From the NCBI GenBank assembly GCA_964547365.1, contig CAZJMP010000001.1, positions 1-60,728 on the forward strand: a DNA stretch of 60,728 nucleotides. Direction: 5' to 3'. A program made the translations under genes and the position numbers. Within the stretch, counting starts at the first letter, position 1; the number at the start of each line of letters is the position of its first letter. Below, piece after piece: positions 1 to 60,728 of the stretch. The DNA comes from an uncultured Candidatus Peribacteria bacterium. Its GTDB lineage: Bacteria > Patescibacteriota > Gracilibacteria > Absconditabacterales > Absconditicoccaceae. Below the pieces are notes generated by a model. That model saw nothing but the letters and a program-made list of their open reading frames with translations, did not search any database and was not told the DNA's origin.

Positions 1-194
1 CCGGATGCTGTACTCTGGATAGATACTTTATATATGAATTATCTACGCCTCGCCTACATCCCCCGGTAATTACCGGGGGGCCCATTCCGGACTCGTCCAT
101 GCAAGCAGCTTCATCTTCTTTTTGATTCCTATCTCGTGGCGAGCATCCGGCGTTGTAGTATAGTTGATCTAATTACTGGCGAAAGTTTTTTTTT
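1..194. repeat. Structured repeat family, copy A (left part cut by window edge)
   Basis: Closing stem ccggatgct(1-9)/agcatccgg(142-150); internal GC hairpin at 60-80; 3' block ctatctcgtggcgagcatccggcg, then ggcgaaagt and a T-run. Same layout as copy B (6449-6668), with compensatory stem substitutions. Confidence 0.5.
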
Positions 195-204
195 GTCTAT
201 ATAC

Positions 205-232
205 TTGATTTCCTTTTTCGGAAATCTATATT
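205..232 (+). promoter_or_regulatory. Putative sigma70-type promoter for the riboswitch-metK transcript
   Basis: ttgatt(205-210), 16-nt spacer, tatatt(227-232). Confidence 0.3.
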
Positions 233-243
233 CTGACTGTGAT

Positions 244-360
244 ACTATCCAGAGTGGACGATAGAGACTAGGCTCGTTAAGCGTCCCGGCAACCTTCCAG
301 AGGCAGGTAAACTTCCATTGGGAACGGTGCCAATTCCTACCCTCACGGGAAAGATATGAG
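244..360 (+). promoter_or_regulatory. SAM-I (S-box) riboswitch aptamer
   Basis: S-box core blocks in the canonical order: tatccAGAGtgg, CCCGGCAACC (285-294), GGTGCCAATTCC (326-337), P4 hairpin ccctcacggg, closing GAAAGATAtGAG. Lies directly 5' of metK. Confidence 0.75.
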
Positions 361-383
361 AAAACATTCTATCGTTTTTTTTG

Positions 384-420
384 AACTCTTTCTTCGTGAT
401 AAAGAGTTTTTTATTTTTTT
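384..420 (+). terminator. Intrinsic terminator (riboswitch expression platform)
   Basis: Stem aactcttt(384-391)/aaagagtt(401-408) followed by a T-run, 13 nt before the metK ATG. Confidence 0.6.
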
Positions 421-432
421 ACACTCTTTTTC

Positions 433-1557
433 ATGAAACAATTCATTACCAGTGAATCCGTTACCGAGTGACATCCTGACAAAATCTGCGATCAGGTGTC
501 TGATGCTATTTTGGACGCTTGTCTGCACCAAGATCCTTTATCTCGTGTCGCTTGTGAATGTCTTACAACGACCGATACTATCATTGTTGCTGGGGAAATT
601 ACCACGCATGCCGATATCGATATCGAAGCTATCGTAAGAAAGACTATCTGCGATATCTGATATGATAGCGATGAAAAATATTTCGATGGTGAGACGTGCA
701 AGGTTCAGATACTCATTCATAAACAATCTCCGAATATCGCTCAAGGTGTCGATACGTGATGAGCAGGTGATCAGTGAATGATGTATGGGTATGCAAGCAA
801 TGAAACTAAAAATTATATGCCTATGCCGATCGATTTGGCACATGCCTTATCTAGAAGACTTGCTCATGTGAGAAAAGCATGAATCTTACATCGAATCTAT
901 CCTGATGGCAAGACACAAGTGACCGTGGAATATTATGGCCACAAGCCGTTGAGAGTCGATGCTGTCGTTGTTTCTGCACAGCATGCCAAAGATATCTCCA
1001 ACGAGCAGATCAAAAAAGATATTATCGAACAGGTCATCACACCTGTCATAGGTGAGTATATTGATGATCAAACTAAGATTTTTATTAATCCTACCTGAGC
1101 ATTCAATATCGGTGGTCCGGCTGGTGATACGTGAGTGACGTGAAGAAAGATTATCGTCGATACTTATGGTGGAGTTTGAAGGCATTGATGATGATGCTTC
1201 AGTGGAAAAGATCCGACCAAAGTCGATAGAAGCGGTGCATATATGATGCGTTATCTTGCCAAAAATGTCGTCGCTGCATGATTGTGCGACAAATGTGAAC
1301 TTCAGGTTTCCTATGCGATAGGTGTGAAACAGCCGTTGAATATCTATATCGATTGTTTCGGTACGGAAAAAGTCGATCTTCAAACGATTATTGATACGAT
1401 AAGAAATCATTTTGATCTGAGTCCAAAATGAATCATCGAAAGGTTATGATTGAGAACACCGATATTCAAATCAACTTCTGCGTACGGCCATTTCGGCAGG
1501 CATGAATTCCCTTGGGAACAGCTTGATAGCGTGGAGATTTTCAAAAAACTTATATAA
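433..1557 (+). CDS. metK: S-adenosylmethionine synthetase (table 25, about 15 in-frame TGA=Gly)
   Basis: [12 protein letters not shown][TGA=G][22 protein letters not shown][V][13 protein letters not shown]-terminal YGHFGR..FPWE. Triple TGA at 1186-1194 reads HGGGC. Ends in TAA. Confidence 0.95.
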
Positions 1558-1639
1558 TGTCATTTCTTTTTTGATATCGAAATATCCATAAGGCATCTGT
1601 TGTATCTTTGAATTATCTGTAAAAAATACGCATAATTTT

Positions 1640-1667
1640 TTGACAATTCAAAAAAAATATGTACAAT
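1640..1667 (+). promoter_or_regulatory. Putative promoter
   Basis: ttgaca(1640-1645), 16-nt spacer, tacaat(1662-1667), upstream of the 1701 ORF. Confidence 0.4.
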
Positions 1668-1700
1668 ATAATTGTGTTTTATATTTTACGATATGATGCT

Positions 1701-2261
1701 ATGAAAAAGTTTCTTTGAAAATTAGGAGAAAAAATTGGTTTTCCCTCTCCTAAAGAAAAACCCTCTAATATCGATTTCTCATGAAAGATGGAAAAAATAT
1801 CTGATGATACTTTTGTTTTTGAAAGCTATGGGCAGAAAACAGAAATTAAAGTATATGACGAGTGATTGTTTGATATAGGAGGGATTATTGAATCAGAAAA
1901 AAATATCAAATTAGTCGCTGATTTCATTAATCATTGAAAAAATCTAGCTGCTGAATGATATAGAAATTCTATTGAAAATATTGTTGGAGTCTCTTTTAAG
2001 TATGAACCTGATTTCCCTGAATATAATGTATCTGTTATTTTTGATATCGAACATGATATTGATCCTGAAGAACAGGGCGATGAATATGAATCATGATATG
2101 GTCTATCTCAATCAATTATAGAAAAGAAAATGTTTGCTAAGATGAATAAACAAGAAAAATATGTTATTGGTAAAAATGCTGCTGCTATGGCAAAATATTT
2201 GAATGAACGAGTGGAATGAGAGCATTTGTTTTCGTTTTCTGTAGCCGAAGAATCTGCATAA
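1701..2261 (+). CDS. Hypothetical protein (186 aa; invisible in the standard-code ORF track)
   Basis: ATG..TAA frame is open once 7 TGA codons are read as Gly (MKKFLGKLGEKIGFPSP...). No family recognised. Confidence 0.6.
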
Positions 2262-2417
2262 CTATTTATAATGTATGTAAAAATCTACATTACTATAAAA
2301 AAGCTTTTCAAACTTTTTCCAGAAAGTAGGGATGTCGTAGATAACTATTCCTTGCGAAAACTTCCTGATTGACTATAGTCTTTGGGAAGTTTTTTTTATT
2401 CTCTTTGTAATCATTCT

Positions 2418-3359
2418 ATGCTACTTTCGTGAAAAGATTTGTCTGTTGCGTTCAAACAGAAACTGATAGAAAAAAGAGCCAAGATATTCGGTGAGACAAA
2501 AGCGTACGTCGCTATCATTTTCTTGTGAGACGATTATTCTTCTGCTACCTATGTGAAACATAAGAAAGCGTACGGCGACTCCATCGGTTTGCCGGTCATT
2601 GTTTTTTGACAGAATCATCAGGCTGAATATGATAGGAATCAAGCTGGGAAATTCGATGATGTCGGTATCTATATCAATCAGAAATATGATAATGTTTGAA
2701 AAATCATGGAGCTTATCAGATATCTCAATCATGACGATGAATGTGCCGGTATCATCATCCAGCTACCATTACCTGAGCAATTCGAGCCATACAAAGAACA
2801 GTTGTTGGCTGCTATCACTCCGCAAAAAGATTTAGATTGACTCGGAGGCGTGATTCTCTGACTTTCTGAGATAGGACTTGTAGACTTTGTTCCTGCTACT
2901 CCGAAGGCGGTATTGTATCTCCTTGAACAGTACAAACTCGATGATTTCAGAGGCAAAACGATTGCTATTCTCGGTCAAAGCAATATCGTCGGCAAACCGC
3001 TCGCTATCGAATGTATCAAGAGATGAGCAACGGTCTATACCTGCAATTCTACTACACCTCCTGAACAGATCAAAACCATTGCGAAGATGGCTGACTATAT
3101 CATTTCCTCTACAGGGAAAGTGCATCTGATCGATGATTCATTTGTTCGTGATGACAAGACTCAGATCATCGTCGATGTCGGTTATGGACATATCGATGGC
3201 AAACCGGTCGGTGATGTAAACATTGAAACCATACAAGACAAAGTCGCTTCGTATACGCCGGTTCCTGGTGGAGTAGGGCCGCTTACGGTGGCGTGCATTT
3301 TCGATAATGTATTCACTTTACAAACTTATCAGGATGTATTGAAACCATATAAACTCTAA
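2418..3359 (+). CDS. folD: Bifunctional methylenetetrahydrofolate dehydrogenase/cyclohydrolase
   Basis: MLLSGKDLSVAFKQKL.., VAIIFLGDD..SATYVKHKKK, IIIQLPLP, ILGQSNIVGKPL, TPVPGGVGPLTVA. Several TGA codons fall at Gly positions. Confidence 0.93.
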
Positions 3360-3470
3360 GATAATTTAGCATTTAGAAAAAATAAAAAAAATTTAGAAAA
3401 CAGAAATATTTCTAAATTTAGAAACATTCTAAATTCTTAATTCTAAATTTTAAATTCTAAATTTATTCTT
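3360..3470. repeat. Heptamer-type tandem/inverted repeats (TTAGAAT / ATTCTAA family)
   Basis: aatttag/catttag units, palindrome tttctaaatttagaaa, then attctaa attctta attctaa attttaa attctaa between folD and the next gene. Confidence 0.8.
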
Positions 3471-4535
3471 TTGGTGTACGATATCATCATTATCGGTTGA
3501 GGCGCATCAGGGCTCTTTTGCTCTCTGTTTTTGCCGAAAGAACGAAAGAAATGCATCATAGAAAAGACAGATAAACTGTGAACAAAAGTGTTGCTTTCTT
3601 GATGAGAGAGATGCAATCTGACCAATATCAATCTAAACCCTGAACTGCATTATGTCGGTCAATCCTTGAAATCGCTTCCTTCCTTGTTCCATACGTTCTG
3701 ACCTGAAGATATGATTGCTTTTTTGCATGAGCATACGATAGAGACTAGAGTAGAGGAGTATGGGAGAGTGATGCTCAAAAGCGGTAAATCCAAGCAACTC
3801 GTGGAATTCCTTATCGATGAATCCAAGAAGAACGAGACGGAACTTTTGCTTTCGCATGAGGTCCTTTCGATAACGAAATCTGATGAAGATGTTTTTGTCG
3901 TTACGACTTCTGCAGGTGTATTTAGTTCCAAAAACGTAATTGTTGCGACGTGATGAATGACCTATCCGCAGATCGGCGCTACGCCGTTTGCGTATGAAAT
4001 GGCAGAACAGTTGTGACTTTCTCTTTCTGTTCCCCATCCGGCTTTGTGTGGGATAGGGACCAAGGAAGATCTTTCTTTGCTGGCTGGCAATACCGTACAA
4101 GCTCTACTTACGCTCTATCGTGAGAATAAACTTGTCTATAGCGCCAAATGACCGTTATTGTTTACTCATACGGGTATTAGCGGACCTATCGTGTTTGATG
4201 CTACTCTGTATATAGATGATATTTCCAAATATTCTTTGCAGATCGATTTTGATCTTTCGTGAACGAGCAAAAAAGTCATTCAAAAATTTAAGCTTGTAGA
4301 AGGGGATACGATCCGTGATTTTCGTATTAAGGAGTTGAAATCTATCCAAGAGGCGAAGGTGTCTGTGTGAGGAATTATTTTGAAAGATCTGGATCAAGGA
4401 TTTCAATCCAAGAAGATTCCAGGGCTTTATTTTATCGGCGAGTCGCTCGATATCACGGGCAAGACGTGAGGGTATAATCTGCAGCGAGCGCGGACGAGTG
4501 GGTATGTCTGTGCTCAACATCTAATAAAAAAATAA
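3471..4535 (+). CDS. HI0933/BaiN-family FAD-dependent oxidoreductase
   Basis: N-terminal dinucleotide motif YDIIIIG[G]GASG, C-terminal GLYFIGESLDITGKTGGYNLQ.A..SG. TTG (3471) or GTG (3474) start. In frame with track ORF 3711..3953. Confidence 0.8.
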
Positions 4536-4559
4536 CGGGAATTCCGTTATTTTTTTTTA
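4532..4559. terminator. Bidirectional intrinsic terminator
   Basis: ataacgg-gaatt-ccgttat hairpin flanked by an A-run and a T-run, between convergent genes. Confidence 0.7.
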
Positions 4560-4576
4560 TGAAACAGTATCGTACA

Positions 4577-5497
4577 TTATTTGTTCATGAAATACTTGCG
4601 AAGTATGAGATAGGTAATGAATGCTATAATGATGGAAAGCAATATGAAGAGAGGATAGGTGATCCTCCGATTCTCCGGTCCGGTTATCATGCTCCGTTCA
4701 GACATGCCTCCAATTCCCGCAATCACGGTCAATGGCATGAAGATAGAGTTGATGAAGGTCAATCTTGTTACACTTTTATTGCTTTTGATGCCGACAAACG
4801 TGTTGTATGCTTGCATGAGCGAATCGTTTTTTTCGGTCAACGCATTGATGGTCCTGATGATTTTTGCAAGTTTGGATTGCAGATCATTGAAATAGGTGTT
4901 TAGATGTTTCTCATGAAGCTGCTTTACGTGTTCTGTAAGCTCGTCGATAATCTCTTCTTGGGACAAGAAATTATGTTTTACAAATATCTTGTTGAGATCT
5001 TCTGTAATCAATTCATCGATCACTTCCTCTCATTTGCTGTCGATCTTTGTTTGGATATCCAGAAGTCTCTGTCATGACATCGCTAGTGATTTTATTGTCT
5101 TATCATAGAATGCATCGACAATCCTGTAGAGGATATAATATGGTGATGATTTATATGAACCATCGATAGTCTCTGCTTCTTTTTCCATCTCTTCTAGCAT
5201 CTTATTCAGCGTCTGGGATTCTAATCATGTAGTAGTGATGATAAGGTCTTGTCCTATGATTACATCCATTTCGTTGAATGTATATCTTGCTTCTTCAGGC
5301 ATATACTTGGTGAACGTCAATGCCATGAAAAAGTGATCACTGGTGGTATCGATTTTTGATTGTGCATTGATTCCCAAAATATCTTCTACGATCATTTCGT
5401 GGAAATTATGTTCTTTGGCTAGCTTATCTATCGCTTCTTTGTCAGGAGCTTGGATACATATCCATTGGGTCTTTCCGATCTGTAATGTTTTTTTCAT
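4577..5497 (-). CDS. corA: CorA-family Mg2+/Co2+ transporter (variant GMSE in place of GMNF)
   Basis: Track ORFs 5225..5497 and 4577..5023 are in frame and joined through TGA codons. YYILYRIVDAFYDK, SIFMPLTVIAGIGGMSE, two C-terminal TM helices. Confidence 0.85.
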
Positions 5498-5720
5498 ATT
5501 GTTCTTTTGGGGTAAAATTCACCTCTCATTATACTCGTAAATCTCTTTCTGTCAAATTTTGATGTGTTGACAAAATTGCAAAAAATCAGTTATCATCAGC
5601 AAAATATGCTTTTTTGATAACTCATGGTTTGCAAATACACATATTTTTTTTCTCTTGTAAATAATGATTCTATTTTTTTTCTTTTTTACCGAATAAATTC
5701 TTTTTTCCTGACCTTATTTT

Positions 5721-5749
5721 TTGATTTCCCTTTCTTTTCTGTGTATACT
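5721..5749 (+). promoter_or_regulatory. Putative promoter
   Basis: ttgatt, 17-nt spacer, tatact with an extended TGTG, 36 nt before the ATG at 5785. Confidence 0.4.
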
Positions 5750-5784
5750 TATATCGTCATCATTTTATTCCATATTATAGGCAG

Positions 5785-6222
5785 ATGGAAAACTTAAACA
5801 CAAGACTTTCACAAGAATCAATCCGCAATGTCAATTCGCTTATCCAAAAGATCGAAGGCGTATGCAAGGATATCGAAAAGAATCTTGCTATGTGTCTTGA
5901 GATTAGCGGAGATTCTGTAGCAAAATTCAGCGTCACTACTGCAAACAAGGTAGAATCTGAATTTGTGGATAGAGTAATCCTCAATATCGATAAGATCAAA
6001 AATCATCTCAAAGATCTCAAAAAAGCATTGAATAAAAAAGTTATTACGGATACTACCGATATCGAAAAAATCATCGGTTCACTCCAAGATACGTCTGATA
6101 CATTACAATCATTCTTGCTTTCCAACGGTTTCTTCCAGAATACCTTCCAGATGCCAGTCATGGAAATCCAAGGAGCTATCGATCAAATCCTCAATCATGT
6201 TACTTTGGTCGAGGCATACTAA
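5785..6222 (+). CDS. Hypothetical protein (145 aa, helical)
   Basis: Uninterrupted ORF ending in TAA, with a promoter upstream and terminators downstream. Confidence 0.6.
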   Translation: MENLNTRLSQESIRNVNSLIQKIEGVCKDIEKNLAMCLEISGDSVAKFSVTTANKVESEFVDRVILNIDKIKNHLKDLKKALNKKVITDTTDIEKIIGSLQDTSDTLQSFLLSNGFFQNTFQMPVMEIQGAIDQILNHVTLVEAY

Positions 6223-6339
6223 CAATGTACACCGACGGTGTCGGTATCCTTTCGATATCGTGAAAATCCTCATAAAAAATCTTCGGATTTTCATCGCATC
6301 TCAAGTAAGCGGTCTTTACAAATATATATAATGAAAAAC

Positions 6340-6378
6340 TCCCGCGGTATATCCGTCGGGATTTTTTTATTTTTTTTG
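6340..6378 (+). terminator. Intrinsic terminator
   Basis: tcccgcgg..ccgtcggga hairpin plus a long T-run. Confidence 0.6.
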
Positions 6379-6385
6379 ATGCTTC

Positions 6386-6690
6386 GCTGAATTACTTTTG
6401 AGGTGTTATTCTTAGACTTACTTTTGGGCGCTTCGCCCCAAACCCCGATTTACTTTTTGCCATTGCTGCAAAAAGTAAACAAAAAGATCTAGCCAGATGC
6501 AAAGCTCAGAATTTTATTTCCTTCTTTACGTTGCCTACCAACGAGCCTCCTCCCCATCTACGATGGGACCCAGTCGGCTCGTTCCATTTCTCTTTTTCGA
6601 TTTAACATTGTTCACTATCCCGCGGCGTGCATCTGGCGGATGTTATTTTAGTAATGGCGAAAAGTAAAAAAAGCGGAGTGGTTCCGCTTA
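6386..6690. repeat. Structured repeat family, copy B (complete), with flanking TTACTTTTG motifs
   Basis: Outer 16-bp stem tttactttttgccatt(6449-6464)/aatggcgaaaagtaaa(6653-6668). Inner stem gccagatgca(6492-6501)/tgcatctggc(6628-6637). Nested stems aacgagcc/ggctcgtt and cccatc/gatggg. ttacttttg occurs three times on the 5' side. Hairpin agcgga/tccgct at 6672-6688. Confidence 0.55.
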
Positions 6691-6832
6691 TAACATCTGT
6701 TTTTTTGCTGTATGTTGAAGATATATGGTAGAGCTTTTTGTTGGTTTTTTCTGCTTTTTGTTGATTGTTTGAAAAAGAGTGGAAAATTTTAACAGGGTTT
6801 TATCATAGGGGAAATGATAACTTTCTCAAAAG

Positions 6833-6866
6833 TATAAAAAAAACTTGGAGGATTTCCACCAAGTTT
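6833..6866 (-). terminator. Intrinsic terminator of the 6869..7306 gene
   Basis: aaacttgg..ccaagttt hairpin followed by a T-run on the minus strand. Confidence 0.6.
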
Positions 6867-6868
6867 AC

Positions 6869-7306
6869 TTATAATTTTTTAATACATCATTTTGTGAGTT
6901 CTTCTTCTGCCTTTTTAATGGCATTCATCACGTAAAGAGCAGATGCTAGGTCCTCATTGATTTCCTTGAAGTTACCAATATCATAGTTATAGCTTGCACT
7001 ATGATGGCTAGTAGCCCATTCCCTGGAAAAAATTATGTCTAAGTAGGTATAATCAGAACCATACTTTTCCGCTCTCTCAGCAATAGAAAAGAACGGGTGG
7101 AACCCGTTTTCATCAACATTGAATACCATAATCTTATTTGTTTCGAACAAACCAACGCCAATACTTGGAATACCCTGTTGTACGAGTTCAGGGACTACCA
7201 ATTCTGCGGTTTTATACCCGTGGATGTCGATAAAAGTTGAAGAACTCTTCGTTAAATTCTCAAATGCTCCTTTGAGAATTTGTTTTACTAATTCCTGATT
7301 TCTCAT
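6869..7306 (-). CDS. Hypothetical protein (145 aa)
   Basis: Track ORF 6887..7306 ends in TGA. Under table 25 it continues six more codons (G plus CIKKL) to TAA at 6869. Confidence 0.6.
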
Positions 7307-7494
7307 TTTGTTTCTCCTATATTAGTTAATGTTTTTTATTTTGTATGCTTATATATTTTCTCTATAAAAAGTCAACCATGGTGATTTCAAAAAAATCTCT
7401 GTTCCTTATTTGAAACAAAAAAGTAGATGTCCGACAATTTGTCGCTATCTGACACATGGTAGGTTTGTGATGAATTGTGGTGGGTAAACTGACA

Positions 7495-10488
7495 TTACTT
7501 TTGTGCTCGTACTACTTTCTGTTCGCCATTGATCTCCTTGAATTCTTTGGCTTTTACCTTGATCTTGTCGCCGATGTTGTAGTATTTTTTTCGTTCAACT
7601 CCGGCTGGAGCGACGATGAAATTCTTGTGGAGCAATCCTTCGACTCCTTTGACCGTAACGAACATTCCATAGTTGTACATCAGCTTGATGTATCCATCAT
7701 ATTCCTTTCCGATCCTGATATCTTTGATGCTGAAAGTGCCGTTGTCGTGGATTATCTCTCCTTCGTATGCAGGTGTTTTGATAATAGGTTCCGCTGCTGT
7801 TGCTGTCGGTGCAGCTGCTGGAGCGATGCCTTTTATTTTTTCTAGTTTCGCGATGTTCGGACAGAATTTGAAATAATCCTGTTTTTTTGCTCCTGCTTGT
7901 TTGTAGATATCATTCAATTGTTCGAGGGCGCGTTCTTTCTTTCCTATCCGGATCATCAATGGTCCGCCATTGTTTTCTATCTGTATGGTTTGGTGCTGAT
8001 AGATATCTACATGGACAGGTATCTCTGTCTCTTTTCCGAAACTTACTTTACCGCCGATCTCGTATTTGAGATTTGCTTGATCTTCTAATCATTTTGGTTT
8101 GCCATACCGGATCGCTTTGTGTGAATAGTACTCGGTATCGAAGATAATCGCATCTGGTTCTTCGCCGTCGATAGCGAATTCCGTGAAGTATGACGCGTGT
8201 TGTTCGACAAACATATCATGTAAATTTTCTACTTCTTCTTCTGTTATTCATAATGATTCCAATCTTGCTTTCTCCATGACTTTTTCTTGGACGGAGAATG
8301 TCTTGTTTGATCGCGCTGCCATAAGTTTTTCGAGCTGTCCTCTTTCCATTGCATATCTTTGTCTTGATTGTTTCCTTACTTTATCGATCAATTCCAATGA
8401 TCCTTCTCCAAGTTTTATCGGAGGCAATGTTTTCATCGAAAATGGATCTGATGAAATACCGTCGATCATCAGTCTGGTATAGGTCGTATATTTCGGCAAA
8501 GAAATCAGATCATTGACACTTGCCATTTCTTTGAATTGTCCCGTGATGATATCTGCATCATCTTTTCCTAAGGTAAATGCAACTGTTGTACCTACATTTC
8601 CAAAGATGGCATCTTTTGTCTTTTCATCGAGCTGTGCAGTATATTGGTTGGCGACGATAAGTGCTAACTTATATTTTCTCGCTTCTGAAAGGATAGTCGC
8701 GAATGATTCTGACGCGAAATTCTGGAACTCATCGATGTAGAGATAGAACGGTCTTCTTTCATGCGCTGCGATATTCGCTCTGGACATGGCATCGATCTGG
8801 AATTTCGTTACGAGCAATGATCCGATCATATTTGCATTATCTTCTCCGATCTTTCCTTTTGAGAGATTGACGAGCAGGATTTTTCCTTCATCCATCGCAT
8901 TTCTCAGATTGAGTTTTGTTCTTGGCTGACCAAAAATATTTCTGACCAATTTGGACGAAAGGAATTGTCCGACCTTGTTGGTGATAGGACCGATCGCTTC
9001 TTCCCTCTGTTTTGGCTGCCATTTATTGAATTCGCCTGTTCGGAATTTCAGGACGACTGGATCCTTGATATATGACATCACTTCCGTGCGGAAGTTATCA
9101 TCAATAAGCATTCTCAAAATATGCATGAGTGTCGCGTTCGGATAATCTACTAGCGAAAGCGCTACATTTCTCAATATGTATTCCAATCTTGGTCACCAGC
9201 TATCGCCGAAGAGTTTCTTGAATGTGGAAACAACACCTGATGCGATCAGGTTCTTTTCTTCTTCGGTCGCTCCTTGTAGCAGATTGAATCCGATAGGGTA
9301 GTCCGTATCTCCTACGTCGAATAGGATGACATCATTGATTCTATGTGTCGGAATATGTTCCAATATATTGTCTACAAGTTCACCATGCGGATCGAGCAAT
9401 GCGAGTCCATTTCCAGCTGCCATATCGCTTTTGAGAAGGTTCTCTATGAACGTAGATTTACCGGTACCGGTTTTTCCTACGATATACATATGTCTGAATT
9501 TATCTTCTTCCTTGATTCAAAATGTTATTTTTTCTCCTCTATAATCGGTGTATCCGAGTACCGTCAATTTTTTTGGATCGGTATTTTTTGTCGTAGGCAT
9601 GTTGGTAGGATATGCTAGCTTCCTGTAAAGGGTGTATTCTAATCCTTTGACGAAATTTTCCATCGTCGGGATGTGAAAGAAATTCACCGCTTGGGAATGC
9701 ATCATGCCGTGAAATTTTTCAGATGTCTTTATTTTTATTTTTCCGTTGGAGCTGAATGGAGCGAATGCTGCTACGATATTTTTTTTGAGATTCTCTCTGG
9801 CGTATTGATCTTTGGTCATGATCTTGTAACTGAATGATCCGTAGATTTCTGGCTTTTCTTCCTTGGGTTTTTCTATCGGCGTTCCGTCAGGATTTTTCTT
9901 TTTTGGTTCTCGGATCCGTTTGAAAATAGCATTCATATGTTGCAGAAAATTCTTCTCCAATTTGAACGTATAGGTAAAATAGATATCGAGCCTGGAATTT
10001 TGATCGACCATATTGTAGAGAGAAAAAATACCGTTCATAGGATCCATGTAGGTACCGCCTCTAGTGAATTCCTCTTTGGTAAGTAAGGTCCCTTCTTTGT
10101 CGAATTGCAATCGTTCTTTTCTTTGCGCTATCGGAAACGGTTCTTTCATCTCCTGGATATCTGAAGTAGGGAAACTCGTGTAGAACGTATTCTCGAAATA
10201 GGTTTTGAAATCTCTTGGTACTCCTACATAGAGTTTGATATCTATCGCATTTCCGCTGATGATGAACTTGATGTGTTTTTTCTTGAGGCTGATGATATTT
10301 TTGCTTATAGTATCTCGATGGTTTACTCCATGATCGTTGTCCTTGAATGGTTTAATATGAAAAAAAACATAGCCCTTGCTTTGTTCTTCGGAAATTTGCG
10401 TTCCTGGTATTTTTTGGGTGATGTTTCTTGGTTTGGTTGTGGTCGCTCAGGCAAGCATTTTGCCTAGTTTCTCTGCGTGTTTTAACAT
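7495..10488 (-). CDS. VirD4/TraD-like (T4SS coupling protein-type) P-loop ATPase with a C-terminal S1 RNA/ssDNA-binding domain (997 aa)
   Basis: Four track ORFs (9517..10149, 9193..9489, 8248..9186, 7495..7959) plus 10150..10488 share one frame joined by TGA codons. Walker A GKTGTGKST, LLDPHGEL, Walker B YIDEFQNF, ARKYKLALIVANQ. C-terminal S1 fold GKEYDGYI..YGMFVTVKGVEGLLHKN..IGDKIKVK. Confidence 0.8.
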
Positions 10489-10618
10489 TTTGTTTGGGAT
10501 AGTGCTAAAGTTTCAAAGGAGATACAGTTGAAACTGGTATTTCTTTATATGTCAATATTATACATATTTTGAGATAAAAAGCAAGTATTTATAGAAGTTT
10601 GTTTTTTCTTTTTTTTAG

Positions 10619-10754
10619 CAACCTTCTCTTCGTTTCCCCTTTGACTTCGCAAAGGACAAGTCCTCCTGTCAGAGGAGACTTCAGTAAAATCACACTCCTC
10701 TCTGACAGGAGAGGTGGGGTGAGGTTGTTCGCGAAAAAGCCGAAGAGGAGGTTG
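10619..10754. ncRNA. Candidate structured RNA (14-bp closing stem enclosing three hairpins); identity unknown
   Basis: caaccttctcttcg(10619-10632) pairs with cgaagaggaggttg(10741-10754). Internal hairpins cctttg/caaagg, ctcct-gtcag-aggag and cctctc-tgacag-gagagg. Confidence 0.35.
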
Positions 10755-10785
10755 ACTACGACACTCTTTTGCTTACATTCACAGC

Positions 10786-11511
10786 ATGTATCTCTATAGC
10801 TTCGATCGTTTTTTTGGCTTTGATAAGGTGTGTCTCTTGGGAGATTCTGGTAAGAAAAAAATCAAAGCGGGTGATCTGTTGGTCTTTTGAAACCAATATT
10901 TTCTCGCGTTGGGTGACAAGATATCATTTCCTGAACAGTATGGACACTTGGAATCTGTAAAAGCCGAATTTATGTACAAACAATTTTTAACACAATCTAC
11001 GCTGGATCTTCTTCATCGGATGGTGGAGACGTACTATACGACCTACAAATCTGTGATCAGACTTTTCGTCACGAATGAGATAGAGAAACTTCTTGAGCGT
11101 GAAGGAAAACTTAAAGCTCAAAGTTCAAAGCTCAAAGTTGTTGTGCAATCTTCAAGTTTTTCTTTGGCTGTTGAAGGGCAGACATTGATTGTCTTTCCTG
11201 ATTTATGGACGATGTTTAATTCTACTACAGAAGACTTTCGTGAAAGTGACGGAGTAGCGTTTTTGTCGGCGATGCATACCGAGAAACAGAAAGATATACA
11301 TCGATGGGAGATCAAAAAGTGAATGAAATCAGTCATATTATGTACGTATGCCGAGATATTTCAGGATTATCATAATTTAAAAAAAATCATATTCATCGAT
11401 CCGCATAAGCGATATTACGCCAATCAGCAGGACCCGAGATATAAGGTGGGGGATGTGCTGGAGGAGATGAAAAAACTGTATGGAGCTGAATTAGAAATTG
11501 TCTGAGTATAA
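10786..11511 (+). CDS. Truncated PriA-like protein lacking helicase catalytic motifs (241 aa)
   Basis: Collinear with the PriA N-terminus through motif II: TLDLLHRMVETYY, QTLIVFPDL, SVILCTYAEIF..LKKIIFIDPHKRYYANQQDPRYKVGDV. No GxGKT is present and DEEH is replaced by IDPH. Track ORFs 10909..11322 and 11323..11505 are in frame. Confidence 0.6.
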
Positions 11512-11550
11512 AAAAATCCAGGATATACCTGGAATTCTGTAAATTTTTTT
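11512..11550. terminator. Bidirectional terminator
   Basis: tccaggatatacctgga hairpin (11517-11533) flanked by an A-run and a T-run. Confidence 0.6.
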
Positions 11551-11551
11551 G

Positions 11552-11866
11552 CTAGTGTTGTTTTGCTTTTACGATTTGGAATCCTTTCCTGATTTTGAAC
11601 TCGAATGGACAAGGTATTGTCTTGGTCCTTTTCGAAATCATATAATCCAAGAAGCTTTTTAGGATTTCAGCGGCCATACAATTCATATCATCATTGATGG
11701 CTGACCATATTGCCTTTTCGAAGAAGTTTAATTCGCCGATAATCTCATCTTTTTCTTGAAGAGGTGTTGGCGAGTCAATAAAAGGAACAGTCCCTTCGAT
11801 GAATTTTCTTAGAAATTCGTATGATAAAAGGGAAATCCCTAATTCATTACATTGTTTTGCGTCCAT
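11552..11866 (-). CDS. Hypothetical protein (104 aa)
   Basis: Intact ORF ending in TAG, with its own terminator. Confidence 0.5.
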   Translation of the reverse strand: MDAKQCNELGISLLSYEFLRKFIEGTVPFIDSPTPLQEKDEIIGELNFFEKAIWSAINDDMNCMAAEILKSFLDYMISKRTKTIPCPFEFKIRKGFQIVKAKQH

Positions 11867-11981
11867 ATTTTTTTGTTTTATTCTATGAATAGAATATATA
11901 TATTTTTATATTAATGTCAAGTAAATGTTTTTTCGTGGTTGGATGCACTGTGTGTTTTTGTTATCAAAAATTTCTGAGTAT

Positions 11982-12015
11982 AAAAAAACACCTCTCTGGA
12001 AAGCCAGAAGAGGCG
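11982..12015 (-). terminator. Intrinsic terminator of the 12053..12352 gene
   Basis: cctctctgg-aaag-ccagaagagg hairpin plus a T-run on the minus strand. Confidence 0.6.
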
Positions 12016-12052
12016 TGCTCGTTACGATTCTGAGCCAGGGAATCTCACGAGA

Positions 12053-12352
12053 TTAACAATGAATAAGTCCTAATTCTTTGATTGCTTCATCAGCGTCTAC
12101 TCCTTTGTGATAGAGTTCTCCTAGATATCCAACCTTTTTGTCGAATGCACATATTTTTATCACACATGCAATTAGAATATATCCACATATCATTATGATA
12201 TACATGAGGCTGAATAATGGCTTCCATTCAAAGTAGAATGACGCATAGAATGCTATCGCTGCGAACAGAGCAGGCATTATTATTAATAACAGATCCTTCA
12301 CCAAAGAACTTATCAATAAGTTCTTAACTTCAACAAATTCAAAATTTCTCAT
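12053..12352 (-). CDS. Small membrane protein (99 aa, 2 TM)
   Basis: Intact ORF ending in TAA, with two hydrophobic helices. Confidence 0.5.
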   Translation of the reverse strand: MRNFEFVEVKNLLISSLVKDLLLIIMPALFAAIAFYASFYFEWKPLFSLMYIIMICGYILIACVIKICAFDKKVGYLGELYHKGVDADEAIKELGLIHC

Positions 12353-12463
12353 GGTATTAACAGTTTAGGTACTCTTCTTATATTTATTTTATTTTTAATG
12401 TCAACTATATTTTCTTTTTTTTCTAAATTAGAAAGGGTATAGTGTGTCTTTCTTTTTGTGGAT

Positions 12464-12492
12464 TTGGTAAATTTGCTGTTTCTGAATATACT
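12464..12492 (+). promoter_or_regulatory. Promoter of the pilus-like operon (shares about 60 nt of similarity with the promoter at 25194)
   Basis: ttggta, 17-nt spacer, tatact, followed by tagatgtactttatttattacct. Confidence 0.5.
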
Positions 12493-12521
12493 TAGATGTA
12501 CTTTATTTATTACCTATTGTT

Positions 12522-13094
12522 ATGAGTGCATGAAGATTCCATTCTAGACGAAAAGTATATTTCCAAGGGTTGTTGGTGATATTCGGCTTATCGTTGATTA
12601 CATTCGGCTATTTCAAGGTCGATATGTTTTTGATGAATCAGAAGATAACCGATAAGCGCGTGGTGCTTGAAGATCAGACCAAACAGCTTGATTCGTATAA
12701 ACTGCTCACGGGATATAATAAATTACAGGCAGTTAAGATCTTGGAAGAAAAACAAATCACTATGCCGCGATCTGATTACATCACCAAAGTCATCCAAATG
12801 CTTGAAGATATGAAACAGGTCGATACCAGTTCCACGGATAGCATCATCCTTTCTGACTTCAATGTCAGCTTGGATAAGATTACGCTCAAAGGGCAGGTTT
12901 CCAATCTTTTGCTCTTGTATTATTCCAATGCCAATAAGGGGATTGTTTCCCTCATAGATAGGTTTTCAAGTTTGGATTTCGTCAAGAATATCCGTATCCA
13001 GACCTATGATAGAGTGAGCGAAAGCAATTTCTATGAATTCGTTTTAGAAGCTAATGTCATCAATGATGCAGGAACAGGAAACACAGCAGAATAG
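12522..13094 (+). CDS. PilN-like pilus/T2SS assembly protein
   Basis: Short cytoplasmic N-terminus, one TM helix (LLVIFGLSLITFGYF), coiled coil, C-terminal ITLKGQV..NLL..DF fold pattern typical of PilN. Sits in pilus gene context. Confidence 0.5.
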
Positions 13095-13860
13095 TCAAAT
13101 CATCGATCGTTTGCTCGGTGAACAACAGCAGAAAAAATCCGTTGAAATCGATTCGCTCGCGGAAGATTCTCAGGTATTGATCACGACGTCGAGAGTCGTC
13201 AGTATCAGATATAGGATTTATTTCGTCGTATTGTTGCTTGTCCTTGTGATTTTCGGCAATAATATTTTGTTGCCTGCGCGAGACGATTATCAATCGACCA
13301 AGATCGAGGTGAGCGATATTAATATGCAGATCACGAGTTTCGAAACAAAAAAACTTCAAGCTGATGCAGACAAAGCGTTGATCCAAAAGGTGGAGAATCA
13401 GCAAGATACGATCATCTCTTGTCTCAATACGAGGACCAATTGCAGCTCTATAGATGCATCGTTGAGGAATAACTTCTCGTTCGCGAGATCATATATCCAA
13501 CTCAATAATCTGACTGATCCGAAAATGTCCGTCAACGAGAAAGTGCTGCTTGCCAATATCAATGAGTATCTTTTGAGGGATCCTGCGACGAAAACTAAAA
13601 ACGGTGTTATCAACAAGATCGCTATAGGAGAACCTAAACAATTCTTCTGAAACCTCTACTACGTTCCGCTCAAGCTCAATATCACTTTCGATACCAAGGA
13701 TGTTCTGCTTTCTTTCATCGACAATGTGGAAAAAAGAGTCCTTGCTGATGAACATTATCGTGTCCTCTACAAGATCGACAAAGTGAATTACGATATCGCT
13801 AATTACGCTGAACAACAACAAGTTGACGTAGATTTGAATGCATATTATTATACCGACTAA
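13054..13860 (+). CDS. PilO-like membrane protein (268 aa)
   Basis: Track ORF 13054..13650 extends through TGA to TAA at 13858. One TM helix then a coiled coil. The call rests mainly on its position between pilN-like and pilC. Confidence 0.35.
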
Positions 13861-13911
13861 ATTTAGAATTTAGCAATATAAAAAATTTAGAATTTAAAAT
13901 TTAGCATATAT
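13861..13911. repeat. Heptamer repeat spacer (ATTTAGA family)
   Basis: atttaga atttagc aatataa aaaattt agaattt aaaattt agc. Confidence 0.7.
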
Positions 13912-15048
13912 ATGACAGAAACAGAAGAACAGAAAACACAAGAGTATAAACCGGGTCCGATCGATGGTATGATCGTATCTACATTGCAATCCATGGACAG
14001 AGGAAGTTTTTGAACCAAGGATAAGATTCTCTTTTTCAAGGAATTGGCATATCTCTTGAACGGAGGAGTCTCTTTAGTAGATAGTATGAATATCATCGGT
14101 GAAAGTTCAGATAACTATGCACTCAAAGAAATCTCCAGAAATATCTTGGCATTTTTGCGCAAAGGTAAAAGCTTTTCATATGCGCTCAATAGACTGCCTG
14201 ATTATTTCGATCAGGGCGATTACACCATCGTCAAGGCAGGAGAGATGTCCGGTAATCTGCCTATGATCCTGCAATCATTATCCAATGAATATGTGTATAT
14301 CAAAGAGATGAAAAATAAATATATTTGAGCATTGATGTATCCTATGATTCTTGTCGTCATTTCTATCGTAGCGGTATTCGCCTTGTTCTTGTTGGTTTTG
14401 CCTGGTATTTTCTCTATAGCGACAAGTTTCCAGAATCTCGAATTGCCATGGATTACCAGAGCTTTACATGATACTTCGGTCTTTTTCCAAACACAACGGA
14501 AACTCATGCTTGGAATTATCGCTGGATTATGACTTGTCGGTGGCGTATTCTTCTCTACTGATCTCGGAAAGAAAACTCGGTTCAGTATCTTGCTCTGAAT
14601 CCCGTTGATTGGTAAGATGACAAAATATTTCTATCTCGTAAAATTCTGCAGATATACCAAACTGATGATGGCTGCCGGCATGAATTATCTCCAGACTTTT
14701 AGTTTGCTTAGGGATATCCTCGGCATCTCTGCGTATCAGAATATGATCGAACGTGTCGTCACGGGATTGAACAAATGAGAAACCATCTATTCTACTTTAC
14801 AATATGAAACAGATCTGATTCCTTCCGATGTAGCTGTGATGATCAAGGTCGGCGAGGAAACGGCGAATCTTTCCAACTCTTTGGATAATGTCCTCAAGAT
14901 GTATGAGGAGGATCTCAATGTCCTGATCGGTCGTTCGTCCAAAATCATTGAGCCAGTTATGTTGGTCGGTGTCTGAGGCGTGATTCTTGTCATCGCATTA
15001 GGAATCTTTGGATTGATTTTGCAGATCATGGAAGGTGCAGGATTATAA
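13912..15048 (+). CDS. pilC: Type IV pilus/T2SS platform protein (GspF/PilC family)
   Basis: Two GspF repeats: FFKELAYLLNGGVSL.DSM, GD.TIVKAGEMSGNL, IEPVMLVG[V]GGVILVIAL. Track ORFs 14044.. and 14332.. are in frame. Confidence 0.9.
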
Positions 15049-15051
15049 AAT

Positions 15052-15170
15052 GAATTCAGAATGCAGAATTCAAAATTTAGAATGTAGAATTCAGAATTTA
15101 GAATGTAGAATTTAGAATGTAGAATGTAGAATTCAGAATTTAGAATTTAGAATGTAAAATTCAGAAATAG
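15052..15170. repeat. 17-unit tandem heptamer array GAAT[T/G][T/C]A
   Basis: gaattca gaatgca gaattca aaattta gaatgta gaattca gaattta gaatgta gaattta gaatgta gaatgta gaattca gaattta gaattta gaatgta aaattca gaaatag. Begins 3 nt after the pilC stop. Confidence 0.95.
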
Positions 15171-15171
15171 A

Positions 15172-15198
15172 AAAACTGTCGGTGAAGACAGTTTTTTC
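15172..15198 (+). terminator. Intrinsic terminator after pilC and the repeat array
   Basis: actgtc-ggtgaa-gacagt hairpin plus a T-run. Confidence 0.7.
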
Positions 15199-15255
15199 GT
15201 TGAAAGCGAAAGTATAATGATTACATATGCATAGTGATTTATATTCGTTTATACT

Positions 15256-15750
15256 ATGAGAAAAGCATTTACGCTTATAGAGATAGTCATCGTATTGTTG
15301 GTGATCGGCATATTGATGGGAGCGACCATGAGGTTCTGATCCAATCGTATCACGGATCTCAAGGCACAGACGATCAAAGAGCAATTCGTCGGGCGATATA
15401 ACGATCTCTATAGTCAGAATATGACCTCGAGTTTCCACAATGGACAGAAATATGAAAAGATGACCGTCGTTCTTGGACAGCCATTCTTTTATCTTTTGGA
15501 TGCGGCATCATTCACTGACTCGATTATCACGTGATATCAGCTGACCAAGTTCCGTTTCCAGCCTGAAGGAACAACTTTTACCACCGCCAATCTTGTGTTT
15601 GCTCCGTATAAGCTCTGATGCAATATCTTAGATAACGACAATCCATGAGATCGTCTTTATTTCGATTTTATCGTTCCTGAGAACGGCAAAAAATATTGTT
15701 TTGAAATTCCTTCAGAAACCTGTAAATTAATCGAAAATCGTTGTGATTAA
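15256..15750 (+). CDS. Prepilin-type (pseudo)pilin 1
   Basis: N-terminal MRKAFTLIEIVIVLLVIGIL, the prepilin cleavage/methylation motif. Confidence 0.8.
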
Positions 15751-15778
15751 TTGAAAAATTTAGTTTATGAATCCATAT

Positions 15779-16420
15779 ATGAAAAAGAAATCTGCATTTA
15801 CGTTTATAGAAGTGATCATTGCGATCTCTGTTTTTGCTGTAGGCGTGCTTGCGGTTTTGCGTCTCATCACCCAGAATCTTGTGACTTTGGATATCACGGA
15901 AGCGCGTACGACCTCCACATTCCTCGCAAAGGAATGAATAGAGCTTGTCTACAATATGAGAGATTCCAATATCCAAAAATCTTTGCCGCGGGATTGTGTC
16001 ATGTATACTGAACTTGAAACGTGAGATTGGAATGAAATAGATCCTGAACATATTTGCATGCGGTATTTTGCTTCATGAACCGAAGATAAGCAAATGCTGC
16101 AAATCTCTTTTGCACCTGAAGGATATAGCTATACCCATATTGTCGAACAATGAACATGATTCGAATCATTACGGAACGATAATAGGTTGTATTATACCAC
16201 CTGATCGATTGCAAATAAGGATTTGTTCCGATATTCCAATCTTCCTGTAGAAGGGCAGGAACCTACGACATTTGCTAGATATATTGTCTTTGATGTCGTT
16301 CGTGAATGAGACAAGATATTGCCGCCAAATAAAATCCTCAAAATAGAATCCCATGTTGCATACATGAAGGGAACAAAAACCGGTGAAATAGTCCTGGAAA
16401 GTTTTATTTGAAAATATTAG
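15779..16420 (+). CDS. Prepilin-type (pseudo)pilin 2
   Basis: MKKKSAFTFIEVIIAISVFAVGVLA. Many TGA=Gly codons. Ends in TAG. Confidence 0.75.
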
Positions 16421-16423
16421 TGC

Positions 16424-17053
16424 ATGAAAAGGAAGTGAATGACTTTGCTTGAACTCGTAATCGTGATGGCTATTCTCGGTATCCTTTTTGTATTGCTGTT
16501 GAGGACGTACAATCGGATTTCTACCATGGTGTTTCGTGTTCAACAAGAAAAGGAAGTCGCTCAGGAAATATTGCAGATATCTCAGACGGTCCAAAATCTC
16601 GCTGATAGAAATGCTATCGATTACACCAAATATTCAGGAGTAGGAAATACGTGAGAAGAAATGAGTTTAGTTTCTACTGACGGAATCACTTCTGTTCTCT
16701 ATCTCAGCGGATTGGATGGCCAAGTGACATTGTACACCACAGGCGATTGTCTTAGTCCTAGTATAGAATATGCGTTTACCGGTGCTTGATCATGATGCTC
16801 GTTGTTTGTTGATGTCTGAGGCAAAACCAGAGAACTCATCAATTCCAAGAAAGTGCTCATCAGCGAAGTCGTTTTCAAGATCATCCCTTACGCTTCTGAA
16901 CAGCAATATATAGATACAGACAATCTTTGTGCAGGAAATTATCTCCAGTGTCTCAATAGCCCATGATTCCGGATGATATTCACTGCGTATAGCGTCAATT
17001 ATTGAACTCAGCGAGCCACTCATGTGCGTGTGCCGTTCCAACAATTTTTTTAA
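16424..17053 (+). CDS. Prepilin-type (pseudo)pilin 3
   Basis: MKRK[G]MTLLELVIVMAILGIL. In frame with track ORF 16439..16654. Confidence 0.75.
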
Positions 17054-17100
17054 TGAGTTCAGAGTTTAGAATTCAGCGTGCAGAATTTAGAATCTAATAT
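17054..17100. repeat. Heptamer repeat spacer
   Basis: gttcaga gtttaga attcagc gtgcaga atttaga atctaat. Confidence 0.7.
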
Positions 17101-17107
17101 ATCTTTT

Positions 17108-18028
17108 ATGGAGAAGAAGTGAAATATCAGCATATTAGTGATCTTTGTTTTACTAGCGTCGTCGTTGCTAGGGGTTTTGTCGATGAATTTCGTGCAGCAG
17201 ATGATGAGACAATCAGCAGTCGTACATTCGTATTATAGTTCTTATTATTTGGCGAAAGCCGGCGTAGAGCTTGGATTGGCGCAGATCGTCAATCGCGGTG
17301 TGGGCTTTGAACGTGTGGTCGGTAGCGGTGATGCTGTCATGTCCGGCAATTTCCTTTGCGGAGATCGTTGTGCTTTGTCGGTATCTATTTCTGGGACATC
17401 AACGATGCTCTCCAAAGCATTCCGGCAGGGCAGCGGATGCACCTCTCCGTATGTTTTGAGCGGTGGTGATTCTGTCATCATCCCATTGTTTAGGGATGTG
17501 ACTCCATGAACGGTAGCGGATATGTTTGCATCTTGAGTTGTCTATGAAAATCTTGCTCAGATCTTCAAGAATGATTGGATATCTTTCGATACGGAATTCG
17601 GCGGTGACGTCAATTTCGGTATCCTTATCTTGTCCGGCGATGATCTTTCGGAGAACGGCATCTTTTTTCAGAAATGAAATTTAAAATCCTGACTTACCGC
17701 ATTTAGGGAGGCTTTTGAACAATATCTATGAACCATAGATTCCGGTTTGTATCCTTTGGATGCTCAACTAAAAAACAATTATGATAAATCTCGATTGGTA
17801 GATAATGGATACAAGATGTATCTTCTTATTTCCAATACTAGTTCTGCGGAAGAACAATTTTGTGCTTCTGTCGTCCAGCCACAACAAGCTCCTACGGTAT
17901 ATGTGTTGCCTACCGATAGTTTCTTTGTCAGTAGCCAAGCATCTTATGGCAATCAATATGTAGCGCTTGATGCTTCATATGCACAACCTATTCCTGGTTT
18001 CTTGTTTAGTACATATTCTTCTTTCTAG
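17108..18028 (+). CDS. PilX/GspK-like minor pilin (306 aa)
   Basis: N-terminal hydrophobic anchor ISILVIFVLLASSLLGVLSM.F..Q. Track ORFs 17138.. and 17747.. are in frame. Last gene of the pilin block. Confidence 0.55.
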
Positions 18029-18120
18029 TTCGTTTTCTTGTATTGACTTTTCTTACTAAATAGATATTTTTTTTGTTTCACGAAAATAAAATCACTAAAT
18101 ATAAACCAAAACCAAACATT

Positions 18121-19482
18121 ATGGAGTTAAATTCGTTAACCGCTGTTTCTCCTGTTGACGGGAGATATCGCAAAAACACCCAACAACTTGATGAATATTT
18201 TTCAGAATTTGCACTTATCAGGTATCGGTTCAAAATCGAAGTGGAATATTTCATTGCGTTGACGGAAATTATTCCTCAGCTTAGTCATTTCAAAGATCAT
18301 ATCTTACTTCGCGAACTTCGTTCGAAAGTAGAAAATTTTGAAATGGCTGATGCGAAACGTGTCAAGGAAATCGAAAACATCACTAATCATGATGTCAAAG
18401 CTGTAGAGATATTCTTGCGTGAAATTATGGCTGATTATCCCAAAGAACGTGAGTTTATTCATTTCGGACTCACTTCGTTCGATGTGGATGGCATGGCCAG
18501 ACCGCTTATGCTCAAAGAAGCTCATGAAAAAATACTCATGCCTTCTTTGTCAGCTGTAGTGCATGAAATCGATCGGTATGCGGACGATACTATGGATGTT
18601 CCTATGATGGCATTCACTCACGGGCAACCTGCTTCTCCCACGTATCTGGGTAAAGAATTGTTGGTGTTTAGATGCCGTTTGGATGATGAGATTGAATATC
18701 TGAAACAGGTACGCCATTCTGCCAAATTCGGCGGTGCTACTGGAAATTTCAATGCACATCATGTTGCATATCCTGATATCGATTGGGAAGAATTCGCTAC
18801 CAAATTCATCGAAAACCTCGGCATGAAACGCAATCGTCTTACGACGCAGATCGAACCGTATGATCATTTCGCTGCATATTGCCATGCATTGTTTCGCATC
18901 AATACCACGTTGATTGATTTTTGCCGGGATGTGTGGGAATACATCAAGATGGAATATTTCATCCAACAGCCGAAATCGGGAGAAGTAGGATCATCCGCGA
19001 TGCCTCACAAAATCAATCCCATCGATTTTGAAAATGCAGAAGGCAATTTAGGATTCGCTAATGCGATGTTCGATCATTTCGCTGCGAAACTTCCTATCTC
19101 TCGTCTTCAGCGTGACCTCAGTGATTCTACAGTCATCCGTAATGCTGGCATGCCACTCGCTCATATCCTTATTGCTCATCAAGCGATTATCAAAGGTATG
19201 AAAAAATTACGTGTCGATGGCAAACCTAATGTAAATTTTGCTGTGATTGCTGCTGATCTTGAGAAAAATTGGGCAGTTGTCGCTGAAGCAATTCAAACTA
19301 TCCTTCGTCGAGAGGGATATCCGAGTTCGTATGATACCCTTAAGGAACTCACTCGTACCGGAAAAAAAATCACCAAAGAGACTATCCATGCTTTCATCGA
19401 CACTTTGGATGTAAGTATGAAGGTCAAACTTGAACTTAAGGAAATATCTCCTTCTAATTATACAGGAGTTCGTCCTTACTAA
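18121..19482 (+). CDS. purB: Adenylosuccinate lyase
   Basis: MELNSLTAVSPVDGRY (near-identical to the enterobacterial PurB N-terminus), TNHDVKAVE, THGQPASPT, SSAMPHKINPIDFEN. Contains no TGA codon in 453 codons. Confidence 0.95.
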   Translation: MELNSLTAVSPVDGRYRKNTQQLDEYFSEFALIRYRFKIEVEYFIALTEIIPQLSHFKDHILLRELRSKVENFEMADAKRVKEIENITNHDVKAVEIFLREIMADYPKEREFIHFGLTSFDVDGMARPLMLKEAHEKILMPSLSAVVHEIDRYADDTMDVPMMAFTHGQPASPTYLGKELLVFRCRLDDEIEYLKQVRHSAKFGGATGNFNAHHVAYPDIDWEEFATKFIENLGMKRNRLTTQIEPYDHFAAYCHALFRINTTLIDFCRDVWEYIKMEYFIQQPKSGEVGSSAMPHKINPIDFENAEGNLGFANAMFDHFAAKLPISRLQRDLSDSTVIRNAGMPLAHILIAHQAIIKGMKKLRVDGKPNVNFAVIAADLEKNWAVVAEAIQTILRREGYPSSYDTLKELTRTGKKITKETIHAFIDTLDVSMKVKLELKEISPSNYTGVRPY

Positions 19483-19487
19483 TACAT

Positions 19488-19517
19488 CCGGCTGGTCTTT
19501 CCAGCCGGGTTTTTTTT
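19488..19517 (+). terminator. Intrinsic terminator of purB
   Basis: ccggctgg-tcttt-ccagccgg hairpin plus a T-run. Confidence 0.8.
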
Positions 19518-19519
19518 AT

Positions 19520-19546
19520 AAAAAAACCCTTCGCTGTAGCGAAGAG
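19520..19546 (-). terminator. Intrinsic terminator of the 19570..20133 gene
   Basis: cttcgc-tgta-gcgaag hairpin plus a T-run on the minus strand. Confidence 0.65.
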
Positions 19547-19569
19547 CTTTCCCCCGTTGTATATATGTC

Positions 19570-20133
19570 CTAGAGTTTTCCCATAAGGTCATCAAGCTTT
19601 CCTGCTTGTTCTTCTTTTGCCTTGCCAGCAAGTTCTTCTCTGTCGATTGTTTCCATCACTGCTTGCCGTCTTTTGAGTCTCATCTCTCTTTCTTGATCGA
19701 TAGTGTTTTTTTCGTTTTCGTCTTCAGCTTTGAGTGCATGAAGATTCATCTGTTCTTCGATATAGATTTCGTATAGTCTGAGAATCTGGAATGACCGTAA
19801 TTCAGAAACGGTCTTTACTACGCTTTGATCTCCGCTTTTTACCGCTATATACAATTCTTTTTCTTTTTTCCCTTCCTCTTTTTTGAGTTCATAGTCGCTA
19901 CTGAATGATCATATGACTAGTTGCTCCAAAAGATCCCGATCAAAGTCGTTTTTTAGTTCTTCAGGGGTCTCGTACGGTAGTGGTTCGAATTTTGAAAGAT
20001 ATTCTGTATATCGAGGCTGGTTCTTGATATCTCCTGTAATTGGACCAAAAAGACTTTCGTATTTTTCAACGATCTGCTTTTTCTCTGGTTTTTCCCTGAG
20101 TTCTTCAATAAATGCCTGAAAATCAAAGAGCAT
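19570..20133 (-). CDS. Hypothetical acidic/coiled-coil protein (187 aa)
   Basis: Track ORFs 19909..20133 and 19570..19854 are in frame and joined through one TGA. Confidence 0.55.
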
Positions 20134-20185
20134 TTTTTGATGGATAAATAGTAAAAAATATTGTTTGATGTATTGTGTAGTGTAA

Positions 20186-21388
20186 TTATTTCATATATCA
20201 ATTCAAGAACTCTTTTCGACTCATCGGCTTTTTCCCTTCCGGTTTGAGTTGAATATCGATGACCGCTGGATGCAATGCTTTGTCTTTGAATAATGGTACT
20301 TCGTCATTGCTATTGTACAATGGTTCACTGAGTTTCAATTCTTCTATGATAATCCTTTTGTTGTCGAGCATAAAATAGATTTTGGGTCGGAGATAGAATG
20401 CGCGATATTTGTCGTAGATCGTTTCGATAGTATCGTTTCGTGGATCGATCAGTCAGGATTCTTTTTCTATTTTTCCGCAATATGTTGCTTTGTGTTCTTG
20501 CTGTGGCACTTCTCAAAGGATTTTTTTTCAGAATTTCCACAACGTATCGTTCAAAAATTTCGGACCGATCTTTTTCATCTCTTCTATCAATTCTTTCGTT
20601 GTCCGAGAGAATGGTATTGTGAATCTGAGAATGTCGATCATATTCCCTGTGTCCATGGTTGCGTCCATTTTCATGATAGTGATTCCTGTCTCTTTATCGT
20701 TATTGAGCAACGCAGATTGGATAGGTGAGGCGCCGCGGTATTTTGGCAATATCGATCCATGAACGTTGATCGGCGCAACATTTGCGATATCCAAGATCTG
20801 TTGAGGAATGATTTTTCCATAGGCGATAACTACTAACATATCTGGATTTTTTTCTTGCAATCGCTGGGCAAATTCATGTCCTTCCTCTGATTTTTCGGGA
20901 TTCAATTTTGTCGGGGTTTGAATGAATTCAGAATTCAGAATTCAGAGTCTAGAATTTTTTAATTTTTTTCCGCATTGTTTAATGATATTCTCGCACATCT
21001 CCATTCATCTGCCTGCTGGCTTGTCGCATTGCGTTACGACGCCGACGACTTCGAATCTTTTATCGTTCGCTAAACGTTCGAGGAATGGTACGCCTATCGG
21101 TGCTGACGAGAAAAAGACGATTCTGTAGTGGGCTGGATCGTAGTGTTTGTGCTTGCTTGCGGTACAGTGCAAAACTCTATCTGTGGCATAAAATATCCCT
21201 GGTCGGAATCCATATCTTTTGAGAACTTGTGTACTGTATTTGCTACAATGCGGCTCATGTGCGCACACTCTTCCTTTGAGTCGAAACGATAATACTCCTT
21301 TGTCGGGAGATAATGTGTATTGGTAGAGCTTGATGAGTCGGATAGCCGGTTTAGCAAGAGCTTTATTTAATTTTCTGAAAAAATGCAT
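20186..21388 (-). CDS. fmt: YidD-like domain fused to methionyl-tRNA formyltransferase (400 aa)
   Basis: N-terminal LIKLYQYTLSP..CAHEPHCSKYS..GF.PG..ATDR.L.C (YidD/DUF37), then with no stop or start RIVFFSSAPIGVPFLERL..VVGVVTQCDKPAGRG, VVIAYGKIIP, INVHGSILPKYRGASPIQ, and the C-terminal Fmt domain. Three track ORFs lie in one frame. Confidence 0.8.
20924..20958. repeat. Heptamer array inside the fmt coding sequence
   Basis: gaattca gaattca gaattca gagtcta gaatttt. On the coding strand this reads ..KNSRLGILNSEFI.., an insertion relative to the usual Fmt GRG..linker. Confidence 0.85.
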
Positions 21389-21489
21389 CTTTTGTATACT
21401 ATATAAACGGTAGTGAGTGTAATTACTTTGAATAAAAATACAAAGAAATTTTTCCGTTTGAATTTGGATGATGAAACGATAAAATAATT

Positions 21490-22536
21490 ATGCGTTACAA
21501 CGCGACTTTTTCACGACCATTATCGATTGCCACTATGTTGCAGAATGTCTACTTATTTACCGGGCAGGAGACCTATCTCCTAGATAAAGAAATCCTGAGA
21601 TGGAAGGAGAACTTTCTCGTAAAATTCGGTTTGGAAAGTGTTTTTCATTTTACTCTGGATAATCTCGATATCGGTCAAATCAAACAGGCGATCTATCATA
21701 GCTGACTCTTCACTACCAAAAAACTCATCCTGATCAATGGGTTGCCGCTTGATGCTACGACCAAACTTGGAGAAGATAAGAATGAGCAGTTGGCGACATT
21801 TGTCGATGCTTTCGTCAAAGCGGAAGGTAAAATACCTGATGATTCTTTATTGGTCTTTATCAGTTCTACTCCTGACAAAAGATTGAGATTGTATAAGTTT
21901 TTGGAAAAGAACGCGACCGTCAAAGAATTCAACCAGCTCAAGGGTAGTGACTTGGAGACATTCATCAAGAATGAGCTCAGCGAATTTACGATATCTCATG
22001 AGACGATACAACACTTTCTTACCAAGGTAGGATCTGATCTCTATCGTATCCGATTTGAGTGCGATAAACTCAAAACTTGGGCTAAAGTAAAACATCAAAG
22101 CGTCATAGATGAGGCTATGGTAGAATATATCGTTTTTGGGCAAGTGGAGACCGATTCTTTTTCTTTGCTCAAGGCGCTCTTTACTGATAAGAAAAAAGCG
22201 ATTCATATCCTTGAAAAGATCCAGGATTCCTGAAACGATCGGAATCAGTTTGCAGGTATGTTGTATCGAGCTATGAAATTCTATCTCTTTATGATAGATC
22301 TGGATGAAAGCGGAATCCATGAAAGCAAGGATATCGCTTCGTTCTTGAAAATGAATCCTTGGCAAGTGAAGAACGAATATGCCAAGATAGCTATGTTGAA
22401 AGCTAATAAACACAATATCGAGCGTTTTTATGGCGGTTTGATAGAACTTGATTCGGCGATCAAATCCTGAAGAGTTCCTGATACCTATTTCTGGCTCGGT
22501 ATAAAAAATCTTATCAATAACATACATTCTTCATAA
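21490..22536 (+). CDS. holA: DNA polymerase III delta subunit
   Basis: VYLFTGQETYLLDKE, LFTTKKLILI, the clamp-loader delta fold pattern. Three track ORFs are in frame and joined by TGA. An alternative start is at 21535. Confidence 0.7.
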
Positions 22537-22559
22537 CATCTTTTATTTGCAGTGACGTC

Positions 22560-23150
22560 ATGAGAAAAATTCTATTGATAGTCATAGTCTCATTATTGCG
22601 GATCTGAACTGCAAATGCTGGTCTGTCAGATTGATTTTTCTGTCAGGTGAGATCGACGGAAGTGGTTATTTCACTCAAGAAAGCTGGAGGATTTTACAGA
22701 TGTAGCGATACCGTTGCCTCTCTTGAGAAACTTATTATGCAAACAGCTAGAGATCTGATGAATATCCAGACATATATCAACAGTTGAAGAGATAGAGATT
22801 ATCGAATAGGCATCAAGACCGAGAAACTCTCTCTTTTGGAAAAATATCAGACTGCTAGAAAAAATATTCTCAAGAGTGTAGAGGCTTTTCAAAATAATCT
22901 TGTACAGAAATCCGTCTATTATTTTGTTCTTTCTATCACACCGTACAAACTCAACCTCCAGAGATCGTTGAACAAGATTGAAATGATGACCTGAACACTC
23001 CCTTCTTCATTGTCTTCTTATGCATCCTTGCTTAAGGGACAGATATCCACCATTACCTCGATTTCCACTACGCAAACGGTAGCCGAACTTATCCCTTTGC
23101 TGAAAAAATATATTTATCTCAAACATGAAATATCATGAAAATATGAATAA
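22560..23150 (+). CDS. Secreted hypothetical protein (196 aa, signal peptide)
   Basis: MRKILLIVIVSLLRIGTANA. The frame is open under table 25 only. Confidence 0.5.
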
Positions 23151-23965
23151 TCTCTTCATGATCCGAAACATTGACGCTCTTCAAGTTTTTGACGAAATAC
23201 GATCATGAGTATGTCGTATATTATGATGATCTCCATCGGCCGTATGGTGACAAAACATTCGATCAATCCTTGGAATTTGTAGAACAGGGCATGGCATATC
23301 TTGCGAAACAGAACGTTGACGTGCTCATCCTTCCTCCTATCTATGAACTTTATATAATGCAGAGTTCAAAATTCAGAATGCAGAAGAAAAATATTCTGCC
23401 ATTATTCACTTCTTATGTCCATGATTATTGTTTCACTCATTCGCTTGTGGGCAAATACTGAATACTCGGTGATTTTGCTGATATAGATAAGGCGCAATCA
23501 CTGCTTCAGAATTTGGAGAAAACCTATACACCGACCGCCAGTCAGAAAACTACCAGGAAGTTCCATTCACCGTTTGCTTATCGGGCCAAGGAAGTCCCTT
23601 TGCGAAAACATTATCTCACGGATCTTTCCTATTCCCATATCCTCGTCAACAAAATCATTAAATTTGATCTGAGATATTTCAAGGATGCAATGGTCGATAC
23701 GCTTATTCCTTTCAATTACGGATATTTCCATTACCAGCCCACGATTACCAAATTCCTTAATTTCAAAAAGATAAGATTCCATAAGTTAGAAAATCTTGAA
23801 CAGATTTTTCAGGGATTAACTATTGCGGACACATGACAAGGAACAACAACCTATTCTGTCACTGTGGCGTATACGTGACATCCAGAATTATTGAAAAGAG
23901 AAAAAAGAGTAATATGGCTTCTTCAGAGAGGAAAAAATGTAGAAATTCAACGAAAAAAAATTTAG
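23135..23965 (+). CDS. Glutamate racemase (MurI)-like protein with both catalytic Cys positions substituted
   Basis: MKIGIISSGSETLTLFKFL, YYDDLHRPYGDKT (compare GD.AR.PYG.KS). VDVLILPPIYE replaces ..ACNTA, and NYGYFHYQP replaces GCTHYP. Contains the heptamer array 23362-23389 (MQSSKFRMQKK). Confidence 0.5.
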
Positions 23966-23980
23966 CATATAGCATCCCCT

Positions 23981-24253
23981 ATGACTTTGGAAACGTACAG
24001 AAAAAAAATAGATCAGATAGATCATCAACTTATCGATCTTCTTGCTCAAAGATTCACGGTTGTAAAATCCATACGCGAATATAAAAACACTCATAAAATT
24101 CCTCCTTTGGATCTTTCCAGATGGGCTAGTGTATTGGCTTCCATTAAAAAATTTGCCAAGAAAAAATGATTATCCGAAACGTTTGTCACTGATCTTCGAG
24201 AACGTATCCACAAGGAATCCTTATTGTTGCAAAAAATAAAAAAATCCGCCTAG
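23981..24253 (+). CDS. Chorismate mutase (AroQ type, 90 aa)
   Basis: YRKKIDQIDHQLIDLLAQRF..V..I..YK. Continues through one TGA to a TAG stop. Confidence 0.75.
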
Positions 24254-24268
24254 GCGGATTTTTTTTAT
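24238..24268. terminator. Bidirectional terminator
   Basis: aaaaaaatccgcctaggcggatttttttt, a perfect palindrome. Confidence 0.8.
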
Positions 24269-24280
24269 CCTCAAGAGAGA

Positions 24281-24613
24281 TTATTTCTTGATCTTGACTG
24301 CAGCTCGTCCAACCAATTTCTTAGCAGGTTTTTTAGCAGCAGGTTTTTTTGCCTTCTTAACTTTTTTAGGAGCTTTTTTCTTGGCAACCTTCTTAACTTT
24401 TTTAGGAGCTTTTTTCTTAGCAACCTTCTTAGCTGGTTTCTTAGCAGCTTTCTTAGCTGGTTTTTTAGCAGCTTTTTTAGCAACTTTCTTTACAGCTTTT
24501 TTAGCAGGTTTCTTAGCAACCTTTTTAGCAGCTTTTTTAGCTGGTTTCTTAGCAACTTTTTTAGCAACTTTCTTTACAGCTTTTTTTGCAGCTGGTTTTT
24601 TCTTTGCAACCAT
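24281..24613 (-). CDS. Histone H1-like Lys/Ala-rich nucleoid protein (110 aa)
   Basis: MVAKKKPAAKKAVKKVAKKVAKKPAKKAAKK... AKKP/AKKV repeats. The start is set at the internal Met of track ORF 24281..24685. Confidence 0.7.
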   Translation of the reverse strand: MVAKKKPAAKKAVKKVAKKVAKKPAKKAAKKVAKKPAKKAVKKVAKKAAKKPAKKAAKKPAKKVAKKKAPKKVKKVAKKKAPKKVKKAKKPAAKKPAKKLVGRAAVKIKK

Positions 24614-24823
24614 TGTGAGTAGATAATAAGAGAATAAAAAAGAGATATAACACATCAGATATATGCTATTTAGTAGTAATTGCAAGAGAAAATGAATGAG
24701 AAGAAAATTTTTTTTTGTAATGTGTATCTATTGCAATCACTCTTTTTACCTAGTATTTCCTTGCTCTTATTTTTTTGCAAAAAAACCTTTTCAAAAAAAA
24801 TAAAAAAATAAAAAATTTTTTTT

Positions 24824-24850
24824 AAAAAAAACCGGCAACGCCGGTTTTTC
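24824..24850. terminator. Bidirectional terminator
   Basis: accgg-caacg-ccggt hairpin flanked by an A-run and a T-run. Confidence 0.55.
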
Positions 24851-24870
24851 CCATAGAATGAAAATTTACA

Positions 24871-24969
24871 TTATTTCTTGCATTTGCAGCAGCATCCTTT
24901 TTTAGCAGCTGTTTTTTTAGCAGCAGGTTTTTTTGCTGCCATTTTTTTCACTGGTTTCTTGACTACCAT
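24871..24969 (-). CDS. Small basic protein (32 aa) with a C-terminal Cys cluster
   Basis: MVVKKPVKKMAAKKPAAKKTAAKKGCCCKCKK. Lies in tandem with the H1-like gene and has its own terminator. Confidence 0.4.
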   Translation of the reverse strand: MVVKKPVKKMAAKKPAAKKTAAKKGCCCKCKK

Positions 24970-25193
24970 GGTGAATGAGTGATGAAAAGATAAAAAGGGT
25001 ATAACAATATTGTTAATATGCTTTTATATTATACATTCAAGAGTAAACTATGGATATCGATTGTCGCTATATCCAGTCGGTATTCATTGTGATTATCGGT
25101 AAAATATTATTTATCTAATAAGAGGACTAAAAATACAAGCCTAAACTGAGTATTCTCCGTTTTTCTCTGTCTGTTATTTCTTCGGTATAAAAT

Positions 25194-25222
25194 TTGACAA
25201 AAATGCCTGTTCTGGATATACT
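25194..25222 (+). promoter_or_regulatory. Consensus promoter of the 25256-29333 operon
   Basis: ttgaca, 17-nt spacer, tatact. The sequence ..tgcctgttctggatatacttagat.. closely matches 12471-12497. Confidence 0.6.
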
Positions 25223-25255
25223 TAGATATGATTTTTACCTGTTTATTGTTTGTGC

Positions 25256-26131
25256 ATGGGTATAGATATGACTGCATTCAAAGATGTGGCTAAAGATGCT
25301 GCTATCAATTATGGTAAGCAAAAGGCCAATGAGACGCTTACCGATCAGGAAAAATTCACTGCGACGCTTGAAAAGATCAAAACCAATAACGGATTCAAGA
25401 AAATCAAGGGAATCCGGGATTCTTGTGACGAGAGCGATAAGGAAAAAATATATAAAGCTGGTCAGCAGATGGGAAAAAGTATTCCTGAAAAAATTCTTGA
25501 TCCTTTGGGATTGGGTATCGTACAGACGACCAAACAGGCCGATCCGACATTGGCTACCATCCAGATGCTTCGTTACAAAAACAATAAGATCAAATGACTG
25601 AAGGCGGTATGTCCTCCACAGACATTTGAAACTACTATGAGATTCATGGTTCAGTTAGGATTATTGGATGCTCCTCAGAAGGTCACGCCAGAATCTATGC
25701 TTTCTGATCTCCAGAGCGATACAAAATCCGTCAACATGAAATTAACCGCTTTTGAGGCCATTGCTACAGTAGTCCCTTATTTGAGGCCGTTATTGCCGTT
25801 TATTCAGCTATTGAAACAATATGTAAAAAAACTTTGAGAGGCTAGTGTCCAAAAAGCCATGGTCAATCAGCTCGCAAAACAGGAAGCAGTTACTTCACCT
25901 GAATACAAGGAAAATAAGGTAATCAAGACAACCAAAGAATGAACGACTGTTTTGGGCACTAATGTTCAGGAAGAGAAAATCAAGGAATATATCGTTGATA
26001 ATCTTTCCACCAAGTCTTCAAAAAAGACAAACGATCCTGGTGTCTCCCATGAAACTCAGCAACAAGTGAAACATGAGAATGCAGGCACTCCTATGCCCAA
26101 GGAAGATGCTGTAGAAAAAATAGCTCAATAA
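25256..26131 (+). CDS. Hypothetical protein X1 (291 aa)
   Basis: Track ORFs 25250.. and 25637.. are in frame and joined by TGA. Ends in TAA at 26129. Confidence 0.55.
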
Positions 26132-26153
26132 TATCTTTTATTATTTATCATAT

Positions 26154-27014
26154 ATGCTTATGAACACGCTAGAACAACTTAAAGAATCCAAAGAAAAAAA
26201 ATCTTCTCAGACTCCTGAGGTTGAGAAAAAAGTAGATTCTTCCTTAGTCAAGCAAGAGACTAAAACTGATGAGACTGTTCTCAACAAGGACGTAACTTCT
26301 ACGGAGCAACAAGAAGAGGAACAGGCGAAAAAAGATACCCAGGAGATGTTCCAGGAACAGAAATTGAAGGACTTGAAGAGTATCGAAGATGTTCAGAAAG
26401 CGACGGAAAATTATGGTAAAATCATGGATAAATATGGTGTGGATACGGTCCTATGATGGCTTCCTGGCGGTGATATGGTGTCAGGAGCGTTCAGTACATT
26501 TTTCTTTATCTATCAGTGAGGTAAGCTCCCTAAAGGAAAAAATCTTCCTTGGATCGATAGAGTGAAAATTTTTTGACTTCAAGCTGTAGATTCCTTTGGT
26601 AAACCTGTAGGTAAAATAGCGTCTGCAGTCTATCTTGCTGCTCAATGAGCTGTTCTGGGTATGGCATTGGGTCCTATCGGTGCTGTTGTTGGATGAGTCG
26701 CTTGATGAGTAGGCTGATATCTGGTTTGAAACTTCTTGTTCGATTACTTTTTCAAAGCGAATAAATGGTCTGCTAAAATCTTCAATAAACATTGCGAAAC
26801 ATTGAAGTTGGAAGCACAGAAACAAGGCATGACTGCTGAAGAAATAGCTGCATTGGAAGCTGAACAAGCCAAACTTAGAGATCGTTTCTCAAAAGAAAAA
26901 AGCACCTTCCAAAAAACCAAAGAACATGTCTCTTGAATGTACAACAAGGGAAAAACTAATTATACATCCTACAAAGATAAACAAAAAGAGAAAAAAGAAA
27001 AAGATGCTGCATAG
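26154..27014 (+). CDS. DUF4112-like membrane protein X2 with a glycine-zipper helix
   Basis: GVDTVLGWLPGGDMVSGAFS, AVDSFGKPVG, FDYFFKANKWSAKIF resemble the DUF4112 pattern. GAVVG[G]VA[G][G]VG[G]YLV[G] uses 5 TGA codons. Confidence 0.5.
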
Positions 27015-27044
27015 TCGCAATTTATCTATTGATGCTATCTTCTT

Positions 27045-29333
27045 ATGAGCGAAACGCTTAGTATAGAGCAATTACAGGCACAGGTTGATCAGGTTAGCCT
27101 TGATCTTACTGACCTCAAAAAAGAGAGTTCTGATGATATCATCAAAACTAAGACTGCTGATTTGCAAAAAAAAGTGAACACAACAAAAGACAATATCAAT
27201 CAGAGGATAGACGAGCTTAAATCCTTGGGTGAGACATCCCATAGCGCTGAGATCGCTAAGCTTGAAAATATGCTTACTGTTCTAAAAACTTCCAATACCG
27301 ATCTCGATAATCTCAAAAAAGATGTTGTCACCACTTCTGCACAGACGGATAGTGATACAGATAACGATACAGATACTTCCAAGGACGAAACAAAAGATGA
27401 AACAAAAGACAAAGAGGATACTAAGGATAAAAATCGGTTCAAAAGACAAATCGATGGTTTCTCCGATAAGACAGAAGAACATCATTGATGGAAAAATACT
27501 GCTCGTATAGCATGAGGCGTCGGTATCCTTGCTTTGGGTATACGATGAATCAAAAAACTTTTCGGCAAAAAGAAAGACGAGAACGTAGCAGCTACTGTCA
27601 CTGATAAAACCTGAACAGAAACGACTCTTGATGATACCTGAACAGAAACAACTCCTTCGGCTACAGCTCAAGAGAAAAAGAAAACGAGTTTTGGCTCCAA
27701 AGTATGGAAAGTCATCAAATACGGCTGAATTGCAGTAGGATGATTCTTTGGCTTGAGATGGCTTATCGGCAAAGGCGGAAAGGATATTCTTGATTGGACG
27801 GGTATCAGGAAAAGACCTGATGCACCTGATGTCAGCGCTGACGATGCAAACAATACCATTACCTGATTGGCTGCCGGTATGGAATATAGTACTGATAACG
27901 GAAAAACATATACCGCATTTGATGAATCAAACGTTCCTACGTTTCCTGGTGTGAAGAAAATTCTAGTGAGGACAGCAAAAACGGATACGACACCGGAAAG
28001 CAAGACTAAGGAAATCTCTTTCACTGCCGCTGATGCAGGTCCTACTACGCCATGATATGAGGCGGAATATGAAACATTGGATGCTTGAAAAAAAGCTCAA
28101 TATGGAACTTTGGAGACGCATGTCTCTACGCTATATGATGATACCATGAAATCCGTGAATGATAAGATCAGGATTCCTCCGTTACTTGTCCGCAAAGACG
28201 CTTCCCTTTCTACATGAAGCTCTTATGCAAGCATCATGTATATGCTTGATGAACACTATGGCACTATGGATAAGGTGTTGCATGATGATTATTTCTCGAA
28301 AGTCGAAAAGAAAGCGGATTTGGTCGTAGATGATATCGTTGAATTCCTCAAAAAATATCAAGACAATAAGATCGTCGGCGGTATGTGCACTACCATTGCT
28401 AGTCGGCTTGAGTCATATCTCAAGAAATGAGGCTTTGATGAGACTTCGCTCAAGGCGAAATTGAAGGACGATCCTAATGCGCTCGCTCAGTTGAAGGTTT
28501 TGATTAAGAAAATAAGCGTTGTGAGATTCTTCGTATCTGAAAAAAGAAAGATATATGAGCAACATTTAGAGCAAAATGATGTCGATGAAACAGGCACTAC
28601 CCCTAGTACGTTGACCGATACGTTTGATGGCGTGAGATTTGTGTGAGCAAGCGAATCAGATGTCTCATTGTATTCGACACTAAAAGACAATAATCTTCTT
28701 GACTCGAAGATCTCTACTGAGACTCAGGCTGGCATCGATCTCAATAAGGCTGCTCAAACATTGCAGAAAAAAATAGAAAGCACTGAATCAACTTTGGATT
28801 ATTCGTGAAAGAGATGAAAAATAAAATATGACTATACTAACGGGGAATTACAAAGTCGAGATAATACAACTGAAATAGAGATACTCCCTAGTGGTGTATC
28901 GTCTTTTACTACTCCTACAGTTCAGCATGTTATCGATAATATGCCTGAATCAATCAAACCTAAAGATTATGTCTTTAGAATAAAGGATCTCCCTGTACGT
29001 CTTACTTCTGCAGATGAAGCTGTTTGGCTTGCTAATTTTATTAACAAAATGATGTATGATTATGGTTCGACATTTGCAGAAAAATTAAAGAATAATGCCA
29101 GTGGTGATTGTTTAGGACGATTTAACTCATATCGTGGAAATTTTAATAAGGATGTACTTTATCCTGGTATTTATGAAGCAGAACATGGACGAGAACTTTG
29201 GAATCCTTTTCATAATGCTACTCGTGTATTGTCAAAATCGACTTTATATGAAAATTGTCCTGGTTGGTGAGATGATGAAGCTGAGGCTTTGGTAGCATAT
29301 CTCAATAAGAGGTTTAAAAAACTTGCTGGTTAA
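27045..29333 (+). CDS. Large hypothetical membrane-anchored protein X3 (762 aa)
   Basis: Five track ORFs (27045, 27867, 28236, 28461, 28941) lie in one frame with only TGA codons between them. N-terminal coiled coil, D/T-rich tract, two TM segments, large C-terminal region. Confidence 0.6.
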
Positions 29334-29428
29334 TAATATATTTTCCATTGTTTTATAGGATAAATTTACTATTATCGATGAGTTGTCCGCCTTGGCGGAT
29401 ACTTATTTTAGCAATTTCGAAAAAAAAC

Positions 29429-32400
29429 ATGTTTGGGAAACTCATCAATTTGATAGCTGGTGATTATAATCAGAAACAGCTCAATAAACTCCGACCTATG
29501 GTAAAAAAGATAAACGAATTTTTTGTTGAATTTGATTCGCTTTCTGATGAACAAATCAAAGCTAAGACTCAGGAATTCAAAGACAGACTCGCAAAAGGCG
29601 ATACTTTGGATGATCTTTTGCCTGAAGCATTCGCTACGGTAAAACAGGCCTGCAAGAGAATGGTGGGTTCAGAAGTTGAAGTAAAATGAGAAAAACTCAT
29701 CCGAAATATGGTTCCTTATGATGTTCAGATGTTATGAGGTATCATATTACATAAATGAATCATCGCTGAGATGAAAACCTGAGAAGGAAAGACATTGGTT
29801 GCAGTCGCTCCTGTCTATCTCAATGCGTTATCTGGTAAATGAGTCCATGTCGTTACGGTCAATGATTATCTTGCTTCTCGTGATGCACAATGGATGGGAC
29901 ATGTCTACAATCGATTGGGACTTAGTTGTGGTTGTGTGACCAAGACAGTTTCTTTGCAAAAAAGAAGAGAGGAATATGCAAAAGATATCACGTACATTGA
30001 AAATTCAGAACTTGGATTTGATTATTTGAGAGATAACCTTGTAAAATCTATGAATGATAGATCTCTTGTCTGGAGACCTCTCAATTATGCTATCGTCGAT
30101 GAAATCGATAGTATCTTGATTGATGAAGCAAGAACTCCGCTGATTATTTCTGAGCCCAATGCTGAAGCTACCGATAAATATATCTACTATGCTCAGATAG
30201 CTAGAGGTTTGACTCCTTGCACAAGCAAGAAAAAAGTATCTAAGTGATTGCTACAAGAATTGCTGACTGAAGGAAAATCTGGAAAAGATCAAGAAGAAGA
30301 TGGAGATTATTATATTGATGAAAAAACAAAGACTGCTGCGCTCAGTGGAAGAGGTATCGCAAAGTTGGAGGAGATCCTTAAGGTAGAGAATCTCTACAAG
30401 GATTTGTGATACGAAGAGATTCATCATATCGAGAATGCTCTTCGTGCACAAGCTGTCTATGAAAAAGACAAAGAATATATCGTCAAGGATAATGAAGTCT
30501 TGATCGTTGATGAACATACAGGTCGTACGATGCCAGGAAGAAGATTTTCAGAATGATTGCATCAAGCTATCGAAGCAAAAGAGTGAGTCAGAATACAAAG
30601 AGAATCTAAGACGTTAGCTACCATTACGTACCAGAATTTCTTCAAACAATACAATAAGCTTTGTGGAATGACAGGAACTGCATTGACAGAGGGAGAGGAG
30701 TTTGAGAAAATTTATGAACTTTCTGTTTTGGAAGCTCCTACCAATAAGCCTACTATCAGAGTCGATAGAAATGATAAGGTCTATTACAATGAGTCTGTTA
30801 AATGGAAATTCGTCAAACAACATATCCAATTCGCTCATGAAATAGGACAGCCTATCTTGATTGGTACTGCGAATATCGCGACATCAGAATATGTTTCCAG
30901 AATGTTGGAAAAAGATGCTATCACGCATTATGTCTTGAATGCAAAGTTCCATGAACAAGAAGCGCATATCGTTTCCCAGGCCGGAAAATTCAAGAGTGTA
31001 GTCGTCGCTACCAATATGGCCGGTAGAGGAACGGATATCAAGCTTGAACAATGACTCAATGAAAAACTCGCTGATAATTATGCAAAACGGGTCAAAAAAC
31101 AGATCGTTACTGAGAAGAAATGAGTGTCTGTAGATATCTATTCGTCTGTGGAATTCGAACTTACTATGGATGGTATCAGGCGTGTTTTGGGTATGAGCGA
31201 TGAGTTGATCAGACAAGCCGAAAGCGATCGAGTGAGCCATGATGGCATTATGATGAAAATAAGATTCAATAGGAGCAAAAAAACAAATACCGACGCGTTT
31301 GTAGAGATATTCTTCAAACCTGCTGAAGGTGAAGCAAAAGAAACGCTTGAACAAGATTTCCATTATGGACTTTTCATCCTCGGTACGGAAAAACATGAAT
31401 CAAGGAGAATTGACAATCAGCTCAGAGGCCGTGCCGGTAGACAAGGAGATCCTGGTGTCTCTGTCTTTTTCGTCGCACTTGACGATCTTATCATGCGTAA
31501 GATGTGAGGAGAAAGAATTCAAGGCATTGCAGCAATGCTTCTTGGTAAGACAGAATTGGAAAACTTAGAGCTTACGCAAAGCCAATTCACTAGTTCTATC
31601 GTCAGATCACAGAAACAGATGGAAGGACGGCATTTTGGTATCAGAAAACACTTATTCGATTATGATAGCGTCATCAATAAACAAAGACAAGCAATCTACA
31701 AGAAGAGAGATGATATCCTAGCTAGTGAGACTGATGAAGAGATGAGAAAATATCTTGTCGAGACGATTAAACTTGAGATACAGGAAAATATGGATGATAT
31801 TGTCAGCAAACAAATAGCTAATGCTCAGACACTCGAACAATCTCCTGCACAATTCCTTCGTGTCATGGACAAGGAATTCTCTTTGAAACTTGAACATAAA
31901 CAATTCCAGATATTCGAAGAAATGACTTTTGATAAGCTTCAAATCGAGCTTTCGCTCTTTATGCTGGAACAGCTCAAGGCAAAATTCGCGATGATGGATG
32001 TAAATAAACTTTATCAGATCTTCAAGGATGTCTATCTCTATCATTTGGATACTTTACGGGTGAAACATCTCGATGAGATGGAGTATCTCAGAGATAAAGT
32101 AGGATTGATGTGATATGCACAGCTTGATCCGTTGATTGTTTACAAAGCAGAAGCCTATGATAAATTCCAGACGTTGCTTTATAGATTAAAGTTTGACGTG
32201 ACGGCATATATTGTCGGTATCGATTTTTCTATGCTTCAGCAGCCAGCTCCGCAGATTATAGAAGTCGGTTCCCAGAGCGAGGCTGAATATCTCAAAATGT
32301 TGCAAAAGGTCGGTTCTGAGATGAAAGATGTACAGATCCAACAACCTCAACCAGCTCCTCAAAAGGTAGTCTATGAAAATACTGATGGTTTTGAGATCTT

Positions 32401-32545
32401 TGAAGTGGATGATAAAAATCAACCGAAATGAACTCCTCAGGTGTTCGATGAACCTATGATTCCGCAGCCAGGAGGCAAGGCAAGACCTAATGATCCATGT
32501 CCATGCGGCTCCGGCAAGAAATACAAGAAATGCTGCGGTGCTTAA
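29429..32545 (+). CDS. secA: Preprotein translocase ATPase SecA (1038 aa)
   Basis: MKT[G][74 protein letters not shown]-terminal Zn motif [14 protein letters not shown]. Six track ORFs lie in one frame. Confidence 0.97.
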
Positions 32546-32609
32546 TATATGTTTTTGTAAGGGGCGGTTGTGAAACCGTCCCCTACCTTATATGCTAAAT
32601 TGTTTGTGT

Positions 32610-33797
32610 ATGGAATATTCTATTTTCTGATGTAGACTCAATAAATATTACCTCAATCAATGGCTCGACTATTTCCGCAGCCATGATTTTGTTGGTAATC
32701 CATATTTAATTACTACATGTGAAGTGACGGATAGAGCAAAGCAGAAGTGGGTTAAACTAGCCAAGAAAAAATTAACCGAATGATATCATATCTATATTAC
32801 CGGTTGTGGCTCATTGAAGAGAGGAAAAAAAATATCTGAAAAAATCTTCTATGAAATATATCCTGACCTGCTTCCTTTTTCTGATTCGATTACGTTGCTG
32901 GGCGAATATCCTGAGCGTACCTCTGCGTTCGATGCTTCGAAATCAAAAGAGAATATCTATACGAAAAAATATGTTGTTATCCAAAATGGTTGTGATAATT
33001 ACTGTTCCTTTTGTTTGACTGTCCACAAAAGGGGAGTGCATATCACGAGACCGCTTGACGATATTGTCGCTGAAATCAATCAATTTATTCAGTCTTGAGG
33101 TAAGGAAATCGTCCTTACGTGAGTGAATATCGCTGCGCGATGATGCAGCAATTCAACCAAATCGAATGAATCCCAGTTTGCATTCCTGTTGAAAAATATC
33201 TTAGAGAAGACAACAATCCAAAGAATAAGATTATCATCCCTTGGGCCTGAATACTTGGATGATGAATTCTTTGAAGTAATAAAGAATTCAAGGATTATCC
33301 CGCATTTCCATCTGTCTATCCAGAGTTTTTCGGACTGAGTATTGCAACGTATGAAGAGAAATTATAATTATGAAACACTAGGTAGAGTGCTTAGAAAAAT
33401 TCGTTCATTGAAAAGAGATGTCCCTGTATCCATAGGCGCTGATATTATTGTCGGTTTCCCTGGTGAAACGGAAAAAGAATTCCAAGAGACAGAAGCATGA
33501 CTAAAAAAATATATGGTAAATAAAGTACATTTATTTCCGTTTTCTGACCATCATACCTGAGAAAAAATCACGGCTTCATTACTTCCTGATCAGATAGATG
33601 CCGTGACCAAGAAACGCAGAGAAAAAGAGTTGAAAAAAATAGCCGATGGTCTCGCAGAGGAATTTCGTCAGCTTAATATTGGTATCGAACATTCTGTGTT
33701 AGTCGAGTGAAGATGATCGGGCTGGACTGAGAATTATCTCAAGGTTTCCGTAGATCCGAAGCACAAAAGAGGGGATATTATTCAGATTGTTTTCTAG
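32610..33797 (+). CDS. MiaB/MtaB-family radical SAM methylthiotransferase
   Basis: N-terminal FGCRLN, ITTCEVT, ITGC. Radical SAM CDNYCSFC. GADIIVGFPGETE. TRAM-like C-terminus. Confidence 0.8.
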
Positions 33798-35815
33798 TTT
33801 TCTAGATCGATAGTTCTCAAAATTTCCAAAGCTTTCGCAATAGTCTGTTCCTGTTTCTGATACTCCAATCGGACACACATTTTGCTGATGATCCTGATTA
33901 CCAGGCATGCATTGAAAATGCGCTTATCCACTTTTTTATTGCTGCCTTCTTCATATCATTCCCGAAGAGATTTGCTAAGAGGTCCTTTGTCGCCGACCAT
34001 ATTTTTCCCTAAGAGGATATGGAGCTGGACAGCTGCAAGATCGAGCAATGGATGGTCGATTTTCAAGTTCGGATCAAATACGGTTATAGGTTCTGTGAGC
34101 ATCAAGTTATCTAATCGTGGATCCTCATGATTGAGCGATGGTTTTAGTCCTCATTCGAATTCTTTCTCGACGATTTGGATGGCTTGGTGTAATTTCTCTT
34201 GCTCATTTTCCCCCATGATGCCTTTTTTTGTGAGTTTTTTCACCCAGCGCTTCTCAAATGCAGTGTAGTAATCTTCCATAATATCATTTTCTCCTATAGC
34301 CATTTTACCATCTATCTTTTTCAGTCGACCGAATCATTCTCCTTGTATCTGAGATATTTTTCAGATAGCCATTCCTATCTCTTTGACAATCTCCTGTTCA
34401 TTGTCTTTATCCAGTTTTCTTGTCGGCTTGACAAATTCCATTATGGAGTAGGGAAATTCCATTCCATTGAATTCCATGACGTCCATTTTGTAGATTTTCG
34501 GCGTTTTTACTCCTATATCTCTCCGCATATCCAGCGCTTTGGCTTCGATATGCACTTTATGATCTATCATTCCTGGAAAATCGCTGCATGATTTGAAGAC
34601 ATATTCTTTTCCATCATCGGTTACGATCTTAGCCACCACAGACATCACTCATTCTGTGAATATGTGGTAATCCTTGATCTTTCCTAGACCGAAAACATCT
34701 TTCCCTATAATATCTTCTAGGAATTTTTCTATATTTTTCCTGAATTCCATCTCTTTTTTATCTAGATGCTCGTGCTCGACTATTTTCTTGTTGGATGATT
34801 CTATTACCTCATAATCTTTGAAATAGATGGTCATAGGATGGCCGTTTTTTTCATCTTCTTTGGCTTGTTCTATGGCTGAGATATCTTGTTCCAGATTTTC
34901 GTTTGGCTCCTTTTCGTTACTTTTTCTGAAAACATTGATACCATAATCATAATTATCTCTATAGAGGCCGAACTTGAAATATGCTGTATTCTTTCGAATT
35001 TCTGGATGATTTGCGCTTGACGCTAATGGTCCATGATACTCGTCTTTTTCTATTTTGTCGGGATTTTTCAATGGTATTGCTTTCCCATTCATGGTGATTC
35101 TCAGATATCCATCATCCTTTCCTGAAAATTTGAATGTGTATTCCATCTCTGTTCGTTTCCCTAATATTTTTTTCACTGGTATCTCGCCTATTATTGTTGC
35201 TCATTTTTTCCCTTCTATGTCTCAGCTTGTGTTGATGTAAAACTGCATTTTCCCTCTTTTGAGCTTTTGTGCTAGGAATGGATTCTGTGATGCTCATTTT
35301 ATATCGGTATGCTGTTTCCATTGTCCGATTACTAATCTATTTGCTGTCAAAGGAAATTCTTCGGGTATCATGAATTTGAATTTGCAGGTATATTCCTTTC
35401 CAATCTCTATCTTTTCTTTATCTTGGATCTCTGTCCTTTCTGATGCTTTCTTATCGCCTAAGTTCGCTATCTCCCTTTCTTTGTCTTCATCGGTAAATCG
35501 TTGATGGTTGTTGACTTGGAGTATATCTCCTCTTTTTATCATCATCTTAAATGTCCCATCCTTTTCTATAGTTACTCTGTCCGGCTCTGTTTTGTCGAAT
35601 TGCCGTGTTGTTTTCCCTATAATCATTTCGGGTTTATCACCTCATTTCCTTCCTCTTGCTATATTCCCTCTCTTGTACTCGGCAATCTTATCTTGTAACC
35701 GTTGGTTCGGATTCTGTCATAAGTTTTCTAATTCTTCTTTTTTGATGGTAGCAGTAAATTCTCCTGTCTTATCAGGTAATTTTCATTTTGGTCATGTAGT
35801 TGGCGTATCGATCAT
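33794..35815 (-). CDS. Fusion ORF (673 aa): N-terminal polysaccharide-lyase-like jelly-roll domain plus C-terminal APH/choline-kinase-like phosphotransferase domain
   Basis: Track ORFs 35294..35626, 34649..35176 and 34361..34648 plus extensions lie in one frame. VIGQWKQH, YLRITMNGK, AYFKFGLYRDNYDYG (PF14099-like pattern). C-terminal HEDPRLDNLML (HxDxxxxN) and VFDP. Confidence 0.55.
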
Positions 35816-35835
35816 TTTATCTCTCTATGATAAAC

Positions 35836-38800
35836 TTATGCAGCAGGTGTAGCTGGTGGAGGTACTTGTATTGTAGGAGCCTGCTGTGGAGTAGGTTGAG
35901 CTGTCGGTGCTGAAACAGCTGTTTCTTCTGATCTTTTTTCCGTTATCGGTACGTGCGGTGCTTCCAATTTCGGTTGAATCGCTGCGACTTTCTCTGCTTC
36001 CGCTGCGGCTATTTTTTCCGCTTCCGTCTGTTCAGGCAGTTTAGTCTCATCCGTAGTTATGCCCAATCTCGCTTCCATCTCTGCATCTACGAATTCTCTC
36101 TTCCTTCCATATTTTTTTGCTGAATATTCTTTGAGGATAGGTACAATTTTTTTGTTCTGATAATCTTTGGTATAGATCATATTCATGCTGAATGCACGTG
36201 TAGTTGCGTTATCGATATTTAATTTGATATATGCTTTATAGTTCGCGATACCTACGATATCTTCCTGTGAAAGCACTGGTGCATATTCTTTTTCCAAGAA
36301 TTCCGCATCGGGTGCACCCACTTTGAATGATTGCATCGTACCCACGTTACCGAATACCGCTGCTTTAACATCGTTTTTTCCTCCTCCTACATCGCCCAAT
36401 CATTTTGGCGGTTCGAGCTGAGCGATATATTGGTGAGCCATGATGAGTGAAAGTCTGTATTTTCTCGCTTCTGAGAGGATATCTGCGAATGTTCCCGAAA
36501 CGAAGTTCTGGAATTCATCCACATAGAGAAAAAAGTCTTTTCTATCTTTTTCTTCCATTCTCGCTCTTGCCATTGCTGCGGTATAGATTTTTGATACGAT
36601 GATCATACCAAGCAAGTTCGCGTTCAATTCACCGATCTTACCTTTGCTGAGATTGATGATGAGAACTTTTTTGTTGTCCATCACGTCTTCAAATTTGAAA
36701 GCTGATTTTGTCTGTCCGATGATGTTCCTGATCAATCTATTCGTATTGAACGATACAAATTTTGCTGAGAAGTATGGGATGATCTCTTGTTTCTCTCTGT
36801 CTCCCATAGCATTGAATGTTCTATCCCGCCGATTCTTTACGGTAGGGTTCGTTATCTTTTTGATCTTGTATTCCCTATATCATTCATCCGTGAAGAGTCT
36901 TACAACATCCAAAAGCGTCGGTCTGTCCTCGAAGTCTTCAAGTAGTGTCAGTGATCAGTATTTGAAATATTCTTGCAATCTCGGACCGAAGATCTCTGGT
37001 CAGAACATTTTGATGAATATTTCTGTGGCATCATTGACGACTCTATCTGCCTCATCTAAGATATTGATTTCAAACATATTCAATCCCATAGGTCTTTCTT
37101 CATCGCCTGCATCAAAATAAATCACGTCTTTTGCTCTCTCTTTTGGAATATATGCCAGCATATCTTCCGCGAGATCTCCATGCGGATCTATTAGACAAAT
37201 TCCATCTCCATTTCGTATATCTTGTCTCGCTATCGTCTGCAAAAATACGGATTTTCAGGTACCTGATTTTCCTATACAGTAATGATGTCTCATCCTATCA
37301 TCTCTTTTCATATAGACGGGTGAGAGCGTATTTCTGAAGATATTCGTTCCTATGAGGATCGCATCTTTGAAAAGCTTATATCCTAGACCTTTTTTTTGTA
37401 CTACCGTTTTTACGAATTTCTTTCCATCTTTTTCGATGATCTCTTTCCCGATGAGATCTTTTTCTGTATATTTCTCTATCGGATCAAGAATTTCTTCGTT
37501 GCGCATTATTTCGCCGGTTGCTCGATGCTTGCTGTATTCCTGGAGAATGATATCAAGTTTACCTCATTTGTAACTTTCTGCCAATACTCCTCACATAACA
37601 TAACCATTCGCTTCTTTAGGAATAGGAAGATTCTCAGGAGCAGGAAGTACCTTGTATTGCATCCAAGAAATGATAGGAGAACGGTTATATGTTGCATCAG
37701 GGAAATGAAATAATGATGTGAGTTCGTTTATTCCGAAAGTGTTTTTTTTGAATCAGAATCTTGTGATGAAATTATTTACTGCAACTTTCCATAATGGTTT
37801 CAAAAGCCATCAGAATAAGTCTGTTTTTCCTTGCGGTTCTATCAATTCATTTCCGTATTCGTCTCCGTAGATGGTTAACGAACTTACCACTAAATCCATA
37901 TTCTTCTCTAGATTTTCCTTTTCGTCGGAACTTGTGGTGATCAACATTCATGAATTGAAAAACGGTAGTGCTGATTCCTCTCCCATTGCATTGAGATAGT
38001 CTTCTTTTGCTTTGACCATACGCACCATGGTTACCGTTTCTTCTTCTTTCTTGTTGCTCAAGAGTTTTTCGCTCGGTCCATGGATGAGAAATCCTATGAG
38101 TTTCCATGGCATGATAAAATATGTCCATCGTGCATTGCTTGTTCCGCGAAGAGAAAGGTTCTTGTAAAGTCTATCTACTGCTTTTTGTGATTTTTTATTG
38201 AATCGATCTCCCAATGGTTTGATTGGAATGATAATGCTTAGGGTGTCATATCTTGAAATCTTTCCGATAGAATCGATGATATTGTTCATCGGATCATCCG
38301 GCTGCTGTTTGAAAGTCTTGATGTTGTAGAGCTGGTCTCTTTTTGGTTCTATAGGTATCACATCTGTATATCTTTTTTTGAAAAATTTTGGTTTGCTTGT
38401 CCTTTCTATCGAGCAATTAGGGAATTGCGCTGAAATAGCTCCTTCTAGCACTTGTTGATATTCTGGATACGTTCCTATGATAAAGTTGAGCTGTCATTCT
38501 TCATAATGGTAAATCATTGTCGTTTTCGGTTTATCGAAAATCTTTCTCATCAGATTCTCTTTCATGCTAAGTGCTCAGATTTTATGAAAATTGTGAAATA
38601 CCAACGCCATACGTCATATTTTTTCTTTCATGTCTTTTGCTAATTCTTTTTCTTGTTCACGGTCTAGTTTGCTTTGTCCTCTTGGAAGCAATATCTTGAG
38701 ATAAATAATCCTTCACGAATTGAAAACGTCGTAGAAGAATCTCAGCATATTCTTGATGATAATAAGCAATATGAGTGTCCCTATTGTAATCAATACTCCG

Positions 38801-39150
38801 TTTAGCGCGTATTGTCCGTATTCTGTCACTATTGCTTTCCGTCCTGTTTCTGTGCTAGTACTTGCTGTCACTTGTGTTTCTTTTTGGTCTTTTTCGCTTG
38901 GTGTGGTTGTGAATCACGGTCCTGTCGTACTTACTGGAGGAGTATAGTTTTTATGTAATAGGAAATTCTTGATTTGTGTCGTACCTCCCATGAGTTGCAT
39001 ACAAGTAAGTTTATTGGTCCCTCGTGCATTGCTGGTCAATTGAGAAATATTCTCCAAGGCTGCTGGATTTTTATTGTATGCGTTCTGTATCTGTTGCTCA
39101 CACATTCCTAATTCCATACTTTGTTTAGCTGAAAGATTAAAGCCCGCCAT
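35836..39150 (-). CDS. VirD4/TraD-like coupling-type P-loop ATPase, membrane-anchored paralog (about 1104 aa)
   Basis: Seven track ORFs between 35836 and 39201 lie in one frame. TM helix NGVLITIGTLILLIII, YLKILLPRG.. N-domain, GKSGTGKS-type P-loop region, LIDPHGDL, YVDEFQNF, ARKYRLSLIMAHQ. Pro/Ala/Gln-rich tail. ATG at 39150 (alternative TTG at 39201). Confidence 0.75.
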
Positions 39151-39291
39151 GGCGGATAAACTTTTAAGCTTCAAGCTTGTGGCTTTTGGCTTATCAGTCA
39201 ATTATAGCCGGAAAAACTTCTTTTGTATAAAAAAAATGGCTTTTGGATGCTTGATCTAGGCCATTTTTTGTAAAATAGTATATAATAATGG

Positions 39292-40170
39292 TTATTTTTT
39301 GTCTTTAGTGCTCATGGTATTGTAGATTTCTTGTCGGAAATAAGCAAAAAATGCTCTGACGAAGGAACTGGAATATGCTCCAAAAAGGATTCCAAAGAAG
39401 AAAATCCCGTACACTGTCCATTTTACGCCTCCATATTGGATGATATTGAAGAGAATTGCGAGGTAGATCAGGATAATCGGAATAGCGTAAATAAGAATAA
39501 TGTTTAGGGAAAAATTAATCAGAAGAATAGTTTGTATTCTTACGTATTTGAAACTTTCTTTCATGTATTTTAAAGTGATGTCGCAACTTTGGACCAGCGC
39601 ATCATAGAGTCACTTTTTTTCCAGTGTCATGATATATCTGGTATATACTTTCAAGGCATTCACTATGCTCATTACACCGAATCGGATAAGTAATAACAGT
39701 ATCGTGCCATTACTATGCAATCCTCAGGAAACCATTATTTTGAGCACCGTCAGCCGATAAACGGTAGGGGAGAGGATCAACGAGATTATCCCGAATTCAA
39801 ACATCGGAAAAAAGTCATCCCTTCCTTTTTTGAGCGCTTCTCTGATGCTTTTTTTTTTGTCGTTGAGATAATGAATGATAGCAGACTGTCCTATGGGATA
39901 GATAATCGAATAGGCAATGAATAGGACGATCGCTATTCCGATAACTCGGCTGATGACATGATTGGTATTGATCTCTTGGACGAAAAATTCTGCCACCTTG
40001 CCTACATAAAGGCCATTTTCGTAGTTTTTTGCAAAGAGCGTGTTGATATTGAGCAAGATAAGCAGGCTCGCTATCAATGAATGGAAAAATGATGTCGCAA
40101 AGGTTAATCTGATGATTTTGCGGTCGTTTTTCATCTCTTCGATTGAATTTTTTACGATCGATTTTAGCAT
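39292..40170 (-). CDS. Polytopic membrane protein (292 aa)
   Basis: Track ORFs 39724..40170 and 39292..39564 are in frame and joined through TGA codons. At least 6 hydrophobic helices. Confidence 0.6.
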
Positions 40171-40217
40171 GTTCGGGTTTTACTGAAAACAGCTTGAGAG
40201 GCAATAGCATTTTATTT

Positions 40218-40259
40218 GAAAGCCTAAAGCTAAAAATTTAAAGCTTAACGTTCTAAGCA
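40218..40259. repeat. Heptamer repeat spacer, TAAAGCT variant
   Basis: gaaagcc taaagct aaaaatt taaagct taacgtt ctaagca. Confidence 0.7.
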
Positions 40260-40358
40260 TGAATTTCTATGTGTTTTCTAGCTTCTCATGTCTAATTCAT
40301 ATTGCAAGTTTTGAGCAAATCCATATATATTCTTTGCTTTATTTTTTGTGTAACCCAA

Positions 40359-40853
40359 ATGAGATTCATCAAAAGATTCATATTCATGGTGATCCTTTTA
40401 GTGATAGCGTTTTTTGCCTATCGTCTGATCAATCCTTCGTGAGCTACTTCATTGCTTTATGACCTTAAGTCTTTTGCTAATTCTAGCTTATGAACTAATT
40501 TTTCTTTGACGGAAGATGCACAAGTCGCTACCGGCGATATCTTGATAGATACGGGATTCGTTATCGATAATTCTTGAGCTCTTGAAGAGGTTTCTGATGA
40601 AGAATTGTTACTTGGGGATGTGGATCTTGTCGACACAACCATAGATACTGTTTCTATCGTTGATTCTTGAACTGACGTGCCTGTAACATGAACTATTGCC
40701 TCTCCGACGCCTTCAACGACAACTACGACGCCAAAGACTACGGTGACTACTCCAAAGACTACGGTGACCCCAAAAACTACTACGACATCAAACAACTGAC
40801 TTTCTAGTAAAGATATTCGCGATATGAAAAATCTTCTCGAAAATTTTCAATAA
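40359..40853 (+). CDS. Secreted or anchored Thr/Pro-rich hypothetical protein (164 aa)
   Basis: MRFIKRFIFMVILLVIAFFAY signal/anchor. TTTTTPKTTVTTPKTTVTPKTTTT tract. Confidence 0.5.
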
Positions 40854-40886
40854 TTGTTTTTTGTTTCTATTTATCTTATCATTTCT

Positions 40887-42305
40887 ATGAATTTAACACT
40901 CAAAACATATATCAACGACAAGAAACTTGTTGCTAAGGATGTCGTGAAAGGCTGCATGGAGAAAGCAAAAACATTGAATGCTGACTATTTTTCCTTTGTG
41001 AGATTCCATGATGACTATGTAGCTGCCCATCTCGACGAATTTGCTTCGAAACCGTTGAAGGCTGCACCTATTTGAATTAAGGACATTATTCTGACTCAAG
41101 AGTATATTACTTCATGCTGATCGAAAATACTTGAAGAGTATGTAAGTCCGTATAGCGCTACCTGTTTTTTGAACTTAGAGAAAAACGGAGGATTGATGAT
41201 CGGAAAAACGAATATGGACGAATTTGCGATGGGTTCCTCTACAGAAACATCATATTTCGGCAAGACGAAAAATATCTACGGAAAAGATAGAAGCCCTGGA
41301 TGAAGTTCTGGATGATCTGCGGTTGCTGTCGCTTCATGAGCGTGTTTAGCTGCATTGGGAACTGATACCTGAGGAAGCATTCGTCAGCCTGCTGCATGGT
41401 GCGGTATTGTCTGAATGAAGCCTACCTATGGTATGGTTTCTCGTTATGGCGTACAATCTATGGCTTCGAGTCTAGATCAAGTTGGTGTCTTTACGAACAC
41501 TGTTGAGGATGCAGAGATCTTATTGAAAGCCATAGCTGGATTCGATCCAAAAGATTCACAGAGTGATCCGAGAGCGGATGAATTTGTAAATTCAGAATTC
41601 AAAATTCAGAGTTCAGAGATAAAAAAATTTAAAGTTTGAGTGCCGAAAGAAGCATTAGGAGAATGATTAGACCCTCAAATAAAGGCATTATTTCTTGCAA
41701 CTATTGATAAACTTCGTGCAAACGATATTGTAGTCGACGATATCTCATTGCCGATGATGGCGTATGCTGTTCCCATGTATTATACTTTGATGCCTGCGGA
41801 AGTAAGTACGAATTTGGCGAGATTTGACGGTATCAAATACTGACTTCAGTCTGATAGCCTGAATGCTGATACTATACAAAAATATTATGAAAACATTAGA
41901 TCCGAATGATTTGGTGATGAGGTCAAGAGAAGGATATTGCTCGGTACTTTTGTTTTGAGCTCAGCTAACTATGAAGGATATTATCTCAAGGCTCAGAAGG
42001 CAAGAGAGGAGTTGCAGGCAGAGTTTGACAAAACATTTGCAAACTATGATATTATTCTTACACCTACTACACCTGAGGCAGCATGGAAGCTCGGTGCAAA
42101 AAATGACGATCCTTTGAAAATGTATTTAGCTGATATGTACACTATCCCTGCCAATATGGCGTGATTGCCAGCCATGTCTGTTCCTATGGGTATGGTTGAG
42201 GATCAAGGGGAAAAGCTACCTGCATGAATACAACTTATGGCAGATAAGCGAGCTGAGAGCAAGCTTTTCGGGTTTGGTTGTTATCTCGAAAAATTACTTG
42301 CGTAA
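40887..42305 (+). CDS. gatA: Glutamyl-tRNA(Gln) amidotransferase subunit A
   Basis: Amidase signature [18 protein letters not shown][G]SSG[G]SAVAVAS (TGA at 41301 and 41313), GTDT[G][17 protein letters not shown]. Confidence 0.95.
41588..41618. repeat. Heptamer array inside the gatA coding sequence
   Basis: aaattca gaattca aaattca gagttca gag encodes [11 protein letters not shown] in a variable GatA linker. Confidence 0.85.
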
Positions 42306-42327
42306 ACAAAAGAATTAATTACAACAT

Positions 42328-42399
42328 GGTCCGGTCGTTTAGTGGATAGGACACAACCCTGCGAAGGTTGTAACCCCGGTTCGACTCCGGGTCGGGCCG
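42328..42399 (+). tRNA. tRNA-Arg (anticodon GCG)
   Basis: Hand-folded cloverleaf: acceptor GGTCCGG/TCGGGCC, anticodon arm CAACC-CTGCGAA-GGTTG, T arm CCCGG-TTCGACT-CCGGG. Confidence 0.8.
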
Positions 42400-42411
42400 A
42401 ATGAATACTAT

Positions 42412-42473
42412 GGGTGATTAGCTCAGTTGGCTACCCCGCAGCGAGTGCGGGGCTCGTTCCACTCGGAGCGTTT
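42412..42473 (+). other. Pseudo-copy of the tRNA-Val 5' part (nt 1-30) with a 32-nt insertion in the D-loop
   Basis: GGGTGATTAGCTCAGTTGGCTA (identical to tRNA-Val 1-22), then 32 nt (42434-42465, containing hairpin ccccgca-gcgag-tgcgggg), then GAGCGTTT (tRNA-Val 23-30). The 5' leader tactat is also duplicated. Confidence 0.7.
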
Positions 42474-42492
42474 TGAAAGATTATATTACTAT

Positions 42493-42569
42493 GGGTGATT
42501 AGCTCAGTTGGCTAGAGCGTTTGCTTGACGTGCAAAAGGTCACAGGTTCGACTCCTGTATCACCCACCA
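42493..42569 (+). tRNA. tRNA-Val (anticodon GAC), CCA encoded
   Basis: GGGTGAT/ATCACCC acceptor, TTTGC-TTGACGT-GCAAA anticodon arm, ACAGG-TTCGACT-CCTGT T arm, ACCA 3' end. Confidence 0.9.
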
Positions 42570-42615
42570 TCAAATCTGGCTTACTACCAGGTTTTTTTTG
42601 TTATTTTCATGTTAC

Positions 42616-42643
42616 TTGACAAATATGCTTCAATAAATATAAT
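42616..42643 (+). promoter_or_regulatory. Consensus promoter
   Basis: ttgaca, 16-nt spacer, tataat. Confidence 0.5.
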
Positions 42644-42674
42644 CGCATCTCTATTTTTATATGTTTTGCTTCTT

Positions 42675-43535
42675 ATGATGAAGAAAAAAGATTCTTTATC
42701 TCAGCAACATGTCGAGGATATATGATTTGAACATTCTTCAGATTCAGGCATGCTTTCAAAAAAAGATAAACTTTCTCGTAAACAAAATTTGATGAAGCTT
42801 TTTTTGACTTCAGATATCAAGAATACAAAATTATGGAAACCACTTCAGTCTGTTAAAGAAAACATGATCAAAAATTTCCATGATTGAGGCTTTGATTCTT
42901 CAGATGTAGATAAACTGTTCCGGATATATTTTAATGAACATAAGGATGTATTCATACCAAAACACCTCAAGGGACGTATTACTCATTTCAAGGTATTTGT
43001 TTCTCAAATGCCTAATAACACTAAGCTTGCTCTCCATGAATATCTCTATGTTCTTAGTAATGTGAGGAAACAAATAGATGATTTTATAGTTGCTATAGAA
43101 CCACTGAAGAAAGCAGCTCATGATTATGCAAATGTGGAAATGAAAGAGGCTTTGGAAGAAGATATCTATACTGACTTTGATCGTGATGCTAAACAACAGC
43201 AGTATCGTGCTTTGGCTAAAGCGAAATTCTCTGATCTTATGCAAGCGTCGCCAGATGTATCTTATGATCGAGATCGATTCCAGCAGGGAATGTCTGTATT
43301 GCCAGATACACGACGTCTCAATACTTATAAGGATCTTACTGTTTTCGCTTTGTTAGGATTTCATTATTTTGATAAAAAAGATCTTGTATATTCTACTTTC
43401 TCTGATCAGCAGCTTGAAGAGGAACTTGTCTTTGATTTACCAAAATACCAGCCTGACAAGGTATCGCTCACTCTTGAAGAATACCTTCATCTCATAGAAA
43501 AACTCGATTTCAAGAATAAAGCATTTTCTTTCTAA
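42675..43535 (+). CDS. Hypothetical protein (286 aa)
   Basis: The frame of track ORFs 42525.. and 43008.. is continuous through two TGA codons. Start set at MMKKK, downstream of the promoter. Confidence 0.5.
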
Positions 43536-43554
43536 AAAACTTTTTATATAAGGT

Positions 43555-43596
43555 AAAGCCGCTCAAATAGAAAGAAATTCAGTGAGCGGCTTTTTA
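43555..43596 (+). terminator. Intrinsic terminator
   Basis: aaagccgctca..tgagcggcttt hairpin plus T's. Confidence 0.55.
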
Positions 43597-43627
43597 ATGT
43601 TTGGCTGATGTCATAATGAAATTTTTT

Positions 43628-44038
43628 TTACACTGGTTTAACAATTACTTTTACCGTTTGTAATTCATCCAAGAGGATGCGTTCTTTACCCACGGGTAGT
43701 GGAGCAGGAATCTCAGCAAGGAAAACAAATGTTTTCCGCGGCTTCTTCGTCTCTACAATTCCGAAGAAGTAGGTTTTCCCCCAATGGATCTGTCCTTCGA
43801 AGATTTTTTGCGGATCCATTTGCTTGAATGTTTCAGGATCTGATGCTTTAATCTCCCTGTAGATGCTGAATCCATTGATCTTAGTATTAGCAGGATGGGT
43901 GATGTAGATTTCTTCCAGGCTTGAGACATGCCATCCTAATTTTTTTGTGATTTCAAGCAGTACCTGCTTTTTTGCATCTTTTTTGATGTTGCGGGGAATC
44001 ACTATCCCGCTGCCTGCTGTTGAAACAAAAATTTTCAT
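43628..44038 (-). CDS. Hypothetical protein (136 aa)
   Basis: Intact ORF with no TGA codon. Confidence 0.5.
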   Translation of the reverse strand: MKIFVSTAGSGIVIPRNIKKDAKKQVLLEITKKLGWHVSSLEEIYITHPANTKINGFSIYREIKASDPETFKQMDPQKIFEGQIHWGKTYFFGIVETKKPRKTFVFLAEIPAPLPVGKERILLDELQTVKVIVKPV

Positions 44039-44134
44039 TGGTAACCTCCTTTTGGGTCGTTTTGATGGTTAGACATTTGTTTTTGTTAACTTCATTACTG
44101 ATAATCAGTTTTTCCTTGAAAACAAGGGAAAATT

Positions 44135-45001
44135 TTAAGATACATATTTCGTATATGTATTTATATTTTTTCGTATTTTTTCTGGAGTGAGCTTTTGTAG
44201 CTTGCTGATTAGTTTAGAATCTTCTAATTCTTTTTGCTCTATGGGAATGGTGATGCCGTCTATTGTCTTAAAATCCTTGATGTGTAAAGAAAATGGACAT
44301 CTCGCCAATTTTCCTGGAGGCGTATTGCTAGTATCTAGGATGATCGCTCATTTTCTTCTTTCGTGTCCTGCTATAACATTCAATTTCGTCGATTCACTGA
44401 CTTGTTTCGCTCGTTTGGTAGGAAAACTATCTTCTTTGCCTTTGCCGTAACTCATGTGTGTATCATAAAAATCATGATCCACTGCTGTGTTCAATAGGAT
44501 GTAGATATGGAAACTTGCTCCTGTTCGGAGAATTAATGTTTTGTAGGAAACAAGCTTCGTGAATAATTTATCAGAAGAAATTATTTTTATCAATTCACAG
44601 GCTACTTTTCTCGCATCGTCCGCTGAATTTGTCTGTCTATCAATATCGATGAAGATCCTGTCGATGATGTTTCAGAATTCATTGTTGCAGGCGTAGAAAA
44701 AATTCACCAATTTTCTTGGGACAAAATATTGTCGTAGCAAGACTTGTTTTGGTGTGAGTTGTTCTTTGACTTCGTCTAAGTGATGATCAGCTCTGAGTTT
44801 CAGATAATGCTCATCTATTTCTTTGAAATCTTTGATGTATAATGGTTCGTTTTTTGTTCCTCTTTTGAGGAGTATAAATCTTTCGCCTATGATCTTGCTG
44901 GCGATTTCTTTTCATTTCAGTATCTTGTCCAGTAAGGGAGCGACTTTGCTATATCGCCCTAGAACGTCTAGATTTTTGTAAGGATGAAGAAAATCCTTCA
45001 T
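44135..45001 (-). CDS. Archaeo-eukaryotic primase (AEP/PriS-like) superfamily protein (288 aa)
   Basis: AEP motifs in order: IFIDIDR (DxD), GASFHIYILL (sxH), ILDTSNTPPGKLARCPFSLH (hD..R.P.S.H). Three TGA=Gly codons. In frame with track ORF 44348..44593. Confidence 0.6.
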
Positions 45002-45041
45002 GGATTATCTATGCAATAAAAAATTCCTAGCATATTATGTC

Positions 45042-45123
45042 TGCCGTCGGGGGGACTCGAACCCCCAAGTCTTGCGACATACGTACCTGAAACGTACGTG
45101 TATACCAATTCCACCACGACGGC
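45042..45123 (-). tRNA. tRNA-Leu (anticodon CAG), class II long variable arm, no encoded CCA
   Basis: GCCGTCG-TG-GTGGAATTGGTATACAC-G-TACGT-TTCAGGT-ACGTA-TGTCGCAAGACTT-GGGGG-TTCGAGT-CCCCC-CGACGGC-A. Collinear with E. coli tRNA-Leu(CAG). Confidence 0.9.
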
Positions 45124-45136
45124 ATGTATAATTGAA

Positions 45137-45204
45137 GCCTATCGTGGTGTATACCAACCTTGCTAAAGCAAGGCCCTGCTTCAGCAGGGTTCCACCACGA
45201 CGGC
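45137..45204 (-). other. Pseudo-copy of the tRNA-Leu 5' part (nt 1-26) with a 32-nt double-hairpin insertion in the D-loop
   Basis: Minus strand: GCCGTCGTGGTGGAA, then ccctgctgaagcaggg and ccttgctttagcaagg (32 nt, 45158-45189), then TTGGTATACAC, then CACGATAGGC, which pairs back to the 5' end. A further hairpin gcccgctatagcgggc lies at 45210-45225. Confidence 0.7.
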
Positions 45205-45238
45205 TTGTTGCCCGCTATAGCGGGCAGATAGCTGGTGA

Positions 45239-45481
45239 TTATTTTTTTCCTTTCTCTTTCTTCTGGAAAAATGCTAGGTAGACGATAGGAAGCAATCCTA
45301 CGGTATTTAAGATGAACATAACGATAAACCGTGTCATCTGCTTTTTTGTTCCTGCTTTCCAAAGTGCGATTCCCTTTCGTACTGCGCTTCGTATAAGGAG
45401 GATGTAGATCAAGATTACTTGTCATTGACTAAGTGCCAAAGGCGCCATGTTACTAGCTAATGATGCTGTTTGAGCTTCCAT
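45239..45481 (-). CDS. Small membrane protein (80 aa, DUF5652-like)
   Basis: ..GIALWKAGTKKQMTRFIVMFILNTVGLLPIVYLAFF.. One TGA codon. Not present in the ORF track. Confidence 0.5.
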
Positions 45482-45512
45482 TGTATGTGATTAATAGATA
45501 AAAAAACTTGTT

Positions 45513-46043
45513 TTAATTGTGGTATACAACTATTTTTTTTGCTTTTTCGAAGAGCTTTTTTGCAGGGCAACCGAGCTCACCTTGTTTGCAATGGTTGCAT
45601 GCTAGTTTATTTCTGATACAGCTATTCCCTTGAGAAGTGAGTGCAAGAATTATTATGACTCCGACTAATATCCATCGATTGAATGTTTGCATCAATAGCA
45701 TGATTCCCGTGATGATGGGGATAAACGAAATCAATAGGTCAGGTAGCATATTTTTCCGAGTTATTTTCCTGTTCAAAAATTTTTCCGGTTTGCCTTTTGG
45801 GTAGATCAATGCACTCAGCTTCCCTTTGCCGAAGGCACAATATTTTTCATAATACCAGCAGTTTCTGCAACTTTTCTGAAGTAATCTGAATTCCATATAG
45901 ATGACGAAGATGATATACGCGATTCCTCGGCCGTTCCCTATCTGGAAGATAATGCTTGCACCTATTGCATAGATAATAGTCGTATTGAGATTGGAAATCA
46001 ATATTATTCGTCGTGGATATGCGTCATAGATTTTTCCTTGCAT
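45513..46043 (-). CDS. Cys-rich polytopic membrane protein (176 aa)
   Basis: Intact ORF. CRNCWYYEKYCAFGKG and CNHCKQGELGCP motifs. No TGA codon despite about 15 Gly. Confidence 0.55.
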   Translation of the reverse strand: MQGKIYDAYPRRIILISNLNTTIIYAIGASIIFQIGNGRGIAYIIFVIYMEFRLLQKSCRNCWYYEKYCAFGKGKLSALIYPKGKPEKFLNRKITRKNMLPDLLISFIPIITGIMLLMQTFNRWILVGVIIILALTSQGNSCIRNKLACNHCKQGELGCPAKKLFEKAKKIVVYHN

Positions 46044-46065
46044 AGTGATATCTGAAATAAAGATT

Positions 46066-46623
46066 TTATTTGCAATATTCTTTCAACTGTTCTTTCACTT
46101 CCATGAAATCATTTATGAATCATGGACAGAAATCCTCCTTATGCTCCGTTAATTCTTTTTCTACTTCTTCAAAATTCATTTCTTTGGATTCCACTAATTC
46201 TTCATTGAGCTGTATGATATCATCCGTTTTGCCGACGAAGACTCCGCAGAATATCTTGTAGGTCTTGTCATCATTGTGTACTTCCTGGTAGAATTTTTTG
46301 AGTAGAGTGAGCGGACATGATATGTTCAACTCTTCTTGTAATTCACGTTGAGCTGCTTCTTCGTATGATTCTCATTGGATTACGTTTCCAGCTACTGCTA
46401 GATCATAGAGTCCTGCAACATCTTTTTTATCATCGGCTCTTTTGCAGACGATAAGTTTCCTATTCGATCTTATCAGGAATATGGCGACTACTCTGGATAT
46501 GAATCCTTGCTCTATTTTTTTGCTTTTCAATTCTTGTCCTATGATTTCATCTTTTTCGTTCACAACATCTACCAAATGATCTGCCATTATGCTAATTATG
46601 AAACTAAAATCCTTCCTGCTCAT
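46066..46623 (-). CDS. NUDIX hydrolase
   Basis: Nudix box G[G]ESYEEAAQRELQEELN spans the TGA junction of track ORFs 46372..46623 and 46120..46329. An alternative internal Met start is possible. Confidence 0.75.
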
Positions 46624-47537
46624 GTTTTCTCTATTTTTCCTAATTTGAGGAGTAATGGTTCAACATCCTCTTCTACTGCTTTTTCATTGACTCATAATTG
46701 GACAGCGATAGCTTTGACGCCCATGGGTCTGTCCGCTTTTTCGAGTATTTCTAGATATTTTTTGTGAAGGGGAGTCATACCTCCTTCATCGATCTTGCTG
46801 TGTTTGAGGAAATCCTCCCATAGTGAATCAGTCAGCTTTTTTTCTTGTGATTTAGTTATTACGAAATCTCTGATCTTGATACAGAGGTTATGAATCTCTC
46901 TTGGTACAGAACCAACTTTCTCGCTTATTTTCTTGATGATTTCTTCACTGGTTTGGATTTCGTATTTGTCGAGATACTTCTTTATGATGCTTTCTTTTTC
47001 ATTTGGCGTGTATTCCATGAAATGGAAATTGTAGACGAACCTATTCTTGATCGGTTGGCTCAAGGACTCGGATTTCGTTGTTGCTCCGATAAGCGTGAAC
47101 GGATTGATCGGGATCCTGACATTGCCTCATTCCGGCATTACCATATCGATGACAAAGTCTTCCATCGCTATATACAAGACCTCTTCGATGTTCGGTTTCA
47201 ATCTGTGGATCTCGTCGATGAACAGGATGTCTCAGGTTTCAAGCGTATTTAGAATACTTATGATCTCTGATGGCTTGGTGATGGCATACCCGGTAACTGC
47301 TTTGATGTTCACTTGTCCTTGCTTGGAGATGATGTGTGCCATTGTCGTCTTTCCGAATCCGCTGGGACCGGAAAAAAGGATATGTCCTATATGTCATTTT
47401 CTTTTCTTTCAACTTTCTATCGCTGTTTTTACGATTCCTTTGATATTTTCTTGTCCGATGAATTCTTCGAAGGTATCTGGTCTTCCACTATGACTTATGT
47501 TCATCAATTTATCGGTGTTGATCTTTTTTACTTCCAT
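46596..47537 (-). CDS. ruvB: Holliday junction branch migration ATPase RuvB
   Basis: [35 protein letters not shown]-terminal [12 protein letters not shown][G]AGR. Overlaps the NUDIX gene start by 28 nt. Confidence 0.93.
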
Positions 47538-47562
47538 ATTTCGACGATAAAATGGTAAATGC

Positions 47563-47967
47563 TTAATCTTTTTTGTTCTGTTTCATGAATCTTGGATAAT
47601 GCGTCATCAATATTATGAAGAATAATATCGTCCGGATTCCGCCGCTGAGCATATCAGTCTTGAATGTTGCGTTCCTTGATTGGATGAGCATCGTCTTTTT
47701 CTCTTCCTTGCATTTCGCTATGTCTGCATCGGAAGGTTTGATGGTCTCTTTTTCTGCGATGATGGTGTTGGTGCATTGGTCCAATTCGTAATATCTCTCT
47801 CCTACAATGTATTCGTCGTTGGTTATGATGAGCTTTTTCCCGATATTGAAAAGAAAAAATCCTAATGCGATGAGCGTTCCGATCATACCGACGAGCGTCA
47901 TGAGGAGAAAATAGATTCTGAGGACGCTTCGTCCGTGAGATTTGTTTGGAGTAGCTTTAGTTGCCAT
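47563..47967 (-). CDS. Membrane protein (134 aa, 2 TM)
   Basis: Start set at the internal Met (MATKATPNK..) of track ORF 47563..48039. The upstream part of that ORF overlaps the GC-rich repeat. Confidence 0.5.
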   Translation of the reverse strand: MATKATPNKSHGRSVLRIYFLLMTLVGMIGTLIALGFFLFNIGKKLIITNDEYIVGERYYELDQCTNTIIAEKETIKPSDADIAKCKEEKKTMLIQSRNATFKTDMLSGGIRTILFFIILMTHYPRFMKQNKKD

Positions 47968-48007
47968 GTGTGATTGATATGTGATAAAAGAAATTGCAGT
48001 TTGGATT

Positions 48008-48085
48008 CCGGCTAGATCCCGGCTAGATCCCGGCTGCAAAACTTAACGCCGGGATGACGAGCCGTGATGACGAGCCGGAATGACG
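48008..48085. repeat. GC-rich tandem/inverted repeat block
   Basis: ccggctagatc twice, then ccggctgc, a spacer, then gccgggatgacgag / ccgtgatgacgag / ccggaatgacg. A related motif lies at 60232-60263. Confidence 0.8.
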
Positions 48086-48097
48086 TATAATTATGAT

Positions 48098-49834
48098 CTA
48101 TTTTGTCTGATTTAATTTGTAGTAAGCATTTGTGTTTGCTAATGGACTTATGACAAATGTTGAATCACTTATCCTGATCGTGCCTTCGATAAGCGATAGG
48201 CTGCTGACGATGAAACTAGCCGTTCCTATTTTCTCTTCCGTATCGATTTTGAAGAGATCTCCGTATCGTACAAAGTTATTGGTGAAATATTTCTCTGTAT
48301 TGGATTTTACGACTTTGTATCTCTGTCAGAACATCTCTATATATCCTACATCGAAGTTCCCATTGCTCAGGAGATTCATATCTACATAGACATTGGATTG
48401 CGGCATATTGTTTGTCCCTGTCATAATGGATCATGGGACGGTACTGATGATCTGATTTTGGATAGTGTTGGTATTGAGATTCTGGATGATCTGATATTTG
48501 ACTTTGAATCTATAGAGGAATAATGCTACTTCATATCTGGTGATTGGATTGTCGAACGTGATTGCGTCTGCAGGTCATATCATTCCCAGGTCTTGCGCTT
48601 TCTCGAAATATTTTTTTCGTCGAGGCGTTCATGTCTCGTCTAATTTTTTCCCTTCGAACAATCTGATGATCGCTGCGATGAATTGGGATTTTGTTATCGT
48701 TCCTTTCGGCGTAAAGTATCCATTTGATCATTGCATGATACTCATCTTACACGCTTCCTCTATATAATTGACCAATGATGCATCAGCGTTTCCGATGTCG
48801 GCGAAGATACAATTGTTCGCTAATGCGTTGGTTGCATTGAAATTGAAGACTCCTGCGAACATGGTCAATATCTTCGCAGCTTGTTCTCTATTTAAAATTT
48901 CGAACGGCTGATATTCCGCTATGGTTTTGTAGCTCGTCAATCCGTTGTCGTTCATCCGTCTAATCGCTTCCAAAAGTTCAGGATCGTTATTTACGCTCAA
49001 TGAGTCTGCCAATCCTGCAAAGTTATCCAAAATTCCTGTATTTGTCGTGTTTGTAGAAGTAAGCTCAGCCAATCTTCAGAGCATCATGACTTTGAGGGTG
49101 TCGTTGGTGACGATATTTTTTAATCTGTAGATGTATATTGCCATCTCTCTTCTCGTGATGCTAGTGTCAAACGATACTTGATTATTCAATGTTGTCAAAC
49201 CCATTGCTTGTCCTTTGACGTAATAATCTCCCCATCGAGGCGTTCTGCTTTCGTTGGAGGTCTTGCCTTCGAAAATCCTTACCAATACCGCCATGGATTG
49301 CGGTCTGGTCAATTGCTCTCTCGGCAAGAATTTTCCATCGGTTGTCCCTTTGAATATCCCTCGTTTGCAGCTATCTGTTATATACGATGAGAGGCTAGGA
49401 TCCATCTGATCATTGTCTGAAAATGAGCAGCTGCTGTTTTTTGTTGTTTGCGGATATCCTAATACCTTGAAAGCTTGTCCTATGATCTTTGCTGCTTCTT
49501 CCCTTAATACTCCATCGTCAGGTCTATATTCGTTTTCGTCGCTATATTTCGTCAACCCGTTTGCGTACATCCATGCGAGTGCTTGCTGAAATTCTGTTCC
49601 GGTAAATGTAGTATCGGTTCCTGTTGCATTCGTGCCTGTCGCAATTGTTCCGGTTTCCGTATCGCCTGTGATTGTCGTACCTGTATTGGCAGTTCCGGTA
49701 TTCATCACTATATTGATCTGATGCGTTATCGGATCTATGGTGATCTGGAAATCTCCGCTAGTCTCTGCTTTTGCTGAAAAAGCTAGCAAAGAAACAGTCA
49801 AAATGAGTCCTATTCAGAATAATTTTTTGTTCAT
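48098..49834 (-). CDS. Surface protein with six SLH-like repeats (578 aa)
   Basis: Signal peptide MNKKLFGIGLILTVSLLAFSAKA. Thr/Gly-rich tract. Repeats such as ALAWMYANGLT..YRPDDGVLREEAAKII and GYFTPKGTITKSQFIAAIIRLFEG. Track ORFs 49076.. and 48728.. plus extensions lie in one frame. Confidence 0.6.
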
Positions 49835-49988
49835 GGAAAACTTTTTGTATAGAATAAAATATTCGAAAAAAGTATAACTAATGCACCAAGCTTTTCAATA
49901 TAAAAATGCCGTGTAATTACGCTTGAAAATACTTAGCAAAACAGTAATACTCAAACAACCTTTTATTTTTTTGTATTGAAAAAAGAAA

Positions 49989-50492
49989 ATGACTCATGTA
50001 CAGAGGACTCTAGTTGTCTTGAAACCAGATAGCGTAGGACGCAGCATTACTTGAGAGATCATCTCCCGTTTCGAAAGAGCAGGATTACATATCGTAGGTA
50101 TGAAAATGATCAGACCTGATGAAGATTTCCTTTACCATCATTATGAAAATCTTGGTAAAATGATTTCAAGACGCGGACAAAAAGCGTTTGATGTGACACT
50201 CAAAATGATGCAGCAATGACCTATGATAGCTATTGTTCTTGAAGGCGTAGAAATAGTCGAATATGTGCGCAAAATTGTTGGTGCTACGGAACCTAAGGCA
50301 GCTGCCCCTGGAACTATCAGAGGTGATTATGCTCATATGTCGTTCGCATATGCTGATACCAAAGATATAGGTGTACCTAATCTTATCCACGCTTCAGGGA
50401 ATGCCGAAGAAGCGGAAGCTGAAATCAAGCATCGATTCAATGAAGAAGAACTGTTCGAATACGAACCTCTTCATAACAAATATACTCGCTAA
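49989..50492 (+). CDS. ndk: Nucleoside diphosphate kinase
   Basis: QRTLVVLKPDSVGR, GPMIAIVLEG, GTIRGDY, NLIHASG. Confidence 0.9.
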
Positions 50493-50609
50493 TCGCTATG
50501 ATTATCATAACAATGTAAGATTGAAAGATTGTATAACAACTGTCCACTAAAAAATTCCCGTCTTTTGATCTCAAACATTATCTTCTTTTAATTTGTTTAC
50601 CTTATTTCA

Positions 50610-50849
50610 ATGAAAAAGTGAATCCATGGAAATTATTATAAAGATGTCGAAGTACAATGCATCTGTGGTGCTAAGTTTACCGTGAACGCTACTGTTCCTG
50701 GTCCTATCAAAGTAGAAACATGCTATCAATGCCATCCTGCTTTCAATAAGGACAAAGTAATCAAGAAAGTCATCAAGGGAAGAATGGAAAAATTCTTGGA
50801 GAAGCAAAAGAAAATCGACAGTATTGCAAAACCAAACAAGAAGAAATAA
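50610..50849 (+). CDS. rpmE: 50S ribosomal protein L31
   Basis: MKK[G]IHGNYY..V.C.CG..F...ST, and CxxCHPAF. Confidence 0.85.
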
Positions 50850-50850
50850 A

Positions 50851-50878
50851 TTTTAGCTTGAAGCTTAAAGCGTAAAGC
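50851..50878. repeat. Heptamer repeat spacer, TAAAGC variant
   Basis: ttttagc ttgaagc ttaaagc gtaaagc, directly after the rpmE stop. Confidence 0.65.
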
Positions 50879-50926
50879 CATCCTTGGCTGATATCCTTGA
50901 AGCTCGAGTTCTTTTGGAACGAGTCC

Positions 50927-51556
50927 ATGCTGAGAAAACAGATCATGCAGAAATATGTAGATGTTGGAACTGTTTTTCATGTGATTTGACACAATGGAAG
51001 TGTATTCATCAAGTTGACCTTGAGGACACTTCTTTTTTTGTTGGTGCTGTATGTACTTTTCGTGGTACTCAATAGATATATCATTTGGCCATATCTTGAT
51101 TGGACTTTCGGTATTTTGGGTATCGGTTTCTTCGTCAAATATATCATAGATTTTCTCAATCTCTATCTTGACGGCTTGATTATGACCGATAAAGGCATTA
51201 CCTTATTTATGCGGGAAGGGCTTTTTGACTATAAGACTGATTTTTTTGAGTGGTCAAAGATAGAGGCTATTTCTCATAATCAAAATAGCTTTCGAGACAA
51301 AGTATTTGCAAGAGGTGATTTGATCATCAGGTTAGATCATGGTGTAGAATATCCTTTTGAAAATATTAATTTTCCTCAGAAACAGGCTGAAAAAATCCAA
51401 AAATATAAGGATCAGTTCTCTATAGAAATATCCGAAGCTTCTCCTTCCCCTATAACTGATGATAAGATGGCTATTATTGCTGAGGCATTGAGTGAAGTGG
51501 TGAAAGAATATATGGACAAGAAAACAACCGACGAGGAAGAGGATGAAGACTATTAA
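50927..51556 (+). CDS. Membrane protein with a PH-like (YdbT/bPH-type) domain. Paralog of 59264..59839
   Basis: Two TM helices then ..WSKIEAIS..NSFRDKVFARGDLIIRL. Acidic tail. Start uncertain (ATG at 50927 or 50945, or TTG at 51014). Confidence 0.5.
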
Positions 51557-51559
51557 ATA

Positions 51560-51620
51560 ATGGAAAGATGGAGAATGGAGAGATGGAAAATTAATCCCTC
51601 AATCTTTCAATGTTTCAATT
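51560..51620. repeat. Short tandem repeats ATGGA[G/A]A followed by inverted TTTCAAT units
   Basis: atggaaag atggagaa tggagag atggaaaa .. ctcaatc tttcaat gtttcaat. Confidence 0.65.
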
Positions 51621-51623
51621 TTT

Positions 51624-52892
51624 TTATAATAGTTTCAGCTCTTTCAATATCTTTTCGTACTTCGGGTAATCGGACCCGAATTTTTTTTGCATATATTCAG
51701 TGAGAATGTTCTTTCGGTCGGAGAATCAGGCTAATTGACTGGCATCGACTTTAAAACTGGAGAGCAGTTCGTCCAGATTCTCCGCGCTTTTTTTTAGCCT
51801 TAGATCTTTACAACTCTTTCTTAGATCAGCATCAACCACTTCATCTATCTTGTCGTAATCTATCTGATCGACTTGGAGTGTCAATGCTATATTCTCAAGA
51901 TTTTTTTTCTGATCCTCTTTGAACGTGATGTCTCGCGATGGACTTTGAAAATATCCTTTGTTCGCCTGATCGATCTTCTCTATCTCTTCAAGCAAGATTT
52001 TCTCTGTCAGGATTTCTTTACTTTGGACTAGGATCTGCGGGTTGATGGTAATTGGTAATGTGGTGATCTTTTTCGTTGTCGTATCATACTGGAAGATATA
52101 TTTATTTTGGTTCGTCTCTAGCGAGCTCGTTGATCGAACGCTTCCGGTGCAGAGATAATTCGTATGCGTGAATCCTTGGTGGAGATGTCCTGAGATGAAT
52201 CTCACATCCGGTAATTCCAAAAACTGCTCATTCAATGCGATGTCTTTGTAATTGAATTTCGATTTCTGACCTGGAAAAACCGTGTTGTTGAAATAATAAT
52301 GATGGAAGACATTGATTCACGGATATTTTTCCAGTTGTTCCGCCAAATACTTATTGATATATCATGAAAACGCTTCGTGTTTGTGATTTGATTTCTCGAG
52401 CAAAGCAGAAAAATCACTTATGGATTTTAGCTTTTCGTTCTTTGGCGTATAATCGAGCGTCTCGTTTTCGCCCTCCGAATTGGCGGGCAAGCCTGGTAAG
52501 AAGAACGGCATAAACAATATTTTTTCTCCTTCGATGGTTTCTATTCTTGGCTTGGTTATAAATTGTATATTTCATTCCTCTGAATTCTGACCTCTAAATT
52601 CTGAATTCTGAATTATATCAAAAGCCTTTTTAGCTTCTTCGAAGACAAAAGAATTTCCTAGTCGATCGTGATTTCCTGAAAGAATATAGATATGTTTTCA
52701 TTGAGCGAAGAGGTCGAGGAAGAGTCAGTAGAGCTGGAGCAATGCGTTCCTGTCGTAGGCGAAATGGTAAACATAGTCTCAGAGAAAAATGATATTCTTT
52801 TCATTCGGATACTGAGCAAAAATATCTTTTAGTTGTGCTAAAATCTTTTCGTGGTAACGTGCGTTGATATGAATATCTCCTACTAATAACAT
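51624..52892 (-). CDS. Calcineurin-like metallophosphoesterase (SbcD/Mre11-like), 422 aa
   Basis: LLVGDIHI, FLGDYV, LSGNHD, SGHLHQ in order. Track ORF 51726..52235 plus in-frame extensions through TGA codons. Confidence 0.7.
52581..52615. repeat. Heptamer array inside the phosphoesterase coding sequence
   Basis: tgaattc tgacctc taaattc tgaattc tgaatta. The coding strand reads IQNSEFRGQNSEE. Confidence 0.85.
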
Positions 52893-52921
52893 TACGAATT
52901 ACGGATTACGGATTACGAATT
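52891..52921. repeat. Tandem heptamer ATTACG[A/G], four units
   Basis: attacga attacgg attacgg attacga att, abutting the start codon of the phosphoesterase gene. Confidence 0.85.
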
Positions 52922-52970
52922 AAAATGACTCACCCATGATACTAATTCGATTTGTAAAAAAAAGGCAGAA

Positions 52971-53630
52971 ATGTATATTCTTGGTATGAAAAAACGTCTA
53001 CGACTCGTATTGATCGTCATTTGCGTCCTTGTTCTTGTAGGACTAAAGGTATTTTCTCCTGAGGATACGCGAATATGCGACGGCGATACTTTAGTGAAAC
53101 ATGGGAATCCTAGCTCTGATGGCTCAGGATTTTTTTGTTCGTGAGGTAAACTTATGAACAAAACACTTTTACCTTTTTCCACTACATCAATGAAAATCAT
53201 TACGGATTTTACCGATAATGGACTCATCCCTTCCAAATACACTTGCGACGGGGATGGCTATTTTCCTCATCTGACGATAGAAGATATTCCTGCAAACACT
53301 AAAGCTCTAGCGCTTGTCGTCGATGATCCTGATGCGCCTGGGGGGACTTGGGATCATTTGTTGCTTGCGAATATCCCTGTAGAATGAGTCCGTATCATCA
53401 TTTCCCAAGACAGTTTCGATACTTCTATCTTGTGACAGAATTCGTGGGGTGAATTGGCTCGATGAGCTCCTTGTCCGCCAAATTGAACGCATAGATATGT
53501 TTTCAAGGTGTATGCACTATCGGAAAAACTGGAAATCTCTTCGGGATTCTCCAAAGAAAGATTATCTGAGTTGTTATGAGGAAAAATAAACGCTCAAGCA
53601 CAGCTTGTAGGATTGTACAAAAGACAATAA
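52971..53630 (+). CDS. YbhB/YbcL-family PEBP (Raf kinase inhibitor-like) protein with an N-terminal anchor
   Basis: VVDDPDAPGGTWDHLLLANIP, PCPPN[G]THRYVFKVYAL. Confidence 0.85.
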
Positions 53631-53675
53631 GATATCCCTTATCATATGCTGTATTTACTTATTTTTGTATTTCTA

Positions 53676-53837
53676 TTGACTTTTTCTTTAAATTATTTAT
53701 ATAATATGTTATAATATCCATTTATCCTTTCATATATCACATGTCCAGGTGCAGGTATAGGTACAGACGAAAACATTGCGAAAGCGTGGATGCGCTGGGA
53801 TAGTGAACAAGAAAGAGCCATACGGCTCTTTTTTTTA
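53676..53837 (+). promoter_or_regulatory. Promoter plus a ~130-nt leader ending in an intrinsic terminator (candidate attenuator, riboswitch or sRNA)
   Basis: ttgact, 18-nt spacer, tataat (53700-53705). Terminator agagcc-atac-ggctct plus T8 at 53814-53837, 88 nt before the ATG at 53925. Confidence 0.4.
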
Positions 53838-53924
53838 TCCTCCAAAGAAAAACACAAACATATACAGAACCTTAACAAAACCTTAACAAAACCTCCCTGT
53901 CTTTTATCTTTTCTCCCCATTGCC

Positions 53925-54938
53925 ATGAAAAAATCTTCACCATCACAACATCCTAGGATCGCTGCTAGGACTTCTGAAGAACAAATCTCCAGAGATGAAT
54001 TAGCTCAAGTGATACTATCCGTCAAACAGGATTTGAATTCTTGTTATGTTACCAAACAAGATGAAGCAGCCCAAGTCATTCAACAAAACATCCTAAAGAC
54101 GTTAGGATTCACCAAAGCTGCTATTCTTGAATGTTTAAAGGTTCCTTTTATGTGATCTTATCGTTTTTTTGATACTGCTATGTCGAGGTTTGAGTGATTA
54201 GATAATGAAGTTGCTATGAAATTGATTGCTAATGGTTATTGATGACTTGTTGCTAAACATCTCACATTATTCTCATGAGTCGATCATAAAGAAATAGCAC
54301 TTGCACTCCTTGCTAAAAAAAAATGAGATGATTTACTTTCTCACATAAGTAAATTTGATCGTATATCTCTCGATAGAGAAATTGCTATGAAATTGCTTGA
54401 AAATAAGACCCGATATTCTTTTGCTGATAGAATACAATATTTTACTCTGGAACCATGAGATTATAAAGATATAGCATATACATTAGTTTGCAGGGGAGAG
54501 GGTAATTCAATCGATAGAAATCTCTATAAATTTACATGACTGACTCCTGAAGATATCATCTACCTCAATGACAATATCTCAAATGCTTCTGAAATGATAT
54601 ATACTGTAGATGATGAGAAATTTGTCTTATCAGAAGATACTAAAGGTATTTCGTTCAATATTTCTTGATGGAGAGATGCTACTTCTCTCTCTATGGATTA
54701 TAAAAACAATGTAAGCTATTTTAGGGTAACATCAAATAATTGTGAGAATCCTTGCGAGCATTGCAAAAAATCTATGTTCACAGCCTGACGTAGAACTTGA
54801 TATCATTTCTACAGAAGCCAATATTATTCTTATTCTAATTATGCGCTTTATCAAAAACTTCCCGGTGTACCAAAAGACACTTCCATCGAATCCCTCAAGG
54901 AATTTTTGCAGCTTCCTGTTGTCGCTGACAAACAATAA
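53925..54938 (+). CDS. Hypothetical helical-repeat protein (337 aa)
   Basis: Track ORF 53790..54155 continues through about 10 TGA codons to TAA at 54936. Repeated EVAMKLI../REIAMKLLEN.. units. C-terminal CENPCEHC. Confidence 0.5.
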
Positions 54939-54941
54939 TAA

Positions 54942-56318
54942 CTATTTCCCTAAATAATTTCTTATCTTGTAATCGATATCGCCGGCGCTGTAGATGACGA
55001 TTACAGTGTCATTTTTCGCTTGTTCGATAGCTTTGGTTATGATTGCGAAATCAGTCGTATATGTTCCTCCGCAGACTTTGGCGAAGTGATTGCCTAAATC
55101 ATCCAAGGTACGAATATTCTCTTGCTTGATGAATGCGTGATGATCGATGAAATCTTGGATATTCTCTCTCGCTGCGTAGATGTCGTAGATCATGACGTGG
55201 TCGTATTTTTTCAATGCTTGCTGGAAATCTTTCCATCACAAAACTATCCTGTTTATCTGATGCGGTTGGAAAATGACGAACAATTTCTTCTTTGGAAATT
55301 TCTTTTTCAACGCTTGATATCCCAGCTCGATAGAGGAAGCCATGTGTCCGTAGTCTGTGAATATCTTTATACCATTCTTGTTTGTTTTGAGATATTCCAA
55401 TCTTCTTCGGATTCATCAAAAGGACTTCATAGTTGTAAGTATTTTTGTTTTCGGTTGCTTTGTGATTGTACTTAATGTTTCAAGAACCAACGAACCATTG
55501 ACGTTGTTGTGGTCACCGAGTAGATGAGTGAACGGAATGTTTTTGATTGCTACTTCTTTGATTTTTTTGGACTTCACTCACTTCAATCACTTCGGTACGA
55601 AAATAGTTTTTTTCGTTTTCGTGATGAGTTGATCAAATGCGGAAAGATAGTCTTTCATGTCTTTGTAGTAATCCGTGTGATCGAGTTCCAGTGAAGTTAT
55701 TATCGCATAATCCAAATCCAAATTGAGGAAGTGTCTTTTGTATTCACATGCTTCCACGAAAAAACTTCGCTTTTTTATCAGTTTATACTCTAGTTTTTTG
55801 CCTGTGAAAATATAATCGAAAATGTTTTTGATATCTTTCTTCGCTTTCGTGTTGATGGCATAACTTTTTTCGTCGAAGCTTGGGACTAGCGCTCATAGGA
55901 TGCCGAGTCAGAATTGCTTATCCAATTTTTTTGCCGTATGGATCGCTAGGGCAGTAGATGAGCTTTTCCCGTTCGTCCCTGTAAATCCTATCGTCGTGAA
56001 ATATTTGGAGACTTCTCCCAAAAATTGAAAATAATTCAGGATGACCATCACTTTCCTATTCTCTTTCATGATCTTTCTCGCTTCGAGTACTTCCGGACTT
56101 TCTGCAACGGCTTCGGAATAGATGACAACATCACCGAGATGAACCTTATATTTCTCGTGACCGATAATTACTTGTAATCACTTCGTTTTCAGTTTGTCCG
56201 TGAGCTCGCTTTGATTTGCATCGATGCACACGATGTTGGTATATCACAAATCATGCAGCATTCACGCTACGCCGGACATTCCTGTTCATCATGCTCAGAC
56301 TAAAACGATATTTCTCAT
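54942..56318 (-). CDS. murC: UDP-N-acetylmuramate--L-alanine ligase
   Basis: VLVGAGGTGMSGVAGML, GFTGTNGKSSSTAL, LELDHTDYY, GDHNNVNG, F[G]GIRRR.E, DYGHM, IFQPHQ, DIYAAREN. Confidence 0.88.
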
Positions 56319-56323
56319 GAGGT

Positions 56324-57172
56324 TTACTTAAAGTAAAATCCTATTCCTACTAAAACTGTCGTGATGATGGTAAGATAGATATCTTTTTTGCTAGGTTTCT
56401 CTTTGAGGATCAGATATCCGAAGAGCATAGTGACTCCTGTTGCCAAGAAGGATAATAGTGTCGAAACCACTATCCCAAATTCTGATACCAAGAAAAGGTA
56501 GAGGATGAATGAGAGATTCGTACCCGTCGCTTGTCCTGTCTCATATCATCGGAATTTCATCTTTGTGCCTTTGACTTTGGTCAGATATCATTTTACGAGT
56601 ACAGGAATGAGGAGTATCGCTACGATAATGATTTCATACAGGATGAAGTATTCTTTGTCTCCCAAGTCTGTCAGAAAGTATCCTGTAAGTACTGATTCTG
56701 CCGCTATTAGGAATTGGACAAGAAGAATCGTTTTGAGGTTTTTCGGCCGTTCGAACTTTTTGAAATCTATGGAGGAACCTATCGTTATTATGATGACGAG
56801 TATCCCTATGCCAACAGCTATCCGTGATGAATCTTTGAAAATAAGGAATCCCGCTATGATGGTGAATACACTATTGAGGTTCTCATAAGGCATAAGTGCG
56901 GATATCTTTTCTTTTCTGTATAATCATTGCTGGATATAATCGTAAGCTATTGCGATGAGGAGTATCACTACTATTCCTCATACTATTTTTCGATCCGTCA
57001 ATATCTGCCGGTTGAATCCTACTATTGCTACCAAGATAAGCGCTATGATGATACCATTCAATTCTCCCAGAAAACGGAAAAATATCTTAGGCAAACGAGA
57101 GATCAATAACGTTTTTTTCCATAATACGGTCGATATGCTGCCTAGAAGGTTTCCTACTATTGCTCGAAACAT
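56324..57172 (-). CDS. EamA/DMT-family transporter (282 aa)
   Basis: About 10 hydrophobic helices. Track ORFs 56978..57172 and 56588..56893 are in frame and joined through TGA codons. Confidence 0.6.
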
Positions 57173-57177
57173 AGTAA

Positions 57178-57747
57178 TTAATTATTTTTTAAATAATTTT
57201 TCATATCTATCATATGCTCTTGAATATGTATGATTTTCTGATTTGCCAAAAACATCAGATTCTCTCGCATGGCGATATTTCTAGAAAACGGATTCCCTCC
57301 TATTTTTCCTCAGCCGCTACGTACCTGATCGTTTACACAATCCAAGGCAGCGTCTATCTTCATCAATAACGCTGGTCTTTTGTCTTTGTCCATACAAGCA
57401 TCCTTGAATTCTTTTTGTGTTATCCTGAGCTCTTTTGGTAAGATATTTTCTATATCTGGACTATTTGTTATTTCTTCTATTTTTTTCAATAATTCTTTCA
57501 TTTCCAATGATTCTATTATGTTATTGAATTCCGTGTTGTCGAGTTTGTTGTCTTTTTGGATCTTTTCAAATGTTGTCTGATCGAGATCTATCGATCCCTC
57601 TTTGATCATATCTTTGAGCTCTTTGAGACTTAATTTGCTCTGGTGTAATGTTTTTTCATTCTCTTTATTGATATCTCATTTTTCTCTTTTGTTTTTTGAT
57701 TCGTTTTTTTTCCTCTCTTTTTCGTATTCTGATATGTATTCTGACAT
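57178..57747 (-). CDS. Hypothetical Lys/Glu-rich protein (189 aa)
   Basis: Track ORF 57310..57609 extended in frame on both sides under table 25. The extents are uncertain. Confidence 0.4.
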
Positions 57748-57853
57748 ACGTACAATATTAGGATATAAAATCCATTGTGATGTAGTGATATTTAATAGTC
57801 AGGGAAAAACAAGAAAAAAGAAAAATTCTCTGACAAGGAGAATTTCATTTTGA

Positions 57854-57940
57854 TGGTACCCAGAGGGGGACTTGAACCCCCACGACCTTACGGTCACCAG
57901 ATTTTGAGTCTAGCATGTCTACCAATTCCATCATCTGGGC
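57854..57940 (-). tRNA. tRNA-Leu (anticodon CAA), CCA encoded
   Basis: GCCCAGA-TG-ATGGAATTGGTAGACAT-G-CTAGA-CTCAAAA-TCTGG-TGACCGTAAGGTCGT-GGGGG-TTCAAGT-CCCCC-TCTGGGT-ACCA. Confidence 0.9.
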
Positions 57941-58077
57941 ATGGATTTTTTTGGGACTTTAGTGGTGAGTGTTTACTAAAATCCGGACAAAAATCAATTG
58001 ATTTTATGCTATATTTGTTTACATATCATGTGATGAATGTTTTTCATCCTATTTTTACACGATAATTCGATCGAATC

Positions 58078-58482
58078 ATGGATCTGAATAAGGTAATGAT
58101 TATCGGAAGAGCTACGAACAATCTGCAGGTCAAGACTATCGAAAGCAGTTGAACTTCTGTCGTGAACTTCACTGTTGCAACCAACAGGAAATTCAAGAAT
58201 AAGGAGGGTAACGTGCTGGAAGATGCAGAGTACCACAGATGTGTGGCCTACGGTAAAGGCGCTGAAGTATTGTCTAAGTATCTGAACAAGGGTAAGAGAA
58301 TCTACATTGAAGGTAGATTGAGAACAAGAAAACGGCAAGACAGTGAAGGTAAAGACAAATTCTCCACTGAAATTATCGTTGACAATTTCATCTTCTTGGA
58401 TCCTAAGGGACAAGGTGATGATGATCATGTATTGGATGCTGTTGAATCAGCTATCCCAGAAGACGAAGATGTACCATTCTAA
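58078..58482 (+). CDS. ssb: Single-stranded DNA-binding protein
   Basis: LNKVMIIGR.T, F.VATNR, H.CV..GK.AE, IEGRL.TR, acidic tail EDEDVPF. Confidence 0.92.
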
Positions 58483-58570
58483 AACGTTGATAAAATGATA
58501 AATTGATAAAATGTTAAATTGCTATCATTCATCTGTTTAACGTTTAAGCATTTTATCGTTTTAACATCAT
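58483..58570. repeat. 8-nt tandem repeat TGATAAAW with an inverted partner
   Basis: tgataaaa tgataaat tgataaaa tgttaaat, then ..cattttatcgttttaac (an inverted copy). Confidence 0.7.
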
Positions 58571-58651
58571 AATATTATGTCGATACTTATCTATGCACAA
58601 AGAAGTATCTATGTTTTTTAGACAGTTTTATACAGTTAGCGTTCGGTGATT

Positions 58652-59236
58652 ATGAGCTTCAAGACTAAATTCAAATATTTTCTCCTCGATCTTTTCGATA
58701 TGGTATCGTTTTTGATATTTGTGTGAGGAATAGTTCTGTTTATCAGATTTTTTGTCGCAAATCCATATACGGTAGTATGAGCGAGCATGTCTCCTACTTT
58801 TGAGGAAAATGATTTTATTATCGTGGACAAAATCACTCCAAGGTTTAGTGATCTTCAAAGAGGCGATGTCATTGTCTTTGTCCCTCCTGGAAAGACTATC
58901 CCATATATCAAGAGAGTTATTTGATTGCCTGGAGAGACTATTAGGATAAAAAACAATAGAGTATCTGTTTGTAAAACAGAAAATGCTATAGAGCAATGCA
59001 ATATCCTTGAAGAAAAATATCTTACTTGATCTGTGCAAACTGATGCAAGATGCTGAAAAAGCGAATTTGAAGTCAAAGAATGATTGTTTGTCATGTGAGA
59101 TAATAGATGATTCTCTACTGATTCTCGCTGTTGTTTCTGATTGGATTGCTATGAATGATCCTCGTATGAAGTACCATTCGATCATATCATAGGCAAGGTA
59201 TATGTCAGATTTTTCCCTCGTTTTCAGACATTCTAA
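58652..59236 (+). CDS. lepB: Signal peptidase I
   Basis: V[G]ASMSPT, KRVI[G]LPGE, M[G]DNR[G]FSTDSR. Confidence 0.9.
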
Positions 59237-59263
59237 TGCTATTTTATCCTTAGTGTTTTCCCT

Positions 59264-59839
59264 ATGAAAATATTTTCAAACTTTGACACTAGGCTAAGAC
59301 AGAAGGTTTTTGAAGAATACAAGATCAAATACGGCAGTGAAAACGTCCTTTGCTTCTGAAGAAGCAAGCTTTATCATATCATCAAAGTAGGAATCCCTCT
59401 TTTTATACTGACTCTAATCACTGTATTATGATTGGTCTTTTTCTATAAACGGGTGGGAGGCGATTATTTCTCTTATATATTGGCAGCAATATTGATTATA
59501 GATGTTGTATTTATCTTTCCTATCATCGGGAAATATATCGACTACAAAATGGATTTCATTATTGTGATACCCAATGCTATCATGATGTATGAACAATGAT
59601 GAATACTCAAGAGAAATGTCTCTACCATTAGCGCCCAAAGTGTCAAAACTATTACTATCCAAAAGTCTGGTTTGCTCTATAGTATCTTTGATAATGGCGA
59701 TATTATCGTGTTGACGGAAGGGGATACTGAACGTAATGGTGAAATTAAATTCCGCTGGATACCGAGACCTGAAAAAAGAAGAAATCAGATTGTCAAAGTC
59801 ATAGGTCTTGATTTGGAGGCAAATCCGAATCCTAAATAA
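59264..59839 (+). CDS. Membrane protein with a PH-like domain (paralog of 50927..51556)
   Basis: Two TM helices then ISAQSVKTITIQKSGLLYSIFDNGDIIVLTEGD. Confidence 0.5.
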
Positions 59840-59864
59840 TATTTATCTCTTATCTATCGTATAT

Positions 59865-60218
59865 ATGAAACAATCTGATCAGATACCTACTATCCCTTAT
59901 GATATCTACGAATCACCTCAGGAGATCGTCATTATGCTTCCATTGGGATGAGTGAAAAAAGAAAGCTTAAATTTACATATAAAAGATTATAGATTGGTAA
60001 TTACCGGTGAGAGAATCAAACCTAAGGTAAAAGAACATCTAATTCCACTCAAGGAAGAATGCTATCGGGGTCCTATCGATATGATTATCGATTTACCTCC
60101 TCAGGTATATTTCGATAAGATCCATTCTAAATTGACTCCTGACAATACGTTGCAGATCATTGTTCCAAAAGCTTTGGTTCCGGACAAGATCAAATTAGAA
60201 GTAGAATATGATAAATAA
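59865..60218 (+). CDS. Hsp20/alpha-crystallin family small heat-shock protein
   Basis: DIYES..E.VI.LPL[G]GVKKE.L.L.I.D..L.I.GER, L.I.VPK. Confidence 0.8.
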
Positions 60219-60284
60219 ATTCAAAATTTAGTTCCGGCTGTAATCCGGAACGCCGGAATGAGGATTCAGAAAAAATAATTTAGC

Positions 60285-60310
60285 ATGGGGACGCTAGTCC
60301 CTTTTTTCTA
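60285..60310 (+). terminator. Intrinsic terminator of hsp20
   Basis: gggac-gcta-gtccc hairpin plus T6. Overlaps the 3' end of the convergent gene. Confidence 0.6.
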
Positions 60311-60728
60311 TATAGGTAGATAAGTAGCCAGTCAATATTCACCGTATAACGAAGAAGAGGTAGTTAACCATACTGTCTTCAAAGACATGTAGAAAAATTC
60401 CCATGACCAATAGTGTAAATCGTCCTATATTGAGTCATTTTCGTACAATGTATATGGTCCTTTCGTTTGCATTCATCTGTATATTCTTGAGTTTGGTCTG
60501 TATCTTTCTCGCTAATCGTATCATCTGCAATGTTACGATAGTCCATAAGAGGAATCCTATGGTACCAATATCGAGCATCAACTGCATATAATAATTCTCA
60601 GGCAAAATAGTCCCATTGTGGTGGATTGCTGGACCTGATGTCCCCAAACCATATCCTCCTGGTTGCTGGATGATGTATTTGATGCTACCGAATTTTGCTT
60701 GAATATGCCCTAGTGTGGATTCTCCTTT
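60294..60728 (-). CDS. O-antigen ligase/Wzy_C-like membrane protein, C-terminal part (5' end outside the window)
   Basis: ..QQPGGYGLGTSGPAIHHNGTILPENYYMQLMLDIGTIGFLLW.. Track ORF 60435..60647 extended through TGA to TAG at 60294. Confidence 0.6.

What the first reader, a model, noticed from the sequence alone, without database searches (positions are those of the whole stretch)
20924..20958. The same heptamer arrays occur in-frame inside at least four protein-coding genes, including essential ones
Arrays of 3-5 units sit inside fmt (20924-20958, read as KNSRLGILNSEFI), gatA (41588-41618, [11 protein letters not shown]), the MurI-like gene (23362-23389, MQSSKFRMQKK) and the SbcD-like phosphoesterase (52581-52615, IQNSEFRGQNSEE). 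In Fmt and GatA they fall in variable linkers and look like insertions relative to the family pattern as I remember it. A 7-nt unit is not a multiple of 3, so gain or loss of one unit would frameshift these genes. Either the arrays are frozen insertions of a mobile microsatellite, or they are contingency-type switches, which would be odd for essential translation genes. The recurring NSEF/IQ-S-E peptide is a by-product of the DNA repeat.
Basis: partly seen in the sequence, partly recalled or inferred. Interest (0 to 1): 0.8.

Follow-up and report, generated by a model that had tools for sequence, protein, structure and literature searches.

The report
In-frame heptamer repeats in housekeeping genes
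A bacterium of the uncultured SR1/Absconditabacterales group, which reads the stop codon TGA as glycine, carries short 7-base tandem repeats between genes and also, in frame, in surface loops of housekeeping enzymes; these loops are repeat hot spots across the whole lineage, which makes this an unusual variant of a known kind of bacterial repeat.

Summary
The window uses genetic code 25 (TGA = Gly) and comes from Absconditabacterales/SR1. It holds eight arrays of one heptamer family, RGAATKY. Four are intergenic, and three of those end 2-12 nt before a start codon. Four lie in frame inside YidD-Fmt, GatA, a MurI-like ORF and a metallophosphoesterase.

In SR1 DNA only period 7 is enriched: 21 arrays against 0-3 for each other period.

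In orthologs the in-gene arrays sit in hypervariable loops. At the same codon positions other lineages carry the same array, a different heptamer family (AGTGAAC, AATGATA, AATTGAA, AAGCTTA) or non-repeat sequence. Segment length stays near 33-36 nt.

Within clusters at 90% identity or more, unit number never varies. One natural gatA has lost exactly two units, which frameshifts it and splits it into two ORFs.

Composite inserts inside the arrays are shared between Fmt and GatA. Sequence therefore moves between arrays at unrelated loci.

The best reading is dispersed heptanucleotide simple-sequence repeats, like cyanobacterial STRRs, tolerated in permissive loops. Code 25 helps because it removes TGA stops. 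The arrays turn over by segmental replacement and are not contingency switches. This is a new variant of a known kind and is moderately interesting.

The parts
20923..20958 (+). Heptamer array TGAATTC AGAATTC AGAATTC AGAGTCT AGAATTT. It lies antisense inside the YidD-Fmt gene and is read on the minus strand as KNSRLG(TGA)ILNSEF.
   Evidence: The same 5-unit array is at the same site in orthologs L001 and L003. The AF2 model shows coil with pLDDT 63-72 at residues 145-155.
20186..21388 (-). YidD-Fmt fusion gene (methionyl-tRNA formyltransferase).
   Evidence: Pfam PF01809, PF00551 and PF02911. Homologs across Absconditabacterales.
41587..41618 (+). Heptamer array AATTCAG AATTCAA AATTCAG AGTTCAG, in frame (sense) in gatA. 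It encodes [11 protein letters not shown].
   Evidence: Orthologous sites carry AGTGAAC, AATGATA or AAATTGA arrays, or no repeat.
40887..42305 (+). gatA (Glu-tRNA(Gln) amidotransferase subunit A).
   Evidence: Pfam Amidase, 4e-131. PDB GatA, 1e-125.
23354..23389 (+). Heptamer array (CAGAGTT CAAAATT CAGAATG CAGAAGA), in frame (sense) in the MurI-like ORF. It encodes MQSSKFRMQKK.
   Evidence: Orthologs carry GCTTAAA (L004), TTGAAAA (L005), CAGAATT (L167) or no array (L001, L003).
23135..23965 (+). It has no Pfam hit.
   Evidence: Orthologs in L001, L003, L004, L005, L165 and L167.
52579..52616 (-). Heptamer array ATTCAGA ATTCAGA ATTTAGA GGTCAGA ATTCAGA, in frame (sense) in the metallophosphoesterase gene. 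It encodes QNSEFRGQNSEEG.
   Evidence: The QN[AS]EF[RIK].QN peptide is kept in most relatives at 60-85% identity. P0243/P0276 have ENWKLEIENW, L166 has an octamer array, and distant relatives are 8-13 aa shorter.
51624..52892 (-). Calcineurin-like metallophosphoesterase (SbcD-like).
   Evidence: Pfam PF00149. Homologs.
3424..3465 (-). Intergenic array of the same family (AGAATTT/AGAATTA/AAAATTT). It ends a few nt before the TTG/GTG start of the HI0933-like flavoprotein gene.
13860..13909 (+). Intergenic array (AATTTAG units). It fills the spacer from the stop codon of the upstream ORF to 2 nt before the ATG of the T2SSF/PilC-like gene.
15051..15169 (+). Largest array, about 16-17 units of AGAATTC/AGAATTT/AGAATGT. 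It starts after the PilC-like stop codon. A terminator-like hairpin follows it, and the pilin gene lies downstream.
   Evidence: The TAG-containing units AGAATTT and AGAATGT occur here and in the other intergenic arrays. In-gene arrays avoid them in the reading strand.
17054..17095 (+). Intergenic array that fills the spacer between the stop codon of a pilin-like gene and a point 12 nt before the next ATG.
52890..52923 (-). Array of a different heptamer family (AATTCGT/AATCCGT) that runs directly into the ATG of the metallophosphoesterase gene.
   Evidence: Orthologous spacers in L204 and L164 carry other heptamers.
11113..11139 (+). AAAGCTC/AAAGTTC heptamer array inside a 320-aa ORF with no Pfam hit, read as KLKAQSSKLKV. 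It is a possible fifth in-ORF array, from another family.

Best explanation
The arrays are dispersed heptanucleotide simple-sequence repeats of the STRR/TAACTGA kind, and they are a lineage-wide property of SR1/Absconditabacterales genomes.

**How they arise and where they persist.** They arise and spread by a DNA-level process with a strict 7-nt register. That process is inferred to be replication slippage plus non-allelic recombination or gene conversion between arrays. They persist wherever they are tolerated. One such place is short intergenic spacers, where they often fill the whole gap up to the start codon. The other is a few permissive surface loops of proteins, where they survive only as in-frame, stop-free segments of about 33-36 nt.

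**Role of the genetic code.** Code 25 widens what is tolerated. GAATTCA is open in all six frames only because TGA is Gly. The AGTGAAC, AATGATR and AAATTGA arrays seen in orthologs contain in-frame TGA.

**What they do in genes.** They simply encode a low-complexity, disordered linker. They are stable within species. Over longer times the segment is overwritten by other heptamer families, or decays. Rare slippage does occur and can frameshift the gene.

**Shown versus inferred.** Shown: presence, coding frame, loop location, site-conserved and unit-variable turnover, short-term stability, one two-unit deletion, and sequence sharing between arrays in different genes. Inferred: slippage and gene conversion as the mechanisms, and neutrality of the encoded peptide.
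For: **Period specificity.** About 326 kb of SR1 DNA holds 21 period-7 arrays. Each other period from 5 to 12 gives 0-3, and Markov simulations give 0.

**Enrichment.** The three-unit pattern matches 37 times in the window against 0.89 expected.

**Location bias.** Of 23 strict arrays, 14 are intergenic or at gene edges, although only about 12% of the DNA is non-coding.

**Intergenic arrays and start codons.** Three of the four intergenic RGAATKY arrays end 2-12 nt before a start codon. The ATTACGR-family array runs directly into the metallophosphoesterase ATG.

**Stop filter.** Units that create TAG (AGAATTT, AGAATGT) dominate intergenic arrays and are absent from the sense strand of in-gene arrays.

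**Loops.**
- The Fmt linker varies from 3 to 26 aa and even hosts whole-domain insertions.
- The AF2 model shows coil with pLDDT 63-72 against about 90 in the flanks.
- The GatA and Fmt arrays align to gapped loop regions of solved structures.

**Same site, different units, at DNA level.** This holds for GatA, the SbcD-like gene and the MurI-like ORF.

**Segmental replacement.** Window against L002 fmt is 84% identical overall but about 20% over the ~55-nt linker. L001 and L003, at 77-78% overall, keep the 5-unit array.

**Exchange between loci.** A 50-nt composite with 3 mismatches lies in both the Fmt and GatA arrays of one genome. Insert A is shared by Fmt in L167 and GatA in L166.

**Stability.** The linker is identical in every full-length member of ten 90% clusters.

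**Slippage happens.** L203 against L204/L205 is 91.3% identical, and the only indel is 14 nt, which is two units.

**Precedent.** The literature already describes heptamer SSR over-representation, STRRs, GGGAATC repeats, and TAACTGA repeats that lie just upstream of start codons and only rarely in ORFs, in the stop-free orientation (PMC4679880, PMC4692102).
Against: - Slippage alone cannot explain why the same codon positions are reoccupied by unrelated heptamer families with segment length preserved.
- Slippage alone also cannot explain why near-perfect AGTGAAC-type peptides appear in GatA lineages as far apart as 63% identity. Some maintenance, selection or targeted process is implied but not identified.
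- The QNAEFRIQN peptide of the SbcD-like protein is as conserved as the catalytic core down to about 60% identity. That could mean the peptide or the DNA has acquired a function.
- Unit type is only partly genome-specific. For example, one contig has a GAATTCA-type Fmt and an AGTGAAC-type GatA. Genome-wide homogenisation is therefore incomplete.
- The GatA neighbour-joining tree used to judge patchiness is poorly resolved.
- No read-level data were available.
Confidence: 0.6

Rival explanations
1. Contingency (phase-variable) switches. Gain or loss of heptamer units turns fmt, gatA and the other genes off and on, or modulates expression of genes downstream of the intergenic arrays.
For: - The unit length is not a multiple of 3.
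- One natural variant (L203) has lost exactly two units in the gatA array and is frameshifted.
- Heptamer SSRs are known to drive phase variation of H. influenzae HMW adhesins (PMC8262952, listed).
- The long intergenic array at 15051-15169 lies upstream of pilin genes, a classic class of phase-variable loci.
Against: - In-gene arrays have only 3-5 imperfect units.
- Unit number is identical in all full-length members of ten 90% clusters sampled from many metagenomes.
- Unit number is also identical in orthologs at 77-85% identity.
- The genes are housekeeping genes.
- In L203 both halves remain intact ORFs and the second has its own ATG. That looks more like a tolerated split than an off-state.
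Confidence: 0.08
2. Functional cis-elements. The heptamer arrays are binding platforms at the DNA or mRNA level for an abundant protein such as S1, a Csp, a CsrA-like regulator or a nucleoid protein. Their main role would be in translation initiation regions. The in-gene copies would be maintained because they act inside the mRNA, for example in pausing, internal initiation or co-translational folding.
For: - Arrays abut start codons without a canonical Shine-Dalgarno sequence. MacGregor proposed the same for TAACTGA repeats.
- The site is conserved across lineages although the unit changes, in both genes and spacers.
- Arrays stay recognisable where neutral sequence should have decayed.
- A small hairpin module (Insert A) embedded in arrays shows one compensatory stem change with a conserved GAAG loop.
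Against: - At least five unrelated unit sequences occupy the same sites, which is hard to reconcile with one sequence-specific binder.
- Many lineages have no repeat at these sites and keep the same linker length.
- Only palindromic units can fold, so structure is not a common denominator.
- No Rfam family overlaps the arrays.
- Two of the eight arrays are antisense to the local gene.
Confidence: 0.17
3. Footprints or cargo of a discrete mobile element. A MITE-like or recombinase-driven 'mobile microsatellite' would insert copy-and-paste cassettes at preferred target sites, including these loops.
For: - The same unit family is at eight loci in one 60-kb window.
- Near-identical composite sequences (Inserts A and B) lie in arrays of unrelated genes and in different genomes.
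- The closest relative shows a sharp segmental replacement.
- The same Fmt loop also receives whole-domain insertions, including DUF559-type endonuclease domains.
Against: - No terminal inverted repeats or target-site duplications were seen at the boundaries examined.
- No transposase or recombinase association was looked for or noticed in the loci examined.
- The GatA segment is replaced at equal length rather than inserted.
- Arrays of many unit types and one octamer occur.
- Ordinary non-allelic gene conversion explains the shared inserts equally well.
Confidence: 0.13
4. Artefact. The arrays would be misassembly or mis-annotation, with the repeats not really inside functional genes.
For: - The window is a metagenome-type contig.
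- Database annotations made with code 11 fragment these genes.
Against: - The same arrays occur at the same codon positions in independent assemblies from NCBI, JGI, ENA and Logan.
- The reading frames stay open through the arrays under code 25.
- The flanking domains are intact and match Pfam and PDB families end to end.
Confidence: 0.01

Closest known systems
STRR (short tandemly repeated repetitive) heptanucleotide sequences of heterocystous cyanobacteria (Calothrix, Nostoc, Anabaena)
   Same: Both are several co-existing families of 7-nt units in short tandem arrays. The arrays are dispersed at many loci, are mostly intergenic and have no known function. IMG/VR contigs found with the AGAATTY pattern are packed with many heptamer families in the same way. 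The literature is cited in PMC4692102.
   Different: The host is a UGA-recoded CPR bacterium and the units are A+T-rich. A sizeable fraction of arrays (9 of 23) lies in frame inside conserved genes. Orthologous sites carry different unit families.
TAACTGA direct repeats of marine Beggiatoaceae, Cyanobacteria and Bacteroidetes (MacGregor 2015, PMC4679880)
   Same: Both are heptamer direct repeats of 2-6 copies, mostly within a few nucleotides upstream of start codons and often replacing a recognisable Shine-Dalgarno sequence. A minority lies inside ORFs, only in the orientation that lacks stop codons, and encodes a 7-aa periodic peptide.
   Different: In Beggiatoaceae one unit sequence dominates and related heptamers are rare. 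In-ORF copies there sit at protein termini or in hypothetical proteins. Here many unit families occur and the in-ORF copies sit in internal loops of Fmt, GatA and others. TGA is a stop in the TAACTGA hosts but a sense codon here.
GGGAATC / GGGGA(T/C)T heptamer repeats of Xanthomonas and Nostoc (Rehm 2015, PMC4692102), and the general over-representation of heptanucleotide SSRs in bacteria (Mrazek 2007, as cited there)
   Same: Both show genome-wide excess of period-7 SSRs only. Arrays occupy the same intergenic positions in related genomes but vary extensively in length and sequence.
   Different: Those repeats are G-rich, quadruplex-forming and intergenic. The SR1 units are A+T-rich. Only the palindromic ones (GAATTCA, AAGCTTA) can fold. 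The SR1 arrays also invade coding sequence.
Contingency loci (phase-variable SSRs), for example the 7-bp ATCTTTC repeats in H. influenzae hmw promoters and tetranucleotide repeats in LPS genes
   Same: Both have a unit length that is not divisible by 3. Slippage changes unit number and can frameshift a gene, as seen once here in L203.
   Different: Contingency loci have long, perfect arrays in surface or virulence genes and are polymorphic within strains. Here the arrays are short and imperfect, lie in housekeeping genes, and are invariant within 90% clusters.

Membership tests
Dispersed heptanucleotide SSRs (STRR-like) | Tandem arrays with a 7-nt unit, far in excess of chance and of neighbouring periods. 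| tested here: met
   37 matches against 0.89 expected. 21 period-7 arrays against 0-3 for each period from 5 to 12, and 0 in simulations.
Dispersed heptanucleotide SSRs (STRR-like) | Many dispersed loci, and several unit families co-existing in one genome or lineage. | tested here: met
   The window has eight RGAATKY arrays plus AAAGCTY and ATTACGR arrays. L005 has five families within 21 kb.
Dispersed heptanucleotide SSRs (STRR-like) | Predominantly intergenic location. | tested here: inconclusive
   14 of 23 arrays are intergenic or at gene edges, against about 12% non-coding DNA. This is enrichment, but 9 of 23 arrays are inside ORFs. The gene calls are my own rough ORF calls under code 25.
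TAACTGA-type start-codon-proximal heptamer repeats | Arrays end within a few nucleotides of the downstream start codon. | tested here: met
   13860-13909 ends 2 nt before the ATG. 17054-17095 ends 12 nt before. 3424-3465 ends a few nt before a TTG/GTG. 52890-52923 runs into the ATG. 15051-15169 is 86 nt away.
TAACTGA-type start-codon-proximal heptamer repeats | The unit sequence is TAACTGA, a single dominant heptamer. | tested here: not met
   The units are RGAATKY, AAGCTTA, AGTGAAC, AATGATA and AATTGAA.
Contingency locus (phase-variable SSR) | Unit-number polymorphism within a species or population. | tested here: not met
   Linker length is identical in all full-length members of ten 90% clusters. 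There is one exception at 91% nt identity (L203, minus 2 units). No read-level data were available.
Contingency locus (phase-variable SSR) | A long, perfect array in a gene whose on/off switching is adaptive, such as a surface or restriction-modification gene. | tested here: not met
   The arrays have 3-5 imperfect units and lie in fmt, gatA, a metallophosphoesterase and a conserved ORF.
MITE or other discrete mobile element | Defined ends (terminal inverted repeats), target-site duplication, and presence/absence polymorphism with clean boundaries. | tested here: not met
   Window against L002 and L084 shows equal-length or ragged segment replacement without duplications or inverted repeats. 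Only a few boundaries were examined.
MITE or other discrete mobile element | Near-identical copies at unrelated loci. | tested here: met
   A 50-nt composite with 3 mismatches lies in Fmt and GatA of one genome. Insert A is in Fmt (L167), in GatA (L166), and in diverged form in the SbcD-like gene (L207).
Genetic code 25 (SR1/Gracilibacteria) host | TGA falls at conserved Gly positions, and ORFs are open only if TGA is sense. | tested here: met
   The GatA PGGSSGGS motif and the metallophosphoesterase LGDY motif carry TGA. ORF statistics. Homologs are named Absconditabacterales or SR1.

The most novel reading that the evidence does not exclude
SR1 bacteria may possess an active, register-7 repeat-propagating system. 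Possible forms are templated gene conversion, a dedicated recombinase, or polymerase-driven copying. The system would repeatedly overwrite specific permissive sites, including internal loops of essential enzymes, with whichever heptamer family is current. It would carry small hairpin modules (Insert A, with its GAAG loop and compensatory stem change) from gene to gene. On this reading the arrays are a new kind of in-frame mobile microsatellite or cis-regulatory platform that works inside ORFs. For example, they could allow genes to be split and re-initiated at the loop, as in the natural two-ORF gatA.
Probability: 0.15. Interest if true: 0.8.

Novelty: new variant of a known kind. Interest (0 to 1): 0.55.

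Why it matters
- A stop-codon reassignment (UGA to Gly) changes which selfish or slippage-born DNA repeats can survive inside genes. Housekeeping enzymes of a whole candidate phylum therefore carry repeat-encoded loops.
- The loops form a natural catalogue of permissive insertion sites in Fmt, GatA and a metallophosphoesterase. In Fmt the same site even accepts whole domains.
- The pattern of conserved site, changing unit and sequences shared between unrelated genes gives a tractable case for asking how dispersed microsatellites evolve in concert in bacteria.
- On the practical side, these arrays and the recoded TGA cause fragmented or frameshifted gene calls in SR1 MAGs. The arrays could also serve as lineage markers.

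Tried and rejected
1. Both large-collection scans were wasted on universal motifs. They returned only about 7 and 3 SR1 loci. I therefore could not survey the taxonomic distribution of the GAATTCA array or build a large DNA set.

2. I scanned viral contigs for AGAATTY x3. The 35 hits were heterogeneous in GC content (0.19-0.64). Some contigs are rich in many heptamer families and look STRR-like. None was clearly SR1, so I did not pursue them.

3. I tested codon usage as evidence for DNA-level constraint. TTC and CAG are not rare codons here (53% and 45%), so the test has no power.

4. I tested hairpin formation as a common mechanism. Only the palindromic units GAATTCA and AAGCTTA fold. AGTGAAC and AAATTGA do not, so I rejected hairpins as a general explanation.

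5. I considered restriction-site avoidance or enrichment of GAATTC. The window has 45 copies. My own composition estimate, made by hand and not in a tool call, expects about 20. By eye roughly 20 copies lie in the arrays, so I saw nothing notable outside them (count).

6. The Rfam scan of the window found nothing on the arrays, only four tRNAs and a SAM riboswitch.

7. I searched all held loci for Inserts A and B. Only the true copies were found.

8. Literature searches for heptamer repeats in Absconditabacteria or Gracilibacteria found nothing.

9. The neighbour-joining tree of GatA suggests a patchy distribution of array types but is too poorly resolved to count gains and losses.
Full report
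**1. What is in the window**

The sequence is 38% G+C. TGA is about twice as frequent as TAA on the plus strand. Reading TGA as sense raises the longest ORF from 472 to 1121 aa. TGA falls on the invariant glycines of the GatA amidase signature (PGGSSGGS) and on the LGDY motif of the metallophosphoesterase. The code is therefore table 25. Database homologs are named Absconditabacterales or candidate division SR1.

- Pfam confirms YidD + Formyl_trans_N/C, Amidase and Metallophos.
- The 'MurI-like' ORF has no Pfam hit at all, although it is conserved in SR1.

**2. Is it more than chance?**

A three-unit pattern of the family consensus RGAATKY matches 37 times, against 0.89 expected. There are eight arrays of this family.
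- Four are in genes: fmt 20923-20958, MurI-like 23354-23389, gatA 41587-41618 and the metallophosphoesterase 52579-52616.
- Four are intergenic: 3424-3465, 13860-13909, 15051-15169 (about 16 units) and 17054-17095.
- Three of the intergenic arrays fill the spacer and end 2-12 nt before the next start codon. A different heptamer, ATTACGR (52890-52923), runs straight into the metallophosphoesterase ATG.

There are 21 arrays, against 0-3 for each other period from 5 to 12 and none in Markov simulations. Of 23 strict arrays, 14 are intergenic or at gene edges although only about 12% of the DNA is non-coding. Nine are inside ORFs.

**3. Why the arrays can sit in genes**

GAATTCA repeated gives the codons GAA TTC AGA ATT CAG AAT TCA on one strand and TGA ATT CTG AAT TCT GAA TTC on the other. 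With TGA = Gly the array is open in all six frames. The fmt array is read antisense and uses an in-frame TGA. Units that create TAG (AGAATTT, AGAATGT) dominate the intergenic arrays and are absent from the sense strand of the in-gene arrays. The arrays found in orthologs (AGTGAAC, AATGATR, AAATTGA) all contain in-frame TGA. They would be stops under the standard code.

**4. Orthologs: these loops are lineage-wide repeat hot spots**

*Fmt*
- The segment between 'CGKKL' and 'I.TPTKLNPEK' ranges from 3 to 26 aa in 46 SR1 homologs.
- Some lineages carry a whole serine-hydrolase or DUF559-type domain there.
- Orthologs at 77-78% nt identity (L001, L003) carry a 5-unit array at the same site and of the same length.
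- The closest relative (L002, 84% nt) has the ~55-nt segment replaced. Local identity there is about 20%, against about 90% in the flanks.
- An AlphaFold model places the array peptide (residues 145-155) in a coil between a helix and a strand, with pLDDT 63-72 against about 90 around it.
- Against solved Fmt structures the loop is about 9 aa longer.

*GatA*
- The 11-12 aa between 'ADEFV' and 'KKFKVGVP' read differently in different lineages: NSEFRIQNSEL, SEQWTVNSEQC, NDKWWMIDDKLI, NWKLEIENWKL, NDQSQITNDQC, or the non-repeat NDKKNLDEKSV.
- DNA from fetched contigs shows that these are AATTCAG x4, AGTGAAC x4.5, AATGATA x4 and AAATTGA x4 arrays at the same position.
- Against solved GatA structures the loop is only 3-4 aa longer. 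The array therefore largely replaces an existing linker.

*SbcD-like metallophosphoesterase*
- QN[AS]EF[RIK].QN is kept in most relatives down to about 60% identity.
- Two clusters have ENWKLEIENW.
- One genome has an octamer array, ATTGAAAC x4.
- Relatives at 45-50% identity are 8-13 aa shorter.

*MurI-like ORF*
- CAGAATT arrays occur in the window and in L167.
- GCTTAAA occurs in L004 and TTGAAAA in L005.
- L001 and L003 have none.

Orthologous intergenic spacers behave the same way.

**5. Dynamics**

Short term: in ten clusters at 90% identity or more, sampled from many metagenomes, every full-length member has the same linker length.

There is one exception. Contig L203 is 91.3% identical to L204/L205 across gatA, and its only indel is 14 nt, exactly two heptamer units, inside the array. 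gatA is thereby split into overlapping ORFs of 241 and 243 aa. The second ORF starts at an ATG just upstream of the array. Slippage therefore happens and the frameshift hazard is real, but it is rare.

Long term: the array types are scattered over a poorly resolved GatA tree, and near-perfect arrays occur in lineages only 63% identical. This pattern does not fit simple decay of one ancient insertion.

Sequence also moves between arrays.
- In genome GCA_964494005.1 the Fmt and GatA arrays share a 50-nt composite with 3 mismatches (AAATTGAAAACAAAATGAAATGAAGTC..CAAG.CAGGATTGAAAATTG).
- An 18-nt 'Insert A' (C[GT]TGTCCTCGAAGGAGGG) is shared by that Fmt and by GatA of another genome.
- A diverged Insert A lies in the SbcD-like loop of L207. 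It keeps a 5-bp stem through a compensatory change (TCCTC/GAGGG to TCCAC/GTGGA) around a conserved GAAG loop. With only three copies this is suggestive and no more.

**6. Interpretation**

The best-supported reading is that SR1 genomes are rich in STRR-like heptanucleotide SSRs generated at the DNA level. These repeats persist in spacers and in a few permissive protein loops as in-frame, stop-free segments. Code 25 relaxes the stop filter. The segments are stable within species and are overwritten over longer times, most simply by non-allelic recombination or gene conversion among arrays together with slippage.

The contingency-switch idea is not supported as a function. The arrays are short and imperfect, their unit number is invariant within clusters, and the genes are housekeeping genes.

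Two readings remain open.
- A functional cis-element cannot be excluded. The arrays abut start codons as TAACTGA repeats do (PMC4679880), and the sites are conserved. The diversity of units argues against a single specific binder, only the palindromic units fold, and Rfam finds nothing on the arrays.
- A discrete mobile element is suggested by the shared inserts. At the few boundaries examined I saw no defined ends or target duplications, and I did not search for an associated enzyme.

**7. Comparison with known systems and novelty**

Excess of heptamer SSRs in bacteria is already described. So are cyanobacterial STRRs, Xanthomonas/Nostoc GGGAATC repeats and TAACTGA repeats (PMC4692102, PMC4679880). 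I found no report of them in Absconditabacteria or Gracilibacteria.

What differs here:
- the recoded host;
- the high share of arrays inside internal loops of conserved enzymes;
- turnover in which the site is conserved and the unit varies;
- composite inserts shared between unrelated genes.

I rate this a new variant of a known kind, with interest 0.55.

**8. Limits**

- The two large scans were mostly wasted on universal motifs, so the DNA-level sample of orthologs is small.
- Gene calls in other loci are my own ORF calls.
- No read data were available.
- The mechanisms (slippage, gene conversion) are inferred and not shown.

Noticed in passing
window 20186-21388 (-): YidD (membrane protein insertion efficiency factor) is fused in frame to the N-terminus of Fmt. 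The fusion is conserved in most SR1 homologs retrieved. Some shorter homologs (about 320 aa) lack the YidD part.
   Followed up: partly
L008 10001-11767; proteins P0021, P0022, P0027, P0033, P0040: In other SR1 lineages the same Fmt loop that holds the heptamer array carries a whole inserted domain. It is either a PF06821 serine hydrolase or a PF04480 (DUF559) / PF18741 endonuclease-like domain. These proteins are 530-627 aa long.
   Followed up: partly
Fmt homologs P0011, P0030, P0039; GatA P0151/P0153; SbcD-like P0292/P0294: Recurrent small in-frame inserts of 7-8 aa appear patchily in different lineages. Examples are PAPYGATG after KLNPEK in Fmt, SPSTSRRI inside the GatA array, and LSASTQG/LTAGRQG inside the SbcD-like array. 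They may belong to the same exchange process.
   Followed up: no
L166 2490-2560; L167 10480-10600; L206 6700-6790; L207 SbcD-like loop: Insert A (TGTCCTCGAAGGAGGG) and Insert B (30 nt) are embedded in heptamer arrays of unrelated genes. Insert A forms a 5-bp hairpin with a GAAG loop, and the L207 copy shows a compensatory stem change.
   Followed up: partly
L203 2310-3732: A natural split gatA. A 14-nt (two-unit) deletion in the array gives two overlapping ORFs of 241 and 243 aa, both otherwise intact. I could not tell whether this is real, fixed or functional.
   Followed up: partly
window 48004-48085: Three tandem 11-mers (GATCCCGGCTA) are followed after 12 nt by three tandem 13-mers (GCCGGGATGACGA). 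Their cores are reverse complements of each other. The feature lies in an intergenic region on the plus strand and is unrelated to the heptamers.
   Followed up: no
window 42411-42470: The first ~27 nt of tRNA-Val(GAC) (gene at 42493-42569) are duplicated upstream and followed by a G+C-rich hairpin, CCCCGCAGCGAGTGCGGGG. This may be a remnant of an integration or rearrangement at the tRNA gene.
   Followed up: no
window 24281-24655 (-), repeats 24352-24599: 12-nt and 36-nt tandem repeats encode a Lys/Ala-rich (AKKAVKKV) histone-like low-complexity protein. The L001 ortholog region has similar repeats.
   Followed up: no
window 242-360 (+): A SAM riboswitch (Rfam RF00162, just at the gathering score) lies upstream of the metK-like gene at 433-1557.
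   Followed up: no
window 11113-11139, 40219-40248, 50855-50878: A second heptamer family (AAAGCTY / AAGCTTA, a palindromic HindIII-like core) is present. One array lies inside a 320-aa ORF without a Pfam hit and the others are intergenic. The same family occupies the MurI-like loop in L004.
   Followed up: partly
L190, L201, L175, L195 (IMG/VR contigs 3300021392_000010/12 and 3300022536_000104): These 'viral' contigs (GC 0.40-0.46) are packed with many heptamer families, including AGAATTT, AATTAGC, AATGAGT and AGGAGGC. They are STRR-like and of unknown host, possibly cyanobacterial or cyanophage.
   Followed up: no
L005 13235-13444: A 30-unit array of GAGTGTA/AAGTGTA lies in an SR1-like genome, followed directly by an AACTATA array. 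Arrays can therefore become much longer than in the window.
   Followed up: no

Follow-up and report, generated by a model that had tools for sequence, protein, structure and literature searches.

Integrases acting at tRNA genes leave att-site scars, in which a partial direct repeat of the tRNA gene lies by an intact copy, the 3' end of the tRNA being the part that is duplicated. Tiny palindromic elements are known from several settings, including REP/REPIN sequences with RAYT, cyanobacterial small dispersed repeats, Rickettsia palindromic elements, mitochondrial GC clusters and double-hairpin elements. The tRNAs of Thermoproteales carry non-canonical introns at D-loop and T-loop positions comparable to those considered below. 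Tandem duplication and random loss in mitochondria leaves decaying tRNA copies beside live ones. The GIY-YIG enzyme SegB cuts inside tRNA genes, which leads to segmental amplification of tRNA loci via homologous recombination (PMC13096335).

We analyzed a 60,728-nt stretch of DNA (the window) from an SR1/Absconditabacteria-type genome, which uses genetic code 25 (UGA=Gly) across the window. Two live tRNA genes, tRNA-Val(GAC) and tRNA-Leu(CAG), each have an 81-nt unit upstream in which the 5' part of the same tRNA is combined with GC-rich hairpins (Table 1); we refer to these units as pseudo-Val and pseudo-Leu. The explanation that we favor, and to which we would give an even chance of being right, is that both units are pseudo-tRNAs, relics of local tandem tRNA duplication in which hairpin modules of a lineage-specific family then settled. 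On this explanation, a unit is not a tRNA and its role is at most passive. Pfam names a gene near tRNA-Leu(CAG) as DUF5652.

Table 1. Features of the two tRNA loci in the window. Features of the Leu locus are listed by ascending coordinate.
Feature	Position	Strand	Evidence and remarks
gatA	40887-42305		Read under code 25; upstream neighbor of tRNA-Arg(GCG)
tRNA-Arg(GCG), live, opens the tRNA cluster	42327-42400	+	ARAGORN, Rfam; 24 nt past the gatA stop
Pseudo-Val 5' segment: leader TACTAT and tRNA-Val nt 1-22	42406-42433	+	Exact 28-nt direct repeat of 42487-42514
GC hairpin module CCCCGCA-GCGAG-TGCGGGG, 7-bp perfect stem	42434-42452	+	Directly 3' of D-loop ...GGCTA
Remainder of the 32-nt Val insert, CTCGTTCCACTCG	42453-42465	+	With preceding CGGGG, like the T-loop module of the L084 downstream pseudo-Val
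GAGCGTTT, candidate copy of tRNA-Val nt 23-30, starting at the D-stem 3' strand	42466-42473	+	8-nt exact match, spacing 49
AT-rich spacer/leader of live tRNA-Val, 19 nt	42474-42492	+	Weak pairing of ATTACT to GGUGAU of the pseudo 5' strand is possible
tRNA-Val(GAC), live, CCA encoded	42493-42569	+	ARAGORN; Rfam 71 bits
Intrinsic terminator ending the gatA / tRNA-Arg / pseudo-Val / tRNA-Val unit	42572-42604	+	Terminator scan
tRNA-Leu(CAG), live	45041-45124	-	ARAGORN, Rfam; 100% identical to the L084 copy
Spacer of about 23 nt, pseudo-Leu to live tRNA-Leu	45125-45146	-	5' part CACGATAGGC (45146-45137)
Pseudo-Leu segment, tRNA-Leu nt 16-26, TTGGTATACAC	45147-45157	-	11-nt exact repeat, spacing 49
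Double-hairpin module, 32 nt, at D-loop position 15/16	45158-45189	-	Two 16-nt hairpins; directly 5' of TTGG
Pseudo-Leu 5' segment: tRNA-Leu nt 1-15 (45204-45190) preceded by about 4 leader nt	45190-45208	-	19-nt repeat (95%), spacing 81
Hairpin TGCCCGC-TATA-GCGGGCA, 3' of the DUF5652 gene	45209-45226	-	Kept in relatives; outside the pseudo-tRNA

The initial annotation had described a copy of the tRNA-Val 5' part with a duplicated leader, a hairpin-bearing 32-nt insert (42434-42465) and a 19-nt gap before the intact gene, and we recovered all of these at the same positions. The copied segment spans the acceptor 5' strand, the D-stem 5' strand and the D-loop, lies upstream of the live gene at a spacing of 81 nt, and by our own arithmetic belongs to a class of 28-nt repeats expected about 3e-8 times by chance in 60.7 kb. 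The 8-nt resumption of the match after the insert is present and equals nt 23-30, but it is not significant alone, an equal local score being reached in 43 of 500 shuffles. The segment CGGGGCTCGTTCC (42447-42459), by comparison, matches the hairpin module in the T-loop of another, downstream pseudo-Val of L084 over 13 nt with one mismatch, a score reached in 3/500 shuffles. What looks like a clean insertion of 32 nt into the D-loop may thus be a unit of mosaic origin. The Leu unit likewise has a 32-nt insert, the double hairpin CCCTGC-TGAA-GCAGGG + CCTTGC-TTTA-GCAAGG, and its period is again 81 nt. We rejected the shared 81 nt as a mechanistic constant, because analogous units in relatives repeat at 71 and 87 nt.

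ARAGORN and Rfam, the kind of tRNA calling proposed at the outset, call the live genes only; 42406-42492 and 45125-45208 have no tRNA match at E<=5 (Rfam RF00005), and neither unit matches any Rfam family at the gathering threshold or at E<=5. The units lack anticodon and T arms and so do not qualify as functional tRNA genes. ARAGORN mis-called one hairpin-riddled pseudo-Arg as a 92-nt tRNA. A group I intron, whose catalytic core exceeds 200 nt and lies in the anticodon loop, was rejected for an insert of 32 nt that sits in the D-loop and has no Rfam intron match. We also rejected an integrase att-site scar: the remark in the initial annotation that such scars duplicate the tRNA 3' end is correct, and here the 5' part is duplicated, the spacers are 19 and 23 nt, and the flanking ORFs contain no integrase. 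An origin of the palindromes from their flanks by hairpin opening (P-nucleotide-like) was dismissed because the stems do not copy the flanking tRNA sequence. We detected nothing promoter-like in the interval from gatA to the tRNAs, and since a sigma-70 scan found no tRNA-cluster promoter within or next to the units, we dropped the idea of promoter duplication. The inserted hairpins were also rejected as terminators, as they lack the clear A/T-run flanks of this genome's ordinary terminators; the single terminator call within the units (45189-45174) is the first hairpin of the pseudo-Leu double module, and TCCGCCTAGGCGGA is the sole module that doubles as an ordinary terminator.

Hairpin-studded tRNA relics are a lineage-wide pattern in SR1/Absconditabacteria that no described family fits, and a literature search on SR1/CPR or bacterial tRNA pseudogenes found no prior description of them. 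Partial tRNA copies (at least 14 nt long and at most 400 nt away) lie beside 12 of the 31 tRNAs in 14 SR1 loci, a small and partly orthologous sample in which L088 and L089 were partly ascertained by the hairpin pattern, compared with 0/14 control tRNAs drawn from 79 non-SR1 loci of unrelated phyla. A contig scan with GatA added a single SR1 locus, which is not syntenic and carries no tRNAs. Strong GC hairpins concentrate in the same places: 29/40 fall within 40 nt of tRNA-derived sequence (3.2% of bases), and none of the 40 overlaps a live tRNA. The modules are perfect GC-rich hairpins of 14-19 nt with stems of 6-8 bp, including a double hairpin of 2x16 nt, and they recur in Val, Met, Leu and Arg pseudo-copies. 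For nine of the ten module patterns searched, every copy lies in tRNA-derived sequence; the exception, TCCGCC..GGCGGA, is also found at non-tRNA sites.

Individual modules are shared across tRNA identities. The 32-nt double hairpin CCCTGCTAAAGCAGGGGGCTGCTTCAGCAGCC is identical in pseudo-Val (L084 and one copy in L082) and pseudo-Met (L089), where it stands directly 5' of the D-loop TTGG; one loop difference sets apart the copy in the second L082 pseudo-Val, and a variant precedes TTGG in the pseudo-Leu of the window and of L088. These recurrences lend partial support to the D-loop-targeting element suggested in the initial annotation. The pseudo-Val hairpin of the window has its insertion point and its CCCCG...CGGGG type in common with the pseudo-Met hairpin of L089, L097, L099 and L102, which persists among genomes whose GIY-YIG proteins are 64-75% identical. 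Comparison of the inserts with other loci, which had been recommended, thus found the same module types in related genomes, and the pattern is wider than first noted: relatives also hold 3' pseudo-copies downstream of live genes, and other modules stand in for anticodon or T arms. A metagenome-wide scan for the double hairpin gave four matches, each within a pseudo-tRNA D-loop. Scans of viral contigs gave no match to the double hairpin or to the T-arm module, and a looser pattern of D-loop plus hairpin gave seven chance matches there, in GC-rich phages. Insert lengths of 14-33 nt in relatives and the differing periods are what simple decay predicts, and had been named, along with a lack of further examples, as the sign of chance degeneration; given the many further examples and the recurrence of the same hairpin modules, the pattern is not of that kind.

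Short palindromes present in many copies, here with 6-8-bp stems in L082, L084, L089, the window and L088, are a mark of REP/MITE-like elements. Such elements are dispersed over unrelated contexts, whereas the D-loop, T-arm and Met modules all lie in tRNA-derived sequence. GTTCG in L084 is one possible 5-nt target-site duplication, and we found none elsewhere. The length of the inserts, 32 nt, is typical of CRISPR spacers, which raises the idea that they are off-target spacers ("neo-CRISPR"); the inserts are palindromic modules common to several loci and genomes rather than unique foreign sequence, and no repeat-length target duplicate abuts them. An assembly artefact might be suspected because L081, the 2.2-kb contig that an exact-protein match to a window ORF led to, breaks off inside tRNA-Val, but the same structure occurs in independent assemblies of other samples (L084, L082/L083), including an identical pseudo-Val in L084, an independent NCBI MAG. 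We reject both possibilities as extremely improbable.

Insert positions at D-loop 15/16 and 21/22 and in the T-loop recall non-canonical introns, and whole-precursor folds let the pseudo 5' strand pair with the live 3' acceptor strand. Both points would suit a disrupted but functional tRNA gene, with an archaeal-type intron or split tRNA whose inserts are removed or whose parts are joined in trans. We consider this very unlikely. An intact gene lies 13-23 nt downstream, the units have no anticodon or T arm, and the anticodon loop of the full-length L088 pseudo-Leu is replaced by a palindrome. Our reading of the junctions found no bulge-helix-bulge across them; the inserts are self-contained hairpins, and with the insert removed a unit would still lack everything from nt 27 (Leu) or 31 (Val) onward. 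Bacteria are not known to possess the tRNA splicing endonuclease (EndA).

We return to tandem duplication and decay, our preferred explanation, for which the behavior of the tRNA-derived parts is informative. The pseudo-Val body of L082 is 96% identical to its own tRNA-Val and 85% identical to the window type, and that of L084 is 98% identical to its own type. Pseudo-copies thus track the neighboring live gene, which indicates gene conversion and partly bears out the initial suggestion that the units are a recombination substrate. L082 also has relics that are 100% identical to window-type Val, yet its live Val is of another type, and tRNA identity across these genomes is discordant with coding identity (the genome phylogeny). 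Turnover is also visible in L088, whose syntenic Leu slot is occupied solely by a hairpin-riddled pseudo-Leu. Breakpoints differ among units (nt 26, 30, about 47, about 50 and about 53) as do periods (71, 81, 81 and 87), which fits duplication and decay rather than a site-specific recombinase.

From these observations we infer the following course of events. Adjacent tRNA genes would duplicate in tandem as part of a lineage-wide birth-and-death turnover in SR1/Absconditabacteria, probably through the repair of DNA breaks at tRNA genes. Dead copies would then have their cloverleaf loops and arms expanded or replaced by GC-rich modules and lose most of their 3' part. Modules may travel from one pseudo-copy to another when their common D-loop flanks recombine, or may themselves be tiny mobile palindromes, and gene conversion would keep the 5' stretches of a relic matching the live gene exactly. 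Presumably the relic is co-transcribed with the live tRNA, its hairpins and closing stem locking an inert fold, such that its spare 5' strand would compete less with folding of the live tRNA.

Some observations are awkward for relics. Pseudo-Val is identical at 81/81 positions between the window and L084, including 45-51 nt without tRNA origin, against a background of 76-81% (about 77%) in coding DNA and ~75% in functional intergenic DNA, which one would not expect of junk, short of a recent exchange of the block. Slippage should readily remove repeats 81 nt apart, yet the unit was kept in two diverged genomes, and the persistence of the pseudo-Met hairpin among the GIY-YIG genomes is a comparable difficulty. 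Dead DNA is usually purged from reduced CPR genomes. Neither a nuclease gene in the window nor a transposase was found, and a clear target-site duplication was seen once, in L084.

The same conservation is a reason to consider, as a possible though clearly less probable explanation, a functional cis-acting RNA: a hairpin-locked pseudo-tRNA selected as a structured spacer in the tRNA precursor. Its role might be that of a processing or stability element, an insulator of tRNA folding, or a decoy that occupies some enzyme or toxin directed at the acceptor/D-arm side of tRNA. Conservation extends to pseudo-Leu, of which 52 nt are 92% identical to the homologous module of L088 where the flanking genes are 67% identical. 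Across relatives, hairpin stems are conserved and loops vary, with compensatory pairs in hairpin 2, and modules sit at cloverleaf loops or in place of whole arms, as when a structured RNA is remodeled. Furthermore, CACGATAGGC pairs back onto the pseudo-Leu 5' strand to close a 12-bp stem, and the predicted fold with this stem and the two hairpins reaches -37.6 kcal/mol (z = -5.1); pseudo-Val, for its part, lies inside the transcription unit that runs from gatA through the tRNAs to the terminator.

Other features tell against selection on the RNA. Occurrence is patchy: the pseudo-Val unit is missing in L082, L085, L086, L091, L093 and L096, and the whole 81-nt pseudo-Leu unit is absent from L084, L093 and L091. 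The architecture varies in insert length, in breakpoint, in copy number and in which side of the live gene is occupied, and no Rfam family matches. Perfect palindromes can be maintained without selection, and one T-arm module has its loop in opposite orientations in L086 and in L082 and L096, suggesting DNA-level rather than RNA-level behavior. In whole-precursor folds, the pseudo and live 5' strands compete to pair with the 3' acceptor strand, which would be a cost and brings no obvious benefit.

Small nuclease genes beside such tRNAs in relatives (GIY-YIG and DUF559) suggest that duplication is driven by breaks. The SegB-like arrangement of a nuclease gene adjacent to the copies is found at the Met locus of L089, L097, L099 and L102, in each of which a GIY-YIG ORF separates pseudo-Met from live tRNA-Met. 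The ORF encodes an 85-aa protein in L097, L099 and L102, where it lies exactly between the live gene and a 5' pseudo-Met consisting of nt 1-23, a hairpin and nt 35-47; L097 has a second pseudo-Met 13 nt from the live gene, the geometry seen in the window. At the site of the window's pseudo-Leu, L091 has a DUF559 nuclease ORF that abuts tRNA-Leu with no pseudo-copy. These nested arrangements, together with the window's leader, which is duplicated along with the 5' part of the tRNA, could also be the footprint of a mobile cassette, homing-endonuclease-type or integrative, that brought its own tRNA 5' part, displaced the old one upstream and later lost its body by deletion, leaving a spacer of 13-23 nt. 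We judge this unlikely. Breakpoints differ in each case, leaving no common crossover site, and downstream 3' pseudo-copies are equally common. The GIY-YIG gene looks resident, being syntenic in at least four genomes at 64-75% identity with no empty site seen; its product is a catalytic domain alone without a DNA-binding domain, and the order in L089 is reversed (live tRNA-Met, GIY-YIG, pseudo-copy). The window itself contains no nuclease, integrase or transposase by tblastn and by Pfam on 15 ORFs.

We are doubtful of a further alternative, a dedicated SR1/Absconditabacteria process that installs sequence-specific GC hairpins at set tRNA positions, with the products selected as a new class of tRNA-derived RNA/DNA element. 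The positions may comprise the anticodon and T arms as well as two points in the D-loop, 15/16 before TTGG and 21/22 after GGYTA, and the hairpin-locked derivatives might act as cleavage-immune decoys or repair templates against tRNA-gene nucleases, or as toxin decoys.

If duplication and decay is the correct explanation, tRNA genes are rapidly duplicated, replaced and lost in a CPR lineage that is both reduced and recoded (UGA=Gly), and a tiny GC-hairpin family specifically colonizes the dead copies. This bears on how tRNAs are annotated in such genomes, on the use of tRNA gene sets to infer codon reassignment, and on the spread of very small palindromes. Functional units, on the other hand, would make up a new class of structured elements derived from tRNA, with a possible link to SegB-like nuclease-tRNA conflicts (PMC13096335).

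Each of the systems described at the outset has its likeness to these loci. Att-site scars pair a partial tRNA repeat with an intact copy, whereas here the 5' part is doubled, the copies lie 13-23 nt apart with variable breakpoints, the relic contains GC hairpins, and there is no integrase or island. Tiny palindromic elements are alike in being short perfect GC hairpins in an AT-rich genome that occupy several identical sites and the loops of structured RNAs, sometimes in double-hairpin form; the modules described here differ in being almost confined to tRNA-derived relics and in having no consistent target-site duplication. Phage tRNA clusters of the SegB type (PMC13096335) share the GIY-YIG gene amid tRNAs and the route from breaks to tandem duplication, but the present case concerns a cellular genome and an 85-aa predicted catalytic-domain-only protein that is found solely at the Met locus of relatives and is absent from the window. 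Archaeal multi-intron, split and permuted tRNAs similarly have extra sequence in the D-loop and T-loop, with inserts that seem to move between tRNA genes; the SR1 copies are bacterial, are truncated or anticodon-less, have no bulge-helix-bulge, and stand alongside an intact gene. Mitochondrial tandem duplication and random loss shows the same tandem birth-and-death turnover, but its relics decay by point mutation and deletion, unlike those here, which acquire recurrent GC hairpin modules.

Besides its live tRNA genes, four in all by ARAGORN and Rfam, the window carries two partial, hairpin-bearing copies, pseudo-Val and pseudo-Leu. The initial annotation had described a 5' copy of tRNA-Val ahead of the intact gene, and the repeat finder agrees: the leader TACTAT plus tRNA-Val nucleotides 1-22 (42406-42433) recur at 42487-42514 as an exact 28-nt repeat with a spacing of 81. 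The counterpart with a 32-nt insert at tRNA-Leu(CAG) is likewise borne out, as two repeats between pseudo-Leu and tRNA-Leu, one of 19 nt (95%) at spacing 81 and one of 11 nt, exact, at spacing 49; from these spacings, 32 nt (45158-45189), consisting of two tandem 16-nt hairpins, are intercalated between tRNA nucleotides 15 and 16. For the Val unit, an insert and an 8-nt resumption of the match are both present as described, but the resumption (GAGCGTTT) is weak alone (43/500 shuffles). The insert opens with a 19-nt hairpin, CCCCGCAGCGAGTGCGGGG, and contains CGGGGCTCGTTCC, which matches the T-loop module of another pseudo-Val in the related locus L084 (3/500 shuffles), so the unit may have been pieced together as a mosaic instead of arising by a clean insertion into the D-loop. 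Neither unit matches any Rfam family.

Features of the window and of related loci
Locus	Feature	Coordinates	Strand	Basis or remark
Window	SAM riboswitch	242-360	+	Rfam RF00162, 44.5 bits, just at gathering score; upstream of metK-like ORF
Window	metK-like ORF	433-1557		
Window	ATPase ORF	7495-10488	-	997 aa
Window	Type II secretion/type IV pilus-like cluster	13912-18028	+	PilC-like, pseudopilins; by eye only
Window	Histone-H1-like ORF	24281-24655	-	124 aa, Lys/Ala-rich
Window	Bidirectional terminators	24244-24259, 24830-24846		flank the histone-H1-like ORF
Window	ATPase ORF	35836-39150	-	1104 aa
Window	gatA	40887-42305		
Window	tRNA-Arg(GCG)	42327-42400	+	ARAGORN, Rfam
Window	pseudo-Val unit	42406-42492	+	
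Window	tRNA-Val(GAC)	42493-42569	+	ARAGORN, Rfam
Window	Sigma-70 promoter	42616-42643	+	perfect consensus (TTGACA, 16 nt, TATAAT)
Window	tRNA-Leu(CAG)	45041-45124	-	ARAGORN, Rfam
Window	pseudo-Leu unit	45125-45208	-	
Window	tRNA-Leu(CAA)	57854-57940	-	ARAGORN, Rfam
L082	tRNA-Val	11727-11803		
L084	tRNA-Val	11723-11799		
L091	tRNA-Val	6637-6710		
L086	pseudo-Arg	11536-11627		called tRNA-Arg (92 nt) by ARAGORN
L088	pseudo-Leu	9745-9860	-	
L089	GIY-YIG ORF	2299-2556	-	
L097, L099, L102	GIY-YIG ORF	3001-3258		85 aa, Pfam PF01541
L091	DUF559 ORF	11778-12240	-	Vsr-like nuclease
L092	MITE-like element	7730-7850		
L089	AT-rich tandem repeats	3060-3180		17-nt unit agagatatagatttgat
L096	AT-rich tandem repeats	7430-7520		~24-nt units, directly after gatA stop
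L084	AT-rich tandem repeats	11410-11460		~14-nt units, directly after gatA stop

The window genome uses genetic code 25 (UGA=Gly), since TGA occupies conserved glycine positions in the GatA motifs GGSSGG and GTDTGGS, and tables 4 and 25 keep whole the ORFs that table 11 interrupts; reading through TGA raises ORF coverage from 0.35 to ~1.4. The tRNA-Arg anticodon is GCG, not ACG, as reported for CPR/Absconditabacteria. The sigma-70 promoter lies directly after the tRNA-cluster terminator and ahead of an ORF ending at 43535. Near the histone-H1-like ORF, at ~24870-24960, there may be a second K/A-rich reading frame. Both ATPase ORFs are very large, and orthologues of the longer one in syntenic relatives give only faint DUF87 or T4SS-DNA_transf Pfam matches.

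Syntenic loci were located through GatA homologues (75-85% identity, exact-protein look-ups), yielding L082/L083, L084, L085, L086, L091, L092, L093-L095 and L096; scanning metagenomes for the double hairpin added L088 and L089, and L097, L099 and L102 were reached through the GIY-YIG protein of L089. The 5' pseudo-Val of L084 is identical to that of the window, and a second, 3' of the live gene, lacks nucleotides 1-9 and carries the 32-nt double hairpin ahead of TTGG and a ~22-nt T-loop module. L082 shares this downstream copy and has two further pseudo-Val pieces 1.5 kb away, their T arm replaced by CCCCGTAGTCCTACGGGG, a hairpin also present in each of three tandem 3' pseudo-Val mini-units of L096. 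Pseudo-Arg copies between gatA and tRNA-Arg (L082, L085, L086, L091, L096) have TCCGCC..GGCGGA or TCCCGA....TCGGGA in place of the anticodon arm and CCAGCC..GGCTGG inserted in the T arm; L092 has a 3' pseudo-Arg after tRNA-Arg. What ARAGORN calls a tRNA-Arg in L086 is really a pseudo-Arg with three hairpin insertions, and such relics can inflate the tRNA counts of these genomes. Pseudo-Met copies in L089, L097, L099 and L102 have CCCCGAC..TTCGGGG in place of the D-stem 3' strand and anticodon-stem 5' strand. The 81-nt pseudo-Leu is missing from L084, L093 and L091. In L088 the syntenic tRNA-Leu(CAG) slot contains only a full-length, hairpin-riddled pseudo-Leu, with the double hairpin at 15/16 and CCCCGCAGTACTGCGGGG in place of the anticodon loop; no tRNA was found within 11.6 kb of it, and this genome may have lost or relocated tRNA-Leu(CAG).

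The partial-copy pattern is lineage-wide. Of the 31 SR1 tRNAs, 12 have an exact copy of part of themselves, 14 nt or longer, within 400 nt, versus 0/14 in 79 non-SR1 loci, and 29 of 40 strong GC hairpins fall within 40 nt of tRNA-derived sequence (3.2% of bases), none of the 40 overlapping a live tRNA; because some of the sampled loci are orthologues of one another and some were ascertained by pattern, P-values are indicative only. Chance degeneration, which the initial annotation had named as the alternative, does not explain a real observation that exceeds chance and recurs in relatives. Hairpin-studded pseudo-tRNAs are apparently an undescribed lineage-wide class with the window units as one instance; we found no published description for SR1/CPR or for bacterial tRNA pseudogenes.

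The hairpin modules recur across tRNA types. Pseudo-Val of L082 and L084 and pseudo-Met of L089 have exactly the same 32-nt double hairpin, CCCTGCTAAAGCAGGGGGCTGCTTCAGCAGCC, invariably directly 5' of TTGG; in another L082 pseudo-Val the sole change is in one loop (TGAA for TTCA). The Leu double hairpins of the window and L088 have hairpin 1 in common; their differences, in hairpin 2, are compensatory pairs. The window Val module and the Met module both begin directly 3' of the D-loop GGYTA and take the form CCCCG...CGGGG. The T-arm module of L086 carries its loop in the orientation opposite to that in L082 and L096, which hints at DNA-level behaviour. Ordinary bidirectional terminators, with A/T runs, account for further GC hairpins of the window (19488, 19529, 24244, 24830); the 14-mer substituting for the anticodon arm of the L091 pseudo-Arg is identical to one of these, TCCGCCTAGGCGGA.

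We favour, at about an even chance, the reading that tRNA duplication and turnover left the units behind as relics. Comparison of the sequences indicates turnover in the lineage: by coding DNA no relative stands closer to the window than L082, but its Arg-Val block is only 70% identical to the window, its types of tRNA-Val and tRNA-Arg conflict with the similarity in GatA and coding DNA, and it retains relics of the window-type Val. The same discordance suggests that tRNA genes have been horizontally replaced. In L084, Arg and Leu are 100% and the Arg-Val block 98% identical to the window, versus 76-81% for coding DNA. Where the pseudo-copies are tRNA-derived, they follow the live gene of their own genome (L082: 96% identity to its own type against 85% to that of the window; L084: 98% to its own type) while module and leader stay unchanged, which points to gene conversion between pseudo-copies and live gene. 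The live tRNA-Val of L084 and L091 has an A6-C67 acceptor-stem mismatch (5' GGGTGAT, 3' ACCACCC); the window has A6-U67 there.

A selected cis-acting RNA role is an unlikely but arguable alternative. The fold of pseudo-Leu has two hairpins within a closed 12-bp stem (z = -5.1), four genomes keep the stem of the pseudo-Met hairpin despite a variable loop, and the repeat architecture persists although expected to be deletion-prone. Pseudo-Val is 81/81 identical between window and L084, including ~50 nt that are not tRNA-derived, which may reflect selection or recent exchange; the surrounding 245-nt block has four differences, and a chance of ~0.2 that none falls in the 81-nt unit does not separate the two. 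In whole-precursor folds, the spare pseudo 5' strand is able to draw the 3' acceptor strand of the live tRNA into pairing, a potential cost that the hairpins together with the closing stem may reduce.

Nuclease genes adjoin tRNAs in several relatives. A GIY-YIG ORF lies exactly between the 5' pseudo-Met and live tRNA-Met in L097, L099 and L102, and the order in L089 is live tRNA-Met, GIY-YIG, pseudo-Met. Coding for 85 aa in L089 as well, consisting of the catalytic domain only, upstream of rpmG-rpsP and syntenic in at least four genomes (64-75% identity), the gene looks resident rather than mobile. The L091 DUF559 ORF adjoins tRNA-Leu at the site of the window's pseudo-Leu. Ahead of this ORF stands a palindromic, MITE-like element (CCCTCCCTTAACAGGGAGGG ... 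TCCCCCTGTTAAGGGGGA, aaaccc/gggttt ends) found also in L092, where tRNA-Val is missing. In phage tRNA clusters, the GIY-YIG enzyme SegB cleaves inside tRNA genes, bringing about segmental amplification via homologous recombination (PMC13096335), a precedent that makes break-driven tRNA duplication plausible. No GIY-YIG or DUF559-type nuclease gene was found in the window by tblastn, or by Pfam on 15 of its ORFs. That the units are remnants of a lost cassette restoring tRNA 5' ends seems improbable to us.

Among known systems, a site-specific recombinase is argued against by breakpoints and periods that vary case by case, and an integrase scar by duplication of the wrong tRNA end and lack of an island; a bulge-helix-bulge or group I intron was rejected for the units, as was a CRISPR spacer event for the inserts. 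In its workings the unit most resembles a tRNA pseudogene that tiny palindromic elements have colonised, although, unlike REP/MITE elements, the modules here are almost confined to tRNA-derived sequence.

Follow-up and report, generated by a model that had tools for sequence, protein, structure and literature searches.

The window, by which we mean the whole 60,728-nucleotide stretch of DNA analysed here, carries a block of three open reading frames (ORFs) between two tRNA genes, and the largest of the three products, at 288 amino acids, is an archaeo-eukaryotic primase (AEP). The features of the locus, in order of position, are:

40854-42305: gatA, with 13 in-frame TGA codons
42327-42400, + strand: tRNA-Arg(gcg), found by ARAGORN and Rfam
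42406-42486, + strand: pseudo-Val element, repeating the 5' portion of tRNA-Val; the exact match spans 28 nt, of which 6 nt are leader, and the D-loop carries an inserted hairpin of 32 nt
42493-42569, + strand: tRNA-Val(GAC), found by ARAGORN and Rfam; left border of the variable region
42616-42643, + strand: sigma-70-type promoter of the 286-aa ORF, matching the consensus at 12/12 positions (TTGACA, 16 nt, TATAAT)
42675-43535, + strand: 286-aa ORF, code 25, with 2 TGA codons
43555-43593, no strand assigned: hairpin rich in G+C and with T runs, in the gap that separates the convergent ORFs of 286 and 136 aa (-17.8 kcal/mol, z -2.7)
43628-44038, - strand: 136-aa ORF, code 25, no TGA codon, 96 nt downstream of the AEP gene
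44135-45001, - strand: 288-aa AEP ORF (P0001), code 25, with 3 TGA codons read as Gly
45041-45124, - strand: tRNA-Leu(CAG), found by ARAGORN and Rfam; in the orientation of the AEP gene, which starts 39 nt downstream
45125-45211, - strand: pseudo-Leu element, repeating the 5' portion of tRNA-Leu; its D-loop carries an inserted double hairpin of 32 nt; stable fold (z -4.4)

From the mapped positions and strands of the two tRNAs it follows that the 3' ends of tRNA-Val and tRNA-Leu face the three-ORF block, and the in-frame TGA codons of gatA indicate that TGA is a sense codon in this genome. An earlier, sequence-only reading of the locus had described two convergent tRNAs enclosing three genes of 286, 136 and 288 aa, a consensus promoter before the first of these, and the use of TGA in the 286-aa and AEP genes, all of which we recover. 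The hairpin between the convergent ORFs is likely to be a two-way terminator.

Neither of the two smaller ORFs is tied to the presence of the AEP gene. The 286-aa gene, which is convergent with both others, encodes a fast-evolving hypothetical protein, and the 136-aa ORF a lineage-specific hypothetical one; PADLOC, PHROGs and NCBIfam returned zero matches for any of the three ORFs, and a profile of the 136-aa family found nothing significant in Pfam and the PDB (best E 0.044, to a SANT-domain protein). In the window the 136-aa ORF is the next gene downstream of the AEP gene and has its orientation, and it takes this place in several of the other carrier loci examined as well (G008, G010, G013, G004 and G050). 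However, comparison of loci places the two ORFs at this site in genomes that lack the AEP gene (G002 and G019, with the 136-aa ORF noted in G002), so that the 286-aa ORF is independent of it, and the two ORFs are missing from many AEP carriers and present in some non-carriers.

The 288-aa protein possesses the three motifs that define AEPs (hhhDhD, sxH and hD/E; given in PMC8656161), and all lie on columns that are invariant in an alignment of 50 family members. Motif I reads IFIDID, of which D119 and D121 are invariant in 50/50 homologs, motif II is S163-F164-H165 (likewise invariant in 50/50), and motif III is ILD, with D223 invariant; it is followed by LAR-x-PFSLH, in which R234, P236-F237-S238 and H240 do not vary. 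Motif II aligns with the motif II region of the polymerase domain (PolDom) of Mycobacterium tuberculosis (Mtb) LigD (2IRU), and motif III with the segment of that protein holding Asp227 (numbering of PMC8656161). Searched by itself, P0001 found no match among PDB sequences, scored 15.5 bits against Pfam PF21686 (LigD_Prim-Pol), which is below the cut-off of 27.4 (E 0.013), and did not match PF01896, the Pfam family of PriS. A first family profile also found nothing significant in the PDB. The link is made by the family as a whole: 20 of the 50 members match LigD_Prim-Pol at E <= 0.01 (best E 6.4e-9), hhalign joins the family over 227 columns (probability 97.5%, E 7.7e-12) to P0227, a true PF21686 member at 73 bits, and a broader family profile reaches a single PDB entry significantly, 2IRU (E 1.4e-4), the motifs all falling into alignment.

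The predicted structure agrees with these links. An AlphaFold2 model of the 288-aa protein (mean pLDDT 91.0, pTM 0.89) contains the AEP catalytic core fold, an (alpha-beta)2 unit set on an RRM-like unit, and in a VIA-align comparison with 48,161 PDB representatives its top match is 2IRU (Z 15.8, rmsd 3.7, 230 residues aligned), followed by Pseudomonas aeruginosa LigD-Pol 2FAO (Z 15.8), M. smegmatis Prim-PolC 6SA0 (Z 15.5) and the Methanocella NHEJ polymerase 5DMU (Z 15.1). Eukaryotic and archaeal PriS rank lower (Z 10.7-12.9), human PrimPol lower still (Z 6.5), and the top 11 matches are all AEPs (Z 8.8-15.8). In Foldseek the nine best matches are all from these LigD and Methanocella polymerases (E 3e-7 to 2e-6), and there are 22 matches at E <= 1e-3, those listed at that level being AEP prim-pols. 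No zinc-finger, helicase or PriL-like partner domain was found in the 288-aa protein, the whole length of which is spanned by the LigD-Pol match, and a search for longer fused forms of the family, which is weak evidence, found none. The sequence-only reading had proposed an AEP on the basis of DxD, sxH and hD..R.P.S.H motifs and had suggested a structure search against PriS, PrimPol and LigD-Pol; that search returns an AEP fold, with higher scores for LigD-Pol and Prim-PolC (Z 15-16) than for PriS (Z 11-13). Its fold, its motifs and the links between profiles show that the 288-aa protein is a genuine AEP, and the sequence and the model together assign it to the LigD-polymerase/Prim-PolC structural class as a stand-alone enzyme that is predicted to be catalytically intact.

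With the bacterial LigD polymerase domain (Mtb Rv0938 PolDom, 2IRU/3PKY, and 2FAO) the protein shares the same fold over ~230 residues, motifs I-III in register and a size of ~290 residues, yet sequence identity is 12-15%, the protein is fused to neither ligase nor phosphoesterase, and it occurs in a host without detected Ku or ATP-dependent ligase. Motif II is a short SFH in the AEP family but SGxxGxH in the 2IRU alignment, and the position of Mtb Arg244, which binds the phosphates of the incoming nucleotide, is taken by the invariant H240, with the invariant R234 six residues earlier; given this replacement, the chemistry of the family may differ. Asn13, Lys16 and Lys26, which form the 5'-phosphate pocket of Mtb PolDom, are described together with synapsis loops 1 and 2 as features of the NHEJ enzyme (PMC8656161). 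By an N-terminal alignment to 2IRU that is too weak for mapping single residues (4.6 bits), the two Lys positions would not be conserved, with Lys residues one position away.

Among stand-alone enzymes, mycobacterial Prim-PolC (5OP0, 6SA0) is also a LigD-Pol-like AEP and is nearly equal to 2IRU in structural score. It is described as performing short-gap repair synthesis in excision repair, free of Ku (PMC5663958, PMC7442782), with the ATP-dependent ligase LigC as its partner (PMC5663958). Prim-PolC is not an ortholog, since our family profile does not reach it in sequence, and no ATP-dependent ligase was found in the AEP hosts, but it offers what we regard as the best functional analogy for the 288-aa protein. 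The Methanocella paludicola polymerase (5DMU) is archaeal, stand-alone and of the same fold, and it resembles some archaeal loci of the present family in having separate phosphoesterase and ligase genes. However, it belongs to another sequence family (no HMMER match from our family profiles), and while it is described within an NHEJ pathway (PMC4797286), Ku was above cut-off in 0/5 DPANN carriers of the AEP family. PriS is of the same superfamily with the same three motifs, but P0001 has neither a PF01896 match nor a PriL partner.

The AEP family is small, sharply bounded and mostly archaeal. We find 109 representatives at E <= 1e-3 among 1.84 billion proteins, and across 185,579 species genomes the best 80 of 89 loci comprise 67 archaeal and 13 SR1-type bacterial ones. 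Archaeal carriers are DPANN and some Euryarchaeota, whose record titles bear at least nine phylum-level labels. In bacteria, besides the window itself, we found the gene in 15 of the 29 other genomes of a single Absconditabacterales genus and, outside it, in one (G160) of 111 genomes from 42 other genera, which makes two of the 43 genera of the family; for other families of the class the count is 0/16. All of these genomes are MAGs (G000 is 84% complete), and absence here means 'not found'. The 14 bacterial rows in our phylogeny form one clade (SH-aLRT 99), and a split that unites them with six Pace-/Nanoarchaeial rows (20 rows in all) also has a support of 99. Pairwise identity is 62-90% within bacteria and 32-98% within archaea. 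Around the archaeal genes we find housekeeping genes (ribosomal proteins S7 and S12, EF-2, Kae1 and an Obg-like GTPase), and in 4/67 loci the AEP gene is immediately preceded by a co-oriented LigD phosphoesterase gene at a gap of 27-33 bp, while in 2/67 it is immediately followed by that of an ATP-dependent ligase at 36-38 bp; with so few such loci, the archaeal link of the AEP to repair is a partial one. None of these archaeal partner genes was transferred along with the AEP. Literature searches on Absconditabacteria primases, DPANN archaeo-eukaryotic primases and DPANN LigD found no description of the family.

Within bacteria, the gene keeps to one chromosomal site. Of 14 loci, 13 have gatA, RuvB or both as flanking markers on the stretch that carries the AEP gene, and 7 have both; the adjacency of tRNA-Leu(CAG) and AEP extends to G160, from the other genus, at a distance of 31 nt. 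The dN/dS ratio is 0.06-0.15 for the AEP gene and 0.03-0.11 for gatA, so the AEP gene is under purifying selection comparable to that on gatA. Its G+C content is host-like, with no compositional step, and each bacterial ortholog contains 2-4 TGA codons, most of which fall on columns that are Gly in archaea (67/67, 62/67, 60/67 and 57/67), one TGA position being common to 12/14 orthologs. The gene is nevertheless patchy: a contiguous AEP-less site was verified in 7 of 10 carrier-less genomes. A search for decayed AEP remnants at the empty sites found none that was significant (best E 0.095, inside an SLH-domain gene), the match in G002 at the expected place of the AEP having an E of 0.36. This patchiness fits loss better than repeated insertion, because the bacterial AEP sequences form a single clade whose branching largely matches the species tree, and the gene has most likely been lost about six times independently in the genus, which would make it dispensable. 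Host adaptation and horizontal acquisition, both advanced in the sequence-only reading, are borne out, the first by TGA codons, G+C content and selection. The nearest relatives are chromosomal genes of DPANN archaea. The comparison of synteny that it recommended reveals a variable site, while monophyly and agreement with the species tree favour loss over insertion as the source of that variation.

The most likely explanation for this distribution is that the AEP gene was acquired once, by the ancestor of one genus and a neighbouring genus, from a Pace-/Nanoarchaeota-like DPANN archaeon, although the direction of transfer is inferred. A transfer in the opposite direction, from Absconditabacterales in which the family arose or had long resided into DPANN and other archaea, is in our view quite unlikely. 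When the tree is rooted with a distant LigD-Pol-like outgroup, topologies that hold all archaea together with the root on the bacterial stem have a higher likelihood and are not rejected (p-AU 0.58 and 0.73), and LigD-type polymerases are described as widespread in bacteria (PMC8656161); the outgroup, however, is ~22% identical to the AEP family and odd in composition, making long-branch attraction likely. As such rooting is not rejected, the case for an archaeal origin rests on distribution and diversity, and these run against the reverse direction: the bacterial carriers are restricted to the two genera mentioned above, the archaeal ones are both more widespread and more divergent (minimum identity of 32% versus 62% in bacteria), and operon-like partner genes exist in archaea only. 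A separate question is whether a mobile element was involved. The sequence-only reading took the three genes for one islet derived from a plasmid, phage or integrative element, remarked on the absence of an integrase, and suggested that att-like direct repeats be sought and that the tRNA pseudo-halves might belong to the same history. Under the hypothesis that the block is a decayed element of this kind, seated at a tRNA gene and equipped with its own replication primase, one may point to the position of the AEP gene directly after the tRNA-Leu(CAG) 3' end in G000, G008 and G160, to the content of the gatA-RuvB stretch, which varies among species, to a second, att-scar-like copy of the tRNA-Leu 3' end between tRNA and AEP in G012, and to the finding that only 2 of 24 genome tRNAs have partial duplicates, both of them flanking this region. 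Yet we confirm that there is no integrase among 11 neighbouring ORFs (Pfam scan), no direct repeats of >= 19 nt bracket the block, and the AEP family was found in none of 2.9 million viral contigs, 50,697 phage records and 72,556 plasmid records. Moreover, the archaeal relatives sit amid housekeeping genes, selection on the AEP gene is about as strong as on gatA, and the other two ORFs occupy the site independently of it, so that the notion of a single islet is not supported and a decayed element is very unlikely. The pseudo-halves themselves are real (28 nt of exact copy in pseudo-Val and 19 nt in pseudo-Leu, each 81 nt upstream of its own tRNA), but they are 5' parts, lie outside the block on the 5' sides of their tRNAs, and in the case of pseudo-Val occur in an AEP-less genome (G005), which argues against a history shared with the block; the pseudo-Val element is foreign to that of the AEP. 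The search of genus loci detected pseudo-Leu in G000 and G008 and in no others. An Rfam scan of the region matched three tRNAs only, leaving both pseudo-halves unmatched, and their 32-nt inserts were not found as dispersed repeats in the genome. We consequently regard the AEP gene as an ordinary chromosomal accessory gene rather than a relic of phage, plasmid or integrative element. It may still have entered via a tRNA-targeting element, as the gene follows tRNA-Leu(CAG) in two genera; such an element has left no trace at the locus.

What the enzyme does can be approached through the replication and repair genes of its hosts. The sequence-only reading proposed a check for dnaG and thought of a host-adapted replication gene. 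A dnaG gene is present in the same genome (above cut-off, with 7 TGA codons), and 5/5 DPANN carriers encode a PriS-type protein at another locus, in 2/5 above the Pfam cut-off; the AEP is thus not the replicative primase. The NAD-dependent ligase LigA is present in the host. Ku was found in 0/41 relatives, an ATP-dependent ligase above cut-off in 0/41 genomes, and LigD_N is absent from the window's own genome. None of the 25 genus genomes, whether carriers or not, yielded Pol I; a Y-family polymerase was found in one, a B-family polymerase in one (a single fragment) and an X-family polymerase in none, this last a weak negative given that the probe (PF14792) performs poorly in control genomes. 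We considered the AEP as a strict replacement for Pol I and rejected this, for AEP-less species lack Pol I as well and the AEP cannot simply be its substitute. Among 20 public runs no RNA run was listed as containing the stretch, and the DNA runs so listed bear bioreactor and wastewater labels.

From this context a role in Ku-independent gap-filling repair appears likely. An alternative is that the protein acts mainly as a primase, either re-priming stalled forks in the manner of PrimPol or serving as a second primase beside DnaG. Many proteins with the AEP fold are able to prime de novo, PriS structures do match the model, the R-x-PFS-x-H segment after motif III is one that we take to resemble the PriS signature, the nearest outgroup (P0227) falls almost at the PriS Pfam cut-off (26.7 versus 26.8 bits), and the hosts are without translesion polymerases apart from the one Y-family case. 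Still, we think this alternative unlikely, as the structure is nearer to LigD-Pol and Prim-PolC than to PriS, let alone human PrimPol, the protein lacks the accessory domains listed above with its entire length accounted for by the LigD-Pol match, and the genes paired with it in archaeal operon-like loci encode enzymes that heal and seal ends. It is extremely unlikely that the AEP is the polymerase of a non-canonical end-joining pathway in which lineage-specific proteins, such as those of the 136-aa or 286-aa ORFs, serve unrecognised as the Ku-like and ligase partners. That the best structural matches are NHEJ polymerases, and that the 136-aa ORF directly follows the AEP gene in the window and in several of the other carrier loci examined, would be in keeping with such a pathway, but neither Ku nor an ATP-dependent ligase above cut-off was found in the 41 genomes searched, the neighbouring ORFs show no family, defence or structure match and come and go irrespective of the AEP gene, and the weak alignment does not confirm the 5'-phosphate pocket residues of NHEJ PolDom.

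As a whole, the explanation that we consider probable is that of a stand-alone LigD-Pol-like AEP, acquired from archaea and vertically inherited, which is neither mobile nor replicative. Under this explanation, an ancestor within the Absconditabacterales (SR1, code 25) would have received the gene once from a DPANN archaeon, after which it would have settled beside tRNA-Leu(CAG), been recoded to the TGA=Gly code of the host, and passed down vertically under purifying selection, with some six independent losses. In the enzyme, D119, D121 and D223 would hold two divalent metal ions, and S163, H165 and the R234/H240 pair the incoming nucleotide. The AEP may then extend 3' ends over short gaps or damaged sites, possibly with ribonucleotides, leaving a nick that the host's NAD-dependent LigA would seal with no need of Ku or an ATP-dependent ligase. 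A bolder version, drawn from the loss in this lineage of Pol I and nearly all accessory polymerases, would have the AEP of co-habiting DPANN archaea domesticated as the only non-replicative DNA polymerase of the cell, filling gaps (perhaps with ribonucleotides) before sealing by the NAD-dependent ligase; we offer it tentatively, as possible but rather doubtful. Were it true, an archaeal repair enzyme would be working within the replication and repair machinery of a bacterium, and the family would represent an undescribed Ku-independent AEP clade in which a His replaces the canonical nucleotide-binding Arg.

The locus has several wider implications. Exchange between DPANN and CPR has been reported for other genes (PMC12455944, PMC5370408), and the AEP may add a clean and datable instance of gene transfer between DPANN archaea and CPR/Patescibacteria, two ultra-small episymbiotic radiations, that involves a gene of DNA metabolism. 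With ~109 representatives, Ku-independence in both domains of life and a His at the Arg244 position, the family forms a compact, uncharacterised AEP clade whose size is suited to biochemistry. It also raises the question of how gaps are filled in Absconditabacterales that have no Pol I, and whether the AEP contributes to this. Finally, the placement of TGA codons at Gly columns of the archaeal proteins provides independent, cross-domain evidence for the TGA=Gly code.

The three ORFs that the 3' ends of tRNA-Val and tRNA-Leu enclose had been described in a sequence-only reading, and that description (tRNAs, ORFs, promoter and primase motifs) is correct in every detail that we checked. A perfect sigma-70-type promoter lies upstream of P0003, as claimed, and the convergent P0003 and P0002 have a strong hairpin between them. 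The claimed use of TGA in the genes for P0003 and P0001 likewise holds, and the 13 in-frame TGA codons of gatA (40854-42305) indicate that TGA is a sense codon in this bacterium. The features are as follows, with ARAGORN and Rfam concordant for all three tRNA genes.

42327-42400, plus strand, tRNA-Arg(gcg)
42406-42486, pseudo-Val: tRNA-Val 5' part whose D-loop holds a 32-nt hairpin insert
42493-42569, plus strand, tRNA-Val(gac)
42675-43535, plus strand, P0003, 286 aa, 2 TGA codons
43628-44038, minus strand, P0002, 136 aa, 0 TGA codons
44135-45001, minus strand, P0001, 288 aa, 3 TGA codons
45041-45124, minus strand, tRNA-Leu(cag)
45125-45211, pseudo-Leu: tRNA-Leu 5' part whose D-loop holds a 32-nt hairpin insert

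We find that P0001 is an archaeo-eukaryotic primase (AEP) of the LigD-polymerase class, in agreement with the AEP call made from its motifs. Searched alone against Pfam, it gives a sub-threshold match to LigD_Prim-Pol (E 0.013; 15.5 bits, cut-off 27.4), and nothing matched it in PHROGs, NCBIfam, PADLOC or PDB sequences. It has 186 homologs at E <= 1e-3, and in an alignment of 50 of these the AEP motifs, as defined in a LigD review (PMC8656161), are the invariant columns: motif I (I-F-I-D119-I-D121), motif II (S163-F164-H165), motif III (I-L-D223) and the segment after it (L-A-R234-x-P-F-S-x-H240). LigD_Prim-Pol (PF21686) is matched by 20 of the 50 aligned members (best E 6.4e-9). When 1.84 billion representative proteins were searched exhaustively with a profile, only 109 matched at E <= 1e-3, which marks the family as small and sharply delimited. 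One distant match of the family profile, P0227, is a LigD_Prim-Pol member proper (73 bits), and hhalign joins it to the family over 227 columns with every motif in register (probability 97.5%, E 7.7e-12). The single significant PDB match of a broader family profile is the Mycobacterium tuberculosis LigD polymerase domain (2IRU, E 1.4e-4). The most conspicuous departure from LigD-Pol is that the nucleotide-binding R244 of that enzyme aligns with the invariant H240 of the P0001 family, which carries an invariant arginine (R234) six residues earlier. At the N-terminus, where the 5'-phosphate pocket of the NHEJ polymerases would fall, the alignment with 2IRU reaches only 4.6 bits.

An AlphaFold2 model of P0001 (mean pLDDT 91.0, pTM 0.89) supports the same assignment. 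In the structure search that the sequence-only reading had proposed, here a VIA-align comparison with 48,161 PDB representatives, LigD polymerases, Prim-PolC and the Methanocella polymerase all rank above PriS, and the nine best Foldseek matches are LigD and Methanocella polymerases (E 3e-7 to 2e-6).

Table. VIA-align matches to the P0001 model (Z; rmsd / aligned residues)
M. tuberculosis LigD PolDom (2IRU): Z 15.8; 3.7 / 230
Pseudomonas aeruginosa LigD-Pol (2FAO): Z 15.8; 3.6 / 231
M. smegmatis Prim-PolC (6SA0): Z 15.5; 3.5 / 231
Methanocella NHEJ Pol (5DMU): Z 15.1; 3.7 / 231
Eukaryotic and archaeal PriS: Z 10.7-12.9
CAPP Prim-Pol: Z 9.6
Cyanophage PrimPol: Z 8.8

The proposal that the three genes form a decayed mobile islet is not supported by the comparisons made. 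No direct repeats were found to bracket the block, the best cross-block repeat (18 nt, 83% identity) lying at the two start-codon regions, and there is no G+C step across it. The reported lack of an integrase extends to other mobile-element genes among the 11 neighbouring ORFs, which by Pfam comprise a HerA/TraG-like ATPase, DUF7544, DUF5652, NUDIX, RuvB, an SLH protein, a metallophosphoesterase and four without a match; nor was the P0001 family found in IMG/VR viral contigs, INPHARED phages or PLSDB plasmids. These results make a mobile-element relic unlikely. Moreover, P0003 and P0002, both lineage-specific hypothetical proteins (P0003 with only 4 database homologs), also occur at the same site in genomes that lack the AEP, and consequently the three ORFs are not one unit. 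An old entry of the AEP via a tRNA-targeting element is nonetheless conceivable: the stretch from gatA to RuvB is a variable hot spot, and in the relative G012 the segment between the AEP and tRNA-Leu(CAG) holds a second 3' end of that tRNA, with a T-arm-like portion, some 85 nt downstream of the genuine gene (L026 2207-2442, minus strand), which suggests an att-like scar and an integration hot spot at tRNA-Leu(CAG). The mobile-islet reading largely gives way to that of a probable repair primase-polymerase of archaeal type, which one SR1 lineage has domesticated.

Nor do the partial tRNA copies belong to the history of the AEP, a link that had been raised as a possibility. Each lies exactly 81 nt upstream of its own real tRNA, and therefore outside the block, and pseudo-Val occurs in the relatives G010 (100% over 72 nt), G003, G012 and G005, the last of which lacks the AEP; the pseudo-halves are accordingly independent of it. 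Such copies accompany only 2 of the 24 tRNAs of the genome (the Val and Leu flanking the block), their 32-nt inserts are not dispersed repeats in the genome, and neither matches Rfam. The first hairpin of pseudo-Val shows a compensatory stem change among relatives, and pseudo-Leu folds well (z -4.4). Among the neighbouring genes, a 1121-aa protein (35836-39201, minus strand) weakly matches HerA, TraG and TrwB-type coupling ATPases; relatives keep this gene beside the DUF7544 gene, and this conserved adjacency makes the protein a probable component of a core DNA-translocation or secretion system rather than of a mobile element.

Within bacteria, the AEP is found in 15 of 29 other genomes of the genus, in 1 of 111 from the other 42 genera of the family (G160) and in none of 16 from other families of the class. 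It shares a stretch with gatA or RuvB in 13 of the first 14 carriers examined (with both in 7), the fourteenth copy standing on a 4.7-kb contig; in G160 it again directly follows tRNA-Leu(CAG), and G018 and G023, the most divergent pair of species, have it on the opposite side of that tRNA. The suggested synteny comparison revealed a contiguous gatA-to-RuvB stretch without the AEP in 7 of the 10 AEP-less genus genomes examined, the stretch being broken at contig ends in the remaining 3. In a tree of flanking housekeeping proteins, carriers and non-carriers are interspersed and carriers fall on both sides of the deepest split, giving 7 changes in AEP presence, at least 6 of them forced by well-supported branches. 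The 14 bacterial AEP rows form one clade (SH-aLRT 99), within which branching, by inspection, broadly follows the housekeeping tree; with six Pace-/Nanoarchaeial rows the clade makes up a 20-row group (99), itself contained in one of 24 rows (97). Members of the bacterial clade share 62-90% identity with one another and archaeal members 32-98%; no pair across the two exceeds 58%. Rough dN/dS values, with most dS near saturation, are 0.06-0.15 for the AEP, 0.03-0.11 for gatA, 0.01-0.05 for RuvB and 0.23-0.40 for P0003. Bacterial orthologs carry 2-4 TGA codons each, mostly at archaeal glycine columns (67/67, 62/67, 60/67 and 57/67), with a single position common to 12 of 14; this provides an independent cross-domain check of TGA=Gly in these bacteria (L033-L046 and the window). 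Taken together, distribution, site, trees, divergence, selection and TGA recoding fit a single ancient acquisition followed by long residence and roughly six losses. Repeated loss implies that the gene is dispensable, and strong purifying selection that it is useful where kept.

Across 185,579 prokaryotes (one genome per species) the family occupies 89 loci, and the best 80 of these are 67 archaeal and 13 bacterial, all 13 of SR1/Absconditabacterales type. The archaeal carriers among these 80 are Pace-, Woese-, Nano-, Micr-, Iain-, Aenigm-, Parv- and Undinarchaeota, Hydrothermarchaeota and Methanomicrobia; a divergent member also occurs in a Methanocella MAG. In archaeal hosts too the family is an extra, Ku-independent AEP, since all five DPANN carriers checked (one a complete chromosome) have a separate PriS-type gene elsewhere at E <= 0.01 (2 of 5 above cut-off) and none has Ku above cut-off. 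Directly upstream of the AEP, on the same strand and with a gap of 27-33 bp, 4 of the 67 archaeal loci carry a LigD 3'-phosphoesterase gene (6 of 67 within 8 kb), and 2 of 67 carry an ATP-dependent ligase directly downstream (gap 36-38 bp). The commonest neighbour is a small metallopeptidase-like protein (PF18894), within 8 kb in 22 of 67 loci; other neighbours are mostly housekeeping genes. None of these three partners occurs at the 13 bacterial loci. Among the archaeal loci L045-L112, the PF18894 protein ('putative phage metallopeptidase') of Pace- and Woesearchaeota has 120-170 aa and is frequently encoded immediately after the AEP in the same orientation; the two may work together, for instance in DNA-protein crosslink repair.

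An archaeal origin of the bacterial AEP is very probable, given its distribution (at least nine archaeal labels at phylum level as against 2 of 43 genera in a single bacterial family), the far wider divergence among archaeal members and the native archaeal partner genes. Rooted trees, built with three P0227-type outgroup sequences after removal of three long-branch archaeal rows, leave the bacterial clade among archaeal rows when unconstrained. A constrained tree holding all 64 archaeal rows together, with the root on the bacterial stem, scores higher and is not rejected (p-AU 0.58), nor is it after addition of ten divergent family members (p-AU 0.73). Long-branch attraction is likely here, because outgroup and family share only about 22% identity and the composition of the outgroup is odd.

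P0001 is neither a replicative primase nor part of canonical NHEJ. The genome of the window (1.2 Mb, 84% complete) has NAD-dependent LigA and, answering a question raised by the sequence-only reading, a dnaG above the curated cut-off with 7 TGA codons; Ku, ATP-dependent ligase, LigD phosphoesterase, the Pol I polymerase domain and Y-family polymerase were not found in it. The idea of a host-adapted replication gene stands as to domestication in the SR1 lineage (TGA codons, low dN/dS) but not as to replicative priming, given dnaG. Among 41 genomes (this one, 24 congeners and 16 members of other families in the class), none yielded Ku, and none an ATP-dependent ligase above cut-off. The Pol I polymerase domain (PF00476) occurs in 0 of 25 genus genomes and 5 of 16 elsewhere in the class, where several genomes lacking it are 99-100% complete; its absence is shared by carriers and non-carriers of the AEP, which therefore does not strictly replace Pol I. 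The genus has almost no Y-, B- or X-family polymerases either: 1 of 25 genomes for the Y family, 1 of 25 for the B family (a contig-edge fragment without TGA), and 0 of 25 for the X-family palm domain, whose probe performed poorly in controls. From its fold, motifs and archaeal partners, P0001 is most likely a two-metal nucleotidyl transferase predicted to extend 3' ends on gapped or broken DNA. The best functional analogy would be Prim-PolC, for which two reports (PMC5663958, PMC7442782) describe short-gap filling in excision repair, since neither Ku nor ATP-dependent ligase was found in the tested carriers of either domain; nicks left after gap filling would be sealed by the host LigA.

In the AEP-less genome G002, a tblastn match to AEP residues 17-52 lies just past RuvB, where the AEP would be expected (L119 9343-9459); the match is not significant (36% identity, E 0.36) and may be a decayed remnant. 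Compared with G008, the closest relative, the three islet genes show a synonymous divergence of 0.20-0.35 and gatA one of 1.19; several other neighbours are 96-97% identical in protein. This pattern suggests that recombination replaced gatA (and orf183) in one lineage.

What the first reader, a model, noticed from the sequence alone, without database searches (positions are those of the whole stretch)
45137..45225. tRNA-Leu(CAG) is preceded by a 5' pseudo-copy with a 32-nt double-hairpin D-loop insertion that folds back on itself
On the minus strand the sequence runs GCCGTCGTGGTGGAA (tRNA-Leu 1-15), then two perfect 16-nt hairpins (ccctgc-tgaa-gcaggg and ccttgc-ttta-gcaagg, 32 nt in total). 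TTGGTATACAC (positions 16-26) follows, then CACGATAGGC, which base-pairs with the 5' GCC.GTCGTGGTG to close an 11-bp stem. A further hairpin, gcccgctatagcgggc, lies just upstream (45210-45225). The result is a compact four-way-junction-like structure derived from a tRNA 5' half. It sits on the outer side of the tRNA, mirroring the tRNA-Val arrangement on the other flank of the islet.
Basis: seen in the sequence. Interest (0 to 1): 0.75.

Follow-up and report, generated by a model that had tools for sequence, protein, structure and literature searches.

The report
tRNA-Leu gene fragment carrying mobile double hairpin
Just upstream of a leucine tRNA gene in an uncultured SR1 (Absconditabacteria-like) bacterium lies a real but recent, lineage-specific copy of the gene's first 26 bases, interrupted by a small mobile two-hairpin element; it is most likely a rearrangement by-product rather than a working RNA.

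Summary
On the minus strand, 45204-45137 reads tRNA-Leu(CAG) nt 1-15, then a 32-nt pair of perfect 16-nt hairpins, then nt 16-26, then CACGATAGGC. A 13-nt leader and the intact tRNA (45123-45042) follow. The unit is predicted to fold into a 12-bp stem closing two hairpins (z = -5.6).

It is not conserved. Three related SR1 genomes with the same locus (DUF5652 gene, hairpin, tRNA-Leu) lack it.

It does belong to a clade-wide pattern. I counted about 24 partial tRNA copies (Arg, Val, Met, Leu) next to intact tRNAs in 12 of 13 related loci. Nearly all carry GC-rich palindromes.

The same double hairpin sits after nt 15, before TTGG, in tRNA-Val and tRNA-Met fragments of other genomes. There it has the opposite orientation relative to the tRNA, which points to a DNA-level mobile palindrome rather than an RNA module.

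Best reading: a tRNA gene fragment left by a template-switch or repair event, colonised by a REP-like or double-hairpin-like element, with no demonstrated function.

Unexplained: the sister tRNA-Val fragment is 100% identical across two species, and both units in this window measure exactly 81 nt (32 + 49).

The parts
45210..45225 (-). Pre-existing GC hairpin GCCCGC-TATA-GCGGGC after the DUF5652-like ORF (45239-45448, minus strand); not part of the insertion
   Evidence: Present directly before tRNA-Leu in L083 and L097, with a compensatory stem change
45190..45204 (-). tRNA-Leu fragment nt 1-15, in the ancestral position with the ancestral leader (GCAACAA; compare GCAATAT in L083 and ACAACAT in L097)
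45158..45189 (-). 32-bp double palindrome (two 16-nt hairpins) inserted between nt 15 and TTGG of the D-loop
   Evidence: The family also occurs in L081, L083 and L086 at the same tRNA position but in inverted orientation
45147..45157 (-). tRNA-Leu fragment nt 16-26 (TTGGTATACAC)
45137..45146 (-). Closing segment CACGATAGGC: the reverse complement of tRNA nt 1-9 with one C-to-TA change, contiguous with the D-stem 3' strand
   Evidence: no other copy in the window
45124..45136 (-). 13-nt AT-rich leader of the intact tRNA (TTCAATTATACAT)
   Evidence: no promoter match
45042..45123 (-). Intact tRNA-Leu(CAG)
   Evidence: ARAGORN; Rfam; 100% identical to the L083 tRNA
42412..42492 (+). Sister unit: tRNA-Val(GAC) nt 1-22, a 32-nt two-hairpin insertion, nt 22-29 and a 19-nt spacer; 81 nt in all, upstream of the intact tRNA-Val 42493-42569
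   Evidence: 100% identical in L083 and L091

Best explanation
This is a non-functional by-product: a 5' fragment of the tRNA-Leu(CAG) gene that holds a small mobile double palindrome.

Shown:
- The genome is an SR1/Absconditabacteria-type bacterium that reads TGA as a sense codon.
- The fragment sits where the ancestral gene start was, behind the conserved hairpin and the ancestral leader.
- The intact gene begins 81 nt further on.
- Relatives lack the extra 81 nt.
- The 32-bp insert belongs to a family found after nt 15 of tRNA-Val and tRNA-Met fragments in other SR1 genomes, in the opposite orientation relative to the tRNA.
- Palindromes of the same kinds also occur as ordinary intergenic hairpins.
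- Insert boundaries in these fragments fall almost always just 5' of TTGG (D-loop) or TTCG/TTCA (T-loop).

Inferred:
- A palindromic, REP-like or double-hairpin-like element targets these tRNA motifs.
- A hit in a gene survives only where an intact copy is regenerated beside it.
- Here that happened through a template-switch (fold-back) replication or repair event. The D-arm hairpin was extended back over nt 9-1, giving the closing segment, and synthesis then resumed at the leader and rebuilt nt 1-26.
- The isoacceptors involved (Leu-CAG, Val-GAC, Arg-GCG) are plausibly redundant, so a temporary disruption could be tolerated.
- The fragment is probably co-transcribed, folds on itself, and is discarded when RNase P cuts the 5' end of the real tRNA.
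For: - Anatomy.
- Absent from the same locus in L083, L093 and L097.
- The leader before the fragment matches the ancestral leader.
- The double hairpin occurs at the same D-loop position in L081 (twice), L083 and L086. Metagenome-wide the strict pattern is found only in such contexts.
- Orientation is inverted. The 24/27 match lies on the strand antisense to tRNA-Leu, and both loops match only in that orientation.
- One copy has a flipped loop (TTCA versus TGAA in L081).
- About 24 fragment units occur in 12 of 13 loci.
- GC-rich perfect hairpins are concentrated at tRNAs: 3 of 8 in the 60-kb window, all in L081, L083, L084, L086, L088 and L091. In L089 they are dispersed between genes.
- The hairpin ATCCGCCTAGGCGGAT inside the L093 Arg fragment is identical to the terminator hairpin at window 24244-24259.
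- A decay series exists. The Arg fragment is full length in L088 and L094, truncated in L093 and L084, and absent in the window. The H3 hairpin is perfect in L096 but has three uncompensated substitutions in L081.
- A fragment is gained or lost between strains with ~100% identical GatA (L083 versus L091).
- The closing segment is the exact complement of nt 1-9 apart from one change, and is unique to this unit among 8 fragment units.
- No Rfam family matches the unit.
Against: - The sister Val unit, including 51 nt of non-tRNA sequence, is 100% identical between two species whose GatA proteins are 83% identical. The adjacent 12-nt spacer, the terminator and a promoter all differ. That is hard to reconcile with neutral junk unless there was recent recombination.
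- Both units in this window are exactly 81 nt (32 + 49), which suggests a defined mechanism I cannot name.
- Some fragments have tRNA arms replaced in register by hairpins, and they share a T-loop insert across L089, L093 and L094. This implies long persistence.
- No transposase or recombinase for the palindromes was identified.
- No donor or template for the leader could be found.
- The template-switch path needs three or four switches and is inferred from a single junction.
Confidence: 0.55

Rival explanations
1. Functional cis-acting leader RNA. The tRNA-derived module is co-transcribed and acts as a decoy, insulator or bistable switch. Its 5' strand can replace the real 5' acceptor strand, so the fold of the leader sets how much precursor matures into tRNA-Leu.
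For: Two nearly isoenergetic precursor folds exist. In the swapped fold (-90.0 kcal/mol) the fragment's 5' strand pairs with the real 3' strand; the separate folds give -88.5. Pairing probabilities are 0.56 and 0.44. Removing the closing segment pushes the swapped fold to 0.97. The module is very stable (z = -5.6). The Val sister unit is perfectly conserved in two species. Fragments lie upstream of the first or second tRNA of operons in many relatives.
Against: The unit is absent from three genomes with the same locus. The double hairpin is inverted relative to other copies. The closing stem is unique to this unit. Bistability follows trivially from any 5' duplication. Hairpins decay without compensation in L081. 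No Rfam match.
Confidence: 0.15
2. Attachment-site scar. The fragment is the displaced original 5' end of a tRNA gene into which an integrative element inserted. The element carried a replacement 5' part and was later almost entirely deleted, or it was a miniature non-autonomous element. The variable islet between tRNA-Val and tRNA-Leu would be related mobile DNA.
For: tRNA gene fragments from integrating elements are a known class (PMC9897764). In L081 the islet is flanked by direct repeats consisting of a 5'-truncated tRNA-Val copy plus the double hairpin, and one copy has a tRNA-Val allele unlike the host's own. In L086 a GIY-YIG ORF sits between tRNA-Met and a 3' fragment. Islet genes turn over quickly (orfA is 63% identical between strains with identical GatA). 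orfC is weakly similar to a primase-polymerase.
Against: Only 23 nt separate the two copies. The fragment lies on the side away from the islet. The duplicated part is the 5' end, whereas (from general knowledge) known tRNA integrases duplicate the 3' part. No integrase, transposase or reverse-transcriptase family was found among islet proteins or among the called genes of ten related loci. No viral contig carries these sequences.
Confidence: 0.15
3. Retro-copy of a tRNA 5' fragment. A processed tRNA-Leu 5' piece folded back on its D-stem, was extended to its own 5' end by a polymerase, and the resulting hairpin molecule was inserted into the leader.
For: The closing segment stops exactly at tRNA position 1 and is contiguous with the D-stem 3' strand. 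A primase-polymerase-like gene lies 40 nt beyond the tRNA.
Against: No reverse transcriptase was seen. The same end point is explained by a switch back to the leader. It is a single case, and the other seven fragment units show no such closing segment.
Confidence: 0.08
4. Assembly artefact: a spurious duplication at a repeat.
For: Several related contigs end, or carry runs of N, exactly at these tRNA repeats (L091, L095, L096).
Against: The unit has 55 nt of unique sequence between 15- and 11-nt repeats. Analogous units recur in independent ENA, JGI, NCBI and Logan assemblies.
Confidence: 0.03

Closest known systems
tRNA gene fragments (partial, non-canonical tRNA genes) left by integrating genetic elements (van der Gulik et al. 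2023, PMC9897764)
   Same: A partial copy of a tRNA gene lies next to the intact gene, in the same orientation, at a locus with variable gene content. Some fragments in relatives carry a tRNA allele unlike the host's own.
   Different: Here the 5' end is duplicated rather than the 3' end. The two copies are only 23 nt apart with no element between them. No integrase was found. The fragments are interrupted by GC-rich palindromes.
REP/BIME-type and MITE-like small palindromic repeats of bacteria (from general knowledge)
   Same: Short GC-rich palindromes in an AT-rich genome. They occur in several sequence types, singly or in pairs, in either orientation, between genes and sometimes as terminator-like hairpins.
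   Different: In this clade most copies sit inside tRNA-derived sequence at D-loop or T-loop positions. No RAYT-type transposase was identified. Copy number in the 60-kb window is very low.
Double-hairpin elements of chytrid and Allomyces mitochondrial DNA (Paquin et al. 2000, recalled from memory, not read here)
   Same: Elements of about 30 nt that fold into two adjacent hairpins, inserted in either orientation into non-essential parts of RNA genes and spacers, with evidence of mobility.
   Different: Unrelated host and sequence. Here the targets are tRNA loop motifs, and each insertion is accompanied by a partial gene duplication.
Quasi-palindrome template-switch mutagenesis (Ripley model; general knowledge)
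   Same: An existing imperfect hairpin (the D arm) extended into a long near-perfect stem by copying the opposite arm.
   Different: The known events are small corrections within a hairpin. Here a 10-nt extension comes together with a 49-nt duplication and a 32-bp insertion.

Membership tests
Functional tRNA, or tRNA with an intron | Complete cloverleaf with anticodon and T arms, detectable by tRNA models | tested here: not met
   ARAGORN and Rfam call only 45042-45123. Nothing is called at 45137-45204, even at E <= 5. The unit lacks nt 27-65.
tRNA gene fragment or pseudogene | Exact identity to part of a neighbouring intact tRNA gene, in the same orientation | tested here: met
   26 of 26 nt identical (15 + 11)
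att-site remnant of an integrative element | Direct repeats that flank an element encoding a site-specific recombinase | tested here: not met
   23 nt lie between the copies. There are no recombinase hits in islet proteins or in neighbouring genes of relatives.
att-site remnant of an integrative element | The duplicated segment is the 3' part of the tRNA (anticodon loop, T loop or 3' end) | tested here: not met
   The duplicated segment is nt 1-26. 3' fragments do exist in relatives.
REP/BIME or MITE-like palindromic repeats | Short GC-rich palindrome family with several dispersed copies, in both orientations | tested here: met
   The double hairpin occurs in four genomes at five sites and in both orientations. 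Related hairpins are dispersed in L089. Only the one double hairpin is found within this window.
REP/BIME or MITE-like palindromic repeats | A cognate transposase (RAYT or IS200/IS605-like) in the genome | not tested
   Only a 60-kb window and ~20-kb loci were available. No such family appears among the precomputed Pfam hits of the neighbouring genes.
Split tRNA genes (Nanoarchaeum type) | The 5' and 3' halves are encoded separately and no intact gene exists | tested here: not met
   The intact gene lies 13 nt downstream.
Ectopic CRISPR-type spacer integration | An insert of about 32 bp flanked on both sides by a duplicated repeat | tested here: not met
   The 32-bp insert is flanked by nt 1-15 and nt 16-26, which are not repeats of each other.
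Known cis-regulatory or small RNA families (Rfam 15) | A match to a curated covariance model | tested here: not met

The most novel reading that the evidence does not exclude
SR1 bacteria may harbour a previously undescribed kind of tRNA-targeting palindromic element. It would insert just 5' of the TTGG or TTCG motifs of tRNA genes and, by its own mechanism, regenerate an intact gene beside the hit (a 'self-repairing' insertion of fixed size, 32 + 49 nt). Alternatively, the resulting tRNA-derived, hairpin-decorated leaders have been co-opted as conserved regulators of tRNA maturation, as the perfectly conserved Val unit hints.
Probability: 0.15. Interest if true: 0.75.

Novelty: new variant of a known kind. 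Interest (0 to 1): 0.45.

Why it matters
If the pattern holds, tRNA genes in these reduced, recoded (TGA = Gly) episymbiont genomes are hot spots for small palindromic insertions and for local gene regeneration. That would explain why SR1 assemblies break at tRNAs. It could also mislead tRNA annotation: ARAGORN called one hairpin-laden pseudogene in L088 as a 92-nt tRNA-Arg. And it would offer a natural system for studying how essential RNA genes survive mobile-element hits. For this particular unit, the practical message is that it should be annotated as a tRNA gene fragment plus a repeat element, not as a new RNA gene.

Tried and rejected
- The genome-contig scan with GatA returned only one distant Absconditabacteria locus, with no tRNAs.
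- Four viral contigs pattern scans (the double hairpin, H3 plus the Val 3' end, the Arg-fragment hairpin, the Val insert) found nothing.
- The metagenome scan for the double hairpin plus TTGG gave only 3 hits in 2 contigs.
- Pfam, PHROGs and PDB sequence searches of the three islet proteins gave nothing beyond a weak LigD primase-polymerase hit.
- The GIY-YIG ORF seen in L086 has no counterpart in the window or other loci.
- The promoter scan found no promoter in either fragment spacer.
- The search for a donor of the new leaders was marginal or null: the Val leader versus the L097 spacer gave 25 of 500 shuffles, and the Leu leader gave nothing.
- A 12-nt match (ATAATATGCTAG) between the tRNA-Leu trailer and the L081 repeat was not significant.
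- Simple 49-nt tandem duplication was rejected, because the sequence upstream of the fragment is unlike the proximal leader.
- Derivation of the closing segment from the tRNA 3' acceptor end fits worse (3-4 changes in 11) than a fold-back copy of nt 9-1 (one change).
- A closing stem as a general feature of these units was rejected.
- Literature searches found no description of this pattern.

Full report
**Context**

The window is a low-GC (38%) bacterial segment in which TGA is a sense codon. gatA (40854-42305) carries in-frame TGA where conserved glycines are expected (sequence). ORFs become full length only with table 25. The closest GatA homologues are labelled candidate division SR1 / Absconditabacterales. 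ARAGORN finds four tRNAs: Arg(GCG), Val(GAC), Leu(CAG) and Leu(CAA).

**Observation**

On the minus strand the sequence is exactly as described:
- hairpin GCCCGC-TATA-GCGGGC (45225-45210);
- tRNA-Leu nt 1-15 (45204-45190);
- two perfect 16-nt hairpins (45189-45158);
- nt 16-26 (45157-45147);
- CACGATAGGC (45146-45137);
- a 13-nt leader;
- the intact tRNA (45123-45042).

The predicted fold is a 12-bp stem with one bulge closing two hairpins: -36.6 kcal/mol, z = -5.55, 0 of 200 shuffles as stable. This is a three-way rather than a four-way junction.

The tRNA-Val flank mirrors it: nt 1-22, a 32-nt two-hairpin insert, nt 22-29 and a 19-nt spacer. The spacing to the real gene is again 81 nt.

**Comparative evidence**

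GatA homologues led to syntenic loci from 13 related assemblies. The order SecA ... GatA - tRNAs - variable islet - RuvB - SLH protein - NDK is conserved.

- *The Leu unit is lineage-specific.* L083, L093 and L097 have tRNA-Leu(CAG) at the same place without the unit. In L083 and L097 the conserved upstream hairpin abuts the tRNA, and its stem shows a compensatory change. The leader in front of the window's fragment (GCAACAA) matches those ancestral leaders (GCAATAT, ACAACAT). So the fragment occupies the ancestral gene start, and the extra 81 nt lie within or after it.
- *The double hairpin is a family.* The same two palindromes sit between nt 15 and TTGG of 5'-truncated tRNA-Val copies in L081 (two copies) and L083, and of a tRNA-Met fragment in L086. 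The metagenome scan found the strict pattern only there. Relative to the tRNA, the window copy is inverted. The 24/27 match, including both loops, lies on the strand antisense to tRNA-Leu. One L081 copy has a flipped loop.
- *Partial tRNA copies with GC-rich palindromes are common in this clade*. I counted about 24 units in 12 of 13 loci:
  - Arg fragments in L081, L084, L088, L089, L093, L094 and L096;
  - Val fragments in the window, L081, L083, L088, L091, L094 (three in tandem) and L095;
  - Met fragments in L086;
  - a 3' Leu fragment at the end of L091;
  - none in L097.
- *Insert boundaries are not random.* By my reading of the sequences, 11 of 13 inserts end immediately 5' of TTGG, TTCG or TTCA. 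Some tRNA arms are replaced in register by hairpins (A2).
- *The same hairpin types occur away from tRNAs.* ATCCGCCTAGGCGGAT in the L093 Arg fragment is identical to the terminator-like hairpin at window 24244-24259. L089 has many intergenic copies.
- *There are signs of decay and turnover.* The Arg fragment ranges from full length to absent. The H3 hairpin is perfect in L096 but carries three uncompensated changes in L081. L083 and L091 have ~100% identical GatA yet differ by a 123-nt Val fragment and in their islet genes.

**Mechanism**

The orientation independence of the double hairpin, its recurrence in different tRNA contexts, the shared hairpin types and the decay series all point to DNA-level palindromic elements that land in tRNA loop motifs. 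They would persist only in copies that are not needed.

The closing segment is the reverse complement of nt 1-9 with one change. It continues the D-stem 3' strand and is unique to this unit among 8 fragment units. I read this as a fold-back or template-switch event that also rebuilt the 5' end of the gene. This step is inferred, not shown.

Folding of the whole precursor gives two nearly isoenergetic states, -90.0 and -88.5 kcal/mol. This follows from any 5' duplication. The closing segment would favour harmless local folding during transcription.

**What speaks for something more**

- The Val unit, including 51 non-tRNA nucleotides, is identical between the window and L083/L091 (GatA 83% identical), while the neighbouring spacer, terminator and promoter differ.
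- Both units in the window are 32 + 49 = 81 nt.
- The Arg fragments share a T-loop insert across three genomes.

I cannot explain these observations. They keep a functional or programmed reading alive at roughly 15%.

**Comparison with known systems**

- No Rfam family matches.
- It is not a tRNA, a split tRNA or a CRISPR-type insertion.
- The att-scar model lacks an element, an integrase and the usual 3' polarity.
- Literature searches found no description of this pattern. tRNA gene fragments as a class are known (PMC9897764).

**Verdict**

The best reading is a young tRNA gene fragment carrying a mobile double palindrome, which makes it a new variant of known kinds. Interest is moderate, mainly for the clade-wide pattern.

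Noticed in passing
window 40854-42305 and throughout: TGA is read as a sense codon (Gly at conserved GatA positions). Table-11 ORF calls are fragmented and table 25 restores long genes. The organism is SR1/Absconditabacteria-like.
   Followed up: partly
window 42327-42400: tRNA-Arg has anticodon GCG, which is unusual for bacteria (normally ACG, as far as I know). It is conserved in all related loci.
   Followed up: no
window 42412-42492; L083 11642-11722; L091 2395-2475: The tRNA-Val 5' fragment with its 32-nt insert and 19-nt spacer is 100% identical in two species (GatA 83% identical), although the adjacent spacers differ. Both fragment units in the window are exactly 81 nt.
   Followed up: partly
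window 44135-45001 (-): A 288-aa islet protein has DxD, SFHIY and PFSLH motifs and a weak LigD primase-polymerase hit (E = 0.013). It is conserved in the L083, L091, L093 and L097 islets. The neighbouring orfA and orfB evolve very fast.
   Followed up: partly
L086 2302-2556 (-): An 85-aa GIY-YIG nuclease ORF sits between the intact tRNA-Met and a 3' tRNA-Met fragment whose nt 22-31 are replaced by a hairpin. Two more Met fragments lie upstream.
   Followed up: partly
L093 11777-12154 (-): A DUF559 (endonuclease-like) ORF is inserted between the DUF5652 gene and tRNA-Leu(CAG), next to long GC-rich palindromic repeats.
   Followed up: no
L094 7940-8150: Three tandem 3' fragments of tRNA-Val follow the intact gene. 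Each consists of nt 39-48, the hairpin CCCCGTAG-TC-CTACGGGG in place of the T arm, and the acceptor 3' strand (two of the three also keep the CCA end). The units are separated by two ~39-nt spacers, the first of which repeats the 39-nt trailer after the real tRNA.
   Followed up: no
L088 11505-11640; L093 6432-6512: These Arg fragments carry the tRNA-Arg allele typical of L081 rather than that of the host's own intact gene. ARAGORN calls the L088 copy, which has three hairpin inserts, as a 92-nt tRNA-Arg.
   Followed up: partly
L091 end, L096 end, L095 7602-7700: Contigs end, or contain runs of N, exactly inside these tRNA and fragment repeats, so assemblies of this clade tend to break here.
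   Followed up: no
window 242-360: A SAM-I riboswitch (just at the gathering score) lies upstream of metK (433-1557).
   Followed up: no
L083 11420-11470, L092 3350-3430, L094 7420-7515, L095 7410-7450: AT-rich tandem repeats lie immediately downstream of the gatA stop codon in several relatives. They are absent from the window.
   Followed up: no
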